From Octopus vulgaris (lineage: Eukaryota), in assembly GCA_951406725.2 (NCBI GenBank), contig OX597830.1, forward strand, positions 69,564,001-69,628,000: a DNA stretch of 64,000 bases, written 5' to 3'. The position numbers were made by a program, and so were the translations under genes. This document shows, piece by piece, positions 1 through 64,000 of this stretch; position 1 is the stretch's first letter; each line of letters begins with the position of its first letter. Under the pieces are notes generated by a model that was given only the letters and a program-made list of their open reading frames with translations, had not been told where the DNA came from and did no database searches.

Positions 1-75
1 TTAATTTCATTTCTATGTATTGGCTTATGATTTTCACTGTTTGATTTGCCTAATAGTCATTTTATCTCTAATTTA

Positions 76-125
<50 letters not shown>

Positions 126-304
126 ACACAAGCACATACACAGACAGACACACAATATATACACACACAAAGGCGACGAGCTGGCAGAAATGTTAGCATG
201 CTGGGTGAAATAGTTAGCAGTATTTCATCAGTCTTTACGTTCTGAGTTCAAATTCCACCGAGGTCGACGGAATATATATATACATACATATATATATATA
301 TATA

Positions 305-676
305 TCATCATCATCATCATCGTATAAGGTCCGCTCTCCATGCTAGCATGGGTTGGACGATTTGACTGAGGACTGGTGGCAAACCAGATAGCTGCACCGG
401 GCTCCAGTCTTGATCAGGCAGAATTCCTACAGCTGGATGCCCTTCCTAACGCCAACCACTCTGAGAGTGTAATGAGTGCTTTTATGTGCCACCGGCACGA
501 GGGCCAGTCAGGTAGTACTGGCAACGGCCATGCTCAAATGGTGTTTTTTTACGTACCACCTGCACAAGAGCCAGTCCGGCGGTACTAGCAACAACCTCAC
601 TTGAATGTTTTTTCACGTGCCAGTACCACCAGTACAAGTACCAGTATCCAGTAAGGTGACGCTGGTAACGATCACG

Positions 677-678
<2 letters not shown>
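305..678 (-). mobile_element. 5'-truncated RTE LINE 3' UTR copy with (GAT)n tail
   Basis: Matches the 3' UTR of the RTE at 44672-45245 (ctacagctggatgcccttcctaacgccaaccactc, gtgccaccggcac hairpin units) and has a (cat)n tail. Confidence 0.8.
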
Positions 679-720
<42 letters not shown>

Positions 721-762
721 TTACCATTTAATAATGAGCTGAAGATTAGATAGCAATATCAA

Positions 763-816
<54 letters not shown>

Positions 817-1412
817 CACACACACACACAAACTTACTATTTAATAATGAGTTGAAGATTAGATAGCAATATCAAGGACATACTTGCAAATTCTAGAGAA
901 ATCAGTTTATTTTATAGCTGTTTGGTTGTTTTAGGTTTTTATTATTTTTTTTTTTTTTGCACTTCTTAAGGAAAGTAATGGCTCATTCATTATTAAACTA
1001 GTTTGGGATATTATTTTTTTTTCTCTCATGTGATATTTAGTGAAGAATAGCTTGGTTTAATACAGTTCTGTAATGGATCATTCACTGGTTCACTGGATTT
1101 CTAACAATGAAAGTAACAAGGGTGTGTGAGTTACCCAATATGAAACAAATATTGCAAGGCACTTCATTTGAAAAGTACCATATTTTTCAAATTTCTTTTA
1201 AATAATTAAAATTTTGAGCAAAGTTCTACACACTGGCACTTATGTACATACATACATTTTGTGTATGTGTGTGTGTGTATGTGTGCATATGTATTTATAT
1301 ATATATATATATATAAAGTTAATCCAAACAAGAAAGCACAAAAAAACACAACGTGAGGACGTGGAACAAATATAGTATTATTGGATGCTCAGGAAAGAAG
1401 GAAAGAAGGAGG

Positions 1413-1447
1413 GTTTAACGTTTCGAGCGGAGCTCTTCGTCGGAAAC
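1413..1447 (-). ncRNA. Minimal type I hammerhead ribozyme motif (Penelope-like), variant core
   Basis: Minus strand reads GTTT-CCGACGA-A-GAGC tcc GCTC-GAAA-CG-TT-AAAC. Stem I is GTTT/AAAC, stem II is GAGC/GCTC, stem III is the palindrome ACGT. Core is CCGA instead of CTGA. Confidence 0.6.
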
Positions 1448-1889
1448 ATAAAAGGAAAGATCCAGAGAAGGGAAGACAGAGGAAAAAATCGCCAACGGTA
1501 CACACGAGGTCATATATATATCCATGCGAGTGTGAATGTGTGTGTGTGTATGTGTGCGTGTTTGTGTGAATGTGCATATTTATATTCCCTTCACCTATTT
1601 TTGATCCATTGCTGAATGAAGCCCCAGCATGCTGTTGCTGGCTTACCTGTAGTGTTTGTTAGCTTACCTGTCCATATTCATTAAATCTGGCTTGAACGGA
1701 AGACATCATTGGTCAAGTGATTTACCCTGATTATTGACACTGAGACAGAATTTGAACTCAATATGCAAAGAACTACAACAGATACCACAAAGCAAGTACT
1801 ATTTTTTTTTCTGTAGTTTCAGCTCAGAGCTGTGACCATGCTGAGGCACCACCGTTTCGCTACCCTGTTATTATTGAGAGCCTCTTCCA

Positions 1890-3782
1890 ATATGTGGCAG
1901 TTGGTGAAGAATGGAGTTTGATATAGCTACCCTCATTTGCACCTCTTGCCGTGATGTAGGTTCATCTGGGACTCTCGACAGGAAGAGGTCCAGCTTTGAT
2001 TTGTTGGACATATTTTATGAAAAAGCTGTAAAATTATGGGAAACTTGTTGGAGGGTCTACTTGAGTTGCAGAAACAGTAATAACAACAACTCAAAAAACA
2101 ACAAGAACAACAACAAATGTTACTGCAACAAATGCTACAACTAATGAAGTTGGTAACAAAACCAGAAAATACATTCTTGCCAGACCATGTAGCAAATTCA
2201 ATAAATAAATTTAAATATGACCTAGAAGAAGGAGTCACCTTAGAGACATATTAGGGAAGATTTGAACTAATTTTCAAAAAAGAATGCCAAGACCGGATGG
2301 ACAAAATGAAAATGCATCTAATTCTGAGGAAACTGATGATGACAGAGCACAAGAAATACTGTGACTTTATATTGAACTAAAAAAGTTTCAGGCATAAATT
2401 TCATGGACACAATTGACATTTTATGTAAGATGTTCAGTGAAAAGACATTGTTATTCAACACATGTTGGAAGGGTTTGAATATGGAGAAAAGCAATGATGA
2501 AGACTTTACCACATATGCGGGTAGAGTGGACAGAGAGTGTGAGAGATTTAAACTGGATAAACTAACTCCAGACTCGTTCAAGTACCTGATTTTTGCTCAG
2601 GGACTTACTGCTAAAAAGGACACAGAAGTCAGAATGAAAATTCTCGCAAAGCTGGAAATGAACTTGTCGGAAGAGTGTGACGTGATATTAAAAGTGAGAG
2701 GAAATCCAATGCAGAGATTGTTTACAGACAAAACCAGTGTAGAAAAGTCGGAAGACGGATAAAGTGTGTCACAAAAAAAACAGGACATGCAACAGGAAAT
2801 AAACTCAGGTATGGCATGTGGTGGTGAGTACTTGAGAAAAGGGTGTCCATTCGATAAAGCAAAGTGTTCTCGTTGTGGGAACACAGTACGCATTAAATCA
2901 CACTGCAGAATAAAGATAATGAAAAATTGGACCATACAAGAAAATATAAATAGCTTGTCATTGGAGAAAAAAGTTTATACAGCAAACAGGAAAACTATCA
3001 AGGTGAGAATCAAAACCACTAGTGTCAAAATGCAATTAGACACAGGTAGTGACATCACCATCATAAATGAAGAAACATGGTGACAAATTGGTTAATCAAA
3101 ATTATTTAAATCAAATGAAGCAGGAAATAAATTATATTTCATCAGCGAATGTATTTGCAATGTAACTTTTTGAGGTGAAACATAAAGGACAATCATTTAT
3201 GTGTTGAAAAAAACCCCACTAAACCTATTTGGCAGAGAATGCATGGAGTTATTTAAAATGTGGGATACCCCCATTAGTGTTCCCTGTGAAAATGTAGTTG
3301 GGATGGTTAAAAGTTCGAATGAAGTCGAACAACTGAGACAAAAAAGAAAAAAATTGTTTCCAAATGTCGTTTTGGAAGGATTAGGTTGTTACACTAAAAC
3401 AAAAGTGAGGATCGTGGTAAAAGAAAAGGCAACTCCTGTTTTTGGGCCCAAATGGAATGTGCCATTTGCAACATTGGTCCAGGTCAATAAAGAGCTAGAA
3501 AGACTAGAAAGTCTAGCTATAATTGAAAAAGTCAACCATTCAGACTGGGCAGCTCCGACGGTTTATGTAAAGAAAAAAACACAATAAACTAAGAGTTTGT
3601 GCAAACTTTTCAGCTGGATTAAATTACGTTTCCTCGAACACAACAATCCATTACTAAACCCAGAAGAAATGTTCTCAAAACTAAATGGAGGAAAAATTTT
3701 CTCAAAGTTAGACCTCTCGGAGACCTATCTACAGATACAAGTACAGGAAGATTGTGGACACCTTTTAACAATCAATACCCAC
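1890..3782 (+). mobile_element. Decayed Ty3/gypsy LTR retrotransposon (Mag/K02A2.6-like): gag, protease, RT start
   Basis: Broken ORFs with gag (FTTYAGRVDRECERFKL), degenerate double zinc knuckle (CGGEYLRKGCPFDKAKCSRCGNTVRIKSHC), aspartic protease LDTGS, and RT (SDWAAPTVYVKK; FSKLDLSETYLQIQV..LLTINTHG). Possible tRNA-Leu PBS (tgtggcagttggtg) near 1893-1906. Many stops and frameshifts. Confidence 0.88.
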
Positions 3783-4937
3783 GGGAAACACCTTAAAATT
3801 TCAAACAAATTAATTTTGATATGGGGTAGGACCACCTTTGGCAGTAATTACAGCTTGAATTCTATGAAGTATAGACTCGTACAAAGTTTGAATGTTTCCA
3901 AAGGAATTTTTGTCCATTCTTCAACTAAAACAGTCTCCAGTTCTTGTAGGATATCAACTCCTTACTTGTTTTTCTAAAATGCACCATAAAAGTTCAATAA
4001 TATTGAGATATGGGGACTGTGTGGCCAGATAAGATGTTTAATGTCACTAGAATGTTTCTCATGCCATTCTGTAACAACTTTAGCTGTGTGAATTGGTGCA
4101 TTATCATCGTGAAATACTGAGTTTCCCTTCAGAAACAGTTCTGCAACCATAGGATGAATTTGATCAGATAAAATGTTTAGTCTTGACTGTGAATTTTGCC
4201 ATGAAGGGAAACTATTGGGCTGGCAGATTTCCAAGATATGGCTCCACCCCCGATCATCACAGATCCATATTTAACAGTTGGAGGAAGGCAGTCTGGATCA
4301 AATCCTTGTTTTGGCTGTCTCCACACGTATGACTCATCCAAGAAAATAACATTCTTCCACTGCTCTAGGCACCAATTCTGTAGGTTTTTACTCCACTCTA
4401 AATGCTTTGCAATGTTTGTTTTTGAAAGTAGTGGTTTTCTGATTGCAGCCCTCCCGTGAAAACCAGCTTTGTGCAGCTCCCAGCAAACAGCTTTTGTGGA
4501 AACTGGGTTCTTGAGGTGGTAATTAAGCTCTGCAGTAATTTTGGGAGCAGTTCTTTTGTGATCCTTTCTAACAATTTGCGTAAGAGTCCGACAGTCCCTA
4601 TATGATAGATTTGGTTTTCTTTGTTTCGATGAGGAGGTTTTTTTCCCTCTTACTCAAAGGCTATCATTACTTTTGAGACTGTACCTCTTGATACAACTGC
4701 CATATGAGTACCAACAATTTGACCTCTTTGTAAGTCAAATAGACCTGTCATTTTAATGAATTTTAATTACTTTTTTCTGATGATATCTGAAAAGAAACAG
4801 CTGTTTTAGCAAAACATATTAAGCAACATTAATAATAAATCAAAAAAAATAATAATAAAACTTTTGAAGGTTTTATAGATATTTCAAAATTATGATGCTA
4901 TGATGCGAGGTGTTTCCATTATTTTGTCCAACCCCTG
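3783..4937 (-). mobile_element. Tc1-family DNA transposon relic
   Basis: FHDDNAPIHTAK...IWPHSP transposase motifs (ORF 3974-4234). Right TIR is aggtgtttccattattttgtccaacccctg followed by TA. The left end keeps only the inner TIR part, ggaaacacct. Confidence 0.85.
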
Positions 4938-5074
4938 TATGTGTGTTTGTCTTATTTTTGTTAAAACGAAATGACTAATGTCACAGCTCCCTTTTGTTAT
5001 TGACTGATGGAATTCAAAGATGTCTCTTTTGTTCCCGTTGACATTTCGCAATATCAATAGGATCGGGTATAGCT

Positions 5075-5210
5075 ATATAGTTAAGGACCTCACTTTGTAA
5101 CCACATGGTCTTGGGTCCAATCCCATTTTGCAGAACAACTTGGGAAGGTGTCTTCTACTATAGCCCTGGGCTGACCAATGCCTTATGAAAGGATTTGGTT
5201 GTCAGAAACT

Positions 5211-5265
<55 letters not shown>

Positions 5266-5512
5266 CGTGTGTGTGTGTGTGTGCGTGTGCGTGTGAGTGT
5301 GTCTCTGTGCTAGTGTTCGTCCACCCCAACACCACATGATAACTGGTGTTAGTTTGTTTACATCCCTCAAACTTGGCAGTTTGGCAAGAGACTGATAGAA
5401 TAAGTACCAGACTTCAAAATAAATACTGGGGCCAATTTGTTCAACTAAAACCCTTCAAGGCAGTGCTCCAGCATGGTCACAACCCAATGAGTGAAACGAA
5501 TAAAAGATAAAA
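5075..5512 (+). mobile_element. SINE family A, diverged copy with internal (GT)n
   Basis: Similar to the full copy at 7568-7978. Confidence 0.7.
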
Positions 5513-5619
5513 GAGAAGATCATAAAAGACACACATAACATCTCTTGTTCCATGTAAGAAACTCAAAAGTCCCCCTTAAGAAACTTAAATGAAACTCAAG
5601 TCCAACTTAATGCTTTTTC

Positions 5620-6512
5620 TTTTTGGAGTCTGTTTGTAGGAAATCCGTGTTCTTCCTTTTTCTTCTACTTGTACACGTGGGTTCAACCACCTATAACTGT
5701 GTTGGTACCTGCAATGTGTCATACAACCATTCTGTAGGTTCTTCCAATCTGTCTGGTTCATTTTCTATGAATCTCTTCTTCAATTGGTTTCTGTGTCTTT
5801 TTTCAATACCTTTTCTGCTTTTAATCCCGTACATCATTTTCCCTATGTACTTTGTATTTTTCTTTCTGTGGTGTTAGCGGTGTTATGGGCTGTGATGAGC
5901 TATGTGGTGTTGGTGGAGAGGATGAAAAATGAGGTAGATGGAAGTAAGGCTTGCAGGGGCCGGCGGAAGAGTGAAAAGGGCGTGTGTGAGCAGGAAGCAC
6001 GTGTGGTCAGCAAGCACGTGTAGTCAGTTCCAGCAAAGAGCGCAGAGCGACAAGACGTGTTGAATTCGTGAGAGTGACCACTGATTTCGCCGAGGTAAGG
6101 CCTTTTGTATTTCTTTCTCCCGTTGCTTCTTTTTCTGTTGTCCTTTTCCTCCATCACACTACACTTTCTTCCCAGTATTGTTTTCCACTTTTATATGACC
6201 TTTTGTGCACCTTATCACCAATTTTGAAAAATTTTTGGTTTGTCTCTCCTGGTACTTTTCCTTTCCTCGCCATGTAACAGTTTATCAAAAACTGACTTCA
6301 TCTTCCTCGAGAAACATCAGTTCTGCTGGTGAGCTTCCTGCTGGTGTATCGGGGTTCAGTGTCACCCTGTATACCCTTAGGAACTGCTGCAGAGTGACTT
6401 CGTCTGTGACTTCCTTGTCTGCTTTTCTCAAAGCTCTTTTAAAAGTGCCCACAAAATGCTCTGTCTGTCCATTTGATCTGGGATGGTAAGGCACTATCAC
6501 TATATATTCCAC
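5620..6512 (-). mobile_element. Ty3/gypsy integrase C-terminal half, degenerate
   Basis: PYHPRSNGQTEHFVGTFKRAL...LQQFLRVYRVTLNPDTPAGSSPAELMF is the integrase core end motif (PYHPQSNG.AER..T.K). Confidence 0.82.
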
Positions 6513-6571
6513 TGCCCCGCTCCCTTATGACATTTTTATTATAGTCACAAAGCTTTTATTTTGTAAATTTG

Positions 6572-6946
6572 AATCGTGGCCGATGCCCGAATCATGGCCG
6601 ATGCCAGCGCTGCCTTGACTGGCCTCCATGCCGGTGGCACGTAAAAAGCACCATCCAAATCATGGCTGATGCCAGCGCCGCCTTGACTGGCTTCCGTGCT
6701 GGTGGCACATAAAATGCACCAATCTGATCATGGCCATTGCCAGCCTCACCTGGCACCTGTGCAGGTGGCACGTAAAAAGCACCCACTACACTCACGGAGT
6801 GGTTGGTGTTAGGAAGGGCATCCAGCTGTAGAAACACTGCCAGATCAGACTGGAGCCTGGTGCAGCCTTCTGGCTTCCCAGATCCCCAGTCGAACCATCC
6901 AACCCATGCTGGCATGGAAAACGGACGTTAAACGATGATGATGATG
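6572..6946 (+). mobile_element. RTE 3' UTR copy with about 60-bp units and (GAT)n tail
   Basis: ggcacgtaaaaagcacc units followed by gttaaacgatgatgatgatg. Confidence 0.82.
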
Positions 6947-7043
6947 TTTACAAGAATCTGATTTTTGGAATATGGTCCCTCAATAGTGCTATGCTCAAGG
7001 CTCAATTTTTTAATTCTTTCACATACTTTAAGAGCATGAAGAC

Positions 7044-7385
7044 ACATGGCTCAGTGATTAGAGTGTTGGGCTCACAATCATGAGGTAGTGAGTTTGATTC
7101 CCACATTGGGCTGTGTGATGTGTTCTTGAACGTGATACTTTATTTCACATTGCTCCAGTTCACTCAGCTGTAGAAATGATTTGCAACGTCACTGGTGCCA
7201 AGCTGTATCAGCCTTTGCCTTTCCCTTGGATAACATTGCTGACAGGGAGAGAGAAGGCTGGTATGCATGGGTAACTTCTGGTCTTCCATAAACAACCTTG
7301 CCCAGATTTGTGCCTTGGAGGGGAACATTCTAGGTGCAATCTCATGGTCATTCAGGAACAAAGGGCGTCTTTACCCTTTGCCTTT
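7044..7385 (+). mobile_element. tRNA-derived SINE family C
   Basis: A box tggctcagtgatt and B-box-like gagtttgattcc. Related copies at about 12262-12592 (+), 16600-16980 (-), 27573-27830 (+), 30606-30722 (+) and 55377-55690 (-). Confidence 0.72.
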
Positions 7386-7567
7386 TTATATGAAGAGCAT
7401 TGACAGGGAACCTTCTGATTTATATCCATTCATCCATCTATTTTTCTTTGACACTATTCCTGGGAGAATCATAGGGGTAGAATCTTCAGACACCTTCTCA
7501 AAAGGATCCTATCAGAAGCAAATGTAATTATATTTTTATAATTATAATTATATATAAATATAATTAT

Positions 7568-7978
7568 AAGGCGCAGGAGTGGCTGTGTGGTAAGTAGCTT
7601 GCTAACCAACCACATGGTTCCGGGTTCAGTCCCACTGCGTGGCATCTTGGGCAAGTGTCTTCTGTTATAGCCCTGGGCCGACCAATGCCTTGTGAGTGGA
7701 TTTGGTAGACGGAAACTGAAAGAAGCCTGTCGTATATATGTATATATATATAAGTGTGTGTGTATATGTTTGTGTGTCTGTGTTTGTCCCCCTAGCATTG
7801 CTTGACAACCGATGCTGGTGTGTTTACATCCCCGTCACTTAGTGGTTCAGCAAAAGAGCCCGATAGAATAAGTACTGGGCTTACAAAGAATAAATCCTGG
7901 GGTCGATTTGCTCGACTAAAGGCGGTGCTCCAGCATGGCCGCAGTCAAATGACTGAAACAAGTAAAAGAGTAAAAGAG
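7568..7978 (+). mobile_element. tRNA-derived SINE family A (CORE-like box, internal TA/TG microsatellite, taaaagag tail)
   Basis: Head aggcgcaggagtggctgtgtggtaag, B box gggttcagtcc, CORE-like cttgggcaagtg. More than ten near-identical copies in the window. Confidence 0.85.
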
Positions 7979-9807
7979 ATATCCAAGTGTGACCGACTGA
8001 GACAATGGATATTATCCAACCTTCTTGTTCTTGGTCTTATCCTAAGTCTTCTGTCAGTTGACTCAGCTTGAAGCATCTGTCTTGTGGTCCTTCACTGCAA
8101 CATTCTACTCACATGTCCATACTACCAAAGATCTGACTCTCTCAATGCAGAGAAGTTGTGGCTCAACTTGGAGCAACTCCCTGATCCCGAGCTATGTACC
8201 TTGTTGAATAATGTCGTTCCATTTTATTCACTTGTATTCCTGATTTTACTCTTTGGATCATGACCTAAAATTTGTGACCATAAGTGAGGAAAGGCACAGA
8301 AACCAGATGTAAATGGCAAATTTGGGTTTTCTCTTTTTTCTTTCTTTTTGTTTAAACTCTCCTTTTTTGAGTATTGAATGCTGAAGTTGGCACATCACTG
8401 GAGAGATTCAGTTGTACCATAAAAAAAAAAGGAAAATGGAACACTCTTGAAATCCACTCTGGTTTTATGCTGTTAAGTCATTTCATTACTGTATTTATTT
8501 TGAGATGCTCTATGTTTCTTTCAATTAATTTTAAATATAACAAAAAATTTAGTAAAATAACTTATTTATCAGTAAGCTAATGTTAGGAACACAAATTGTG
8601 ACTAAGGTTTGGTGGAAGATTTTAATTCAGAACTTTTGAAAACAAGACATTTGTACTCAGAGCCAGAGCCGGTTTCAGCCGGGTTGATATCAAAAGGGTT
8701 AAGTCATTTCGATAATTCCCTTCACTTTTCCAACTAAATCTTCTCTGAAGTTGTTATGTTTACTTTCCAAAATTGACTAGACACCTTCTGGTATACTTGT
8801 CTTCACAATTTGAGCACAGAACAGGTTATCTGCTTCCTCCAAAATTCTGCTTCATATTACTTTGGCTTAACCCTCTAACATTCACATTACTCCGTGAATG
8901 TTTAGCTGTTCACATTGCTTATTTTCAGAATAATATTATAGAAAGTGTAAGATGCCACATGTGGCCAGTTTGAAGATAAAACAGGGCTGAATATTTTGGC
9001 TAGATATGATCAGTTTAAATGCTAAAGAGTTAATTTTCCAACAGCTAAATTATTGTCAAACCAAGGAGTAATGGATATAGAAGGAAGTGTACTTATAGTC
9101 TCACCTGTTCCTTCAATCAGCAAATTTACTGTCAATCCCACAAGAAAGGAATGTGACCTAAGTGTTGCTGAAACCAAGCCTAAAGAGTCATCCCACGGTG
9201 TCTCACAAAGTGTTGGTTTGAAAAACAATAAACCACCTATGACAAAAGCTATGACAACAACAACAATGAAAACAACAGCAACAACTCCTTAAATAAGCCC
9301 CATTGTTTAACCTAGGTTGTTTAACTATTAGAAGACAGCACAGCACTTAATAGGATGTACTGACATTGCTTAGCTAGGCCAGAGTTTACACTATCCCAGT
9401 AAGAAATACAAAAGAAATAAAAATAACTATCACCTACGGAGTGTTTGAGAACCCAACAGAAAGTGCTTGAAGGAATGTGAGAAGCAATAGGGTATATGAA
9501 AAACGGAAGATTATATAGGATGGTCACAAAACTCTACCCCAATAACAGAGACAATATAAATATCCAGACGTGCATGCCTTCTCATGAATATGTAATCCTA
9601 CGCTTGTATTTCTGGAAATATGTAAATAAGGTGAGACAAGGCCACCGGAAATAATCTAATTATTTTTGAATGACTTTGGAGGTGTATGGAATGATTGCAG
9701 ATATCAGAACAACACAACACAAAAACTAGTCTGACCTAAAAATAGAGGTGCAGATGTTGCTCACTCCAGAAAACTTACTAAGGATACTCAAACTCATTCC
9801 CCTAGAG

Positions 9808-10026
9808 CAGTGGTTTTCAACCAGGGTTCCGCGGAACCTTAGGGTTCCGCCAGTACAGTCCAGGGGTTCCGCAAAAAGTTACAAAACTGCTAAAATCGGC
9901 AGTAATTTTTAATTCTCCTGTGCAGATATGTGTGCATAAGACTATTAAATTATTGCGCAGGGGTTCCTCAAGCCAGTGGAATGTTTCCTTGGGGTTCCGC
10001 TCCAGCAAAAAGGTTCAAAAGCACTG
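9808..10026. mobile_element. hAT (Charlie-like) MITE
   Basis: TIRs cagtggttttcaacc / ggttcaaaagcactg and a perfect 8-bp TSD ccctagag (9800-9807 and 10027-10034). Confidence 0.85.
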
Positions 10027-10801
10027 CCCTAGAGAATGGGAATTCATAAGTTTTGAAGAAAAACAAGGCTCAAAATGCACATATATACAAGAGCAAGCCT
10101 TTTTCTTGCCCTTCTGAATTATTATCAGATGACAAAGAAAAAAAGGGGTAACCCAGAGAGTGGCAAGTGGTAAACAGAAAAGTCAAAAAAAGAAAAGGCA
10201 AAAAAACCAAAGGCACCTATGAAGAAACATAAAAATGATGAAAATCAAAAGACACAAAATAATCACCAACTAACACAGGTACCAAAACAACACCAGGAAC
10301 AAACAAAATAACAAAACTCGAAACTACTACAACCACTACCACAGCAACAACAACAACCAAACATAGGATATTGACCACAAGAACAATGGTGATAAGACAA
10401 AAGCGCAATAGCAACAAATACACAAACAAAAACAACAACAACAGCAACCAAACACAAATAGAAAACATTGACTTAGCTGTTATAAAAAAACAAGTTGGCT
10501 GACTACATAAAAAAAAAAACAAATTATTTTCTAGTACACAACTCAAAATTTTCAGACCAATCTTAACAGCTGAAAATAGTCAGTCAATCTATACATCAAA
10601 ACAATTTTGGAGGACCAAAAATTCCATGTGAAATGCAGTAGAATTTGGAAAAATAATGACAATATTTGAATGTTTACTCTCCATGTTTACATTATATACT
10701 CTGCTGGTTTGTATGTCAGAGTATTCAATAGCAAACAGGTGAGGACAAATTTGAGAAATTCATCCCCAAAACACTCAAAGCCAGATTATTAATAAATAAA
10801 T

Positions 10802-10900
10802 ACCACCACCTCTTCCTCTTCCTCCTCCCCCTCCTCCTCCTCTTCCACCACCATCTCCTCCTCCACCACAACCTCCTCCTCCTCCTCTTCCACCACCATC
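10802..10900. repeat. (CCT/CCA)n low-complexity tract
   Basis: Directly visible. Confidence 0.85.
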
Positions 10901-11077
10901 TCCTATGCCTGTATCTTAGCAGTGTGGCAAAAAAACCCACCCCCCAAAAAACGATACAAAAAGTACCAGGTTTTAAAAAAAAGTACTAGTGTCAATTTGT
11001 TCGACTAAACCCTCCGTGTTGGTGCCTCAGCTTGGCTGCAGTCCAATGACTAGAACAAGTAAAAGATAAAAGATTAA

Positions 11078-11297
11078 CCCTTTAGTGTTTAAACCGGCTG
11101 TATCCAGCCCAAATATTCTACACGTTTTATGCTCAAACTGGCCAGAACATGCATCTCACACCTACCCTGCAATGTCACTCTAAAAATAAGCAAGTACATC
11201 TTTCCTATCTTGAAGCTACAAAATAATATTAGATAATTTTTTTTAAATGTGAATAAATAAGGATTACTTTTGACAAATTAATCTGAACACTAAAGGG
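11078..11297. mobile_element. piggyBac-like MITE
   Basis: TTAA on both sides, TIRs ccctttagtgtt / aacactaaaggg. Relatives at about 8868-9032, 56288-56508 and 61663-61840. Confidence 0.78.
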
Positions 11298-11764
11298 TTA
11301 AAAGATAAAATATAGCTGTTCACTATAGAACTATGAAAACCTTTTATACACAACAAAAGGTCACTCAAAATAGTATAGTTGCAATAGAGAAGACACAGTG
11401 TTGTTGTTGTGTTTGTTATACAGAGTGTAAAAAGAAGCCTGGAGTACTCTCCAGTTAAACCATTGTGTAGGTTTTGTTTCTTTGAAGCAGTTTCACAAAT
11501 ACTTTTTGCTTTCATTTTTACTCAGTTTTTGAGTATGAGCTAAGCAACTGACAAAGAAAGCAGCAATTTATCTGACAAAATTTTTAATGGTTCAGCATTG
11601 AACTGGTCCAAACCAGTTCAATATTTAGATCATTTGTTTAACCTACTTTCAATTTTCCCTCTGAAATTTTTCTCCAATTTTAGAATGTCTCTGAACTTTT
11701 ATTTATCGATGACCAGTATTGATATAACTGAATTGAGCAAGTCAAATTATTCCACTGTTTTGTT

Positions 11765-12020
11765 TACTCTTTTACTTGTTTCAGTCATGTGACTGTGCCC
11801 ATGGTGGAGCACTGCCTTTAGTCAAGCAAATCGACCCCAGGAGTTATTCTTTGTAAGCCTAGTACTTATGCTATCTGTTTCTTTTGCCAAACTGCTAAGT
11901 TACGGAGACGTAAACACACCAGCATCGGTTGTCAAGCAGATGACACACAAACATATACTCACACGCACATACATACATACATACATACATACATACATAC
12001 ATACATTCATACATACATAC

Positions 12021-12068
<48 letters not shown>

Positions 12069-12230
12069 GACAGGCTTCTTTCAGTTTCCGCCTACCAAAT
12101 CCACTCACAAGGTTTTGATTGGCCCAAGGCTATAGGAGAAGACACTTGCCCAAGGTGCCATGCAGTGGGACTGAACCTGGAACGATGTTGCTGGTAAGCA
12201 AGTTACTTACCACACAGCCACTCCTGCGCC
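11765..12230 (-). mobile_element. SINE family A
   Basis: Reverse complement of 7568-7978 with internal (CATA)n(TA)n. Confidence 0.85.
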
Positions 12231-12722
12231 TTTTAAAATTATTTAGTGTGTGAATCATTCAGTGGCTCAGTGTTTAGAGCATTGGACTCACAATCGTGAG
12301 GTAGTGAGTTTGATTCCCGGACCAGGCTATGTGTTGTGTTAAGACACTTTATTTCAGATTGCTCCAGTTCACTCACCTGTAGAAATGAAATGCGATGTCA
12401 CTGGTGCCAAGCTGCATCAGCCTTTGTTGTTCCCTTGGATAACATCGGTGGCGTGGAGAGTGGAGGCTGGTATGCATGGGTGACTGCTGGTCTTCCACAA
12501 ACAACCGCACCTGGACTTCTGTCTTGGTGGGTAACTTTCTAAATGCAACACCATGGTCATTCCTGACTGAAGGTGCTCTTTACCCTTTACCCTAGTGTGT
12601 GTGAACTCTGGCTTACAATGATCAACAATGGCCTTGTCATTCAAATACTCACAACTTATACATTTATTTTTACTTTTGTTCATTTGATTGCTAGTGGCAC
12701 TCTGTGACTCTTTTTGCAATCA

Positions 12723-13117
12723 CTCTTTTACTTGTTTCAGTCATTTGACTGCGGCCATGCTGGAGCACCGCCATTAGTCGAGCAATCGACCCCGGGACTT
12801 ATTCTTTTGTAAGCCTAGTACTTATTCTATCGGTCTCTTTTGCCGAACCGCTAAGTAACGGGGACATAAACACACCAGCATCGGTTGTCAAGCAATGCTA
12901 GGGGAACAAACACAGACACACAAACACACACACGCATATATATATATATATACGACAGGCTTCTTTCAGTTTCCGTCTACCAAATCCACTCACAAGGCTT
13001 TGGTCGGCCCGAGGCTATAGTAGAAGACACTTGCCCAAGGTGCCACGCAGTGGGACTGAACCCGGAACCATGTGGTTAGTAAACAAGCTACTTACCACAC
13101 AGGCACTCCTGCACCTA
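12723..13117 (-). mobile_element. SINE family A
   Basis: Near-identical to other family A copies. Confidence 0.85.
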
Positions 13118-13358
13118 TTATGTATATATTATATATATAATGTATATGTATATATATATTATATTATATATACTACAAAATTAGAAAATGGAGAAACATA
13201 CTTAAATCAATAAAACATCAACTATCAGATGATACCCAATCAATACTTTATTACACCATTACATATCAGTAAAGGCATTATACAAAATATAAAGTAAATA
13301 TAAATAGACAAGGAAGTAGAAATATAAAATATAAAATATAATGTGTAATTATCTCATA

Positions 13359-13468
13359 TCTGACAGCTGTTTCGGCAGTAAGGGCAGTCATACCTCATTT
13401 AACCTATAAGCCATAAAGGCAGGTATAAATGAGGCATTAACAAGGATGCCCCACGGCCTCTTCAGAGA
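13359..13468 (-). ncRNA. Type I hammerhead ribozyme motif with long stem II
   Basis: Minus strand reads TCT-CTGAAGA-GGC...GCC-GAAAC-AGCT-GTC-AGA. The core is canonical with a GUC triplet and palindromic ACAGCTGT stem III. Stem II extends through ggggca/tgccct and atgcctcattt/aaatgaggtat. Confidence 0.75.
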
Positions 13469-14184
13469 ATTTAATTTGTTATAATTGTGAAAAAAATTAT
13501 TTTTTCATATACATATAAATATAAAAATATAAAAATGTAAAATATAAAAACTTGTGCATAAACTCCATAATGCTACACATATATATAATACACATTGGTA
13601 CAATAATGCAAGGTAAACAAAACAAAATAAAACAAAATATATATCAGTGTATATATTAATATTAATAAGCACAGTTATTATACATATTTAGCTAATAGTT
13701 CCAAAAACTAACGCATAGGGAGATGTATGCGCACTACTATTTAAATTAAAATCATCCCTATACCTGAAAATAATAATAAAAAAACCATAGTTCAGTTCAT
13801 AAAATTATAAACCTATAAAAGTCAATATAAATTACTATTAATATTAATAATAATAATAATAATAATAGATACAGTTAAGTTAGCACCAAGTACATCCATT
13901 CAAAATCGAAATAACTATGAGTTTAGTTATCCTGTCCGCTTGATATTGATTATTCTAGATTAATTCGATTGGCTTGTAGTTTGAAATTTGAATCACAAAA
14001 GAAATTTTACGGTTGGTTAGTCAAGAAACGCAAATACGCACACGCACATCCACAGATCAATCGCACATACATACATAATTATATGTATACACACACACAT
14101 ACACTTATACACATACGCATCCACAAGCAACCTCTAGCATAAAGATAAATAAATAGGGGATATATAATGTATATATGTATATAT

Positions 14185-14400
14185 ACTCTTTTACTCTTTT
14201 ACTTGTTTCAGTCATTTGACTGCGGCCATGCTGGAGCACCGCCTTTAGTCGAGCAAATCGACCCCGGGACTTATTCTTTGTAAGCCCAGTACTTATTCTA
14301 TCAGTCTCTTTTGCCGAACCGCTAAGTGACGGGGACGTAAACGCACTAGCATCAGTTGTCAAGCAATGCTAGGGGGACAAACACAGACACACAAACATAT

Positions 14401-14432
<32 letters not shown>

Positions 14433-14782
14433 ATATATATTTCTTTACTACCCACAAGGGGCTAAACACAGAGGGGACAAACAAGGACAGACAAAGGGAT
14501 TAAGTCGCTACATCGACCCCAGTGCGTTGGTACTTAATTTATCGACCCGAAAGGATGAAAGGCAAAGTCGACCTCGGCGGAATTTGAACTCGGAACGTAA
14601 CGACAGACGAAATCGGCTACTGCTAACGTTTTCCAAGAAGCCATCGTGATGGCCTTCGGTCTACCAAATCCACTCACAAGGCATTGGTCGGCCCGGGGCT
14701 ATAGCAGAAGACACTTGCCCAAGGTGCCATGCAGAGGGACTGAACCCGGAACCATGTGGTTGGTAAACAAGCTACTTACCAC
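14185..14782 (-). mobile_element. SINE family A with a family B SINE nested at its internal microsatellite (about 14441-14630)
   Basis: The family A halves are separated by a family B sequence (ccccgaaaggatgaaaggcaaagtcgacc-like). Confidence 0.78.
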
Positions 14783-15149
14783 ATTATATATATATAATGT
14801 ATATATGTATATCTGTATATATATTATATATATATATTATATATATAATGTATATATGTATATATGTATATATATTATATATATGTAATGTGATTATAAA
14901 ATATAATTACATTATATTGGGAATGTAATATGTTTCTTTGAAAACCATTGTTAAATGATATGAATAGATGTTTGGTGTGTGTGTGTGTGTCTGTGTGTGT
15001 TTGTGTGTGTGTGTGTGTGTCTGTTTGTCTGTGTGCATGAAGGCATGTCATCTAGTAGTTAGGGTATTGCTCTCATGACCATGTGCTATGAACAGCTTGC
15101 CTGTGTATGAATAGATATGCTTACTGTAAATAAACAAAACCTTGAATGA

Positions 15150-15477
15150 AATGTAGCCAGTATGCTCTGCTGGTTGTGCTTGTACAGCAAAGTGCAAAAG
15201 TGCTGTGAGAAAAATTGGGTATAAGAGGCATCAGATGCAGCGTGCAAAAGAGAAGACTGCACTGGTATGGTTATGTAATGCACAGGGATGAAGAGAGTCG
15301 CATCAGGAGGTGCCAATCTCTAACTGTAGAGGGAAAATGTGTAAGGGGTAGATCCAGGAAGACATGGGACAAAATGGTGAGAATGGCTCTAGAGACATTG
15401 GGTCTTGCAGAGGGATGACAGGGGACTGAGGCTCCTGGCAGTTTGCTGTGCTTGAGAAGACACACCAAGCTAAGTAA
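15150..15477 (+). mobile_element. Old RTE LINE ORF2 C-terminal fragment
   Basis: IRCSVQKRRLHWYGYVMHR..EGKCVRGRSRKTW is homologous to ORF 45246-45923. Confidence 0.8.
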
Positions 15478-15929
15478 AAGCATGGTTGTCCTTGCATACA
15501 GGATCATCCCCTGCATCCCCCTCTAGTTGAGCATTCTTAATCTTGTGGAATCATGGATGGCTTTACATTAAATAAGTTTCAAAACTTAAATAAGAGCACA
15601 ACAAAGAAACAAATAGAACAGTCGCACAAGTCATTGGAAATGCTCTTTCCTATTCAGTTTATTATCGAAAAAAATCATAACAATTTCACACTTTTAATGA
15701 TAATATTGTTCATTTTTGGTGGCATCAACAGCGAATAGCTGCAGGGAATAATGAGCTGACATTGATGACAGTAAAAGAAACAAATATGACACAGGTATAA
15801 ATGTAAATATACAAACAAAATAAAGGTTACGGGGCTCTGAAGCAAGATGACATGTAAAGGGCTTCTCTAAAAAAGTCTGGTCCCAGCTCAGAGCTGAAGA
15901 ATACACTTTTCCAAGATGCCATGTTGCAC

Positions 15930-16252
<323 letters not shown>

Positions 16253-17057
16253 ACAGTGGCACGTAAAAAGCACCCACTACACTCACGGAGTGATTGGCAT
16301 TAGGAAGGGCATCAAGCTGTAGAAACACTGCCAGATCAGACTGGAGCCTAGTTCAACCTCCTGGCTTCCCAGACCCCGGTCGAACTGTCCAACCCGTGCT
16401 AGCATGGAAAACGGACGTTAAGCGATGATGATGACGACGATGATATATATATATAGGTGTGAAACTGAACCTGAAGCCATGTGGTTGGGAAGAAAATTTT
16501 GTAACAACACAACCACACCTGCTAGTGTTTTTGACCATGTAGCCATGCTTGTACTCATTTTTAAACACAAAGCCATGCCTGCACCTATATGTATGCATGT
16601 GGAGTGGAAGCACTCCGTCAGTTACGACAACAAGGGTTCCGGTTGATCTGAATCAACGGAACAGCCTGCTCATGAAATTAATGTGTAAGTGGCTGAGCAC
16701 TCCACAGACACATGTACCCTTAACGCAGTTCTCGGGGATATTCAGCGTGACACAGAGAGTGACAAGGCCGGCCCTTTGAAATACAGGTACAACAGAAACA
16801 GGAAGTAAGAGTGAGAGAAAGTTGTGGTGAAAGAGTACAGCAGGGATCACCACCATCCTCTGCCGGAGCCTCGTGGAGCTTTAGGTGTTTTCGCTCAATA
16901 AACACTCACAACGCCCGGTCTGGGAATTGATACCGCGATCCTACGACCGTGAGTCCGCTGCCCTAACCACTGAGCCATTGCGACTCCACATGTATGCATG
17001 TACACATTCACACATGTATGAACTTTGCAGTCCACCCTCATATATCTGTGCAAACAT

Positions 17058-18680
17058 ATCAGGTAATTAAGGATGAAAAAATTTCCGATTTTCTTATGCA
17101 CCAAGTTTGACACTCGCCAACTCTAATGTTTTATCCTGACAATTCTTCGTTTCACAGCCTTGAAGAATTACATCTTCACTTTTCGAAATGCAATTCACGG
17201 TGCCTGATTATATTGTGAGTTTCCTCTTCTTAATCAATTTTTGTGAACCCACGGATAGATCAAAAATTCATGTTGCTTATGAATATGAGTTCCATCATGG
17301 AACCAATGCATCCCTGACAGCTTGAAACATGAATGAGGATTTTGGTGAAGATGTGCGAATGAGTGAACTGTACATCGATGGTTTGAGAAGTTCCGGTCTG
17401 GTAACTTTACTCTTGAAAATCAGCCCCGTGGTAGACCTGAGACCAAAGTGAACAATGATGAGCTGGAAACTGTAATGGAACCGCATACATCTCAAACCAC
17501 ACTTGAGTTAGCAGCAAGGTTTGATGTCTTGATTCCAACTGTATTGGACCAGCTGAAACAAATCAGCAAGGTAAAAAAACTGGACAGGTGGGCACCACAC
17601 GAACTGAACGAGCATCAAATGACACGTCATCTTGAAACTTGCTGTTCTTTGCAGTCATGGCATAAAAGCAAACCATTTTTGTATCGTATTGTTATGTGTG
17701 ATGAAAAATGGATTCTTTTCAACAATAGCAAGTGTTCTGTATGGTGGCTGGATAGAGATGAAGGGCCAAAACACAATCCAAAAAAGAATATTCACCAAAA
17801 AAAAGGTAGTGGTGTTCCAATGCTGGTGTCATCTACTACAGATTCATGAGCCCTGGTAAATCAATTACAACCAATTGGATGAAATGATGAGTGAACTTGC
17901 AATTAAACAACTGAGATTGGTCAATAGAGACAGAACAATTCTCGGATCTTTTTGATTTGAACGGCAGTTTTTTCTAGCGGTATCATATGAAATTGTCACC
18001 CATAATTATGACCCTAGTATCAATCTATTTTAGGGTTAGGGTTAGGGTTAGGGTTAGGGGTGGGGGGAAGGGTATATTTTTTCTTCACAAATGTAAATAA
18101 ACCCAATCTGTTTCTTAAACGAGGGACATATTCATACGGCATAGAATATTTTTTACCTCAATAGACGTCAGTGACTGGTTGAAATTGCAGAAATTGAAGA
18201 AAAAAAAACAACAAATATCTTACAAACTATAGAATTTTCTCAATAAAGCCAAGAGAAAAAGTTGTTTTATAAACACATTCTACCAGTATACGAAGTTTAA
18301 AATTTTTTAGTTACCTTTTCAAACCGAAAAGATCCCAATTCTCTTGCAAGACAATGCTCGACCACTTGTTACACAATCAACGCTACTCAAGTTACAGGAA
18401 CTGAACTTAGAAATACTCTGTCATTCACCATATTCACCAGACCTTACACCAACTGACTATCATGTTTTCCAGGGATTAGACAATTTTTTGCAAAGAAAAA
18501 ACTTCAAATCTGAAGAATTACTAAAGCAGCCTTTAGTAATTCCATCACCTCTTGCTCTCCAGAATTCTTTGCTGCCAACATAAATAAACTACCGATAAAA
18601 TGGCAAAACTGTGTTGATAATTTAGGTGCATACTTTGATTAACTACATTGCTTTTTTGTTGAGATAAAGTGAAATAGAGA
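17058..18680 (+). mobile_element. Mariner transposon relic interrupted by a MITE
   Basis: WAPHEL, IVMCDEKW, LLQDNARP and PYSPDLTPTDY motifs. Removing 17944-18343 rejoins LVNRDRTIL/LQDNARP. Ends are approximate. Confidence 0.88.
17944..18335. mobile_element. MITE with GGATC...GATCC termini, 8-bp TSD and internal (TTAGGG)5 (Merlin-like, tentative)
   Basis: TSD caattctc at 17936-17943 and 18336-18343. TIRs ggatctttttgatttgaa / ttcaaaccgaaaagatcc. Second copy at 50942-51352. Confidence 0.85.
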
Positions 18681-18773
18681 ATTCCTTTCAACACAACAAA
18701 CCACAGCACATACCCAAGGCACAAAGAGCTGTGCTTGATAGGGCAGTGAAAGTACATGATAAAAATAAGACTA

Positions 18774-18777
<4 letters not shown>

Positions 18778-18841
<64 letters not shown>

Positions 18842-18850
18842 TAATAATAA
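18778..18850. repeat. (AAT)n microsatellite
   Basis: Directly visible. Confidence 0.95.
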
Positions 18851-18929
18851 GTATGGAGATTTGTACATCTGCTATTTTACAGTTATATATAGCATATTAC
18901 AATGACTTACTTTATGTATACATATATTA

Positions 18930-19103
18930 ATAGGTGTAGGAGTGGCTGTGTGGTAAGTAGCTTGCTTACCAACCACATGGCTCTGAGTTCAGTCCCACTG
19001 CATGGCACCTTGGGCAAGTGTCTTCTACTATAGCTTCGGGCCGACCAAAGCCTTGTGAGTGGATTTGGTAGACAGAAACTGAAAGAAGCCCGTCGTATAT
19101 ATG

Positions 19104-19155
<52 letters not shown>

Positions 19156-19331
19156 TGTTTGTACCCCAACATCACTTGACAACCAACGCTGTTGTGTTTA
19201 CATCCCCATCACTTAGCGGTTCGGCAAAAGAGACCGATAGAATAAGTACTAGGCGCACAAAGAATAAGTCCTGGGGGTCAATTGCTTCGACTAAAGGCGG
19301 TGCTCTAGTCAAATGACTGAAACAAGTAAAA

Positions 19332-19332
<1 letters not shown>
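18930..19332 (+). mobile_element. SINE family A
   Basis: Matches other copies. Confidence 0.85.
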
Positions 19333-19395
<63 letters not shown>

Positions 19396-20477
19396 GTATA
19401 CGACAGACTTCTTTCAGTTTCTGTCTAGCAAATCTACTCACAAGGCTTTGGTTTGCTTGATGCTTTAGTAGAAGACACTTACCCATGGTATCACACAGTG
19501 GAACTGAACCCAGAACCATGTGGTTGGGAAGCAAGCTCTTTACCACATAGCCTCATGTACTTATGATTTACTTTTGTTCGTTTGTTAATATACTAAAACG
19601 TAAAAGTGTTCTGAGCACCTTTATAGTTTCTTCATGAATGTCATGAGAGAGTAAACAGGTTAATACAGCAAACTCTGTGACCCATGATATAAAAAGTAAT
19701 TTGCTACATTTGTTTGTGTTGGGAGTTTATGTTAGTTATTTTTGCAACCACTCCTAATAACAGCTATTTTTTTAAGGAGACACTACCACCCACACCCTTC
19801 ATTACAGCCTTACACACTCACCTCTAACCACACTTTGACATCATTTATATATATATGGCAGCCTTAAAAATTCCACGCCTCACTTATCATAGCTCTCACT
19901 CAATTGGGTCTGGTCTATAGTAAGCAACAACAGCAGCTACAATGACGACAACAACACCAACACAATTACTGGGCTTGGCTGTGAGGTAAGACAATTGCTT
20001 CGCAGCCATTTTGCTCTGGGTTCAGTCCTACTACATAACACCTCCTACTATTGAAGCATGACCTACTATGGAGCATGACTTCGAAATTTTTTTAGTCGAA
20101 TGAATCGACCCCAGTAATAATTTTTGAAGCCTGGTACTTATTCTATCGGTCTCTATTGCCAAACCGCTAAGTTACAGGGATATAAACACACCAACATCAA
20201 TTATCAAGCAGTGATTGGGGGGTGGGGGAGGACAAACAAACACAGACACAAAGACACATACACATAGATACATAAACACACATGCATTTGGGAAGCAAGC
20301 TTCTTACCACACAGCCACTCTTTCACCTATATATATATATATATATATATATATTTACAAGATAAGGGCAGAAGAAAAATTCTAATGCCAGATACGCAGA
20401 AACAAAAAAATTGTTGATAACCATTAAAGTTATGCGTCTCGAAACAAGCCGATAGAAATCTCTAAAAAATTTGTTAT

Positions 20478-20536
20478 TACCGTATTGGTCCAATTTCGGG
20501 GTTAATTCACAAGAAATTTTCCCCTCTTCAGCGGCA
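20478..20536 (-). ncRNA. Type I hammerhead ribozyme motif, intact core
   Basis: Minus strand reads TGCCG-CTGAAGA-GGGG(19 nt)CCCC-GAAA-TTGG a CCAA-TA-CGGTA. Stem I is 5 bp with one G-U, stem II is GGGG/CCCC, stem III is a near-palindrome, and the triplet is AUA. Confidence 0.8.
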
Positions 20537-20735
20537 CATACGCGAGATATAAATGAAATACTTATTCATACCCACGGAAGAAGCAAGCACCAAGTCCCGA
20601 GCAGACTTAATTACCCCAAATATATCCAAATAGAAAAATCTTAGGCGCACCTCAAGACACGTGTGATTCGAACTAGAAACTTTCACAGAGTGATAGAATC
20701 CGGAAGTGAAACACTAATCTATTTTATCCTATATC

Positions 20736-20789
<54 letters not shown>

Positions 20790-20874
20790 TGGTTAATAAT
20801 CATTCAGAAGAAAGTAAGAAAATGCAAATATAGCATTTAATAGAAATTTATTATCTGCAAAAATCAAGCACAGT

Positions 20875-20957
20875 CCCTTACAGCTGTTTCAATTAAGCCT
20901 AAAAGATTAAATAGCAAGTATTAAAATCATTCTATTGGGCAAAATCTCTTCAAAGGG
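20875..20957 (-). ncRNA. Degenerate type I hammerhead motif
   Basis: Minus strand reads CCCT-TTGAAGA-GATT...AATT-GAAAC-AGCT-GTA-AGGG. Same ACAGCTGT palindrome as the 13359 motif, with a C-to-T change in the core. Confidence 0.6.
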
Positions 20958-21017
20958 GTAGAAAAAAGATATACTTTAAAGTTTTTTATGTTGTGTTTTA
21001 GAATTTAATTTAACTCT

Positions 21018-21071
<54 letters not shown>

Positions 21072-21470
21072 ACTCTTTTACTTGTTTCAATCATTTGACT
21101 GTGGCCATGCTGGAGCACCACCAGTAGTCGAGCAAAACGACCCCAGGATTTATTCTTTGTAAGCCTAGTACTTATTTTATCGGCCTCTTTTGCCAAACCG
21201 CTAAGTTACAGGGACATAAACACACCAGCATCGGTTGTCAAGTGATGTTGGGGGGACAAACACAGACACGCAAACATATTCACACACATGCATATATATA
21301 TATATACATACATATATACGACGGGCTTCTTTCAGTTTCCGTCTACCAAATCCATTCACAAGGCTTTGGTCGGCCCGAGGCTATAGTAGAAGACACTTGC
21401 CCAAGTTGCCACACAGTGGGACTGAACCCGGAACCACGTGGTTCATAAGCAAGCTACTTACCACACAGCC
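21072..21470 (-). mobile_element. SINE family A
   Basis: Matches other copies. Confidence 0.85.
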
Positions 21471-21584
21471 ATTTGAGTCTGGTGAGTGACCTATACTCCT
21501 AAGTGTTTTATAGGTGCAAAACCAATAGTCACTCTATGACAGTCAACTGCCTAAAAAATATATTACTGTGTTGACACTTTAGAG

Positions 21585-21872
21585 CAATAGTTCTCAAAGT
21601 GGGTGGTGGAAAGATCCAGGGGGCTGTTGAAGAAAAATGGGGCAAGAATGGGGTGACCAAAACAGGGCAATAGATGAAAAAAAAAAAAAAGAAGACAAAA
21701 ACAAAGAAAATAGAGAGTCAAACTGGTTAACATTTATTTGTGAAATATTGTTGTTTTAAATTTGATGCAGAAAATGGTCTGTCTGTGATGGTGAGTGGCA
21801 TTGGTGGAAGGGCACTAGGAATGTGGCTTAGAACCAAGGGGGCGGAAGCCTGAAAAAGTTTGGAAACCACTG
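21585..21872. mobile_element. hAT (Charlie-like) MITE
   Basis: TIRs caatagttctcaaa / tttggaaaccactg and 8-bp TSD ctttagag (21577-21584 and 21873-21880). Confidence 0.8.
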
Positions 21873-21960
21873 CTTTAGAGTGTGCTTCTTTTTGGGGATA
21901 TATGAACTACTGACATGTGTGTGTGTGTGCATGTGTGTGTGTGCACGTGTGTGTGTGTGT

Positions 21961-22031
<71 letters not shown>

Positions 22032-22567
22032 TATCTTCCACCTCCACTCCATAGCCAGTGTTAATTTTTTCCTGCCTTGTAACTTAGCACTCTGGCAAAA
22101 GAGACTGATAAAATAAGTAACAGGCTTTAAAAAAAATATAAGTACTGGAGTCAATTTGTTCAACTAAAACCCTTCAGGGCTGTGCCCCAGCATGGCCACA
22201 GTTCAATGACTGAAACAAGCAAAAGATAAACAGTATGATTTTCTTTGAAGGGAAATAATTTGATTTTGTTCTCAAAAATATTTGAGCTCAAGATTACATA
22301 GCAGCGTTATAGATTGGTGCATTCAGTTTTTGATCAGCTTAAATACAAGGGTTGCCTCCCCTGATTTTCTTAGTAATTAATTATTCATTAACTAGACTAC
22401 CCATGATTTGTGGGGTCACTGACGGTTCAGGTTAGAAAACACTGAAGCTGATTTCAACATCACATTGAAATGAAAGTGAATTTTATGATGATTCAGTTAA
22501 ATATTTCAATTCGTTCATGTCATCATAGATCTGGTTTACAAGTTCAGGTTTTATGGTTTTATTGATT

Positions 22568-22972
22568 ACTAGCAGTATCGCCCGGCGTTGCTCGGGTTTG
22601 TAAGAGAAATAACTATATAAGCATTTTTAGAGAGTTATAGCCAAAAAATAGCAAAAAAATGCATTAAAAATGGAAAAAAAATGATGGTAAATTTTTTTTA
22701 AATCGTTGACTCATTGTAGACATTTTTAGAGAGTTACTTCCCTTAATATAATAACAAAAAAAAAATGCATTAAAATAGAAAAAAATTGATGGTAATTTTT
22801 TTTTTAAATCGTAGACTCATCGTAGACGCGCACTAATACCCAGAAGGACTCGATATGAATCACGACTATAAGATACCCGGTTTTGGTTAAACTGCACCGC
22901 AAAATGTGGGAGTAGTTAGGAATCTAAATCGTTGGAGACAGACACACAACTTCTCTTTTATATATAAAGATT
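22568..22972 (+). mobile_element. Non-autonomous helitron/helentron-like element
   Basis: Starts tactagcagtatcgcccggcgttgctcggg (hairpin), has internal duplicated blocks, and ends gacagacacac...ttttatatataaagat. Same architecture at 54062-54873. Confidence 0.6.
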
Positions 22973-23432
22973 TTGCCTATTTATAAACGTACCCCCAAAA
23001 AAACGTGTATCTTGGGAATCTGTCATCCAATTTACATTTCAGAGGTACCTTACTTTCAGAATACTTTTCCATTTTACATCGGTTTAGCTGTATTAAATGA
23101 CAAACAAACACGCACACAAGCACACATGCAAGCAAGCAAGCAAGCAATTACAGAGTTTTAGTAGTATATAGAGAATATTGTTTGATTATAAGGGCAGTGA
23201 ACTTGCAGAATCGTTAGCAAACCAGGCAAAATGCTTGTCCATTTTTACATTCAGTTCGTATTTTGCCTGTTGTCACATTCTGGGTTCAAATGCTGTGGAG
23301 GTCAACTTTGTCTTCCATCCTTTCAGGGTTGATAAAATAAGTACCAGTTGGGTACTGGGGTTGTTGTAATCAACTTAGCCCCTCTCTCGAAGTTGCTGGC
23401 CTTATGCCAAATTTGAAACCAGTAATATTGTT

Positions 23433-23648
23433 TACTCTTTTACTTGCCTCAGTCATTTGACTTTGGCCGTGCTGGAGCACTGCCTTTAGTTGAGCAAATC
23501 GACCTCAGGACTTATTCTTTGTAAGCCTAGTACTTATTCTATAGGTCTCTTTTGCTGAACCGCTAAGTTACGGTGACATAAACACACCAGTATTGGTTGT
23601 CAAGTGATGTTGGGGGGACGAACACAGACACACAAACATACACACACG

Positions 23649-23690
<42 letters not shown>

Positions 23691-23856
23691 CAAATACATA
23701 TGACGGGCTTCTTTCAGTTTCTGTCTACCAAGTCCACTCACAAGGCTTTGGTCAGCCCGAGGCTGTAGTAGAAGACACTTGCTCAAAGTGCCACACAGTG
23801 GGACTGAACCCAGAACCATGTGGTTCATAAGTAAGCTACTTACCACACAGCCACTT
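23433..23856 (-). mobile_element. SINE family A
   Basis: Matches other copies. Confidence 0.85.
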
Positions 23857-25205
23857 CTTTAAAAATAATATAGTTTCAGTCATTGGACTGCAGCTATACT
23901 GGGGCGCCATCTTTATGGGTTTAATCTACTCTAGTTCTTATTTTTAAGTTTGTTATTTATTGTATTTGCTTATTTTGTCAAACCACTATGTCATGGGAAT
24001 GTAAACAAATCCACACCAGTCGGCAAGCAGTGAAGGAAGACTAACACAAAGAGATACATGCACACACACACACACACACACACAGATAAACATGTTGGGT
24101 TGGTAAGAAAGTAATTTTGGTTTTGTAGTGTGAAATAAAAGTCATGTATTTTTTTTCATACAAAGAATGAACTTTAATCAATTATATATTTTCCATTTTG
24201 TTCAATGACCTTTCACCATCTTTCTGGCAACTTTGTAATTCTATGCTCATAGAACTTCTGGACCTCATCAGCCAAAAACTGAAGCAAGTGTGATTTCAGG
24301 TAATTATCATTGTTGAAATTTTTACCATTCAAGAAACTTTTGAAACTTTGAAATAAATGGTAATCTGATGTTTCAAGGTCATGGATATATGGCAGATACG
24401 ACATCACTTCCCAACCAAGCTCCAATAATTTTTAATGAGTTAGCAACGATGTGTGTGGTCTAGTGTTGTCATGGTGGAGCACGATTCCTTTACGATTTGC
24501 CAATTCTGGCCTTTTTTTTCTTTGATTGCTTCCTCCAGTTTCATTAGTTGTTGACAGCAAACATCTGAATGGATTGTTTGGTTCCTTGGAAGCAGCTCAA
24601 AATACACAACACCTTTGTAATCCCACTAAATTGACAGCATGACCTTTTTTTGATGCAAATCCGCTTTTGATGTGGTTTGTGCTGGTTCATTATGCTTGGA
24701 CCATGATCGTTTCCGATTGATGTTATTGCAGACAATCCATTTTTCCTCATCAGTGATGATTCGTTTAAAAAAAAAAAGGTTGATTTCATGGTGTTTGGGA
24801 TGCATATTGTGAATATTGATTTGTTGTGTTAAGTGAATCTCTTTCAACTGATGTGGAATCTAAATATCGTGCTTCTTAACGAGTCCAAGACATTTTAAGA
24901 GATTTTCAATTGTTTTGTGTGATACATTTAACCTCACAGCAATCCCTCGCACAGTTAGATGACAATCAGATTCAGTTAAGGCTTTGATTCGGTCATCATC
25001 AACTTCAGTAGATCGAACAGAATGTCAGTCATCTTTGAGTGAAAAATCTCCAGAATGGAATTTTTAAAACCATTTCTGACATGTGCGTTCTGTTAAGCAA
25101 TCAACACCATAAACTTCACAAATCTCTTTGTGAGCCTCAGCATCTTTCTTGCCTTTACAGAAATAGAAAAGCAAAATATGATGAAAATGTTTGTTTTTGC
25201 ACTCC

Positions 25206-25444
25206 GCCAGTGGCACGTAAAAAGCACCATCCGATCGTGGCCTCGTCTGGCACCTATGCCGGTGGCACGTAAAAAGCACCCACTACACTCGCAGAGTGGT
25301 TGGCGTTAGGAAGGGCATCCAGCTGTAGAAACACTGCCAGATCAGACTTGGCCTGGTGCAGCCTTCTGGCTTCCCAAACCCCAGTTGAACTGTCCAACCC
25401 ATGCTAGCATGGAGAACGGACGTTAAACGATGATGATGATGATG
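25206..25444 (+). mobile_element. RTE 3' UTR copy inserted at the mariner transposase start
   Basis: Standard RTE 3' UTR sequence with (GAT)n tail. Confidence 0.8.
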
Positions 25445-25474
25445 TTAAAATTGACACTGAACAGCTGTGAACAA

Positions 25475-25900
25475 AATTATGCACAATTAGCTTCTTAGAT
25501 GCCTCGCAAACAACTTGCACATGCAAATGCTACCAGTCAAAAACTCCACATACTGGAAGCCAGCATGTGCATGGGGTCATCAGGAGAGAATGCGCGCCGT
25601 TTCGAGGCCTACCTCTCGACGGCATCAATGCGCACCAGCCCCACTCACTGATATGAGGCCCTACTTGCTAGATCAGCTGGTTATCAAATAAAGCTCAATA
25701 TCCTTCTAGCCATCGCTCATCGTCTCTTTTTAACCAAATCCACTGGCTAGCCTTCTCCACTGTAGTTTGGATATCAGTCATGGTGGTATTGACTTTACGA
25801 TGAGTTAGGCCTAAGAATAACAACAGTCGTCTCACACTGTGTCCAACGAACCCTCTACATCCGACTTCGATTGGAAAATGTTCTGCGTCCATATTATCTT
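25475..25900 (-). mobile_element. 3' end of an RLE-endonuclease non-LTR retrotransposon (HERO-like)
   Basis: PIEVGCRGFVG.S...LLFLG.....EKASQWIWLKR resembles the C-terminus of HERO-clade ORFs. It is followed by about 220 bp of 3' UTR. Confidence 0.72.
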
Positions 25901-26418
25901 TCACAGTAAGCTAAAAGTAATGGATATCAAATGTGAAAAGGAAAATATCATAACATTGACAAAAGTCATTCAAAAAAATCGTAACTCTATCTGTTTGCAA
26001 AAACGAAATTACTTTCTTGCCAACCCAATATATGGTGAGCTTCCACACAATTTCTGTGTATCAAATTCACACACAAGGCATTAGTCAGCTGGAGGTTGAA
26101 GTAGAAAACACTAGCCCAACGTACTGCTTAGAGGAATTGAACTCAAAACCATGTAGTTGCAAAGCAAGCTACTTAGCCACACAACCATGTTGGCACCTTG
26201 AATTTTTCTCATTACCTGCATGTAATTTGAATTAAGTTAAAATTTGAATTCATTAAAATTAATTAGAGAATTCATTAATACTTGCAATGAAATGAAATGA
26301 AAATTTTCAAATTTTAATTAATGATATTTAATAGAGTGATATAATACAAAAAAAAATCCATTCTGATACAGAAGAAATAAAGAACAAACAACATTGATTT
26401 TCAAAAAAAATATTATTT

Positions 26419-26556
26419 TTATTCAGTTTTTTTCATAATTTTTTCTTGATGAATGTTTTCTTTTTGAATTAAATATAAACCTGATATGATGCACATAAAA
26501 CCTGCAAACCATTGCAAATTCAAATGTTCAGAGAAAATTATCCACCCCAAGATGGC
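26419..26556 (-). CDS. TMEM42: Transmembrane protein 42-like, last coding exon
   Basis: Acceptor ttctttcag, phase 0. AILGWIIFSEHLNLQWFAGFMCIISGLYLIQ...* parallels human [31 protein letters not shown]. Confidence 0.85.
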   Translation of the reverse strand, partial: AILGWIIFSEHLNLQWFAGFMCIISGLYLIQKENIHQEKIMKKTE

Positions 26557-28037
26557 CTGAAAGAAAGAAAAAAAATAGAGAGAGAATGTTATTGAATGAA
26601 GGAGGAAAAGAGAGATAGAGAGAGAGAAAGATTTGTGGTTCATATGTGAAACTAAATAAACTATTTTATCGAAATATTTTCTTTTTGCTTTGTTTTTACA
26701 ACAAATGGGACAGCTGATGCCAGTTTTCACAGAATTAAGGGTTTAAGGGATATCCCTTACCTTGATCACTGCATACAACACCAATCTATTGTAGGTTTTA
26801 CAAATCAATGAAAGAAACCTCTGCAGTTCAACTTTGTAGAAATGGCAGCTAAATCACACTCAACTCTCTTATAAAACAGAAAGGGCACATTTAAATCGGG
26901 TTGTTTAGATACACTATCTCTGAATAAAAGATGGAAGGGTCCCAATATGAATTATCTTTATTTATAGCTTCAGATGCTGGGCCTCACTGAGGAAATGATA
27001 AGGGACCAGGAGTTGTGGCAATTTGCTGTACTTGAGAAGGTGTGTCATGCTAAGTAAAACCGCTGCCGTCCGTACATGCAGGCTTGTCCTTTACAGGTGC
27101 CACTGCCACATAAAATGCACGTGTGCCAGTGCTGTGCAAATGCATCTGTGCCAGTGGCACATGAAAAGCACCTAGCACATTCAGTAAAGTGGTCGGTGTT
27201 GGGAAGGGTATCCAGTTGTAGAAACCATGTCAGAAGAGACAACTGGAGTCTGGCTAGCTCCTGTCAAACTGTCCAACCCATGCCAGCATGGAAAATGGAC
27301 ATTAAACAATGATGATGATGATGATGATAGCTCTACTTGACCAGAGCTGACCTGGATCTAAACAGTAACTATACATTTTGTTCATGGAAGGATTTAAGTT
27401 CAGTAATAAAAGCTAATGAAACACTAATCAACTATCATTTTCTATTAGTGCAATAGTAGAGAAAGAAAGACGAAGATAGTCTAGAATCCTTTCCAGATGC
27501 TTTAAAGAAAGAAAGACATAGAGACATAGTCCAGGACTTTTTATAGACTTTCAAGTAATATAGAATAAGGACATGGAGGCGCGTGGCTTAGTGGTTAGGG
27601 TGTCGGCATCATCATCGTAAGATTGTGGTTTCGATTCTTGGACCGGGTGACACATTGTGTTCTTGAGCAAAACACTTCATTTCACGTTCCTCCAGTCCAC
27701 TCAGCTGGCAAAAATGAGTAACGCTGTGATGGACTGGTGTCCCATCCAGCTGGGGAACACATACGCCATTGAAACCAGGAAACCGGGCCCATGAGCCTGG
27801 CTAGGCTTTAAAAATAGAGGCGCATTTATTTTTTTTAGAATAAGGACACAGAAGTGTGATTAATCTATTCATCCAGAATGAGATTACTGTTGGGTGCTAC
27901 TGCTTAGACACTGATGAATTGGCATGGGTGATTGGACAATCAGGCTGTTTTGGGAGGGTAAAGTACTTTTTGGTTCTAGAGGTAAACACACATTCACACA
28001 GATGTGCATGCAGAAATACACACACATACACAGAAAG

Positions 28038-28068
<31 letters not shown>

Positions 28069-28446
28069 AGAAGATTGTTGAACACAGTGCCAAGCCCAGC
28101 CTGGGAATTGAATTCACAACCTCATGATTGTGAGCCTGACACTCTAACCACTGAGCCAGGCACCAGAAGGCAGGAACTTTCCAGGTGCAATCCCATAGTC
28201 ATTCATGACCGAAGGGGGTCTCCAAAGGGGTAATTAAAAGTATTTCATATCTTTCAGTACAAAACATACAGGAAAAAATATGCTGTTTGTAGACCAAGGT
28301 ACATAATTCTTGATTTGGATATTTCATTATGATTTTATTATATAAGGTAACTAAATCAATTTGTTATAGTGATCAAAGACATCAGGTTTGTATTACACAG
28401 CAGTTATATTCGCAAAATAAAGTTTGCAGTGCCATTAGAAGAGAAG

Positions 28447-28479
28447 TTTAACATTTCAGCCCAAGGCCTTCATCAGAAA
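28447..28479 (-). ncRNA. Minimal type I hammerhead motif in TMEM42 intron 2 (sense)
   Basis: Minus strand reads TTT-CTGATGA-A-GGCC ttg GGCT-GAAA-TG-TT-AAA. Same layout as 1413-1447. Confidence 0.55.
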
Positions 28480-28800
28480 AATTGGTCTTGCTTGAAACAG
28501 TGAATTCTCCTCTTCTCATACTACACACACACACACATGCGCACACACACACACACACGCACACGCACACACACACACAAACAGCTTCCATTTTAAGAAC
28601 TTAAGTGAACTAAATCTCACAAATACATTTAGCTTCCACAAACTGAAGCTTGTTTTTACCTTTTACAGTGTTGAATGAAAGTAACAAATCATAAAAGCAA
28701 TAACAGAAATTTATATCAGTTTATTAGAAAAGCCGTCTAAAATTACTCAAAAACTCTAATCAATAAAGGAAAAAAAAAACAAATTTAAAACTAGACTCAC

Positions 28801-28950
28801 AGAAAAGAGAAAGCTAGATGCTGTATTTGTGGCCGAGGCTTCAACCGTTGAAGAGAAATACTGAAGGGCCTTGGTGAAAGTTGTCCACATTAAAACATTA
28901 AACAGAATGACAAACCCGACACAAATTGCCCATAACACATTCGTCAAAGC
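28801..28950 (-). CDS. TMEM42: Transmembrane protein 42-like, coding exon 2
   Basis: ttttccag / gtgagt boundaries, 150 nt, phase 0-0. NVLMWTTFTKALQYFSSTVEASATNTASSFLFS parallels human [33 protein letters not shown]. Confidence 0.88.
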
Positions 28951-29339
28951 CTGGAAAACACAAAAGACATTAATATTAACCCACCAGCATTCAGATTGCT
29001 CTGTCAAATGTATTGCTTATTTATTCACATTGTAAAACATGTAAAAAGCACTGAATCCACTCTGCAGAGTGGTTGGTGTTGGGAAGGGCATCCAGCAGTA
29101 AAAAACCCTGCCAAAAACAGACACAGTAGCTTGGGGTAATCTTCTACCCGGCCAGTTCCTGTCAACCATCCTACCCATGCATGCATAAAAGACAAACGTT
29201 AAACAATGAAGATGATATCTTGTAGCTCCAAGACTTCAATGATGTGTTTATTTTTAGAATGACATTGGATGGTAGGTGTGAGATGTTGGATCTGGTCAGC
29301 TTAATATTTTAGCTGTTTTATATTTATTTCTTTATAAAT

Positions 29340-29819
29340 AATAATAATGAAATTATTGTATACAGTGCTCAGGTGCACCACAACTTGTCAGAAAGTGCAT
29401 ATAAAGTACATGCAGTAATGTAAAAATGTTTGGAAAGCGAACAATGTATGAGTCAGATACATGCCTGTGTGTGTATGGAGGGGAGAAAATCAGGTGTAGT
29501 GTTGGCGAATCTCAGAAAGCATGGAAGTTTTGAAGGATGCAGTGCTCCGACAACTAACAACTGATGCCAGCAGTTTGTTCCATGCTTCAGCAACTCTTAG
29601 CGTGAAAAAATGTTTCCTGAAGTCATGGGAGCTGTGCTGTTTTCTGACTTTGTAAATATGTCCACGGGTGTTAGATGGGTGGAGTTTGAAAAGGTGCTCA
29701 GAGTTATTGTTTGTACGATGGTTGATAATTTTATGGGTGTCTGCCAGGTCAGCTGCCAGACGTCGGAGTTTCAATGTGTCCATGCCCAGGGAAGTAAGGC
29801 GTTCAGGATATGGCAAATG
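29340..29819 (-). mobile_element. CR1-type LINE 3' fragment
   Basis: LPYPERLTSLGMDTLKLRR..DL..THKII...TRGH.YK.......RKHFFTLRVAEAWNKL with an (ATT)n tail. Confidence 0.85.
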
Positions 29820-31000
29820 CAGAGGGGACAAACAAGGACAGACAATCGACTTAATCCGTTTGTCTGTCCTTGTTTGTCCCCTCTGTGTTTAGCCCCCTGT
29901 GGGCAATAAAGAAATAAATATAAAACAGCTAAAATATTTGGGCTGGATTACATGCTAAAGGGCTAAAGACATAGAAATGAAAAGTTATGTGTTCAGGTTT
30001 TCATTTGTTACATTTTTTTTCTCTTTTTCAGTATCTAATTGTCCATGCTTGCATGGGTCAGATGGGATTTATTGAGTCAGAGCTTTCTATGGCTATGACG
30101 TATTATAGTATGTCATAGTGTGTTGCAGTGTATCATGGTGTACAGGGTCATGTCATAAGTCTTGTAGTGGGTCATGCTATGACGTAATGTTTTGTGATGT
30201 GTTGTCATGCGTCACAAATGTGTATGTGTGTGTTTTGTTGTTATTGATTTGATCCCAGTTTTCCTGAGCCTGCAGAATAAGATAATAAAATTTTAGAGGA
30301 AACTGATTTAACTGTCAGATGTCCCACTAAAGAAAAATTTCACAACTGTTAAGTTCAAGAAGATATTGATATTTTTTCTTCATTTAATCAAACTAAAACC
30401 AGGAGAGTTACTGTATAATATATTAATACTAGCTGGCCCCTTGCCGTCAAAAATGACGGTTAATTGTAGCATTTTATATATAAATATGGATGGTAAATCA
30501 AATTAATACACTTGTCAATGTTCACGTACATTCACATACTTCCTTTGTACATGCACACACACTTCATCTCTTTTGGGATAATGTTAAACATATATATTAT
30601 ATAGGGGAGGCCAGTATGCATGGGCGACTGCTGGTCTTCCATAAACAACCTTGCCCAGACATGTGCTTCGGAGGCTAACTTTCTAGGTGCAATCCCATGG
30701 TCATTCATGACTGAAGGGGGTCGCAACAATATATATATATAAATTAGAAATAAAACAACTATTGTACTCCCCATTATTATTATTATTATATATATACTCT
30801 TTTACTTGTTTCAGTCATTTGACTGCGGCCATGCTGGAGCACCGCCTTTAATCGAGCAACTCGACCCCGGGACTTATTCTTTTTGTAAGCCCAGTACTTA
30901 TTCTATCGGTCTCTTTTTGCCGAACCGCTAAGTGACGGGGACGTAAACACACCAGCATCGGTTGTCAAGCAATGCTAGGGGGACAAACACAGACACACAA

Positions 31001-31069
<69 letters not shown>

Positions 31070-31557
31070 CATATTAACACGCGTGTGTGCGTGCGTACGT
31101 GTCATTGTCTATTCCTAAACTATATGAGGAAACGTCTGCAGTTATTTGTTTGTCCTCGGCTTTTTTTTTTTCGTTAAGCTCTACGTCATGGAATTTGCAA
31201 AAGTTCACGTTTCATGAAGAAAACTGAAGATCAAAACAAGACTGTGAGTGCTGCGATCCGAAGTCGAGAGATAAAGCGGGTATATGTAAATTGAGGAAAA
31301 CTTATTTGGACGCCAACGTTATTAGTTTTATCCATTGTTCAAACATAAAACTTAGCCAGAGAAGGAAATGCAGAATTTTGCGACATAGAGTTACCTCCCC
31401 TACACATGCAAACCGTGATAACGATAATCTTAGGTGGGAAGCGAGTCTCTATCCCGTGTATTAACTCGGTGGTAAATATATTAGGGAATAAGGCCGCGAC
31501 CTGGCAGAATCGTTATCACGCCAAGTAAAATGCTTGGTGGCATTTCGCCCGTATTTT

Positions 31558-31793
31558 AAGGCGGCGAGCTGGCAGAAACGTTAGCACGCCGGGCGAAATG
31601 CGTAGCCGTATTTCGTCTGCCGTTACGTTCTGGGTTCAAATTCCGCCGAGGTCGACTTTGCCTTTCATCCTTTCGGGGTCGATAAATTAAGTACCAGTTA
31701 CACACACTGGGGTCGATATAATCGACTTAATCCGTCTGTCTGTCCTTGTTTGTCTCCTCTGTGTTTAGCCCCTTGTGAGTAATAAAGAAATAG
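31558..31793 (+). mobile_element. tRNA-derived SINE family B (Meta-domain-like core)
   Basis: ggcgagctggcagaa head, gggttcaaattcc B box, core gcctttcatcctttcggggtcgataaattaagtacc. Other copies at about 171-268, 23190-23420, 33340-33510, 56622-56838, 62381-62610 (-) and 63500-63910 (-). Confidence 0.82.
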
Positions 31794-34748
31794 GGAAATA
31801 TAATAGGGAATATGAGTCGGTGAGGATGATTTTTACGTTGTCGTTCGATCTGTTAAAAATCAAAATCAAACCTCCCGTGAACCACATGCTACCGTATTTT
31901 GAATGTGAGAAAGGCGGTGGAATTCTGGTTTAAGTACTCCCTATCTCCCCACGTAACTTTTATTTGTGTTCTGTACACATACAATAATGCAAAAAAAAAA
32001 ATTAAACTCCCCACCTAAATATCAAAATTTCCACTTTATGCATCCATGCTCACAAAATATAGTAATTTTTTAAAAAGCGAATTAATAAACAAGGTAGATT
32101 GCTGAAAGTGATATATTTACAGAATAGAGATTATCACCTGGAGGTTAGATTTAGAAAAAGCCTGTTTAAATTTTATAGAAATGGTGGTAAAATTAACACT
32201 TTTAATAGAGAAAAAAAACCCAATGAACCATAACTCAAATTACTACTCCACAACATTTTAAATGTAAAATTGTTTGATAATTTGTTGGTATTATTTTAGG
32301 TATACTTTTTCTTTAAATGAAGAAGAATCCGTGTTTAATATAATGATGGTTGAGCTGCTGTGATTTGTCGCATCAATACATATTTCTCTAACAGAACTTC
32401 AACAAATGCAAAGTTATTTCCCTTGAGCTCAACACATCTGCTATGAGAGATACAGTCGCTCCTCCAGCCTCCGAATTTCTTATCGGACTATTCTGTCATG
32501 TATGTGTCTCCACAAAACCCTCTCCAATCCATATTTCATCAACTCTTGTGTATTTTCGAGTTGGATTTTATTTTTATCTCTGTTTTTTTTTTTCATCCTT
32601 CTGTACATATAAATAACTTCAGTCACTTTCAACTGCACACACACACACAATATATATAAATAGCTCACTTTACTCCACAGTGCCCTTTATAAATAGAGAT
32701 TTTTTAAATATTTCCCAAGTGATGACAACTTTCTCTCATTCAGCATTACCAATATACAGTTATGATAGATATCTAGGAAAAATGCATTTGACAATATACT
32801 ATTTGTACTCATAAACAACACAGAGCTGAAAAAAACCCCCAAAAAATCTTCAAATTAGTAAATGATTGGTCTCACAGTCTCCCATAATGTTTGATGATGG
32901 CTGCACATCATTAATAATAATTAATACTATAACTTAAATTGTATCCAAAACACTACGTTTTTCCTTTAGGATCAGAAAATACTTCATCCTTAACCCATTA
33001 AGTGCTGGAATTTGCACTCACCTAGCATCGACTGTTGAGCACATTTTATGAAAATGAGAATGCCATGCACACATAAAAAACAAAAAAATAGTTAAAATAT
33101 CTTCTTAGAATATAATGGTGCCAAGTTTTACATCATCTGAAAAGTCATTAGCTGAACTATTAGTCCTCTTGCATTCTGAGGGGTATCAGTGTTTGAGTGA
33201 CATTAGACACCAACAAACGTCCGTAAATTAAATGCATCTGGGCCACGATCGTGGCCTGTCGACCTGTTGGGGAATAAAAATTCCGGCATCACAGGGGTTC
33301 AAATTATTCTCAATGAGGAAATATATATTCTTAGTTGCTTAGCAGCATTTCGTCCGTCTTATCTTTCTGAGTTCAAATTCCACCGAGGTCGACTTTGCCT
33401 TTTGTCCTTTCAGGGTCGAAATAAATAAGTACCAGTTGAGTACTGAGGTCGATGTATTCAACTTACTCCATCCTCGAAATTGCTGGCCTTGTGCCAAAAT
33501 TCGAAACGAATATTCATTCCTAGTATGCCACAGTACGTGTCCTTCGCCCAAACTCGAGCAACAAGCCTGTGTGTCATTGTCTCGAGACGGACGGCATGGG
33601 GGCCTGGAAGCGAAGGAGTATCAATTTGGAACTACGTAATCGAATGTGCTTCTTTTAAAGATAGTTCTATGTAATTTGCCAATATCATCAGATTGTAAGT
33701 TCACAGACTGTCTCCTTCTTCGAAAGTATGTACTTCCTCCCATCACAGAAATAATGCCGAGTTCAACATTATAAACTCCACCCAGCCGCCAATATTCCTT
33801 CTACTTTAACACTATTGATGATTTCGTACTGAGGACTTGACTAGAAAAAGCAGCTAGATTACCTTGAAACTACACTACCATCCAACGTGGTTACCTGATC
33901 TCTTTGAAAAAAAAAAAAGAAGAAAAAGCCAGGCATGGTTATGTGGTAAGAAACTTGCTTTTCAACCACAAAGTGCCTTGGGCAAATGTCTTCTACTATA
34001 GCCTCAGACCGACCAAAGCCTTGTGAGCGGATTTGGAAGTCAGAAACTGAAAGAAGCCCGTCATATGTATTTGTGTATATATATATATATATCTGAGATC
34101 CTATATCTGTGTTTGTCCTCCGTCACCGCTTAACAACCGAAAGTATAAAGTGATGAAACAACAGAATAAATTGTATGCTGCAAGGAGGAAAATAATTTCA
34201 TTTTCTAAATGTATTTTAGTGAACATTGACTCGACTTCTCAAGTTGTTTGGCCCTAGACGAGCTCTGAGAAGCAGCAAACACAAACCAATCATCATTCGT
34301 GACGTACTCGTTTTTTTGGGGGGTTTTTTCTGTGTACAAATATAATTCCTCGAGCTTATCTTCGTTTCCAAGGCACCATGAAAATGAAAATATTTACTAT
34401 GTCAAAAATAGGTCTTGCCAGCCAATAAAATGAAAGATTTTTCTTTCTTTTTTTACAAAATAGTTAAATAACGGAAGTAAAACAGTAGAGTGACCGCTAA
34501 AATGCTAGTGTGACGTTCTTATTACTAAAGCTGGATCCACCAAATATTCAAGTTAGATTCCTAATTAATGTGTGCAAAGCATGGCTATTAACTACCCAAG
34601 AGCATCGAATGTCGAGAGAGAATGGTCAACAGTAAATGCTACTTCTGACAAGGTAAATGCTTTCATTTATTCGAGTCAGTGTCGTCTTCCCAGCATTATA
34701 CGCCCCAGGGACGAAGCAATGCATTGGAGCCTTTAATATTTATTCTTA

Positions 34749-35107
34749 GTAGGGCGACGAGCTGGCAGAATCGTTAGGATGTCGGGCGAAATGCTTAGCA
34801 GTATTTCGTCTGCCGCTACGGTCTGAGTTCAAATTCCGCCGAGGTCGACTTTACCTTTCATCCTTTCGCGGTCGATAAATTAAGTACCGGTTACGCACTG
34901 GGGTCGATATAATCGACTTAATTCGTTTGTCCCCTCTGTGAGTAGCCCCTTGTGGGCAGTAAAGAAATAGGTATTTCGTCTGCCGTAACGTTCTGAGTTC
35001 AATTTCCGCCGAGGTCGACTTTGTCTTTCATCCTTTCGTACCAGTAACGCAATGGGTCGACGTAATCGACTTAATCCCTCTGTCTGTCCCCTCTATGTTT
35101 AGCCCCC
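34749..35107 (+). mobile_element. Tandem (dimeric) SINE family B insertion
   Basis: Flanked by a 15-bp TSD taatatttattctta (34734-34748 and 35108-35122). Confidence 0.8.
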
Positions 35108-35670
35108 TAATATTTATTCTTATTTGCTTAGCAGCATTTCGCCCGTCTTAACTTTCTGAGTTGTGGTAAGAAACTTGCTTTTCAACCACATGGTACCTTG
35201 GGCAAGTGTCTTCTACTATTGCCTCAGACCGACCAAAGCCTTGTGAGTGGATCTGGAAGTCAGAAACTGAAAGAAGCCCGTCGTGTATATGTATATATCT
35301 ATGTGTGTCTGTCCCCCGTCACCGCTTGACAACCGGTGTTGGTATGTTTACGTCTCTGTATCTTAGCGGTTCGGCAATAGAGACAGATAGAATAAGTACT
35401 ACAGAAAAAATCCTGGGGTCGATTTCTTTAACCGCAGGGATGATTATAAATAAAATGCATTTAATCATAGGTCGGCTTGATCAAAGTTGACCTGGAGTTT
35501 AAGTCTGAGATACATACATACATACATATATATATATATACACACACACATATGTATATATACATATATATATATATACACACACACACATATGTATATA
35601 TACATATATATATATACACACACACATATGTATATATACATATATATATATACACACACATACACACATA

Positions 35671-35755
<85 letters not shown>

Positions 35756-35776
35756 ACATATATGTATATATATATG

Positions 35777-36277
35777 AACCAGCCAGGATCCCTGGTCTGG
35801 TGGTACGTAAAAAGCACTATCCGACTCGTGGCCGTGGCACGTAAAATACTCCAATGCGACCGTACGACAGGCACCCTTGCCAACCCCCTTTGCTTGTGAA
35901 GACATGTTGGGGCAAGCGAAATCGAAATCGAATTGAACCAGCCAGGATCCCTGGTCTGGTGGTATGTAAAAAGCACTATCCGACTCGTGGCCGATGCCAG
36001 CACCGCCTCGACTGGCTTCCGTGCCGGTGGCACATAAAATACACCAATCTGACCGTGGCCGTTGCCAGCCCCGCCTGGCACCTGTGCAGGTGGCACGTAA
36101 AAAGCACCCACTACACTCACGGAGTGGTTGGCGTTAGGAAGGGCATCCAGCTGTAGAAACATTGCCAGATTAGACTGGAGCCTGGTGCAGCCTTCTGGCT
36201 TCCCAGAACCCCGGTGGAACCGTCCAACCCATGCTAGCATGTAGAACGGACGTTAAACGACGATGATGATGATGATG
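35777..36277 (+). mobile_element. RTE 3' UTR copy with internal duplication
   Basis: gaaccagccaggatccctggtctggtgg block present twice, then the standard units and (GAT)n tail. Confidence 0.8.
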
Positions 36278-37146
<869 letters not shown>

Positions 37147-37272
37147 CAGGATGTCATAGTTGAAATTTGAAAACTCTTTCATCACCGGTCTGTTTTGCTG
37201 AATCACATGGCTCAAGTAACCAAGGGTTCAACAACAACAACAACAACAACAAATTAGAAAAGGTAAGCTTAC

Positions 37273-37470
37273 TTCAGAGCAGATAATCGATTGAAATAAT
37301 GCGATGCTGCTGGAAGATGAGACTAATTGACAGAACTGTTGTACGATGTCGGTATTAAATACAAGTTTGGCCGATGTCGATGCTAATGCCGCGAAGAGAC
37401 CAGAAAAAACTGCCAAAAATGCTATAATATGATCACTTCCTTCCAGTTCTTCATTTTAATCTGTTGACAT
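37273..37470 (-). CDS. TMEM42: Transmembrane protein 42-like, first coding exon (start uncertain; in-frame TAA at 37456-37458)
   Basis: SGLFAALASTSAKLVF parallels human AGAFGALAAASAKLAF. Phase-0 donor GAA|gtaagc. The only in-frame ATG (37470) is followed by TAA at codon 5. Confidence 0.75.
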
Positions 37471-37947
37471 GTTTCCAATAAATCCTGATTTTTTTTTTTT
37501 TTTTTGTATTAAGATGAAAATACTTTGTTAGCTATATTACATAAAAATAACAACATGTAAAATATTATTAATAAAGAAGTAAAACAAAGTGTTGATAATA
37601 AGGAAACAAAATAAAATAAAATAAAATAATATCTGAAATTTGTTTTTTGTAATAGTTTATTGTAGAATCGAAACTGCGGCTTAGAATGATTCGTTCGCGT
37701 TTTTTCTTTCTCTCTTTGCAGTGAAGGGAAACTCACAAGCTGATTAGATAATTTTCTCAAATAATAAATATCTTCAAAATATTCAATCATTAGCCATAGA
37801 TATATTAACAAAATAAAATAATATAAAATGACGTGTTTTTAAATGTCAGGTAACGAACAAAATAAAATTGTTATAGCGAATCCTTCTTCTCATTATATAT
37901 ACGGTTTTCACCCATGCTTTGCAGATTCGCAGTGAAAGTAATCCACT
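37471..37947. promoter_or_regulatory. Putative bidirectional promoter and 5' UTRs between TMEM42 and EMC8/9
   Basis: Divergent starts 477 bp apart, no transposon recognised, locally more CpG, CRE-like tgacgtg at about 37829. Candidate 75-nt 5' UTR intron at 37850-37924 (cag|gtaacg ... tgctttgcag). Confidence 0.6.
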
Positions 37948-38154
37948 ATGGTGGACTATAATGTCAGTCTTCAGGCTTACTGTAAAATATTATCTCATGC
38001 AGCCAAGTATCCTCATAGTTCCGTCAACGGAGTTCTTCTCGCCGAGGATACTAAGGTGAAGGATTCCAATAAATGCCTGAAAATGGTGGACACTATCCCT
38101 TTGTTTCATGTCTGCTTAGGACTCACGCCGATGCTCGAATTCGCCCTGACGCTG
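37948..38154 (+). CDS. EMC8: ER membrane protein complex subunit 8/9, coding exon 1
   Basis: QAYCKILSHAAKYPHSSVNGVLLAE...VDTIPLFH...LTPMLEFALTL matches EMC8/9 (UPF0172). Donor gttcgt, phase 0. Confidence 0.93.
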
Positions 38155-40224
38155 GTTCGTATCCACATAACATCATATTTCCCTACCTTTTTCAATTATT
38201 CTTACTGTTTATTCTCTTTTGTCAGTATTCATCTTTCCCCCACTTAATCCCCTGGTTGTGAAATCTAAGGGATTAACTGACAGACTTAGATTACCGATTT
38301 TAATTTGGTTTCGAAACCGTAAAGCGACAAACTCGTGCTTGAAAGTTCCGAGGATTTAATTGGAAAAAAACCTTATTTCCCCCCCAAAAAAAAGATAAAA
38401 AGGAATTTTATTTCTAACAGTTGCTTATTTAAGAAAAACGCATTTAAGTAATTTATGTAGAAATCTCTATAATATATTAAAGTTTTGTAGCTGAAACTTG
38501 ATGTCTTCTAAGAAAGTATTGTATTATTAGAAAATGGTTATCTATATATGGTGTTCAATGAATGAGTCTGCTATTTGCATGTCATGCCTTCTTTTTTTTT
38601 CCCCTCCTCCACATAGGTATACAATTCTTACAGATACAGACTAGTCAAAGCGCAAGTGCAAATATCCTATTCGTTTTCTATTTCATTATTTGCTGGAAAA
38701 ATATAAATTTCAACTTATGTTGAAGATTTTAATTTTGATTCGTTCTATATTTGGATTTAACACCATTTCATTTCTATTTTATGAAAACGTTTCTTCAGTT
38801 GCTGTTGTTTAGCCCCCAAACCAGCCCTGATCGAGCAAACTTATTAGGGGAGTTCCAGTTGTGAGCATACCGTCTGGACTATGTCCTTCCCAAATTAAGG
38901 TGGTAGGGCGTGCTTTGATGGTGAACGGGTTATTATTTCATGCAGGCTGATCGGCCAGCCATTGGCTCGTTGGCTCGAGTGAAAACTCTTTAATTGTTGT
39001 TTAGAAATGATTGGGACTAAAATTTTATCAACGCCGCTCCCTTTTGTCTGTATGATTTTTGAGTAATTACTAAACGGATTAAGTTACACTTTAACGGTGC
39101 TAAGGTACTTAATTATTGAGGTAGGTTTCAATGTATTTCACATTGCAGGGGATAATAAGCAGATTAAATTAACTACAGAGCCAAGAGCAATAAGTAGATT
39201 GCATCCTGTAGATTATCAATGTAGCAGGCAGATTATTCGGAATGTTAAGGGTACCTGTACAACAGATTGCAGGAAACTGATGATCAAATATATTCTGTGG
39301 TTGGCAGTAATAACCAGTTGATTAATTAGGATCAAGTTAAAACCGTCTTTAACTCAGCAGTTTGAACCCTGTTTTAAGATATTACTGAGTTGTGCTCCCA
39401 CAATTCTCAGGATTTAGCATATTAAAAAAAAACACATTACATTTAATTAACTCTTTCATAACTGAGATACATTACCTGTGTCTCAATTAATTTTGAAAAT
39501 AATCAACTTGGCCATTTTTAAGTTGATAGTTGGAACATATGTAAAAAAAATGTATGCTTTCAAAACATGTTTTTATTGTTTTGTTTTATGGTGTCAGAAT
39601 TTAGTATAAAAAGAGATAACCATGGATTGAACATCTTTGATCAGTGGTTTGCCAAATCTCAACTCGGGCCTGACATGGGCTAAACAGCACTACCAACAAA
39701 GGAATAAGTCTGCTGTTAGAAGTGCAATACTAGGGAACCGAAACTCAAGCTGTTTCACACCCGAGATTTGAAACAGTTTTGAGTTGAATGAGCCGAGTAC
39801 AGTTTGATTTGGTATGGAATGCTAAAACTGTTAGAAAGACTAAGCCCAGTTGAACTATTATCAATGAGTATTGAAAACGTTTGCAGATGTTTTGCAAACT
39901 GGAGGTTGCACTGAGTTGAACAGGTGATGCAGATGGCATGAAATAAGTCAGCAGTTTGAAATTGCCATAAGAGAAGCAGCTAAGAACTTTACTGTAGAAC
40001 TGGCCCGAGACCGATAAGACCTGTGGAAGGCTGGTGTATTTCAAATCTGTCCAAACCACACCGGCATGGGAAAGCTGATAATAATAATAATAGTAATGAC
40101 AGTCATGACACCATCATCACTATCAACACTATTCACTAATTATTTTTGTTATTCTCTTATTAAAAATACTGTGGCTACTTTTATTTATTCTGCTGAACCT
40201 TCTGTTTTTGTTGTTGTTTTTCAG

Positions 40225-40301
40225 ATAGATATATATTGTAAAAGTAAAGGTTTGGTCATTGGTGGATATTACCAAGCCAATGAAAACTATTGCAATTCAA
40301 A
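40225..40301 (+). CDS. EMC8: EMC8/9 coding exon 2
   Basis: tttcag / gtaagt boundaries, 77 nt, IDIYCKSKGLVIGGYYQANE. Confidence 0.92.
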
Positions 40302-40344
40302 GTAAGTTGTTATGAATTTTATTACATTTTTAAAAAATTGTTTT

Positions 40345-40730
40345 GGTCATTTGACTGCAGCCATGTTGCAGCACCACTTTTTCAGTCAAGTAAGTCGACC
40401 CCAGGACTTATTCTTTGTAAGCCGAGTACTTATTCCATCGGTCTCTTTTGTTGGCCCACTTAGTTACGGGGACATAAACACACAAGCATCGGTTGTCAAG
40501 CAATGTGAGGGGACACACAGACACACAAACATATGTATATGTATATATATACACACACACACATGGCGGGCTTCTTTCGGTTTCCATCTACCAAATCCAC
40601 TCACAAGGCTTTGGTCAGCCTGAGGCTATAGAAGAAGACACTTGCCCTAGGTGCCCCTCAGTGGGACTGAACCCAGAACCATGTGGTTGGTAAACAAGCT
40701 ACTTACCACACAGCCACTCCTGTGCCTATG
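40345..40730 (-). mobile_element. SINE family A, 3' part of a U6-SINE chimera
   Basis: Nearly full SINE whose head abuts the U6 3' end, inside a shared TSD. Confidence 0.85.
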
Positions 40731-40734
40731 TAGG

Positions 40735-40834
40735 AAAATATGGAATGTTTCACGAATTTGCTTGTCAACCTTGTGCAGGGGCCATGCTAATCTTCTCTAT
40801 ATCGTTTCAATTTTAGAATATGTACTGCCGTAGC
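40735..40834 (-). pseudogene. U6: U6 snRNA retropseudogene, near full length
   Basis: Reverse complement gctacggcagtacatattctaaaattgaaacgatatagagaagattagcatggcccctgcacaaggttgacaagcaaattcgtgaaacattccatatttt aligns with U6 end to end. The ACAGAGA box is mutated to ATAGAGA. Confidence 0.93.
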
Positions 40835-40855
40835 TAGTTGTTATGAATTTTATTA

Positions 40856-43625
40856 TCAGTGCAGAATCATTAGTGTTGGACAAAGTGTCTTGCTGTATTT
40901 TTTCTGGTTCTTTATGTCTTGATTTCAAATCTAGCTGAGGTCAGCTTTGTGTTCCATCCCGCTGGTGTTAGTAAAATAAAGTACCAGTCAAGTATTGGGG
41001 TCAGTAGTGACCAACTAGCCATTTCCCCTCCAAACTGTTGCCCTTGTGCCTAACTCAGAAAACATTATTATTTAGTCAGTGAACTGGCAGAATTGTTAGT
41101 TAGCATGCCAGACAAAATGCTTAGTGGTATTTCCTCTGTCTTTACATTCTGAGTTCAAATTCTGCTGAGGTCGACCTTGCCTTTCATCCTTTCAGGGTTG
41201 GTAAAATATATACCAGTTGAGTACTGGGGTCGATGTAATCGACTAGCCATTCCTCAAAATTTCAGGCCCTGTGCCTATAGTAGAAAGAATTATTATTATT
41301 ATATCAGGGTGGCTGAACTCACCCAGAAATGGGCCGAGAGGAAGCTGTCTCTGAAAGGTTGAGTGGAGGCGGCGAATGCGTACATCGTATCCGTCATCTA
41401 TTACCGCTTGACCATCGTCCCTTGTCCCGACCGCTGGTTGGCCAAGCTGGTACGTCTGCTCTTCGACTTTTTGTGGAAGGGTCAGGTACCACTGGTCAGG
41501 TGATCCATCTGCTGTCAACGACCGCTAAACGGAGGCCTTGGCATGCCGTGGATACTGATGCGCAGACATGCGCTCAGGCTATGACATCTCAAGCGTTTCC
41601 TAGACGGTGAACAGGTGTAGTCATCTTTTGTCAGATGCGACTTTCCACAGCTCGTCTCTTTGACAGAGCTGCAGACCTGGATCAAATGTAGACAGAGAAA
41701 GGGCGCTTGGCACCTCGAGTGCCGTCAAGCTCTCTCCGGCCTCTGCCAGGCGGGCAATGCGATCAGTTTTAGTTCCACTCTAGCGTTCTATAGAGGGTTA
41801 GTGGAGGAAAAATGTGATGATGTTCTCGGGGAAACTAGGCGTTGATGATAACGAACTGAGCGGTCTGTTCGTAAGGATTTTCGGGCCGGGGCCAATGGAT
41901 AATTTCCAAAGGTCCCTCGCCTACCGAGGGGCTCTGCCTGTTCGGGATAAACTCTACCGGCACGGAAGTGCCGTCAGCCGGGCCTGCCCGAGGTGTTGCC
42001 AGGATGCAGAAACCGTTCTGCACGCACTCGTCCAGTGCCCAAGTATTGCTGAACTATGGGTTTATGTCGAACCGCTACTGTCACGTATAGGACGAATCCG
42101 GCTGTCAGCTGAATCCATAGTGAAGATTGCCCCGCCGACCTCCTTCAACAAGGAGGGCAAGGCCATTTTCCTGTGCCTAGTGGTTGTATGGTGGACCTGT
42201 TTGAAAGGGCTAAAGTTAGACACTTTCCTCTTTGGTCAAGGCCTCATCAACTTTTTCAAGTTTCTCTTGAAAAGGAAGATGAGGTTAGAGAGGAGAGTGC
42301 TGTCTGATAGCAAGTTTTATGAAAGATGGGTGAATTGTGCAAGAATGGCCAGTATAAACGGACCAATTCTCAGGTTTCGCCTGTAATTGAAAAAGGTATT
42401 ATAAAAGGAGAAAGGGGCTCTCTACCCCCCTTTTTGACCAGGCTCCCGTGGCTTTTATGGGTTTTTCCACGTGAGACCTTTTCTTTTTTCGAAGTGTCTC
42501 CTCTATTGGGAGTTTTTCATTGTTATACTGCTTTTTACTAGATGTTTTCACAAACAGACAAAACCTTTTGTAACCTTTCGTCCTGTTTTGTCCCTTTATG
42601 TTTTCTAATCATATTTGTCAGCCCTTTGTGGCCAATAAAAAGAATTAATTATTATTATTATTGTCAAGGTGGTGAGCTGGCAGAATCATTAGCATGCTGG
42701 GCAAAATACTTGGCAGCATTTCATTCGTCTTTACATTCTGTGTTCAAATTCTGTTGATGTCAACTTTGCCTTTTCATCCTTTCTGGATTGATAAATTAAG
42801 TAGCAGTGAAAAACTGGGGTCAACGTAATTGACTTTTCCTCTCCCCCCAAATTGCTGACCTTGTGCCAAAATTTGAAATCAGTATTATTATTATTGTCAA
42901 AAATGTGGCGAGCTGGCAGAACCGTTGACATGCTTGACAAAATGCCGATAAACATTTTGTCTGTCTTTACATTCTGGGTTCAAACTCCACTGAAGTCAAC
43001 TATGCCTTTCATCTTTTCAGGGTCAGTAAGTAAGTACCAGTCAAACACTGGGGTTGATGTAATCAACTTGCCCTCTCCCCTCAAAAACTGGTTGCCATAT
43101 GCCAAAATTTGAAGCCATTATTATTATTATTATTATTATTATCATTATTATTATTACCAAGCTGGCAGAATTGTTAGTGTGTTGGACAAAATACTTAGCT
43201 TTACTTCCAGCTCCTTCTGTTCTGTCCTGACTTAATCTTTCATTCCCTTGGGAGCAATAAAGTACCAGTCAAGTATAGGGGTTCAATGTATTAGAATCTT
43301 CCTAAAATTGCTGGCCATGTGCTAAAACTTGAAATCATAATAATTTTTATGGCAGGAAGCTGACTGAATTGGTAAGCATGAGGGGCAAAATGCTTTGCAG
43401 TATTTCGTCCATCTTTACGTTCTGAGTTAAAATTTTTCAGGGCCGATAAATTAAGTACCAGTGAAACACTGGGGTCAATGTAATCAACTGGTTCTCGCCC
43501 ACAAAATTTCAGGCCTTGTGTCTTTAGTAGAAAGGATTATTATTATTATCATTGGCTGGTAGAATTGTTGGCATGTGAAACAAAGTACTTTGCAGCATTT
43601 CTTCTCTTTTCACTTTTTACATTCT
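40856..43625 (+). repeat. Head-to-tail array of about 7 family B SINEs joined by (ATT)n tails, split by a Tx1 LINE
   Basis: Repeated ctggcagaa heads at about 40860, 41083, 42676, 42912, 43161, 43360 and 43556, mostly after attatt tails. Confidence 0.78.
41303..42645 (+). mobile_element. 5'-truncated L1/Tx1-clade LINE (post-RT region, CCHC finger, 3' UTR)
   Basis: WAERKLSLKG, FDFLWKG, NGGLGMP and LPVRDKLYRHG..SRACPRCCQDAETVLHALVQCP (zf-RVT). T-rich 3' UTR and AATAAA. Confidence 0.88.
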
Positions 43626-43644
43626 TACAGAATGTGCTGCATAC

Positions 43645-44110
43645 ATCATCATCGTTTAACATCCGTTTTCTGTGCTAGCATGGGTTGGATGGTTCGACCA
43701 GGGTCTGGGAAGCCAGAAGGCTGCACCAGGCTCCAGTCTGATCTGGCAGTGTTTCTACAGCTGGATGCCCTTCCTTACGTCAACCACTCTGTGAGTGTAG
43801 TGGGTGCTTTTTACGTGCTACCGGCACAGGTGCCAGGTGAGGTTGGAAGCAGCCACGATCGGTTGGTGCTCTTTACGTGCCACCGACACAGAAGCCAGTC
43901 ATCAGCCACATTTGGTGCTTTTTTTACGTACCACCGGTACAGGTATCACAACTACAATTTCCATTTGATATTTATTTTGATGTTGATGTACTTGACTCAA
44001 TAGGTCTCCTCAAGCACAGCAGGTCATGTGCTACCGGCACAGAAGCCAGTCAAGGTGACGCTGGCATCGGCCACGTTCGGATGGTGCTTTTTATGTGCCG
44101 CTGGCACCTA
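43645..44110 (-). mobile_element. RTE 3' UTR copy
   Basis: Matches 44672-45245. Confidence 0.78.
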
Positions 44111-44671
44111 TGTATTTTTTTGTGGTAAGACTGAATTAGCAGAAGACGTCTACAATTTGTGTAGATTTTTCTAACCGTTTTCTTGGCTTTTAGAAATTTA
44201 AATCATTCTACGTCTATTTCTCTTTTTTACTCCATTATTTTGATTTGAACTTGGAAAAGTTATAAATAATGGTTAAGAATAAAAAAAAAATTGTCTAAGC
44301 AGGTGCAGGAGTGGCTGTGTGGTAAGAAGCTTGCTTCCCAACCACATGGTTCTGGGTTCAGTCCCATTGCATGGCAACTTGGGCAAGTGTCTTTTACTAT
44401 AGCCTTGGGCTGACCAAAGCCTTGTGAGTGGAATTGGTAGACGGAAACTGAAAGAAGCCTGTTGTGTGTGTATATATTTATATTTATGTGTGTGTCTGTG
44501 TTCCCCCCCCCCCACCATTGCTTGACAAGCCATGTTGGTGTGTTTATGTCCCCATAATTTAGCAGTTCAGCAAAAGAGACCAATAGAATAAGTACCAAGC
44601 TTACAAAGAATAAGTCCTGGGCTTGATTTCTTTGACTAAAAGGCGGTGCTCCATCTTAGCCGCAGTCAAAT

Positions 44672-47612
44672 CATCATCATCATCATCATCATTTAGCATC
44701 CGTTCTCCATGATAGCATGGGTTGGACGGTTCAACTGGGGTCTGTGAAGCTGGAAGGCTTCATCAGGCCCAGTCAGATCTGGCAGTGTTTCTACGGCTGG
44801 ATGCCCTTCCTAACGCCAACCACTCCGTGAGTGTAGTGGGTGCTTTTTACATGCCACCCGCACAGGTGCCAGACAGAGCTGGCAAACGGCCACGAACGGA
44901 TGGTGCTTTTACATGTCACCGGCACGGGGCCAGGCGAGGCTGGCAACGGACACGAACGGATGGTGCTTTTACGTGCCACCAACACGGGGGCCAGACAGAG
45001 CTGGCAAACGGCCATGAAACGGATGGTGCTTTTACGTGTCACCGGCACGGGGGCCAGGCGAGGCTGGCAACGGACACGAACGGATGGTGCTTTTACATGC
45101 CACCGACACGGGGGCCAGACAGAGCTGGCAAACGGCCACGAACGGATGGTGCTTTTACGTGTCACCTGCACGGGGGCCCTGATGTTGATCGACCTCAATT
45201 TGGTTCTGCTTTCTGATATTGGTTTGATTTTGATTTTGACTGTTCTCACTGGCCTTGCCGGGTTTTCTCACGCACAGCATACTTCCAAAGGTCTCGGTCA
45301 CTGGTCATTTCCTTGGTGAGACCTAAAGTTCGAAGGTCGTGCTTCACCACCTCGACCCAGGTTTTCCTGGGTCTACCTCTTCCACAGGTCCCCTCAACTG
45401 CCAGGGTGTGGCACTTTCGCACACAGCTATCTTCAGCCATTCTCATCACATGACCATACCAGCGCAAACGTCTCTCTTGCACGCAACAACTGATGCTTCT
45501 TAGGTTCAACTTTTCTCTCAAGGTACTTACACTCTGTCGATTATGAACACTGATGTTACACATCCATCGGAGCATACTAGCTTCATTTCTTGCGAGCTTA
45601 CGCAAATCCTCAGCAGTCACAGCCCAAGTTTCACTACCATGTAGCATGGCTGTACGTACACATGCATCATACAGTCTGCCTTTTACTTTGAGCGAGAGGC
45701 CTTTTGTCACCAGCAGGAGTAAGAGCTCTCTAAACTTTGCCCAGGCTATTCTTACTCTAGCAGTTATACTTTCAGCACACCCGCCCCCGCTACTGACTTG
45801 GTCACCTAGGTAGCGGAAACTATCAACTACTTCTAGTTTTTCTCCCTGGAAAGTGACGGAAGTTGGTCTCAGAGCATTTTCAGTGTTTATTGTTCCTGAG
45901 CATCTGCCACATACAAAAACCATCTTCCTAGTTAGCCTTCCTTTGACATTGCTGCACCTCTTGTGTCCATAGCTTACACTTGCTGCATCTTATAGAGTTT
46001 CTACCTACACCTTTTCTACAGATCGAGCAGGGCCATCTACCTGAAGGCATTTGTGATTGGTCTACCTTCCTACTTATTAGGACTTTGGTTTTGGCTAGGT
46101 TGATTCTAAGGCCCTTCGATTCTAAACCTTGCTTCCATACCTGAAACTTCTCCTCTAGTTCTGATAGAGACTCAGCAATTAGAGCAAGGTCATCAGCATA
46201 GAGGAGCTCCCAGGGGCATCCTGTCTTGAATTCCTCCGTTATTGCCTGGAGGACTATGATAAATAGGAGGGGACTGAGGACTGAACCTTGGTGGACCCCA
46301 ACCTCTACCCTGAATTCTTCACTGTACTCGATGCCAACCCTCACCTTACTAGCAGCGTCTCTGTACATGGCTTGTACAGCTTTCACTAACCATTCATCTA
46401 TCCCTAGTTTCCTCATTGACCACCAGATGAGGGATCGGGGGACCCTGTCGAAGGCTTTCTCCATATCAACAAAAGCCAGGTATAGGGGCTTGTCTTTAGC
46501 TAGGTATTTCTCCTGCAGCTATCTTACCATGAAAATAGCATCAGTAGTACTTTTCCCTGGCACGAACCCAAACTGCATCTGATCTAGGCTAACTCTCTCT
46601 CTAATTAGTTGGGCTATAACCCTCTCCGTAACCTTCATTACCTGATCCAGCAGCTTGATACCCCTGTAGTTATTTGTATCTAGGGCGTCACCTTTACCTT
46701 TGTAGCAGCTGACTATTATGCTGCTACACCAGTCATTGGGAATGACTCCTTCGTGTATCACCTGGTTAACTATACGGGTGACTAGGCTATAGCCGACACT
46801 ACCAGATATTTTGAGCATCTCTGCAGTAATTCCTGATGGGCCTGGGGCTTTCCCTGTTTTCATGCTTTTAATTGCCTTAACTACTAAGGAACTGTCAACT
46901 CGGATTGCTGGTCCCTCTGTTGGGTCAACATTCGGCAGACTCTCTTTATCCCATTCATTTTCCTCATTCAGCAACCTTTCATAGTGGCTTCTCCAAACCT
47001 CTCTCTTTGCATCCTCATTTAGCACAAGTGAGCCGTCATCCGTGCGAACACATTTTTCTCCTACCACGTCACGATTCTCTCTCACACACTGTCTTGCTAT
47101 ACGAAATACCTCAAGTCTTTCATCCTCACGGCACAGGACATTGGCAAATTTTTTCCTATCTGCTTCCCCTCTGGCTAAATAAACCTGCCTCCTAGCTTCC
47201 CTTCTTGCAGTCTGATACACTACCCTGCTACCACCGTTCTTCCAGTCCTTCCAAGCCTGTTTCTTTTGTCTAATAGCCCTGTCAACAGTATTGTTCCACC
47301 ACCACGTTATTTTGGGTCTTGTGGGGACTTTGCACCAGCCACAGATCTGGTCAGTGGCTTTCAGTAGGTTGTCCCTTAGAAGCGCCCAGTTATCTTCTAC
47401 CCCATGTGTAGCTATGCCCCCTTCTATTTCGTCGAAGGCTTCAAGTAACATGTCTCTAAATCTCTGTCCATTAGCAGGGTCTTTAAGCTTCCAGACCCTT
47501 CTTCTCCATGTTGGTCGTCTTCTAGTTGTCCTGTTAGTCCTGATCCTAAAGTCACTGACTACCATTCTATGTTGTAGGGTACAGTCTTCGCCTGGGAAGG
47601 TTTTGGCATTTA
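44672..47612 (-). mobile_element. 5'-truncated RTE-clade LINE (APE end, RT, PHD finger, 3' UTR), inserted in a family A SINE
   Basis: KAPGPSGI, NYRGIKLL, QFGFVPGKSTTDAIF, DMEKAFDRV, GVHQGSVLSPLLF, LLYADD, RRLRWYGHV, GRGRPRKTW. One stop (46519-46521) and a frameshift near 45965. The host SINE tail is split as gcagtcaaa|...|tgactgaaacaa. Confidence 0.95.
44840..45180 (-). repeat. About 5.5 tandem 60-63 bp units alternating A/B in the RTE 3' UTR
   Basis: Units start gtgctttt at 44840, 44903, 44963, 45026, 45087 and 45149. Confidence 0.9.
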
Positions 47613-48278
47613 TATGACTGAAACAAATAAAAGAATAAGTTGCATATGGAAATATCTATTTGATGACAGAAGTTTGTTAAATTTTCTTGATAGTATGTCT
47701 TTTTGTTGATCATCATCACCATCTTTTAATGCCTACTTTCCATGCTGGCATGGGTTGGACGGTCTGACAGCAGTTGGCTAGGCAGAAGAATGTTTCGGAA
47801 TGGTTTTTCCAGCTGGATGCCCTTATTGTGGAATGGACAATTGGCAGCATTCATGGTGCTCAGGATGAATTACCTTGCAGCATCTGCTTATGGTGCTCTC
47901 GGTTCAAATCTGGCCTATATCAATTTTTTTTTTTATAGGTGCAGGTACGGATGTGGTAAGGAGTTTGCTTCCCAACCATATGATTTTAGGATCAGTCCCA
48001 CTAAAGAGCACCTTGAGCAAGTGTCTTTTATTCCTATTGACCAAAGCTTTGTGAGTGGATTTGGTAGACAGAAATTGAAAGAAGTCTATGTGATGCTATG
48101 TGAAGAACACCCAGCACACACTGTAAAGTGGTTGGCATTAGGAAGGGTATCCAACCATAGAAACCATGCCAGATCAGACTGGTGTCTGGTGGAGCTTCCC
48201 AGTTTGCTAGCTCTGGTCAAATCGTCCAACCCATTCTAGCATGGACAGTGGACATTAAATGATGATGATTATATATAT

Positions 48279-48668
48279 ATAGGCGCAGGAGTGACTGTGG
48301 TAAGTAGCTTGCTTACCAACCACATGGTTCCGGGTTCAGTCCCACTGCGTGGCACCTTGGGCAAGTGTCTTCGAGAATAGCCTCGGGCCAACCAATGCCT
48401 TGTGAACGGATTTGGTAGACGGAAACTGAAAGAAGCCTGTCGTATATATGTATATATATGTTTGTGTGTCTGTGTTTGTCCCCCTAGCATTGCTTGACAA
48501 CCGATGCTGGTGTGTTTACACCCCCATAACTTAGTGGATCGGCTAAAGAGACCGATAGAATAAGTACTAGGCTTACAAAGAATAAGCCCCGGGGTCGATT
48601 TGCTCGACTAAAGGTGGTGCTCCAGCATGGCTGCAGTCAAATGACTGAAACAAGTAAAAGAGTAAAAG
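48279..48668 (+). mobile_element. SINE family A
   Basis: Matches other copies. Confidence 0.85.
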
Positions 48669-49161
48669 AATATAAATCAATGTGTGTTTGTCTCCCATCA
48701 CAGCTTGACAACCAGTGTTGATTTGTTTATATCTATAACTTAGTGGTTCAGCAAAAGAGACCAACAGTATAAATACTAGACCTGAAACATAAGTACCGGG
48801 CTAGATTTGACTAAACCTTTGGAGGGAGTGCCCCTGCATTGCCACAGTCCTATGACTGAAATAAGTGAAAATATAAAATACTTTCAATGATTGAATTAAA
48901 TGAATAGTAATTATTTTAGAATCGTCAGAACTGTCATTACAGGTAACTATGGATACATTTGTCTTTACTACAAGAAAAAATATCTGGTCTAAAACTAGTG
49001 TTTTGTTTTTTTTTCTTTTACATCTATTGTTGTGGACAAGGTGTTTGATTAGATCACATTTCTTGCTGTAGATTGGACATCCACGTGGGCATCAGATCAA
49101 ACTATACATTTGTTTTCAGCTCCTTTGCAAAACATAATGTTGCTAGCCTTCATTTACTCAC

Positions 49162-49421
49162 CCTGTGCTGGTGGCGTGTGTAAAAAGATTCGAGTGAGGT
49201 CGTTGCCAGTACCTCCTGACTGGCCCCCATGCCGGTGGCGCGTAAAAAGCACCCACTACACTCTCGGAGTGGTTGGCATCAGGAAGGGCATCCAGCTGTA
49301 GAAATTCTACCAAATCAAGATTGGAGCCTGGTGCAGCCATCTGGTTCACCAGCCCTCAGTCAAAATCGTCCAACCCTTGCTAGCATGGAAAGCGGACGTT
49401 AAACAATGATGATGATGATGA
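49162..49421 (+). mobile_element. RTE 3' UTR copy
   Basis: Standard sequence with (GAT)n tail. Confidence 0.8.
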
Positions 49422-50941
49422 TAAGTGATAGGCAATAGGAAATATTTTCAACTATGAAAATAATTCTTGCAACAACACCACCACCACCATCATCATCGTT
49501 TAACATCTGTTTTCCATGCTGGCATGGGTTGGACAGATTGACAGGAGCTGCCTGAGCTCCATATCTGTTTTGGCATGGTTTCTACAGCTGGATGCCCTAA
49601 TACCAGCCACTTTACAAAGTGTAGTGGGTGCTTTTATGCAGCACTGGCACAGGTATTTTTTCGTGGTACTAGTACAGGTGCTGTTTACATGGCATCAGCA
49701 CCCACAAGCCCTCAAGATTAGGAACACTCAGATGGAGAAGGATGCCGGAGACATGCCTGTATGCAAAGACAACCACAATTTTACTCAACTTGACATGTCT
49801 TTTCAAGCACAGCGGATAGATGTCCAAATAAAAGTTAAAGTGGAAACAAAATAGTCAAATGTTATGACATGATAAATAAGAAGTCTAAAGTGTTATTGAT
49901 GTTAGATATACCGTTAGATGAAAAAAATTGAAATTTGAGATCACTCCTTATAACTGATTTCAGCTTTCCTCTATTCATGTGTCTTTGGTGACCTGATAAA
50001 AACAGGATTGGGTAGATATGAGGAGAGTTTCCTTTGCATATACAATGCAGTTGGTGTAAGAATTAGAATTGCTAAAATATAAGCCAATAATAGTGACTAT
50101 CAGCTACTGATGAGTCACAGTAGCTAAGTATTGCAAAAAGGAAGTAGGTATACAAGATGTAGAATGGAATATCAGTTAGATCTCCAATTAACTTTTTTTT
50201 TTTTATATAATTAAATGTCATGACTGCTGATTGTTCTTTGATAGTGGTGACCTACTTAGGGATATTTGACCTAATTATCATAACTAGGTCAAACAGTTTG
50301 GCTTGGTTCCTATTTATGGCATTTTTCAAAGGCTTTATTGGATGCATGTTTTAATATGTGTTAGTAGGTCAGTGTAGTAAGAATAGAAATATGGGCAATT
50401 AAAACAAATAGCTGTCTGCTGGTAGAGAAATATCTGTGATTTGGTGGTTAAAAAATGTGAACTTTATAGAGAAAAAGTGAATCCAGAAAATGTTGAAGTT
50501 CAGGAGACAAGAAAAGAAAGTCTTACGACTCGGTCTTTCAGATTTGAATTTGACCAAATATTTTTTTGTGTCTTAACCGTTTAATATTCAGAATACTCTG
50601 TCAGTTGTGATGCTTACTTATTCGCATTCATCATCATCATTTAGCGTCCGTTTTCCATATTGGTATAGATTACATGGTTTGAATGGAATTGGTAAGCCGG
50701 AGAGCTGTACCAAGCTCCAGACTGGTTTGGCTTGGTTTCTATTGCTGGTTGCATTACTTAATGCTAACCACTCCAAGAGTGTAGTGGGTGCCTTTTACAT
50801 CACTGACACTGGTTATAACGATTTCACTTGGATTGACGTGTCTTAAACACAGCAAGCTCAATCACTTGTCATCACCACCATGCATTATCTTGTAGCCCCA
50901 AGATTTTGATATTGTGATTGTTTATTTTTACAATGACATTG

Positions 50942-51352
50942 GGATCTTTTCAGTTTGAACGGCAGTTTTTTCTAGCGGTGTCATATGAAATTGTCACCCA
51001 TAATTATGACCCTAGAATCGATCTATTGCATTTCACTCTCTTTTAGGGTTAGGGATAGGGGAAGGGTATCTTTTTGTCTTCACAAATGTAAATAAACCGA
51101 ATCTGTTTCTTAAACGAGGGACATATTCATACTGCACAGAATGCTTTTTAACTCAATAGACGTATTTGATTGGTTGAAATTGCAGAAATTGAAGAAAAAA
51201 ACAGCAAATATCTTAAAAAAACTATAGAATTTTCTCAATAAAGCCAAGAGAAAAAGATGTTTTATAAACACATTCTACCAGTATACGAAGTTTAAAATTT
51301 TTTAGTTACCTAGAAATTATGTTAAAAACTGCTGTTCAAACCGAAAAGATCC
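50942..51352. mobile_element. Second copy of the GGATC MITE
   Basis: TSD tgacattg (50934-50941 and 51353-51360). TIRs ggatcttttcagtttgaacggcagttttt / aaaaactgctgttcaaaccgaaaagatcc. Confidence 0.88.
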
Positions 51353-51804
51353 TGACATTGTAATGTAGGTGTTGGGGGAGGTGCTGATCTGACCAGTTTT
51401 GAACATTAAAACATGTAGAATATTTTAGCTTGATTTCTTTTCTGCATTTTTTTTTTTTTGCTAGAGCGCCTAAGAAAGAATTATTCCATTCATCATGCAA
51501 TTTATAGAACTTTTTAACTATTTTTAAGTGGTTGCTATTTAACACAAGAGACTTCGGCTACTCTGGAAATTTCTTCCTACTGTCAAACTTCAATGCAGAT
51601 TTAAAGCACACACTCTTCAGCATAGGTGCTATGGACATTGAAACACTGTATAAGTGCTGCTGCATTTTATTTGAGTATTATAAAGATGAATGTGTGGCTG
51701 AGTGGTGAGAAGTTTGCTTCCCAGTCACTCGGTTTTGGGTTTTGGCCCAATGTGTGGTACCTTAGGAAAATGCCTTCTATTATAACCTGTTGTGCATGCA
51801 TATA

Positions 51805-52183
51805 CTCTTACTTGTTTCAGTCATTTGACTGTGGCCATGCTGGAGCACTGCCTTTAGTCACAAATCGACCCCAGAACTTATTCTTTGTAAGCCTAGTACT
51901 TATTCTATCAGTCTCTTTTGCCGAACCGCTAAGTTACGGGGATGTAAACACTCCAGCATTGGTTGTCAAGCAATGTTGGGGGGACAAAGACAGACACACA
52001 AACACACACACATATATACGACAGGCTTCTTTCAGTTTCCGTCTACCAAATCCACTCACAAGGCTTTGGTCGGCCCGAGGCTATAGTAGAAGACACTTGC
52101 CCAAGATACCACGCAGTGGGACTGACCCGGAACCATGTGGTTGGTAAGCAAGCTACTTACCATACAGCCACTCCTACGCCTAT
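51805..52183 (-). mobile_element. SINE family A
   Basis: Matches other copies. Another partial copy lies at about 52435-52790. Confidence 0.85.
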
Positions 52184-53196
52184 GTGTATATATATATATA
52201 TATATATATTAGTTTCAATTTTCGGCACAGGCCTAGCTACTTCAGGAGATGGGCTAAGTTGATCACATCAACCCCAGTAATCAACTGTTACTTATTTTAT
52301 TCACCCTAACACAAGTCAGTGTTAAAAATTTTTCAAAGCCAACTTCAAATTTCATTTCAGACATCAAAATGATATTTGTTGTCTAAGCATTTTAAATTAC
52401 TGAGTAACAGTTAGTTTTGATAAATTTTTAATTTTACTCTTTTACTTGTTTCAGGCATTTGACTGCGGCCATGCTGGAGCACCACCTTTAGATGAGCAAA
52501 TCGACCCCAGGACTTATTCTTTGGAAGCCTAGTACTTATTCTATCATTTTCTTTTGCTGAACCACTTAGTTACGGGGACGTAAACACACCAGCATCAGTT
52601 GTCAAGCAATGTTGGGGGGACAGACACACAAACACACACACAAGTTTATATATATATATATATATATACGACGAGCTTTTTTCAGTTTCCATCTACCAAA
52701 TCCACTCACAAGGCTTTGGTTGTCCCAAGGTTATAGTAGAAGACACTTGCCCAAGGTGCCATGCAGTGGGAATGAACCTGGAACCATGTTTATATTTATA
52801 TATGTATGTGTGTTTGCGTTTGTGTCTCCGACCCCTTACTGCTTGACAGCCGGTGTTGGTGTGATTACATTCCAGTAGCTTAGCGATTTGGCAAAAGAGA
52901 CCTATAGAATAAGTACTAGGCTTAAAAAAAGTTAAGTCCTGGATTTGATTTGTTTAACTAAAAACCCTTCAAGTGGGTGCTCCAGCATGGCCACTGTCAA
53001 ATGACTGAAGCAAGTAAAAGAATAAGAAAATACTTACCTGTTGTAATCTGAATGGTAATTGGTTAAAGAATTGTTTGAATATTTAGCTATAATCTCTGAA
53101 AATTATTAGTGACAAATATTTATACTTCACAGTGTTTTTGTTCATAATTCTCTGTATTTATAATCAACCTTTTTTCTTTTTTTTCTATATTTGCAG

Positions 53197-53266
53197 ACCT
53201 GATAATGTTGCCTATTTAATTGGCAAGAAGATACAGGAATATTTTGCAGATTCATGTATATTTATG
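53197..53266 (+). CDS. EMC8: EMC8/9 coding exon 3
   Basis: tttgcag / gttagt boundaries, 70 nt, PDNVAYLIGKKIQEYFADSCIFM. Phase-compatible with exon 2. Confidence 0.9.
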
Positions 53267-53656
53267 GTTAGTATATCATTATATCACATTTTAAAAGGAT
53301 TCTGCCACCCCCTTGTCCCCACAATCAAATCAATAGTTTGCTTGGCCAACCTATTTATTTGATTTTTCTTGAGTATTCACTCCTAAATTCCTTGAGCCGC
53401 CGACAACCTTCGAATGTCTAAACAAGAAGTTGTAGAAATTACAGCCTTTCTTCTTGGAGGAAGCTACCCTGTATCATAAAAAAGTACAAGTTAAGAGAGT
53501 TCTAATGGGAGAAAGCTTCAATGACCAGTGGGTGGTCTTTGCTAAGCAGGTAACTGGCAGCAGATAACTCAACTGTTTCCAGCTGTTGTTAGCATTTTGA
53601 TTCTTGCCAAAAATATCACATTTAATTTCACTGAATCCTTCGACATAGCTGTTTAA

Positions 53657-53863
53657 CCCTTTCATTACCAACCCGGCCGATACCGCCTCTGGCTCTGTTG
53701 TACAAATGTCTTGTTTTCAAAAGTTTTGAATTAAAATCTTCCACCAAACCTTAGTCACAATTTATGTTACTGGCTCTAAGTTATTTTACTAAATTCTTTG
53801 TTTTACTTAAAATAATTGAAAGAAACACAGAGCATCTCAAAATAAATACAGTAATGAAAGGAG
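53657..53863. mobile_element. piggyBac-like MITE, second family
   Basis: TTAA flanks, TIRs ccctttcattac / gtaatgaaaggag. Inverted copy at about 8476-8698. Confidence 0.75.
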
Positions 53864-54061
53864 TTAAATTGTTCTATAAGTAATGAATTATTCCTCTTCT
53901 ATGGCACCTTTTCTCAGCTAGTAGAATGGGCTGTTGGAGATTTTTACTAATCTCGATCATGACCAAAACATGAACAATAGCTTCCTTAGTCACACAATTA
54001 TCCACACTTTCCTATAAACAATAGCCTTTCAGGCAAAGCCACCAAATTCCCTGTTTATTTT

Positions 54062-54873
54062 ATACTAGCAGTATTGTCCGGCTCGTGCGTTCTATGCACG
54101 CGCGAATTAAGCTAAACTTGGATGAAGTTCAATCAAAATTCAATTATTTTGGTTTTAAAATCAAGCATTTAATGCCCTCTATTTTTGCACTTATGTGTTC
54201 CATTTCCTCAGTAGGAAGTATGTAGAAGCATTTCATAAATTTTTGTTGATCAAATAATTGCATTGTTGAATTATTCTTTTAGATCAGTATTTCTCAACAG
54301 GGATTTCAGGGGAGAGTTTCAGGGAGTCGCTGGCGATGTATCGTGATGATCTAAAATCCGGCCTGCCAAAATTTGGTTAAAATGATTCAAACTGCAGACT
54401 CAACGCAAAATGGTCACATTTAATTCAAAGCGTTAAAAATGTTATGAAAACAATTGGTATGTGTTCACAAAGTCCAAACGATTAATACGAAAAAACCCTC
54501 CAGGCTACATCCCAAAGATTCATTTCTTTGCCGAATTTCTACAATGTTTATGGCGATTCGTTTTTATATCTTGATTTTTTATTTTTCATGCAATTTATGC
54601 ATGCTTGCACGCGTGGTGAACACAGTTCATGTCAAACAGCTGACTGAGTAAAGTTCACTATTCAATGCATGGGATAAGGCCTAAACAAACACATTATCGA
54701 TTTTTGCACTTGCGAGATGAATTTCAGAACAGAAATAGCGCAGTTCAATTTTCATTCACCTAAACTTTAAGTGATCCATTTTCGGTGGTTCTATGATTTG
54801 TTGGCTAGGAGGAGATGTGTCGGGAAGTTAAACACACAGACACACACAAGTTGAGTTGTATATATATATAGAT
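54062..54873 (+). mobile_element. Non-autonomous helitron/helentron-like element
   Basis: tactagcagtat start with hairpin and acacagacacac...tatatatagat end, as at 22568-22972. Confidence 0.55.
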
Positions 54874-55044
54874 CTCTACCTCTTCCTCCTAGACACACTT
54901 TACCACTTTATGCTCAGGGCTGCTAAAGATCAACATGGTGAATTCATTTTGAAAATGCTTTGCTACCACATTGGACTCTTACCTTCACCAACTTTTGTAA
55001 CATTTGGACAATATTTAATGTTTAATTTGTGTTCTATTTCATAG

Positions 55045-55136
55045 GTGAATAATAACAAAGTATCACCTCAGTGTGTATCAGAAGCTTACAAAATTTATCT
55101 TTATAAAGACAACATGTGGAAAGAAGCTGACAAAAA
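55045..55136 (+). CDS. EMC8: EMC8/9 coding exon 4 (absent from the ORF track in this frame)
   Basis: tttcatag / gtaagt boundaries, 92 nt. VNNNKVSPQCVSEAYKIYLYKDNMWKEADK parallels human [25 protein letters not shown]. Confidence 0.88.
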
Positions 55137-57364
55137 GTAAGTGTTCCTTTCTGTTTCATCAAAGTTTGGAATCATCACTACATTTAAAATACACTACATG
55201 TAAAATATGTGCACATGAAGCTTGCTTCCCAACCACATGGTTTCAGGTTCAGTCCCTCTTCATGACACCTTGGGCAAGTGTCTGCTATCATAACCCTGGA
55301 CCCACCAACAAAACCTTGTGAGTAGATTTGACGGTAAATGAAAACTGAAAGAAGCCTGTTGTGTGTATGTGTGTAAGGGACCCCCTTTGGTCATGAATGA
55401 CCATGGGATTGCACCTAGAAAGTTCCCTTCCAAGCCACAAGTGCATGCAAGGTCGTTTATGGAAGACCAATAGTTGCCCATGCATACCAGCCTCCCATCT
55501 CCATGCCACTGATGTTATCCAAAGGCTGATACAGCTATCACCAGTGACATCGCAACTAATTTCTACAGTTGAGTGAACTGGAGCAACATTGAATAAAGTG
55601 TCTTGCCAAAAACACAACACACAACCCGGCCCAGGAATCGAACTCACTACCTCATGATTGTGAGCCTGATACTCTAACCACTGAGCCATGCCTCAGAAGT
55701 AAATGCACACTATTTTTGAAGGATTTGTTTCTGGAAACAAAATAATGTCATTTGATGCATTGAAGTACTTAATCTAATATTCGGTTGACCTACTTTGTGC
55801 ATAGTACATCAACATAGTTTGATGCACCAGGTAGTGTCCGCATAGATAAAGTAGTGTAATGAATGATATCTGTCTATTTTAGAGTTATCTATGTGTGTGT
55901 GTGTGTGTATAAATGTATACTCATGTACGTGTGTATTACTTTATTTGGAAGCAGATAAGTCTTGGCAACAGGAATGTCATCAAGCTGTAGAAAAATCTGC
56001 TTCAGCAAATTCTATCTGACCCATGCAAGTGTGGAAAGGTGGATGTTAAATGATGATGATGATGATGAGTACAAGTATAGAATGATATCTATTTTTCTAT
56101 GTCCAAATGCAATATCATGATCATTTGTGATGAGATTTCTCTATCAATGTATGATCAATCCTGTTTACTTTTTTTTACATAAAATCTACTTCCTAACATT
56201 AAGTTGGATCAGTGCATGTAGAATACAGTAACACAACAAAATAACTGCTGTGAATTTAATCTCGCATCCCTTGAGCTGTCAATTTAACCCTTCGGTATTC
56301 ACATTATTCTGTTGAAATTAATACTTATTTATTCACTTTGTTTTTAATTAATCATGCTTTATCTTGTAGTTTTAAGATTTTGATGAGATAACTGTTAATT
56401 TTTAGAATAATATTGTAGGGCTGGTGCGAGAAGGTAGATCTAGACAATTTGAACATAAAGCAAGTGGAATATTTTGGCCAGATGTGGCTGGTTTAAAATG
56501 CTAAAGGGTTAAAATATCTTTCTATGTATCCAGAATTATCATTTAATGTCCATATTCCATATTGGCATGGGTTGGACAGTTTGGCAGAATCTGACCTGAG
56601 AGTTTGACAGAATCTGAATGAAGGTGGCAAGCTGGCAGAAAGGTTAGCATGCCAGGCGAAATGCTTAGTGGTATTTTATCTGCCGTTACGTTCTGAGTTT
56701 AAATTCCGCCAAGGTCAACTTTGCCTTTCATCCTTTCGCGGTCGATAAATTATGTACCAGTTACGCACTGGGGTCGATGTAATCAACTTAATACCTTTGT
56801 CTGTCCTTGTTTAGCCCCTTGTGGACAATAAAGAAATAAGAATCTGACCTGTCTGAGGACTAAGTTAGCCCTCGTCTTTGCTTTGTGCTTTCTAAAGCTG
56901 AATACAAGAGAAAATAGGCGGAAGGAAATTTGGAGTCGGCAATTTCACACAAATGTGAGAAGAGACTTGACAGAGGGGTTGTGGTGAAATTTTCTCTGAT
57001 ACTATTTCCTTTTGCAAAAATTTGTTTTTCATGGCTGTAAAGTGGTTGGGGTTAAGAAGGGCATCCAGCCAAAAAGACCGTGACAAATCAGACTGGAGCC
57101 TGGTGCAGCTCTGACCAAATTGACCAACCCATGCCATCCTGGAAAAGGGATGTGAAAGGATGATAACGATAGTTGAGTGTTAAGAAGTTTGCTTCCCAAC
57201 CCCACGGCTCTGGGCTTAGTCCCACTGTGTGGCACCTTGGGCAAGTGTCTTCTACTGTAGCCCCAGGCTGGACAAAGCTTTGTGAGTGGCTTTGGTGCAT
57301 GAAACTGAAAGAAGTCCATTAAATGTTTGTGTGCATATTCTTGTCTCTTTGTCTTGACATTATA

Positions 57365-57597
57365 CATCATCATCATCATCGTTTAACGTCCGCTTTCCAT
57401 GCTAGCATGGGTTGGACGATTTTGAGTGAGGGCTGATGAACCAGATGGCTGCACCAGGCTCCAGTCTTGATTTGGCAGAGTTTCTACAGCTGGATGCCCT
57501 TCCTAACGCCAACCACTCCGAGAGTGTAGTGGGTGCTTTTACGTGCCACCGGCACGGGGGCCAGTCAGGCGGTACTGGCAACGACCTCGCTCGAATC
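57365..57597 (-). mobile_element. RTE 3' UTR copy
   Basis: Standard sequence with (cat)n tail. Confidence 0.8.
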
Positions 57598-58464
57598 CAG
57601 TACCGCCTGACTGGATTACACTAGCTGTAAATGAGTTTCAGTGTTGTAAAAGTGGTACCTGTCATTTCCAGTCACGTGAAAACATGTCCACTAAAGTGAA
57701 AATACCTTACTTGGAAACCAAGTGATGATTGGTGATAAGAAGGGCATCTGGCCATAGAAAATCTGTCTCAACAAATTGTCTGATCCATGGAAAACTGGAC
57801 TTGAAGGCAATGATGATATTGTGCTTTAAGTGCGTGATACATCTGGTTGTTATTTTTAGAAGATAAAGCAACCATGTGGAGGCTTTCTCTCATGTGGATT
57901 TCATTAGAGTCTTTGAAATTGTAATTAGCCATTAAAATTTTAGAGGCTCGTTTATATTAGCAGACAAAGTGTCTTGTATACTTGTTCTCACTGTTTAAGT
58001 TCTGAGTCCAAATCTCACTGAGGCCAACCTTGCTTTACATTGTTCTGGGGTTAATAAAATAAAACAATACAAGACAGTGGATTGGCAGAATTCTTTGAGC
58101 GTTGGATAAAATGATTTGCAGTATTTCTAACAGCTCTTTACATCCTGAGTACCCAAGCAGATATTGTGAACTTGTCCATACCTAGACAACAAGTTGATGT
58201 CTTGTAAAAAAAAGATATTCAGAGGCAAGATGAAACCAATTTTGTATTTTCGATGTCAGACACATAGCAACTGTTAAGGACAGCACCAGGGGTTGTTTGC
58301 CAATAGGAAATTCGGGTCATGGTACCCTTTCGATTTTCTACAAAGTTCCTTCATGTTTGCCAAGATGTTCAGTAACATCTCATGCAGCATTTTTTTTTTA
58401 ACGTCACCTTCATGTCTGTCGTCGTTATTAACACACTTCTAACTTTAGAATTGCTTTCTTGCAG

Positions 58465-58639
58465 ACAAACAGTTGAAGAAGAGACCCTTCTCACTGCATC
58501 CCAAGTACTGGAGACACCAGCAATATATCGCAAACTCATGGATTTTGATAACCACTTTGACGATATCAAAAATGATTGGCGAAATATAGAGCTAAATGAA
58601 ATATTAACTAACAAGGAAATTTTGAAGAATTATCTCTAG
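58465..58639 (+). CDS. EMC8: EMC8/9 last coding exon
   Basis: cttgcag acceptor and LMDFDNHFDDIKNDWRN signature, ending in TAG. The spliced CDS is 621 nt (206 aa). Confidence 0.93.
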
Positions 58640-59320
58640 TATTTTTTATTTTTTACAGTCAGTGAGGAAAGAACTAATGCTTGCATCTGTGTGATTACAT
58701 TATGAAAATGATATTGACAAAGTCTTACCAATTTTCAACTTTGGAATGAGTTCTTTCTGTTACATTATTTCAACCCCCAGCTCTCTCATTTTGTTATTTT
58801 ATCAGTCTTTAAAACAATCAGATGTTATTTCATCTCAACGCATTTTTATTTAATGTTTATTTTTTTCTTTACTATTTTTTTTCCACCAGAAACAAAAAAG
58901 GCAACATTTTACTTTAAAAAAAATTGAGAAAACGGATTATTCCTGTTTTATAATTTTTCCCAGTTCATTAACTAATTAATTATCTATCATGAATTCTAAT
59001 AATACAAATGGTATGGTTGTCTAAAATTAACGCCTGTGTTTTTATTTTATTTTCCTTTATTTTTTTTTTTTTAAATAATTCTCAAATGTTCCCAGTTTTA
59101 AGAGCAAGCTATTTAGAGCAGGAATGGTGACTTGAGATTTTAGTATTGCTGGCTAAATCAAAAGTCAACAAAAGAGGTGTCACTCTAGCCTTATATGAGT
59201 GTCTACTTAAAACCCTCCAAGATGAAACTTCTAAATTAACGAAAGAAAGAAAGAAAAAAAAAAAAACAATAATACCTCCTCACTTTGTACTGCTTCTTTA
59301 TACTTTGTTTTTGTTTTTTT

Positions 59321-59356
<36 letters not shown>

Positions 59357-60234
59357 TCATTTCATCAATGCAGTGTTTCTATATCTTTGATCTGTGATCT
59401 GTGAAAGTCTGCCATTCACAAGTTCATTTTTGTTTTCTGTCTTTTGTTCTTTTAGTTAATAAGTCCATCAAGATAACTCTAATATAAAAAGAAAAAAGAA
59501 GTTTTTTAATTACTCAGTGACTCTTGGTATACATTTTATATTTACAGCTATCAGGGTTTTTCCATAAAGTGGACCTAAATTCTTATTTAATATTAATGCT
59601 TTGTGTTTATATATACATACATATTATATATATATATATATATATCATTGCTGTTATTAATTTATTGTCACACCACACAGATAAGGAGAAACTTCATTCA
59701 CATTATTTTAAATACACAGCTGTACTTTCTACTATTCAGAATGAATAAATAAATTGATATAATAATCAAACATATGTAGATAGTTGTGGTATTGGTTGAT
59801 ATTTCCTTTGATTGCCAATAGTTTCAATAGAAATTATAACCAGCATAACGAGATACGGTGTCCCTACAGGTCATTAGTATTTACGTACCAGCTTCCAGGA
59901 ATGTGTTTGATATGTAAAATTGGTGTATATCCAATAACGTTACGCCACTGTATTTTGTGGCTATTTAAGCAATGCGTTCATAGATGATTAATAAATTGGA
60001 TGGGAGTTGATAAAGGAGCAAAAACTCCTGAAATATGACATGTTATGCCTGTTACCCATTTTTCATCTTCAATCTCATTGTTGTTTGTGTCTGGCATCTT
60101 GAACACAAAATTTCGTAATGAAATCGGTGCTGGCTATAATTTCTAAAGAAAATCTGTAAAGATAACCGTAACAAATGATGTGATAGCACTGCTAACACAG
60201 TATTGACTATGAAAAACATTTAATATACTCGATG

Positions 60235-60738
60235 ACGGGCACGAGCACCATACGAGCGTGATCGTTGACAGAGCGGCTAACCGGCTTCCGTGCCAGTGGC
60301 ACATAAAAGGCACTATTCGAGTGTGATCGTTTCCAGCTTCGCCTTACTGGCACCTGTGCCTCGAGTTAGTAGGGTGCTAAGAGCACCATCCGAACATGAT
60401 CGTTGCCAGAGCGGCTAACTGGCTTCCATGCTGGTGGCATGTAGGAGGCACCATTTGAGCGGGATCGTTACCAGCATCGCTTTACTGGCACCTGTGCCGT
60501 TGGCATGTGTAAAAAGATTCGAGCGAGGTCGTTGCCAGTACTGCCTGACTGGCCCCTGTGCCGGTGGCATGTAAAAGCACCCAGTACACTCTCGGAGTTG
60601 TTGGCATTAGGAAGGACATCCAGCTGTAGAAACTCTGCCACATTTTGACTGGAGCCTGGTGCAGCCATCTGGTTCGCCAGCCCTCAGTCATACCGTCCAA
60701 CCCTGCTAGCATGGAATGCCGTCGTTAAACGATGATGT
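60235..60738 (+). mobile_element. RTE 3' UTR copy, longer variant subfamily
   Basis: gagcgtgatcgttg units plus the standard 3' end. Confidence 0.75.
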
Positions 60739-60749
60739 AGTATAATAGG

Positions 60750-60991
60750 GTTGCATAAAATATGGTGTCCCTACCAGTTGCTTAAAATATGGTGTCCCTA
60801 CCAGTTGCTTAAAATATGGTGTCCCTACCAGTTGCATAAAATATGGTGTCCCTACCAGTTGCATAAAATATGGTGTCCCTACCAGTTGCTTAAAATATGG
60901 TGTCCCTACCAGTTGCATAAAATATGGTGTCCCTACCAGTTGCATAAAATATGGTGTCCCTACCAGTTGCTTAAAATATGGTGTCCCTACC
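60750..60991. repeat. 27-bp minisatellite, about 9 copies
   Basis: Unit gttgc(a/t)taaaatatggtgtccctacca. Confidence 0.95.
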
Positions 60992-61840
60992 ATGTCCTTG
61001 CATTCTAAACTGCGCACTTCTATTTTCACAAGACAGATCATTTGGCAATTTTAGTTTTACATTTTATATTGATCTTTAAAATTTATATTTGTTAAAAAGC
61101 GCACAGTTCCTTGTCAAGAATAATTTTTAAAAAGGTCATTTGTGTCATAGATTTATGTATAAGACAACAATGAAGGAAGAGAAGGCAAGAAAGAGAAAAG
61201 GATTAATGTTGAGTATGACAGGGAGTAAGAAGGGACAGAGGAGAAACCTTAAAGGAGCCCATCATATATGTGTGTTAGTGTCTCCTTAATTTGGTATCAC
61301 ATGATAATTGTGGATGAGTGTCACTGTCATCCAAACGGTGCCCTTCATTTACGGTGTTCCATGAAAACGTACCTGATCATGGAGAGATATTACCTGACTT
61401 GGAAACAGGTGAGAGTTGATGACAGGAAGGGCATCCACCTGTAGAAAATGCACCTCAGCAACTTCTGTTCAACTCATGTGTGCATGAAAAAGGGGATGTC
61501 AAAATGATAACGATAGGTCAACAATGTATGTATCCAAATTCATGGTAGACATTTGATGGATGTCAGGCCATTGTCATAGAAATATCCAGGCATACAAGTA
61601 GGAGAGTGTACAATTATAATATTGTAATCAATTATGATAAACAGTTTCATTGGTTCATGTGTTTAACCCTTCAGTATTTTAATTTACCATATCTGGCCCA
61701 AATATTTTGTGTTTTATGCTCCAGTTGACCACATCAGGTCTTTCACACCTACCCTACAATGTCGTTCTCAAAATAGTCATACCAAAATCTTGCAGCTATG
61801 AGATAATCCATGAATTAATTCAAAGCAATGTGAATAAATA

Positions 61841-62162
61841 GTCGAGCAAATCAACCCCAGGACTTAATCTTTGTAAGCCTAGTACTTATTCTATCAGTCT
61901 CTCTTGCCAAACCACTAAGTGACGGGGATGTAAACACACCAGCATCAGTTGTTAAGCAATGCTGGGGTCACAAACACACACACACAAACATATATATGAC
62001 GTGCTTCTTTCACTTTCCGTCTACCAAATCCACTCACAAGGCTTTGGTCGGCCCAAGGCTATAGTAGAAGACGCTTGCCCAAGGTTCCATGCAATGGGAA
62101 TGAACCCGGAACCATGTGGTTGGTAAGTAAGCTACTTACCACACAGCCACTCCTGCACCTAC
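61841..62162 (-). mobile_element. SINE family A
   Basis: Matches other copies. Confidence 0.8.
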
Positions 62163-64000
62163 TATTGAAGGAAGTGAAAGTATGTTCAAGGGATATGAAC
62201 AGGTGTCTTGCTAAGGAAGAGAATATGGGGCTTCCCTATTTGGAAAGAGAGAAAGTGGGATATGGTGACAGTACTTTTGTGGTACAAAGTGAATATAAGA
62301 GGAAATAGAAAAACAGGAAGGATGACTGATTTATTTGTGATGATAATGCACACACCAACACATCTTGCATCTTTTTTTTTATTTCTTTATTGCCCACAAG
62401 GGGCTAAACATAGAGGGGACAAACAAGGACAGACAAAGGGATTAAGTCGATTACATCTACCCCAGTGCATAACTGGTACTTAATTTATCGACCCCGAAAG
62501 GATGAAAGATAAAGTCGACCTCAGTGGAATTTGAACTCAGAACGTAACAGCAGGCGAAATACTGCTAAGCATTTCGCCCGGCATGCTAACGTTTCTGTCA
62601 GCTCGCTGCCATCTTTTTCTTGTTTCAGTTACTGGGGTGTGGCCATACTGGGGCACCACCTTGACAGGTTTAGTCGAACAAAACTACTTATTCTTTATTA
62701 AGCCTAATAACTCTGCTATTGGTCTCTTTTGCCAAACTACTAAATTACTGGATGTAAACAAACCAACATTGGTTTTTGAGCAGTGGTGGGACATGCATGC
62801 ACACAAACATAAACAATAGGCTTTTTTCAGTTTCCATCTGCCAAATCCACTCGCAAATCTCTGATCAACCCACAACTTGTGGAAGATACTTGCCTAGAAT
62901 CATGCGGTTGAAAAGCAAACTTCTTTCTAGCTAGACAGATTCTATACATTTGAAATTCATATAAAAATGCTCTTGCCTATAGTTTCTTCCATCTAACCTA
63001 ATACTCTACTTTTCAACACAACAATTAAAATAGCTTAAATAGATGTTAGCAGTTCCAGGTCTTATCAAGAAATATTTCATACCCTGACGTTTGAGGTTGT
63101 TTACTGGTGCCTGTGTCTACTTGAATAATGATAAGCAGCTTGTTAGATAGCTTGTTTATCTCAAGTACCTGCTGTTCTCCCGTGACAGCTTCATAAGGTT
63201 GTCTATTCTCCAATTGTCTTCAACTAGCTTCTTTACATGGTAGTAGACAGGTCAGTACAAGAATAATTTTGTTATATATTCTACTTTATATTTGTGTTTC
63301 TGTATTGGCAGATGATACAAAATAGAACTGGAGACAAATTGTAAATTTTATACAATGCAGAGGATATTGCTAAAAATCTTGATAGTATCCGGGTAGTGAA
63401 ACCAGTAACTAGATTAATTCAGTTGGCAGTGTGGACATCTTTAGACAAAGTCTGTAGATTGATATAGTGGTTAACATTAATCATGATAATAATAATGATT
63501 TGAAATTTTAGTTTAAGGCCAGCAATTTCAGTAGAAGGAGTAAATTGGTTACATCAACCCCAGTACTCAGCTGATATTTTATATTAACCCCAAAAGGATG
63601 AATGGTGGAGCTGACCTTGACAGAATTTGAACTCAGAATGTGAAGACAGGCAGATTGCCACTAAGCATTGTGCCCAGTGTGCTAATGAGTTATTTCTTTA
63701 TTGCCCACAAGGGGCTAAACATAGAGGAGACAGACAAAGGGATTAAATCGATTACATCGACCTCAGTGCGTAACTGGTATTTAATTTATTGACCCCGAAA
63801 GGATGAAAGGCAAAGTCAACCTCGGCGGAATTTGAACTCAGAACATAACGGCAGACAAAATACCACTAAGCATTTTGCCTGGCGTGCTAACGATTCTGCC
63901 AGCTCACTGCTCTAATTATGATCATCATAACCAGAGCATTCGGAGAACGCAAACCTCTGCCAAGGCAACACCAGCATCCTCTCAATGATTAGCAAGAGAT

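Follow-up and report, generated by a model that had tools for sequence, protein, structure and literature searches.

Unrelated (TA)n-bounded islands with type I hammerhead motifs in Octopus vulgaris are probably short copies of Penelope-like elements

The DNA analysed here, a stretch of 64,000 nucleotides from Octopus vulgaris that we call the window, contains two neighbouring non-coding islands, each bounded by (TA)n tracts and each carrying a type I hammerhead motif on the minus strand. Our work supports the idea that the islands are unrelated pieces, that island 1 is a member of a high-copy Octopus family, and that both are probably short copies of (TA)n-targeting Penelope-like elements (PLEs); these would likely be solo pseudo-LTRs or non-autonomous derivatives. 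The TA arrays and our own scan agree with the initial annotation of this DNA, which had pointed out the two islands and their ribozymes, and its proposal of several families of ribozyme-bearing, (TA)n-associated retroelement copies is supported. It had also treated the islands as one candidate system, and this idea is not supported: As it had itself seen, the islands share no alignable sequence, neither of them aligns elsewhere in the window, and a heterodimer of the two can be rejected since neither their stem III palindromes nor their stem I arms are complementary. Island 2 is likely an older and decayed insertion of another family that presumably entered the same TA tract.

We applied a custom descriptor of type I hammerheads whose stem III is palindromic to both strands of the window at strict, medium, and loose settings, and 60 dinucleotide shuffles in 1-kb blocks served as the null. 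At strict settings, the motif of island 1, which had been described as intact, was the only site, and none was present in any of the 60 shuffles. The medium settings gave three sites compared to a shuffle mean of 0.017, and the loose settings gave five, all on the minus strand, compared to a mean of 0.37 and a maximum of two; the latter contrast is generous, as the loose descriptor was fitted with the five claimed sites in view. The three sites outside the islands are those that the initial annotation had listed, and they are named here by the position of H17 (sites 1417, 13362, and 28450; see the table). The scan with hammerhead models that had been suggested as a check thus gives a divided answer: Our descriptor finds five motifs, and Rfam finds none, neither at the gathering threshold across the window, where U6 was the only match, nor at E<=10 over 20200-21200. 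At four of the five sites, a (TA)n tract follows 90-203 nt 3' of H17, and about 10% of random positions have such a tract within 200 nt. The proposed bounding by microsatellites therefore holds for these four sites but not for site 28450, where the nearest TA tract on the 3' side is 4.7 kb away. The ribozyme regions of all five pieces lack a second copy in the window. A scan of viral contigs with the pattern of the island 1 hammerhead gave no match, and neither did a blastn search of phages. Eleven matches to this pattern in metagenome contigs were dismissed as chance, as upon inspection none of the 11 had more than 1 bp of stem I.

Table. Positions of the islands, their (TA)n tracts, and the hammerhead motifs in the window
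Feature	Position	Strand	Remarks
Minimal PLE-type hammerhead	1413..1447	-	U4C, extra A before stem II, 4-nt palindrome; H17 at 1417
Third hammerhead	13359..13468	-	intact core, GUC triplet, 3-bp stem I; H17 at 13362
(TA)n tract, likely target, on the 3' side of island 1	20328..20354	.	
Island 1, non-coding, high-copy family member	20355..20738	-	384 bp
Type I hammerhead of island 1	20472..20542	-	custom scan
(TA)n tract between the islands	20739..20787	.	
Island 2, AT-rich, non-coding	20788..21023	-	236 bp, 26% GC
Decayed type I hammerhead of island 2	20875..20957	-	custom scan
(TA)n tract, 5' end of island 2	21024..21072	.	
Decayed minimal PLE-type hammerhead	28447..28479	-	extra A, broken 4-nt palindrome; not TA-bounded; H17 at 28450

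The hammerhead of island 1 has an intact CUGAAGA core (20531-20525), a 4-bp GGGG/CCCC stem II (20524-20521 with 20498-20501), GAAA at 20497-20494, an 11-nt palindrome for stem III (5 bp, a central A, and 5 bp; 20494-20484), an AUA triplet with H17 at 20483, and a stem I of 5 bp (20536-20532 with 20478-20482). Cleavage is predicted between 20483 and 20482. The full set of CUGANGA, GAAA, UH, three helices, and an open stem I is complete in island 1 and at site 13362. In island 2, the core (20953-20947) carries C3U, the one change that had been reported for it; a second departure had been overlooked, a G-U pair that closes the 4-bp stem II in place of the conserved G10.1-C11.1. Its stem III is a perfect 8-nt palindrome (20887-20880) followed by H17 at 20879, and stem I has 4 bp. 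The distance from H17 to the 3' TA tract is 128 nt in island 1 and 91 nt in island 2. Site 13362 has the same 8-nt palindrome as island 2, and its stem II is prolonged into a long and stable hairpin (fold z -4.25, none of 200 shuffles as stable). The spacers between core and GAAA measure 27 nt in island 1, 56 nt in island 2, and 83 nt at site 13362; the last of these exceeds the descriptors quoted in PMC8557442. The piece around site 1417 is short and has TA runs on both sides.

Endonuclease-bearing PLEs encode a telomerase-like reverse transcriptase (RT) together with a GIY-YIG endonuclease. No piece of either was found in or adjoining the islands, in agreement with the initial annotation, and Pfam had no match to the two longest frames on the sense strand of island 1. 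On this strand, a frame of 70 codons is open from 20565 across the ribozyme up to the 3' end, a length seen in 3% of 5000 shuffles in a post hoc comparison. It would fit the start of an ORF that overlaps the hammerhead, but a coding role is not supported: no homologue was found with Pfam, among 12 word-sharing candidates, or among 1.84 billion representatives, only four of the 19 variants are at third positions, and a common insertion of 1 nt breaks the frame.

That island 1 belongs to a high-copy repeat family became clear from the contigs of four sequencing runs, which were aligned to 20343-20750 at 80% likeness (X1 and X2 from organism A, X3 from organism B, and X14, which is RNA by guess only). 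The island was matched by 1430 contigs of X1, 1593 of X2, 1214 of X3, and 60 of X14, and the first three runs carry two species labels; island 1 is thus multi-copy. The summed depth over the island is mostly 1e4-5e5, and that of the long pieces listed for X1-X3 is 28-121; this difference suggests that the copies number in the thousands, even though a summed depth is no copy number. The two-island stretch is at least partly present in 20 of the 24 listed runs, which come from 10 studies; the runs of organisms C and D contain 25-32% of its words. Two apparent signals in these data were discarded. The depth towards the 3' end is about twice that of mid-island, but its dips track private differences of this copy and the depth is unreliable, and the 60 contigs of X14 cannot be read as expression, as they show neither ends nor strand.

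The sequence variation in the family bears on the question whether the motif has a role at all. Substitutions at a level of at least 5% in X1-X3 are absent from the 30 positions that make up the core, stem II, GAAA, stem III, and H17, and affect 34 of 326 positions elsewhere (P about 0.04, from 40 of the 42 variant rows). This conservation is modest because three other runs of 31-36 nt in island 1 are also free of substitutions in the same rows; the core is not uniquely conserved. The kind of change in the stems is more telling: The three variants listed for stem I (C-G to U-G at 20534, G-U to A-U at 20535, and G-C to G-U at 20482) all keep the pairing, and the majority letters at 20537 (76-88%) and 20472 (96-99%) each add a pair that this copy lacks, so that by majority letters stem I of the family has 6 bp and, beyond a 2x2 internal loop, another 3 bp. 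The only common indel in the ribozyme is located in the centre of the palindrome (12% in X1, 0.2% in X2, and 9% in X3). Conservation of the core and covariation in the stems had been named as a test of the proposal; no substitution in the core reaches 5% in X1-X3, whereas the stem changes are one-sided, with no two-sided compensatory change among the listed variants. This copy differs from the family majority at 15 places (about 4%). A sparing of CpG in the ribozyme was considered and gave no signal, with four of five unvaried inside and six of 10 outside.

These data leave little room for the idea that the motifs play no part as ribozymes, being due to chance or to a repeat that is not a retroelement, such as a DNA transposon or MITE targeted to TA. 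Near the ends of island 1 (20356-20365 and 20723-20732), an imperfect inverted repeat of 10 nt (8/10) pairs the ends in the predicted fold; it would suit such a repeat, and so would the silence of Rfam and a core conservation of no better significance than that given above. We nevertheless consider this reading very unlikely, given the clean shuffles at strict settings, the majority letters that improve stem I, and the occurrence of the same architecture with different palindromes in three families. Moreover, many copies extend about 30 nt past the left repeat, where the inverted repeat is therefore not terminal.

The ends of the family members and the joints between them provide one trait of PLEs and a few cases of a second. 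(i) Beyond 20353, a common AT-rich extension is present in 25, 33, and 31 contigs of X1, X2, and X3, respectively, and absent from this copy; it measures at least about 30 nt. Other contigs at the left end run into TA, and island 1 copies reach TA at both ends. (ii) Head-to-head joints of opposite strands were found at 20374/20609 (one contig of X1) and 20482/20531 (one contig each of X1 and X2), i. e. in three contigs among thousands. An optional 3' extension is thus seen in other island 1 copies, along with a few truncated head-to-head joints of the kind known from PLEs. Typical of PLEs are an optional tail (30-40 nt, in a fraction of copies), 5'-truncated copies, many of them with inverted partners or partly in tandem, and a bias towards (TA)n (PMC8557442; PMC11167929). 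Where the extension is present, the boundary (20353-20360) resembles a 5' splice site on the sense strand (GTAAGT; one loose-end row). PLEs keep introns. The joint 20482/20531 lies exactly at the predicted cleavage site, and three letters of stem I fit on either side; the joint may stem from a template that had been cleaved, or from no more than a switch across this helix. In addition, one contig of X1 has a short repeated 3' piece (20386 to 20353), and seven joints skip over internal parts.

On the right side, 12-21 contigs per run depart from this copy at 20710, and the family rejoins it near 20722-20724 (two joints of a single contig each, 20428-20722 and 20410-20724, and one loose end). 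Pieced together from these separate rows, this copy is likely about 40 nt shorter than the others near 20711-20722. The contigs over 20721-20750 have a depth of 5,000-16,000 and continue into the TA run. Because the contigs at the right end mostly continue into TA, the data point to a defined 5' end common to many copies of the family rather than to random truncation.

A common right end would also suit a rival reading, in which island 1 is a non-LTR retrozyme monomer that has dispersed, with a non-coding unit of about 430-450 nt. Source arrays arranged head to tail would then be transcribed and cut by double hammerheads to RNAs of unit length; these would form circles, from which PLE enzymes would insert copies into TA tracts. 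Animal non-LTR retrozymes are likely derived from and mobilised by PLEs, and are defined by head-to-tail arrays and circular RNA (PMC7229834). Their non-coding units of 150-450 bp with type I hammerheads, their low GC content, and the occurrence of monomers (Cervera and de la Pena 2020, PMC7229834; Li et al. 2026, preprint) have a counterpart in the two islands, which are non-coding, without protein match, of fitting size (384 and 236 bp), and equipped with a type I hammerhead. Solo monomers are common in retrozyme families according to a preprint (bioRxiv 10.64898/2026.07.22.740005). The canonical size of stem I (6 bp by majority) and stem II (4 bp), the internal loop in stem I, and a fold of the whole island that is better than that of shuffles (z -2.7, 40 shuffles) also suit a retrozyme. 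Set against this are the absence of head-to-tail arrays of either island from the window and of a right-end-to-left-end joint among the 10 listed joints, the latter being weak evidence as only about 19 letters match at the right end, as well as the PLE-like tail and head-to-head joints. A retrozyme origin of island 1 is therefore rather improbable in our view, and only the first half of the label "Penelope/retrozyme" that the islands had been given is supported; the second is unproven, with tandem units absent from both the window and the listed joints.

For short copies of PLEs, the palindromic stem III deserves particular attention. In a single copy of the island 1 ribozyme, the pairing probability is 0.95 for stem II and at most 0.03 for stems I and III; the hammerhead fold lies 6 kcal/mol above the minimum. 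When two copies with flanks of 12 or 20 nt were folded without constraint, the double hammerhead was obtained at -36.5 compared to 2 x -14.5 kcal/mol; with 40-nt flanks, other folds have the lowest energy in both islands. With short flanks, similar stems in trans are also obtained for island 2 and site 13362. The folding predicts that the island 1 ribozyme cuts as a dimer, and the role as a dimer device that had been assigned to the palindrome fits this predicted fold. Since the outcome follows largely from the palindrome itself, the dimer folding speaks for feasibility and not for activity. Dimeric variants of PLE hammerheads have reportedly been studied by Lunse et al. (2017). The copy in the window is probably inert or weak, because it is alone, has lost two pairs in the outer part of stem I, and cannot pair with the palindrome of its neighbour.

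Copies of this kind may arise as follows. The parent RNA would carry the hammerhead near its 3' part, and two copies, on one transcript or on two molecules, would pair via the stem III palindrome and swap their stem I arms. The resulting double hammerhead would cut after the AUA at 20483. A PLE RT/GIY-YIG protein made elsewhere could act in trans and nick a TA tract, and copying might begin some 130 nt on the 3' side of the cut site or some 30 nt beyond that point; with these two start points, copies without or with the tail would be generated. Frequent early stops, or restarts on a second template, may give truncated and head-to-head copies, and each insertion would split its TA tract, so that later families could stack there. 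As described in PMC11167929, reverse transcription can start at two sites downstream of the hammerhead, and the optional tail lies between them; targets are AT-rich, and cleavage by the hammerhead was dispensable for insertion of one element in vitro.

Among known elements, the ends of the Hydra clade of PLEs are closest in style, and the islands may work in a similar way, judging by hammerhead architecture and (TA)n. The proteins of this clade are marked by a C-terminal endonuclease without CCHH, by RWK and DKT motifs, and by a CxCX5C linker. In the study by Craig et al. (2021), 26 of 27 Hydra-clade families are marked (TA)n, and stem III is a 3-4-bp palindrome around 0-3 nt; Hydra-1_Obim of Octopus bimaculoides combines the (TA)n preference with a stem III of acca-a-tggt, a palindrome around a central A (PMC8557442). 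The features in common are insertion into (TA)n, a type I hammerhead on the sense strand near the 3' end, a short palindromic stem III, and an Octopus host, and the acag/ctgt arms of five Hydra families are those of island 2 and site 13362. In contrast, the 5+1+5 palindrome of island 1 is, by eye, one pair longer than any in their list, the stem II loops range here from 19 nt to a long hairpin compared to 3-10 nt, and the 3' end of Hydra-1_Obim has no sequence match to the islands. An exact-word search, which can miss diverged copies, did not find the island motifs in the consensus files of Craig et al. (PMC8557442).

Similarities also exist to the minimal hammerheads of the Penelope/Poseidon and Neptune groups and to PAc (Frangieh et al. 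2024), i. e. the dimer-dependent type I fold, single motifs in truncated copies, an optional tail, and AT-rich targets (Cervera and De la Pena 2014, PMC4209133; PMC11167929). PLE hammerheads are described in PMC4209133 as located in pseudo-LTRs, working as dimers, and found mostly as single motifs from truncated copies. This minimal pattern recurs at sites 1417 and 28450, with an extra nucleotide before stem II and a 4-nt palindrome. The two islands differ in lacking the extra nucleotide and in their longer palindromes, and island 1 has in addition an extended stem I with an internal loop.

The Naiads of Octopus are targeted to (TA)n and reported without canonical hammerheads (PMC8557442), the Naiad clade being marked by an N-terminal GIY-YIG; they share with the islands the (TA)n preference, the tail, inverted truncated partners, and remnants in cephalopods. 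One might imagine that island 1, island 2, and site 13362 are the 3' ends of Naiad-type PLEs with a stem II too long for the published descriptors, and that some seemingly hammerhead-less Naiads would cut as double hammerheads. Craig et al. searched cores 7-17 nt apart and marked eight families, including Naiad_Ovul, as half-cores 35-50 nt apart (PMC8557442); the spacers observed here measure 27, 56, and 83 nt. However, the available consensus 3' ends of Octopus Naiads do not match and show, by eye, no collinear likeness to the three sites, the island motifs are missing from the consensus file, and complete hammerheads with such palindromes are the pattern of Hydra. We regard this origin as highly improbable.

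The known systems also speak against the suggestion that elements of this kind might be undescribed in the lineage: With Hydra-1_Obim and the (TA)n-targeting Octopus Naiads, they are already listed in PMC8557442. The island families are new families of a known kind, PLE hammerheads in Octopus being the known part; our search of published papers did not find a description of the island families or of an octopus retrozyme. If the two islands are indeed short copies of PLEs, at least three hammerhead-bearing PLE-type families that look uncatalogued are added to the repeat inventory of Octopus, and Rfam models miss such hammerheads. The principle is unchanged, as (TA)n-targeting PLEs with dimer-type hammerheads have already been reported from Octopus. 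For the role of PLE hammerheads, the island 1 family would be a good test case, as it combines a long palindrome, a full-size stem I, and many copies with one genomic joint that coincides with the predicted cut site. A bolder scenario is conceivable but unlikely: Island 1 would be an abundant and discrete non-autonomous element of about 450 nt, the first cephalopod retrozyme, strictly gated by dimerisation through its 11-nt palindrome, with a circular RNA that Hydra-type enzymes home into TA, and sister families with a long stem II would be active and missed by the descriptors, so that ribozyme-bearing PLE ends would be far commoner in cephalopods than counted.

The window contains several other features. 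The first exon of EMC8 is located at 37942-38154 on the plus strand. Over 69 residues (37948-38154), its identity is 100% to Octopus sinensis EMC8 and 87% to the Argonauta protein. An exon of a membrane protein with a weak EamA match is located at 26419-26742 on the minus strand, and the hammerhead at site 28450 may sit in sense orientation in an intron of this gene. The U6 snRNA copy (40734-40840, minus strand; Rfam 92 bits) has several changes and is probably a retrocopy. A frameshifted LINE reverse transcriptase (45246-47655, minus strand; Pfam RVT_1) is presumably RTE-like, and decayed pieces of an LTR-type pol, of Tc1 and mariner transposases, and a zf-RVT fragment are present at 2376-4653, 17367-17849, and 41802-42386. 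A minisatellite of 27 nt (60723-61046) comprises nine near-perfect copies. Finally, a SINE-like repeat with an internal CA/TA run occurs in about ten copies (families D6-D9; e. g. 12696-13110 and 21046-21476), and the end of one copy adjoins island 1 across the TA tract.
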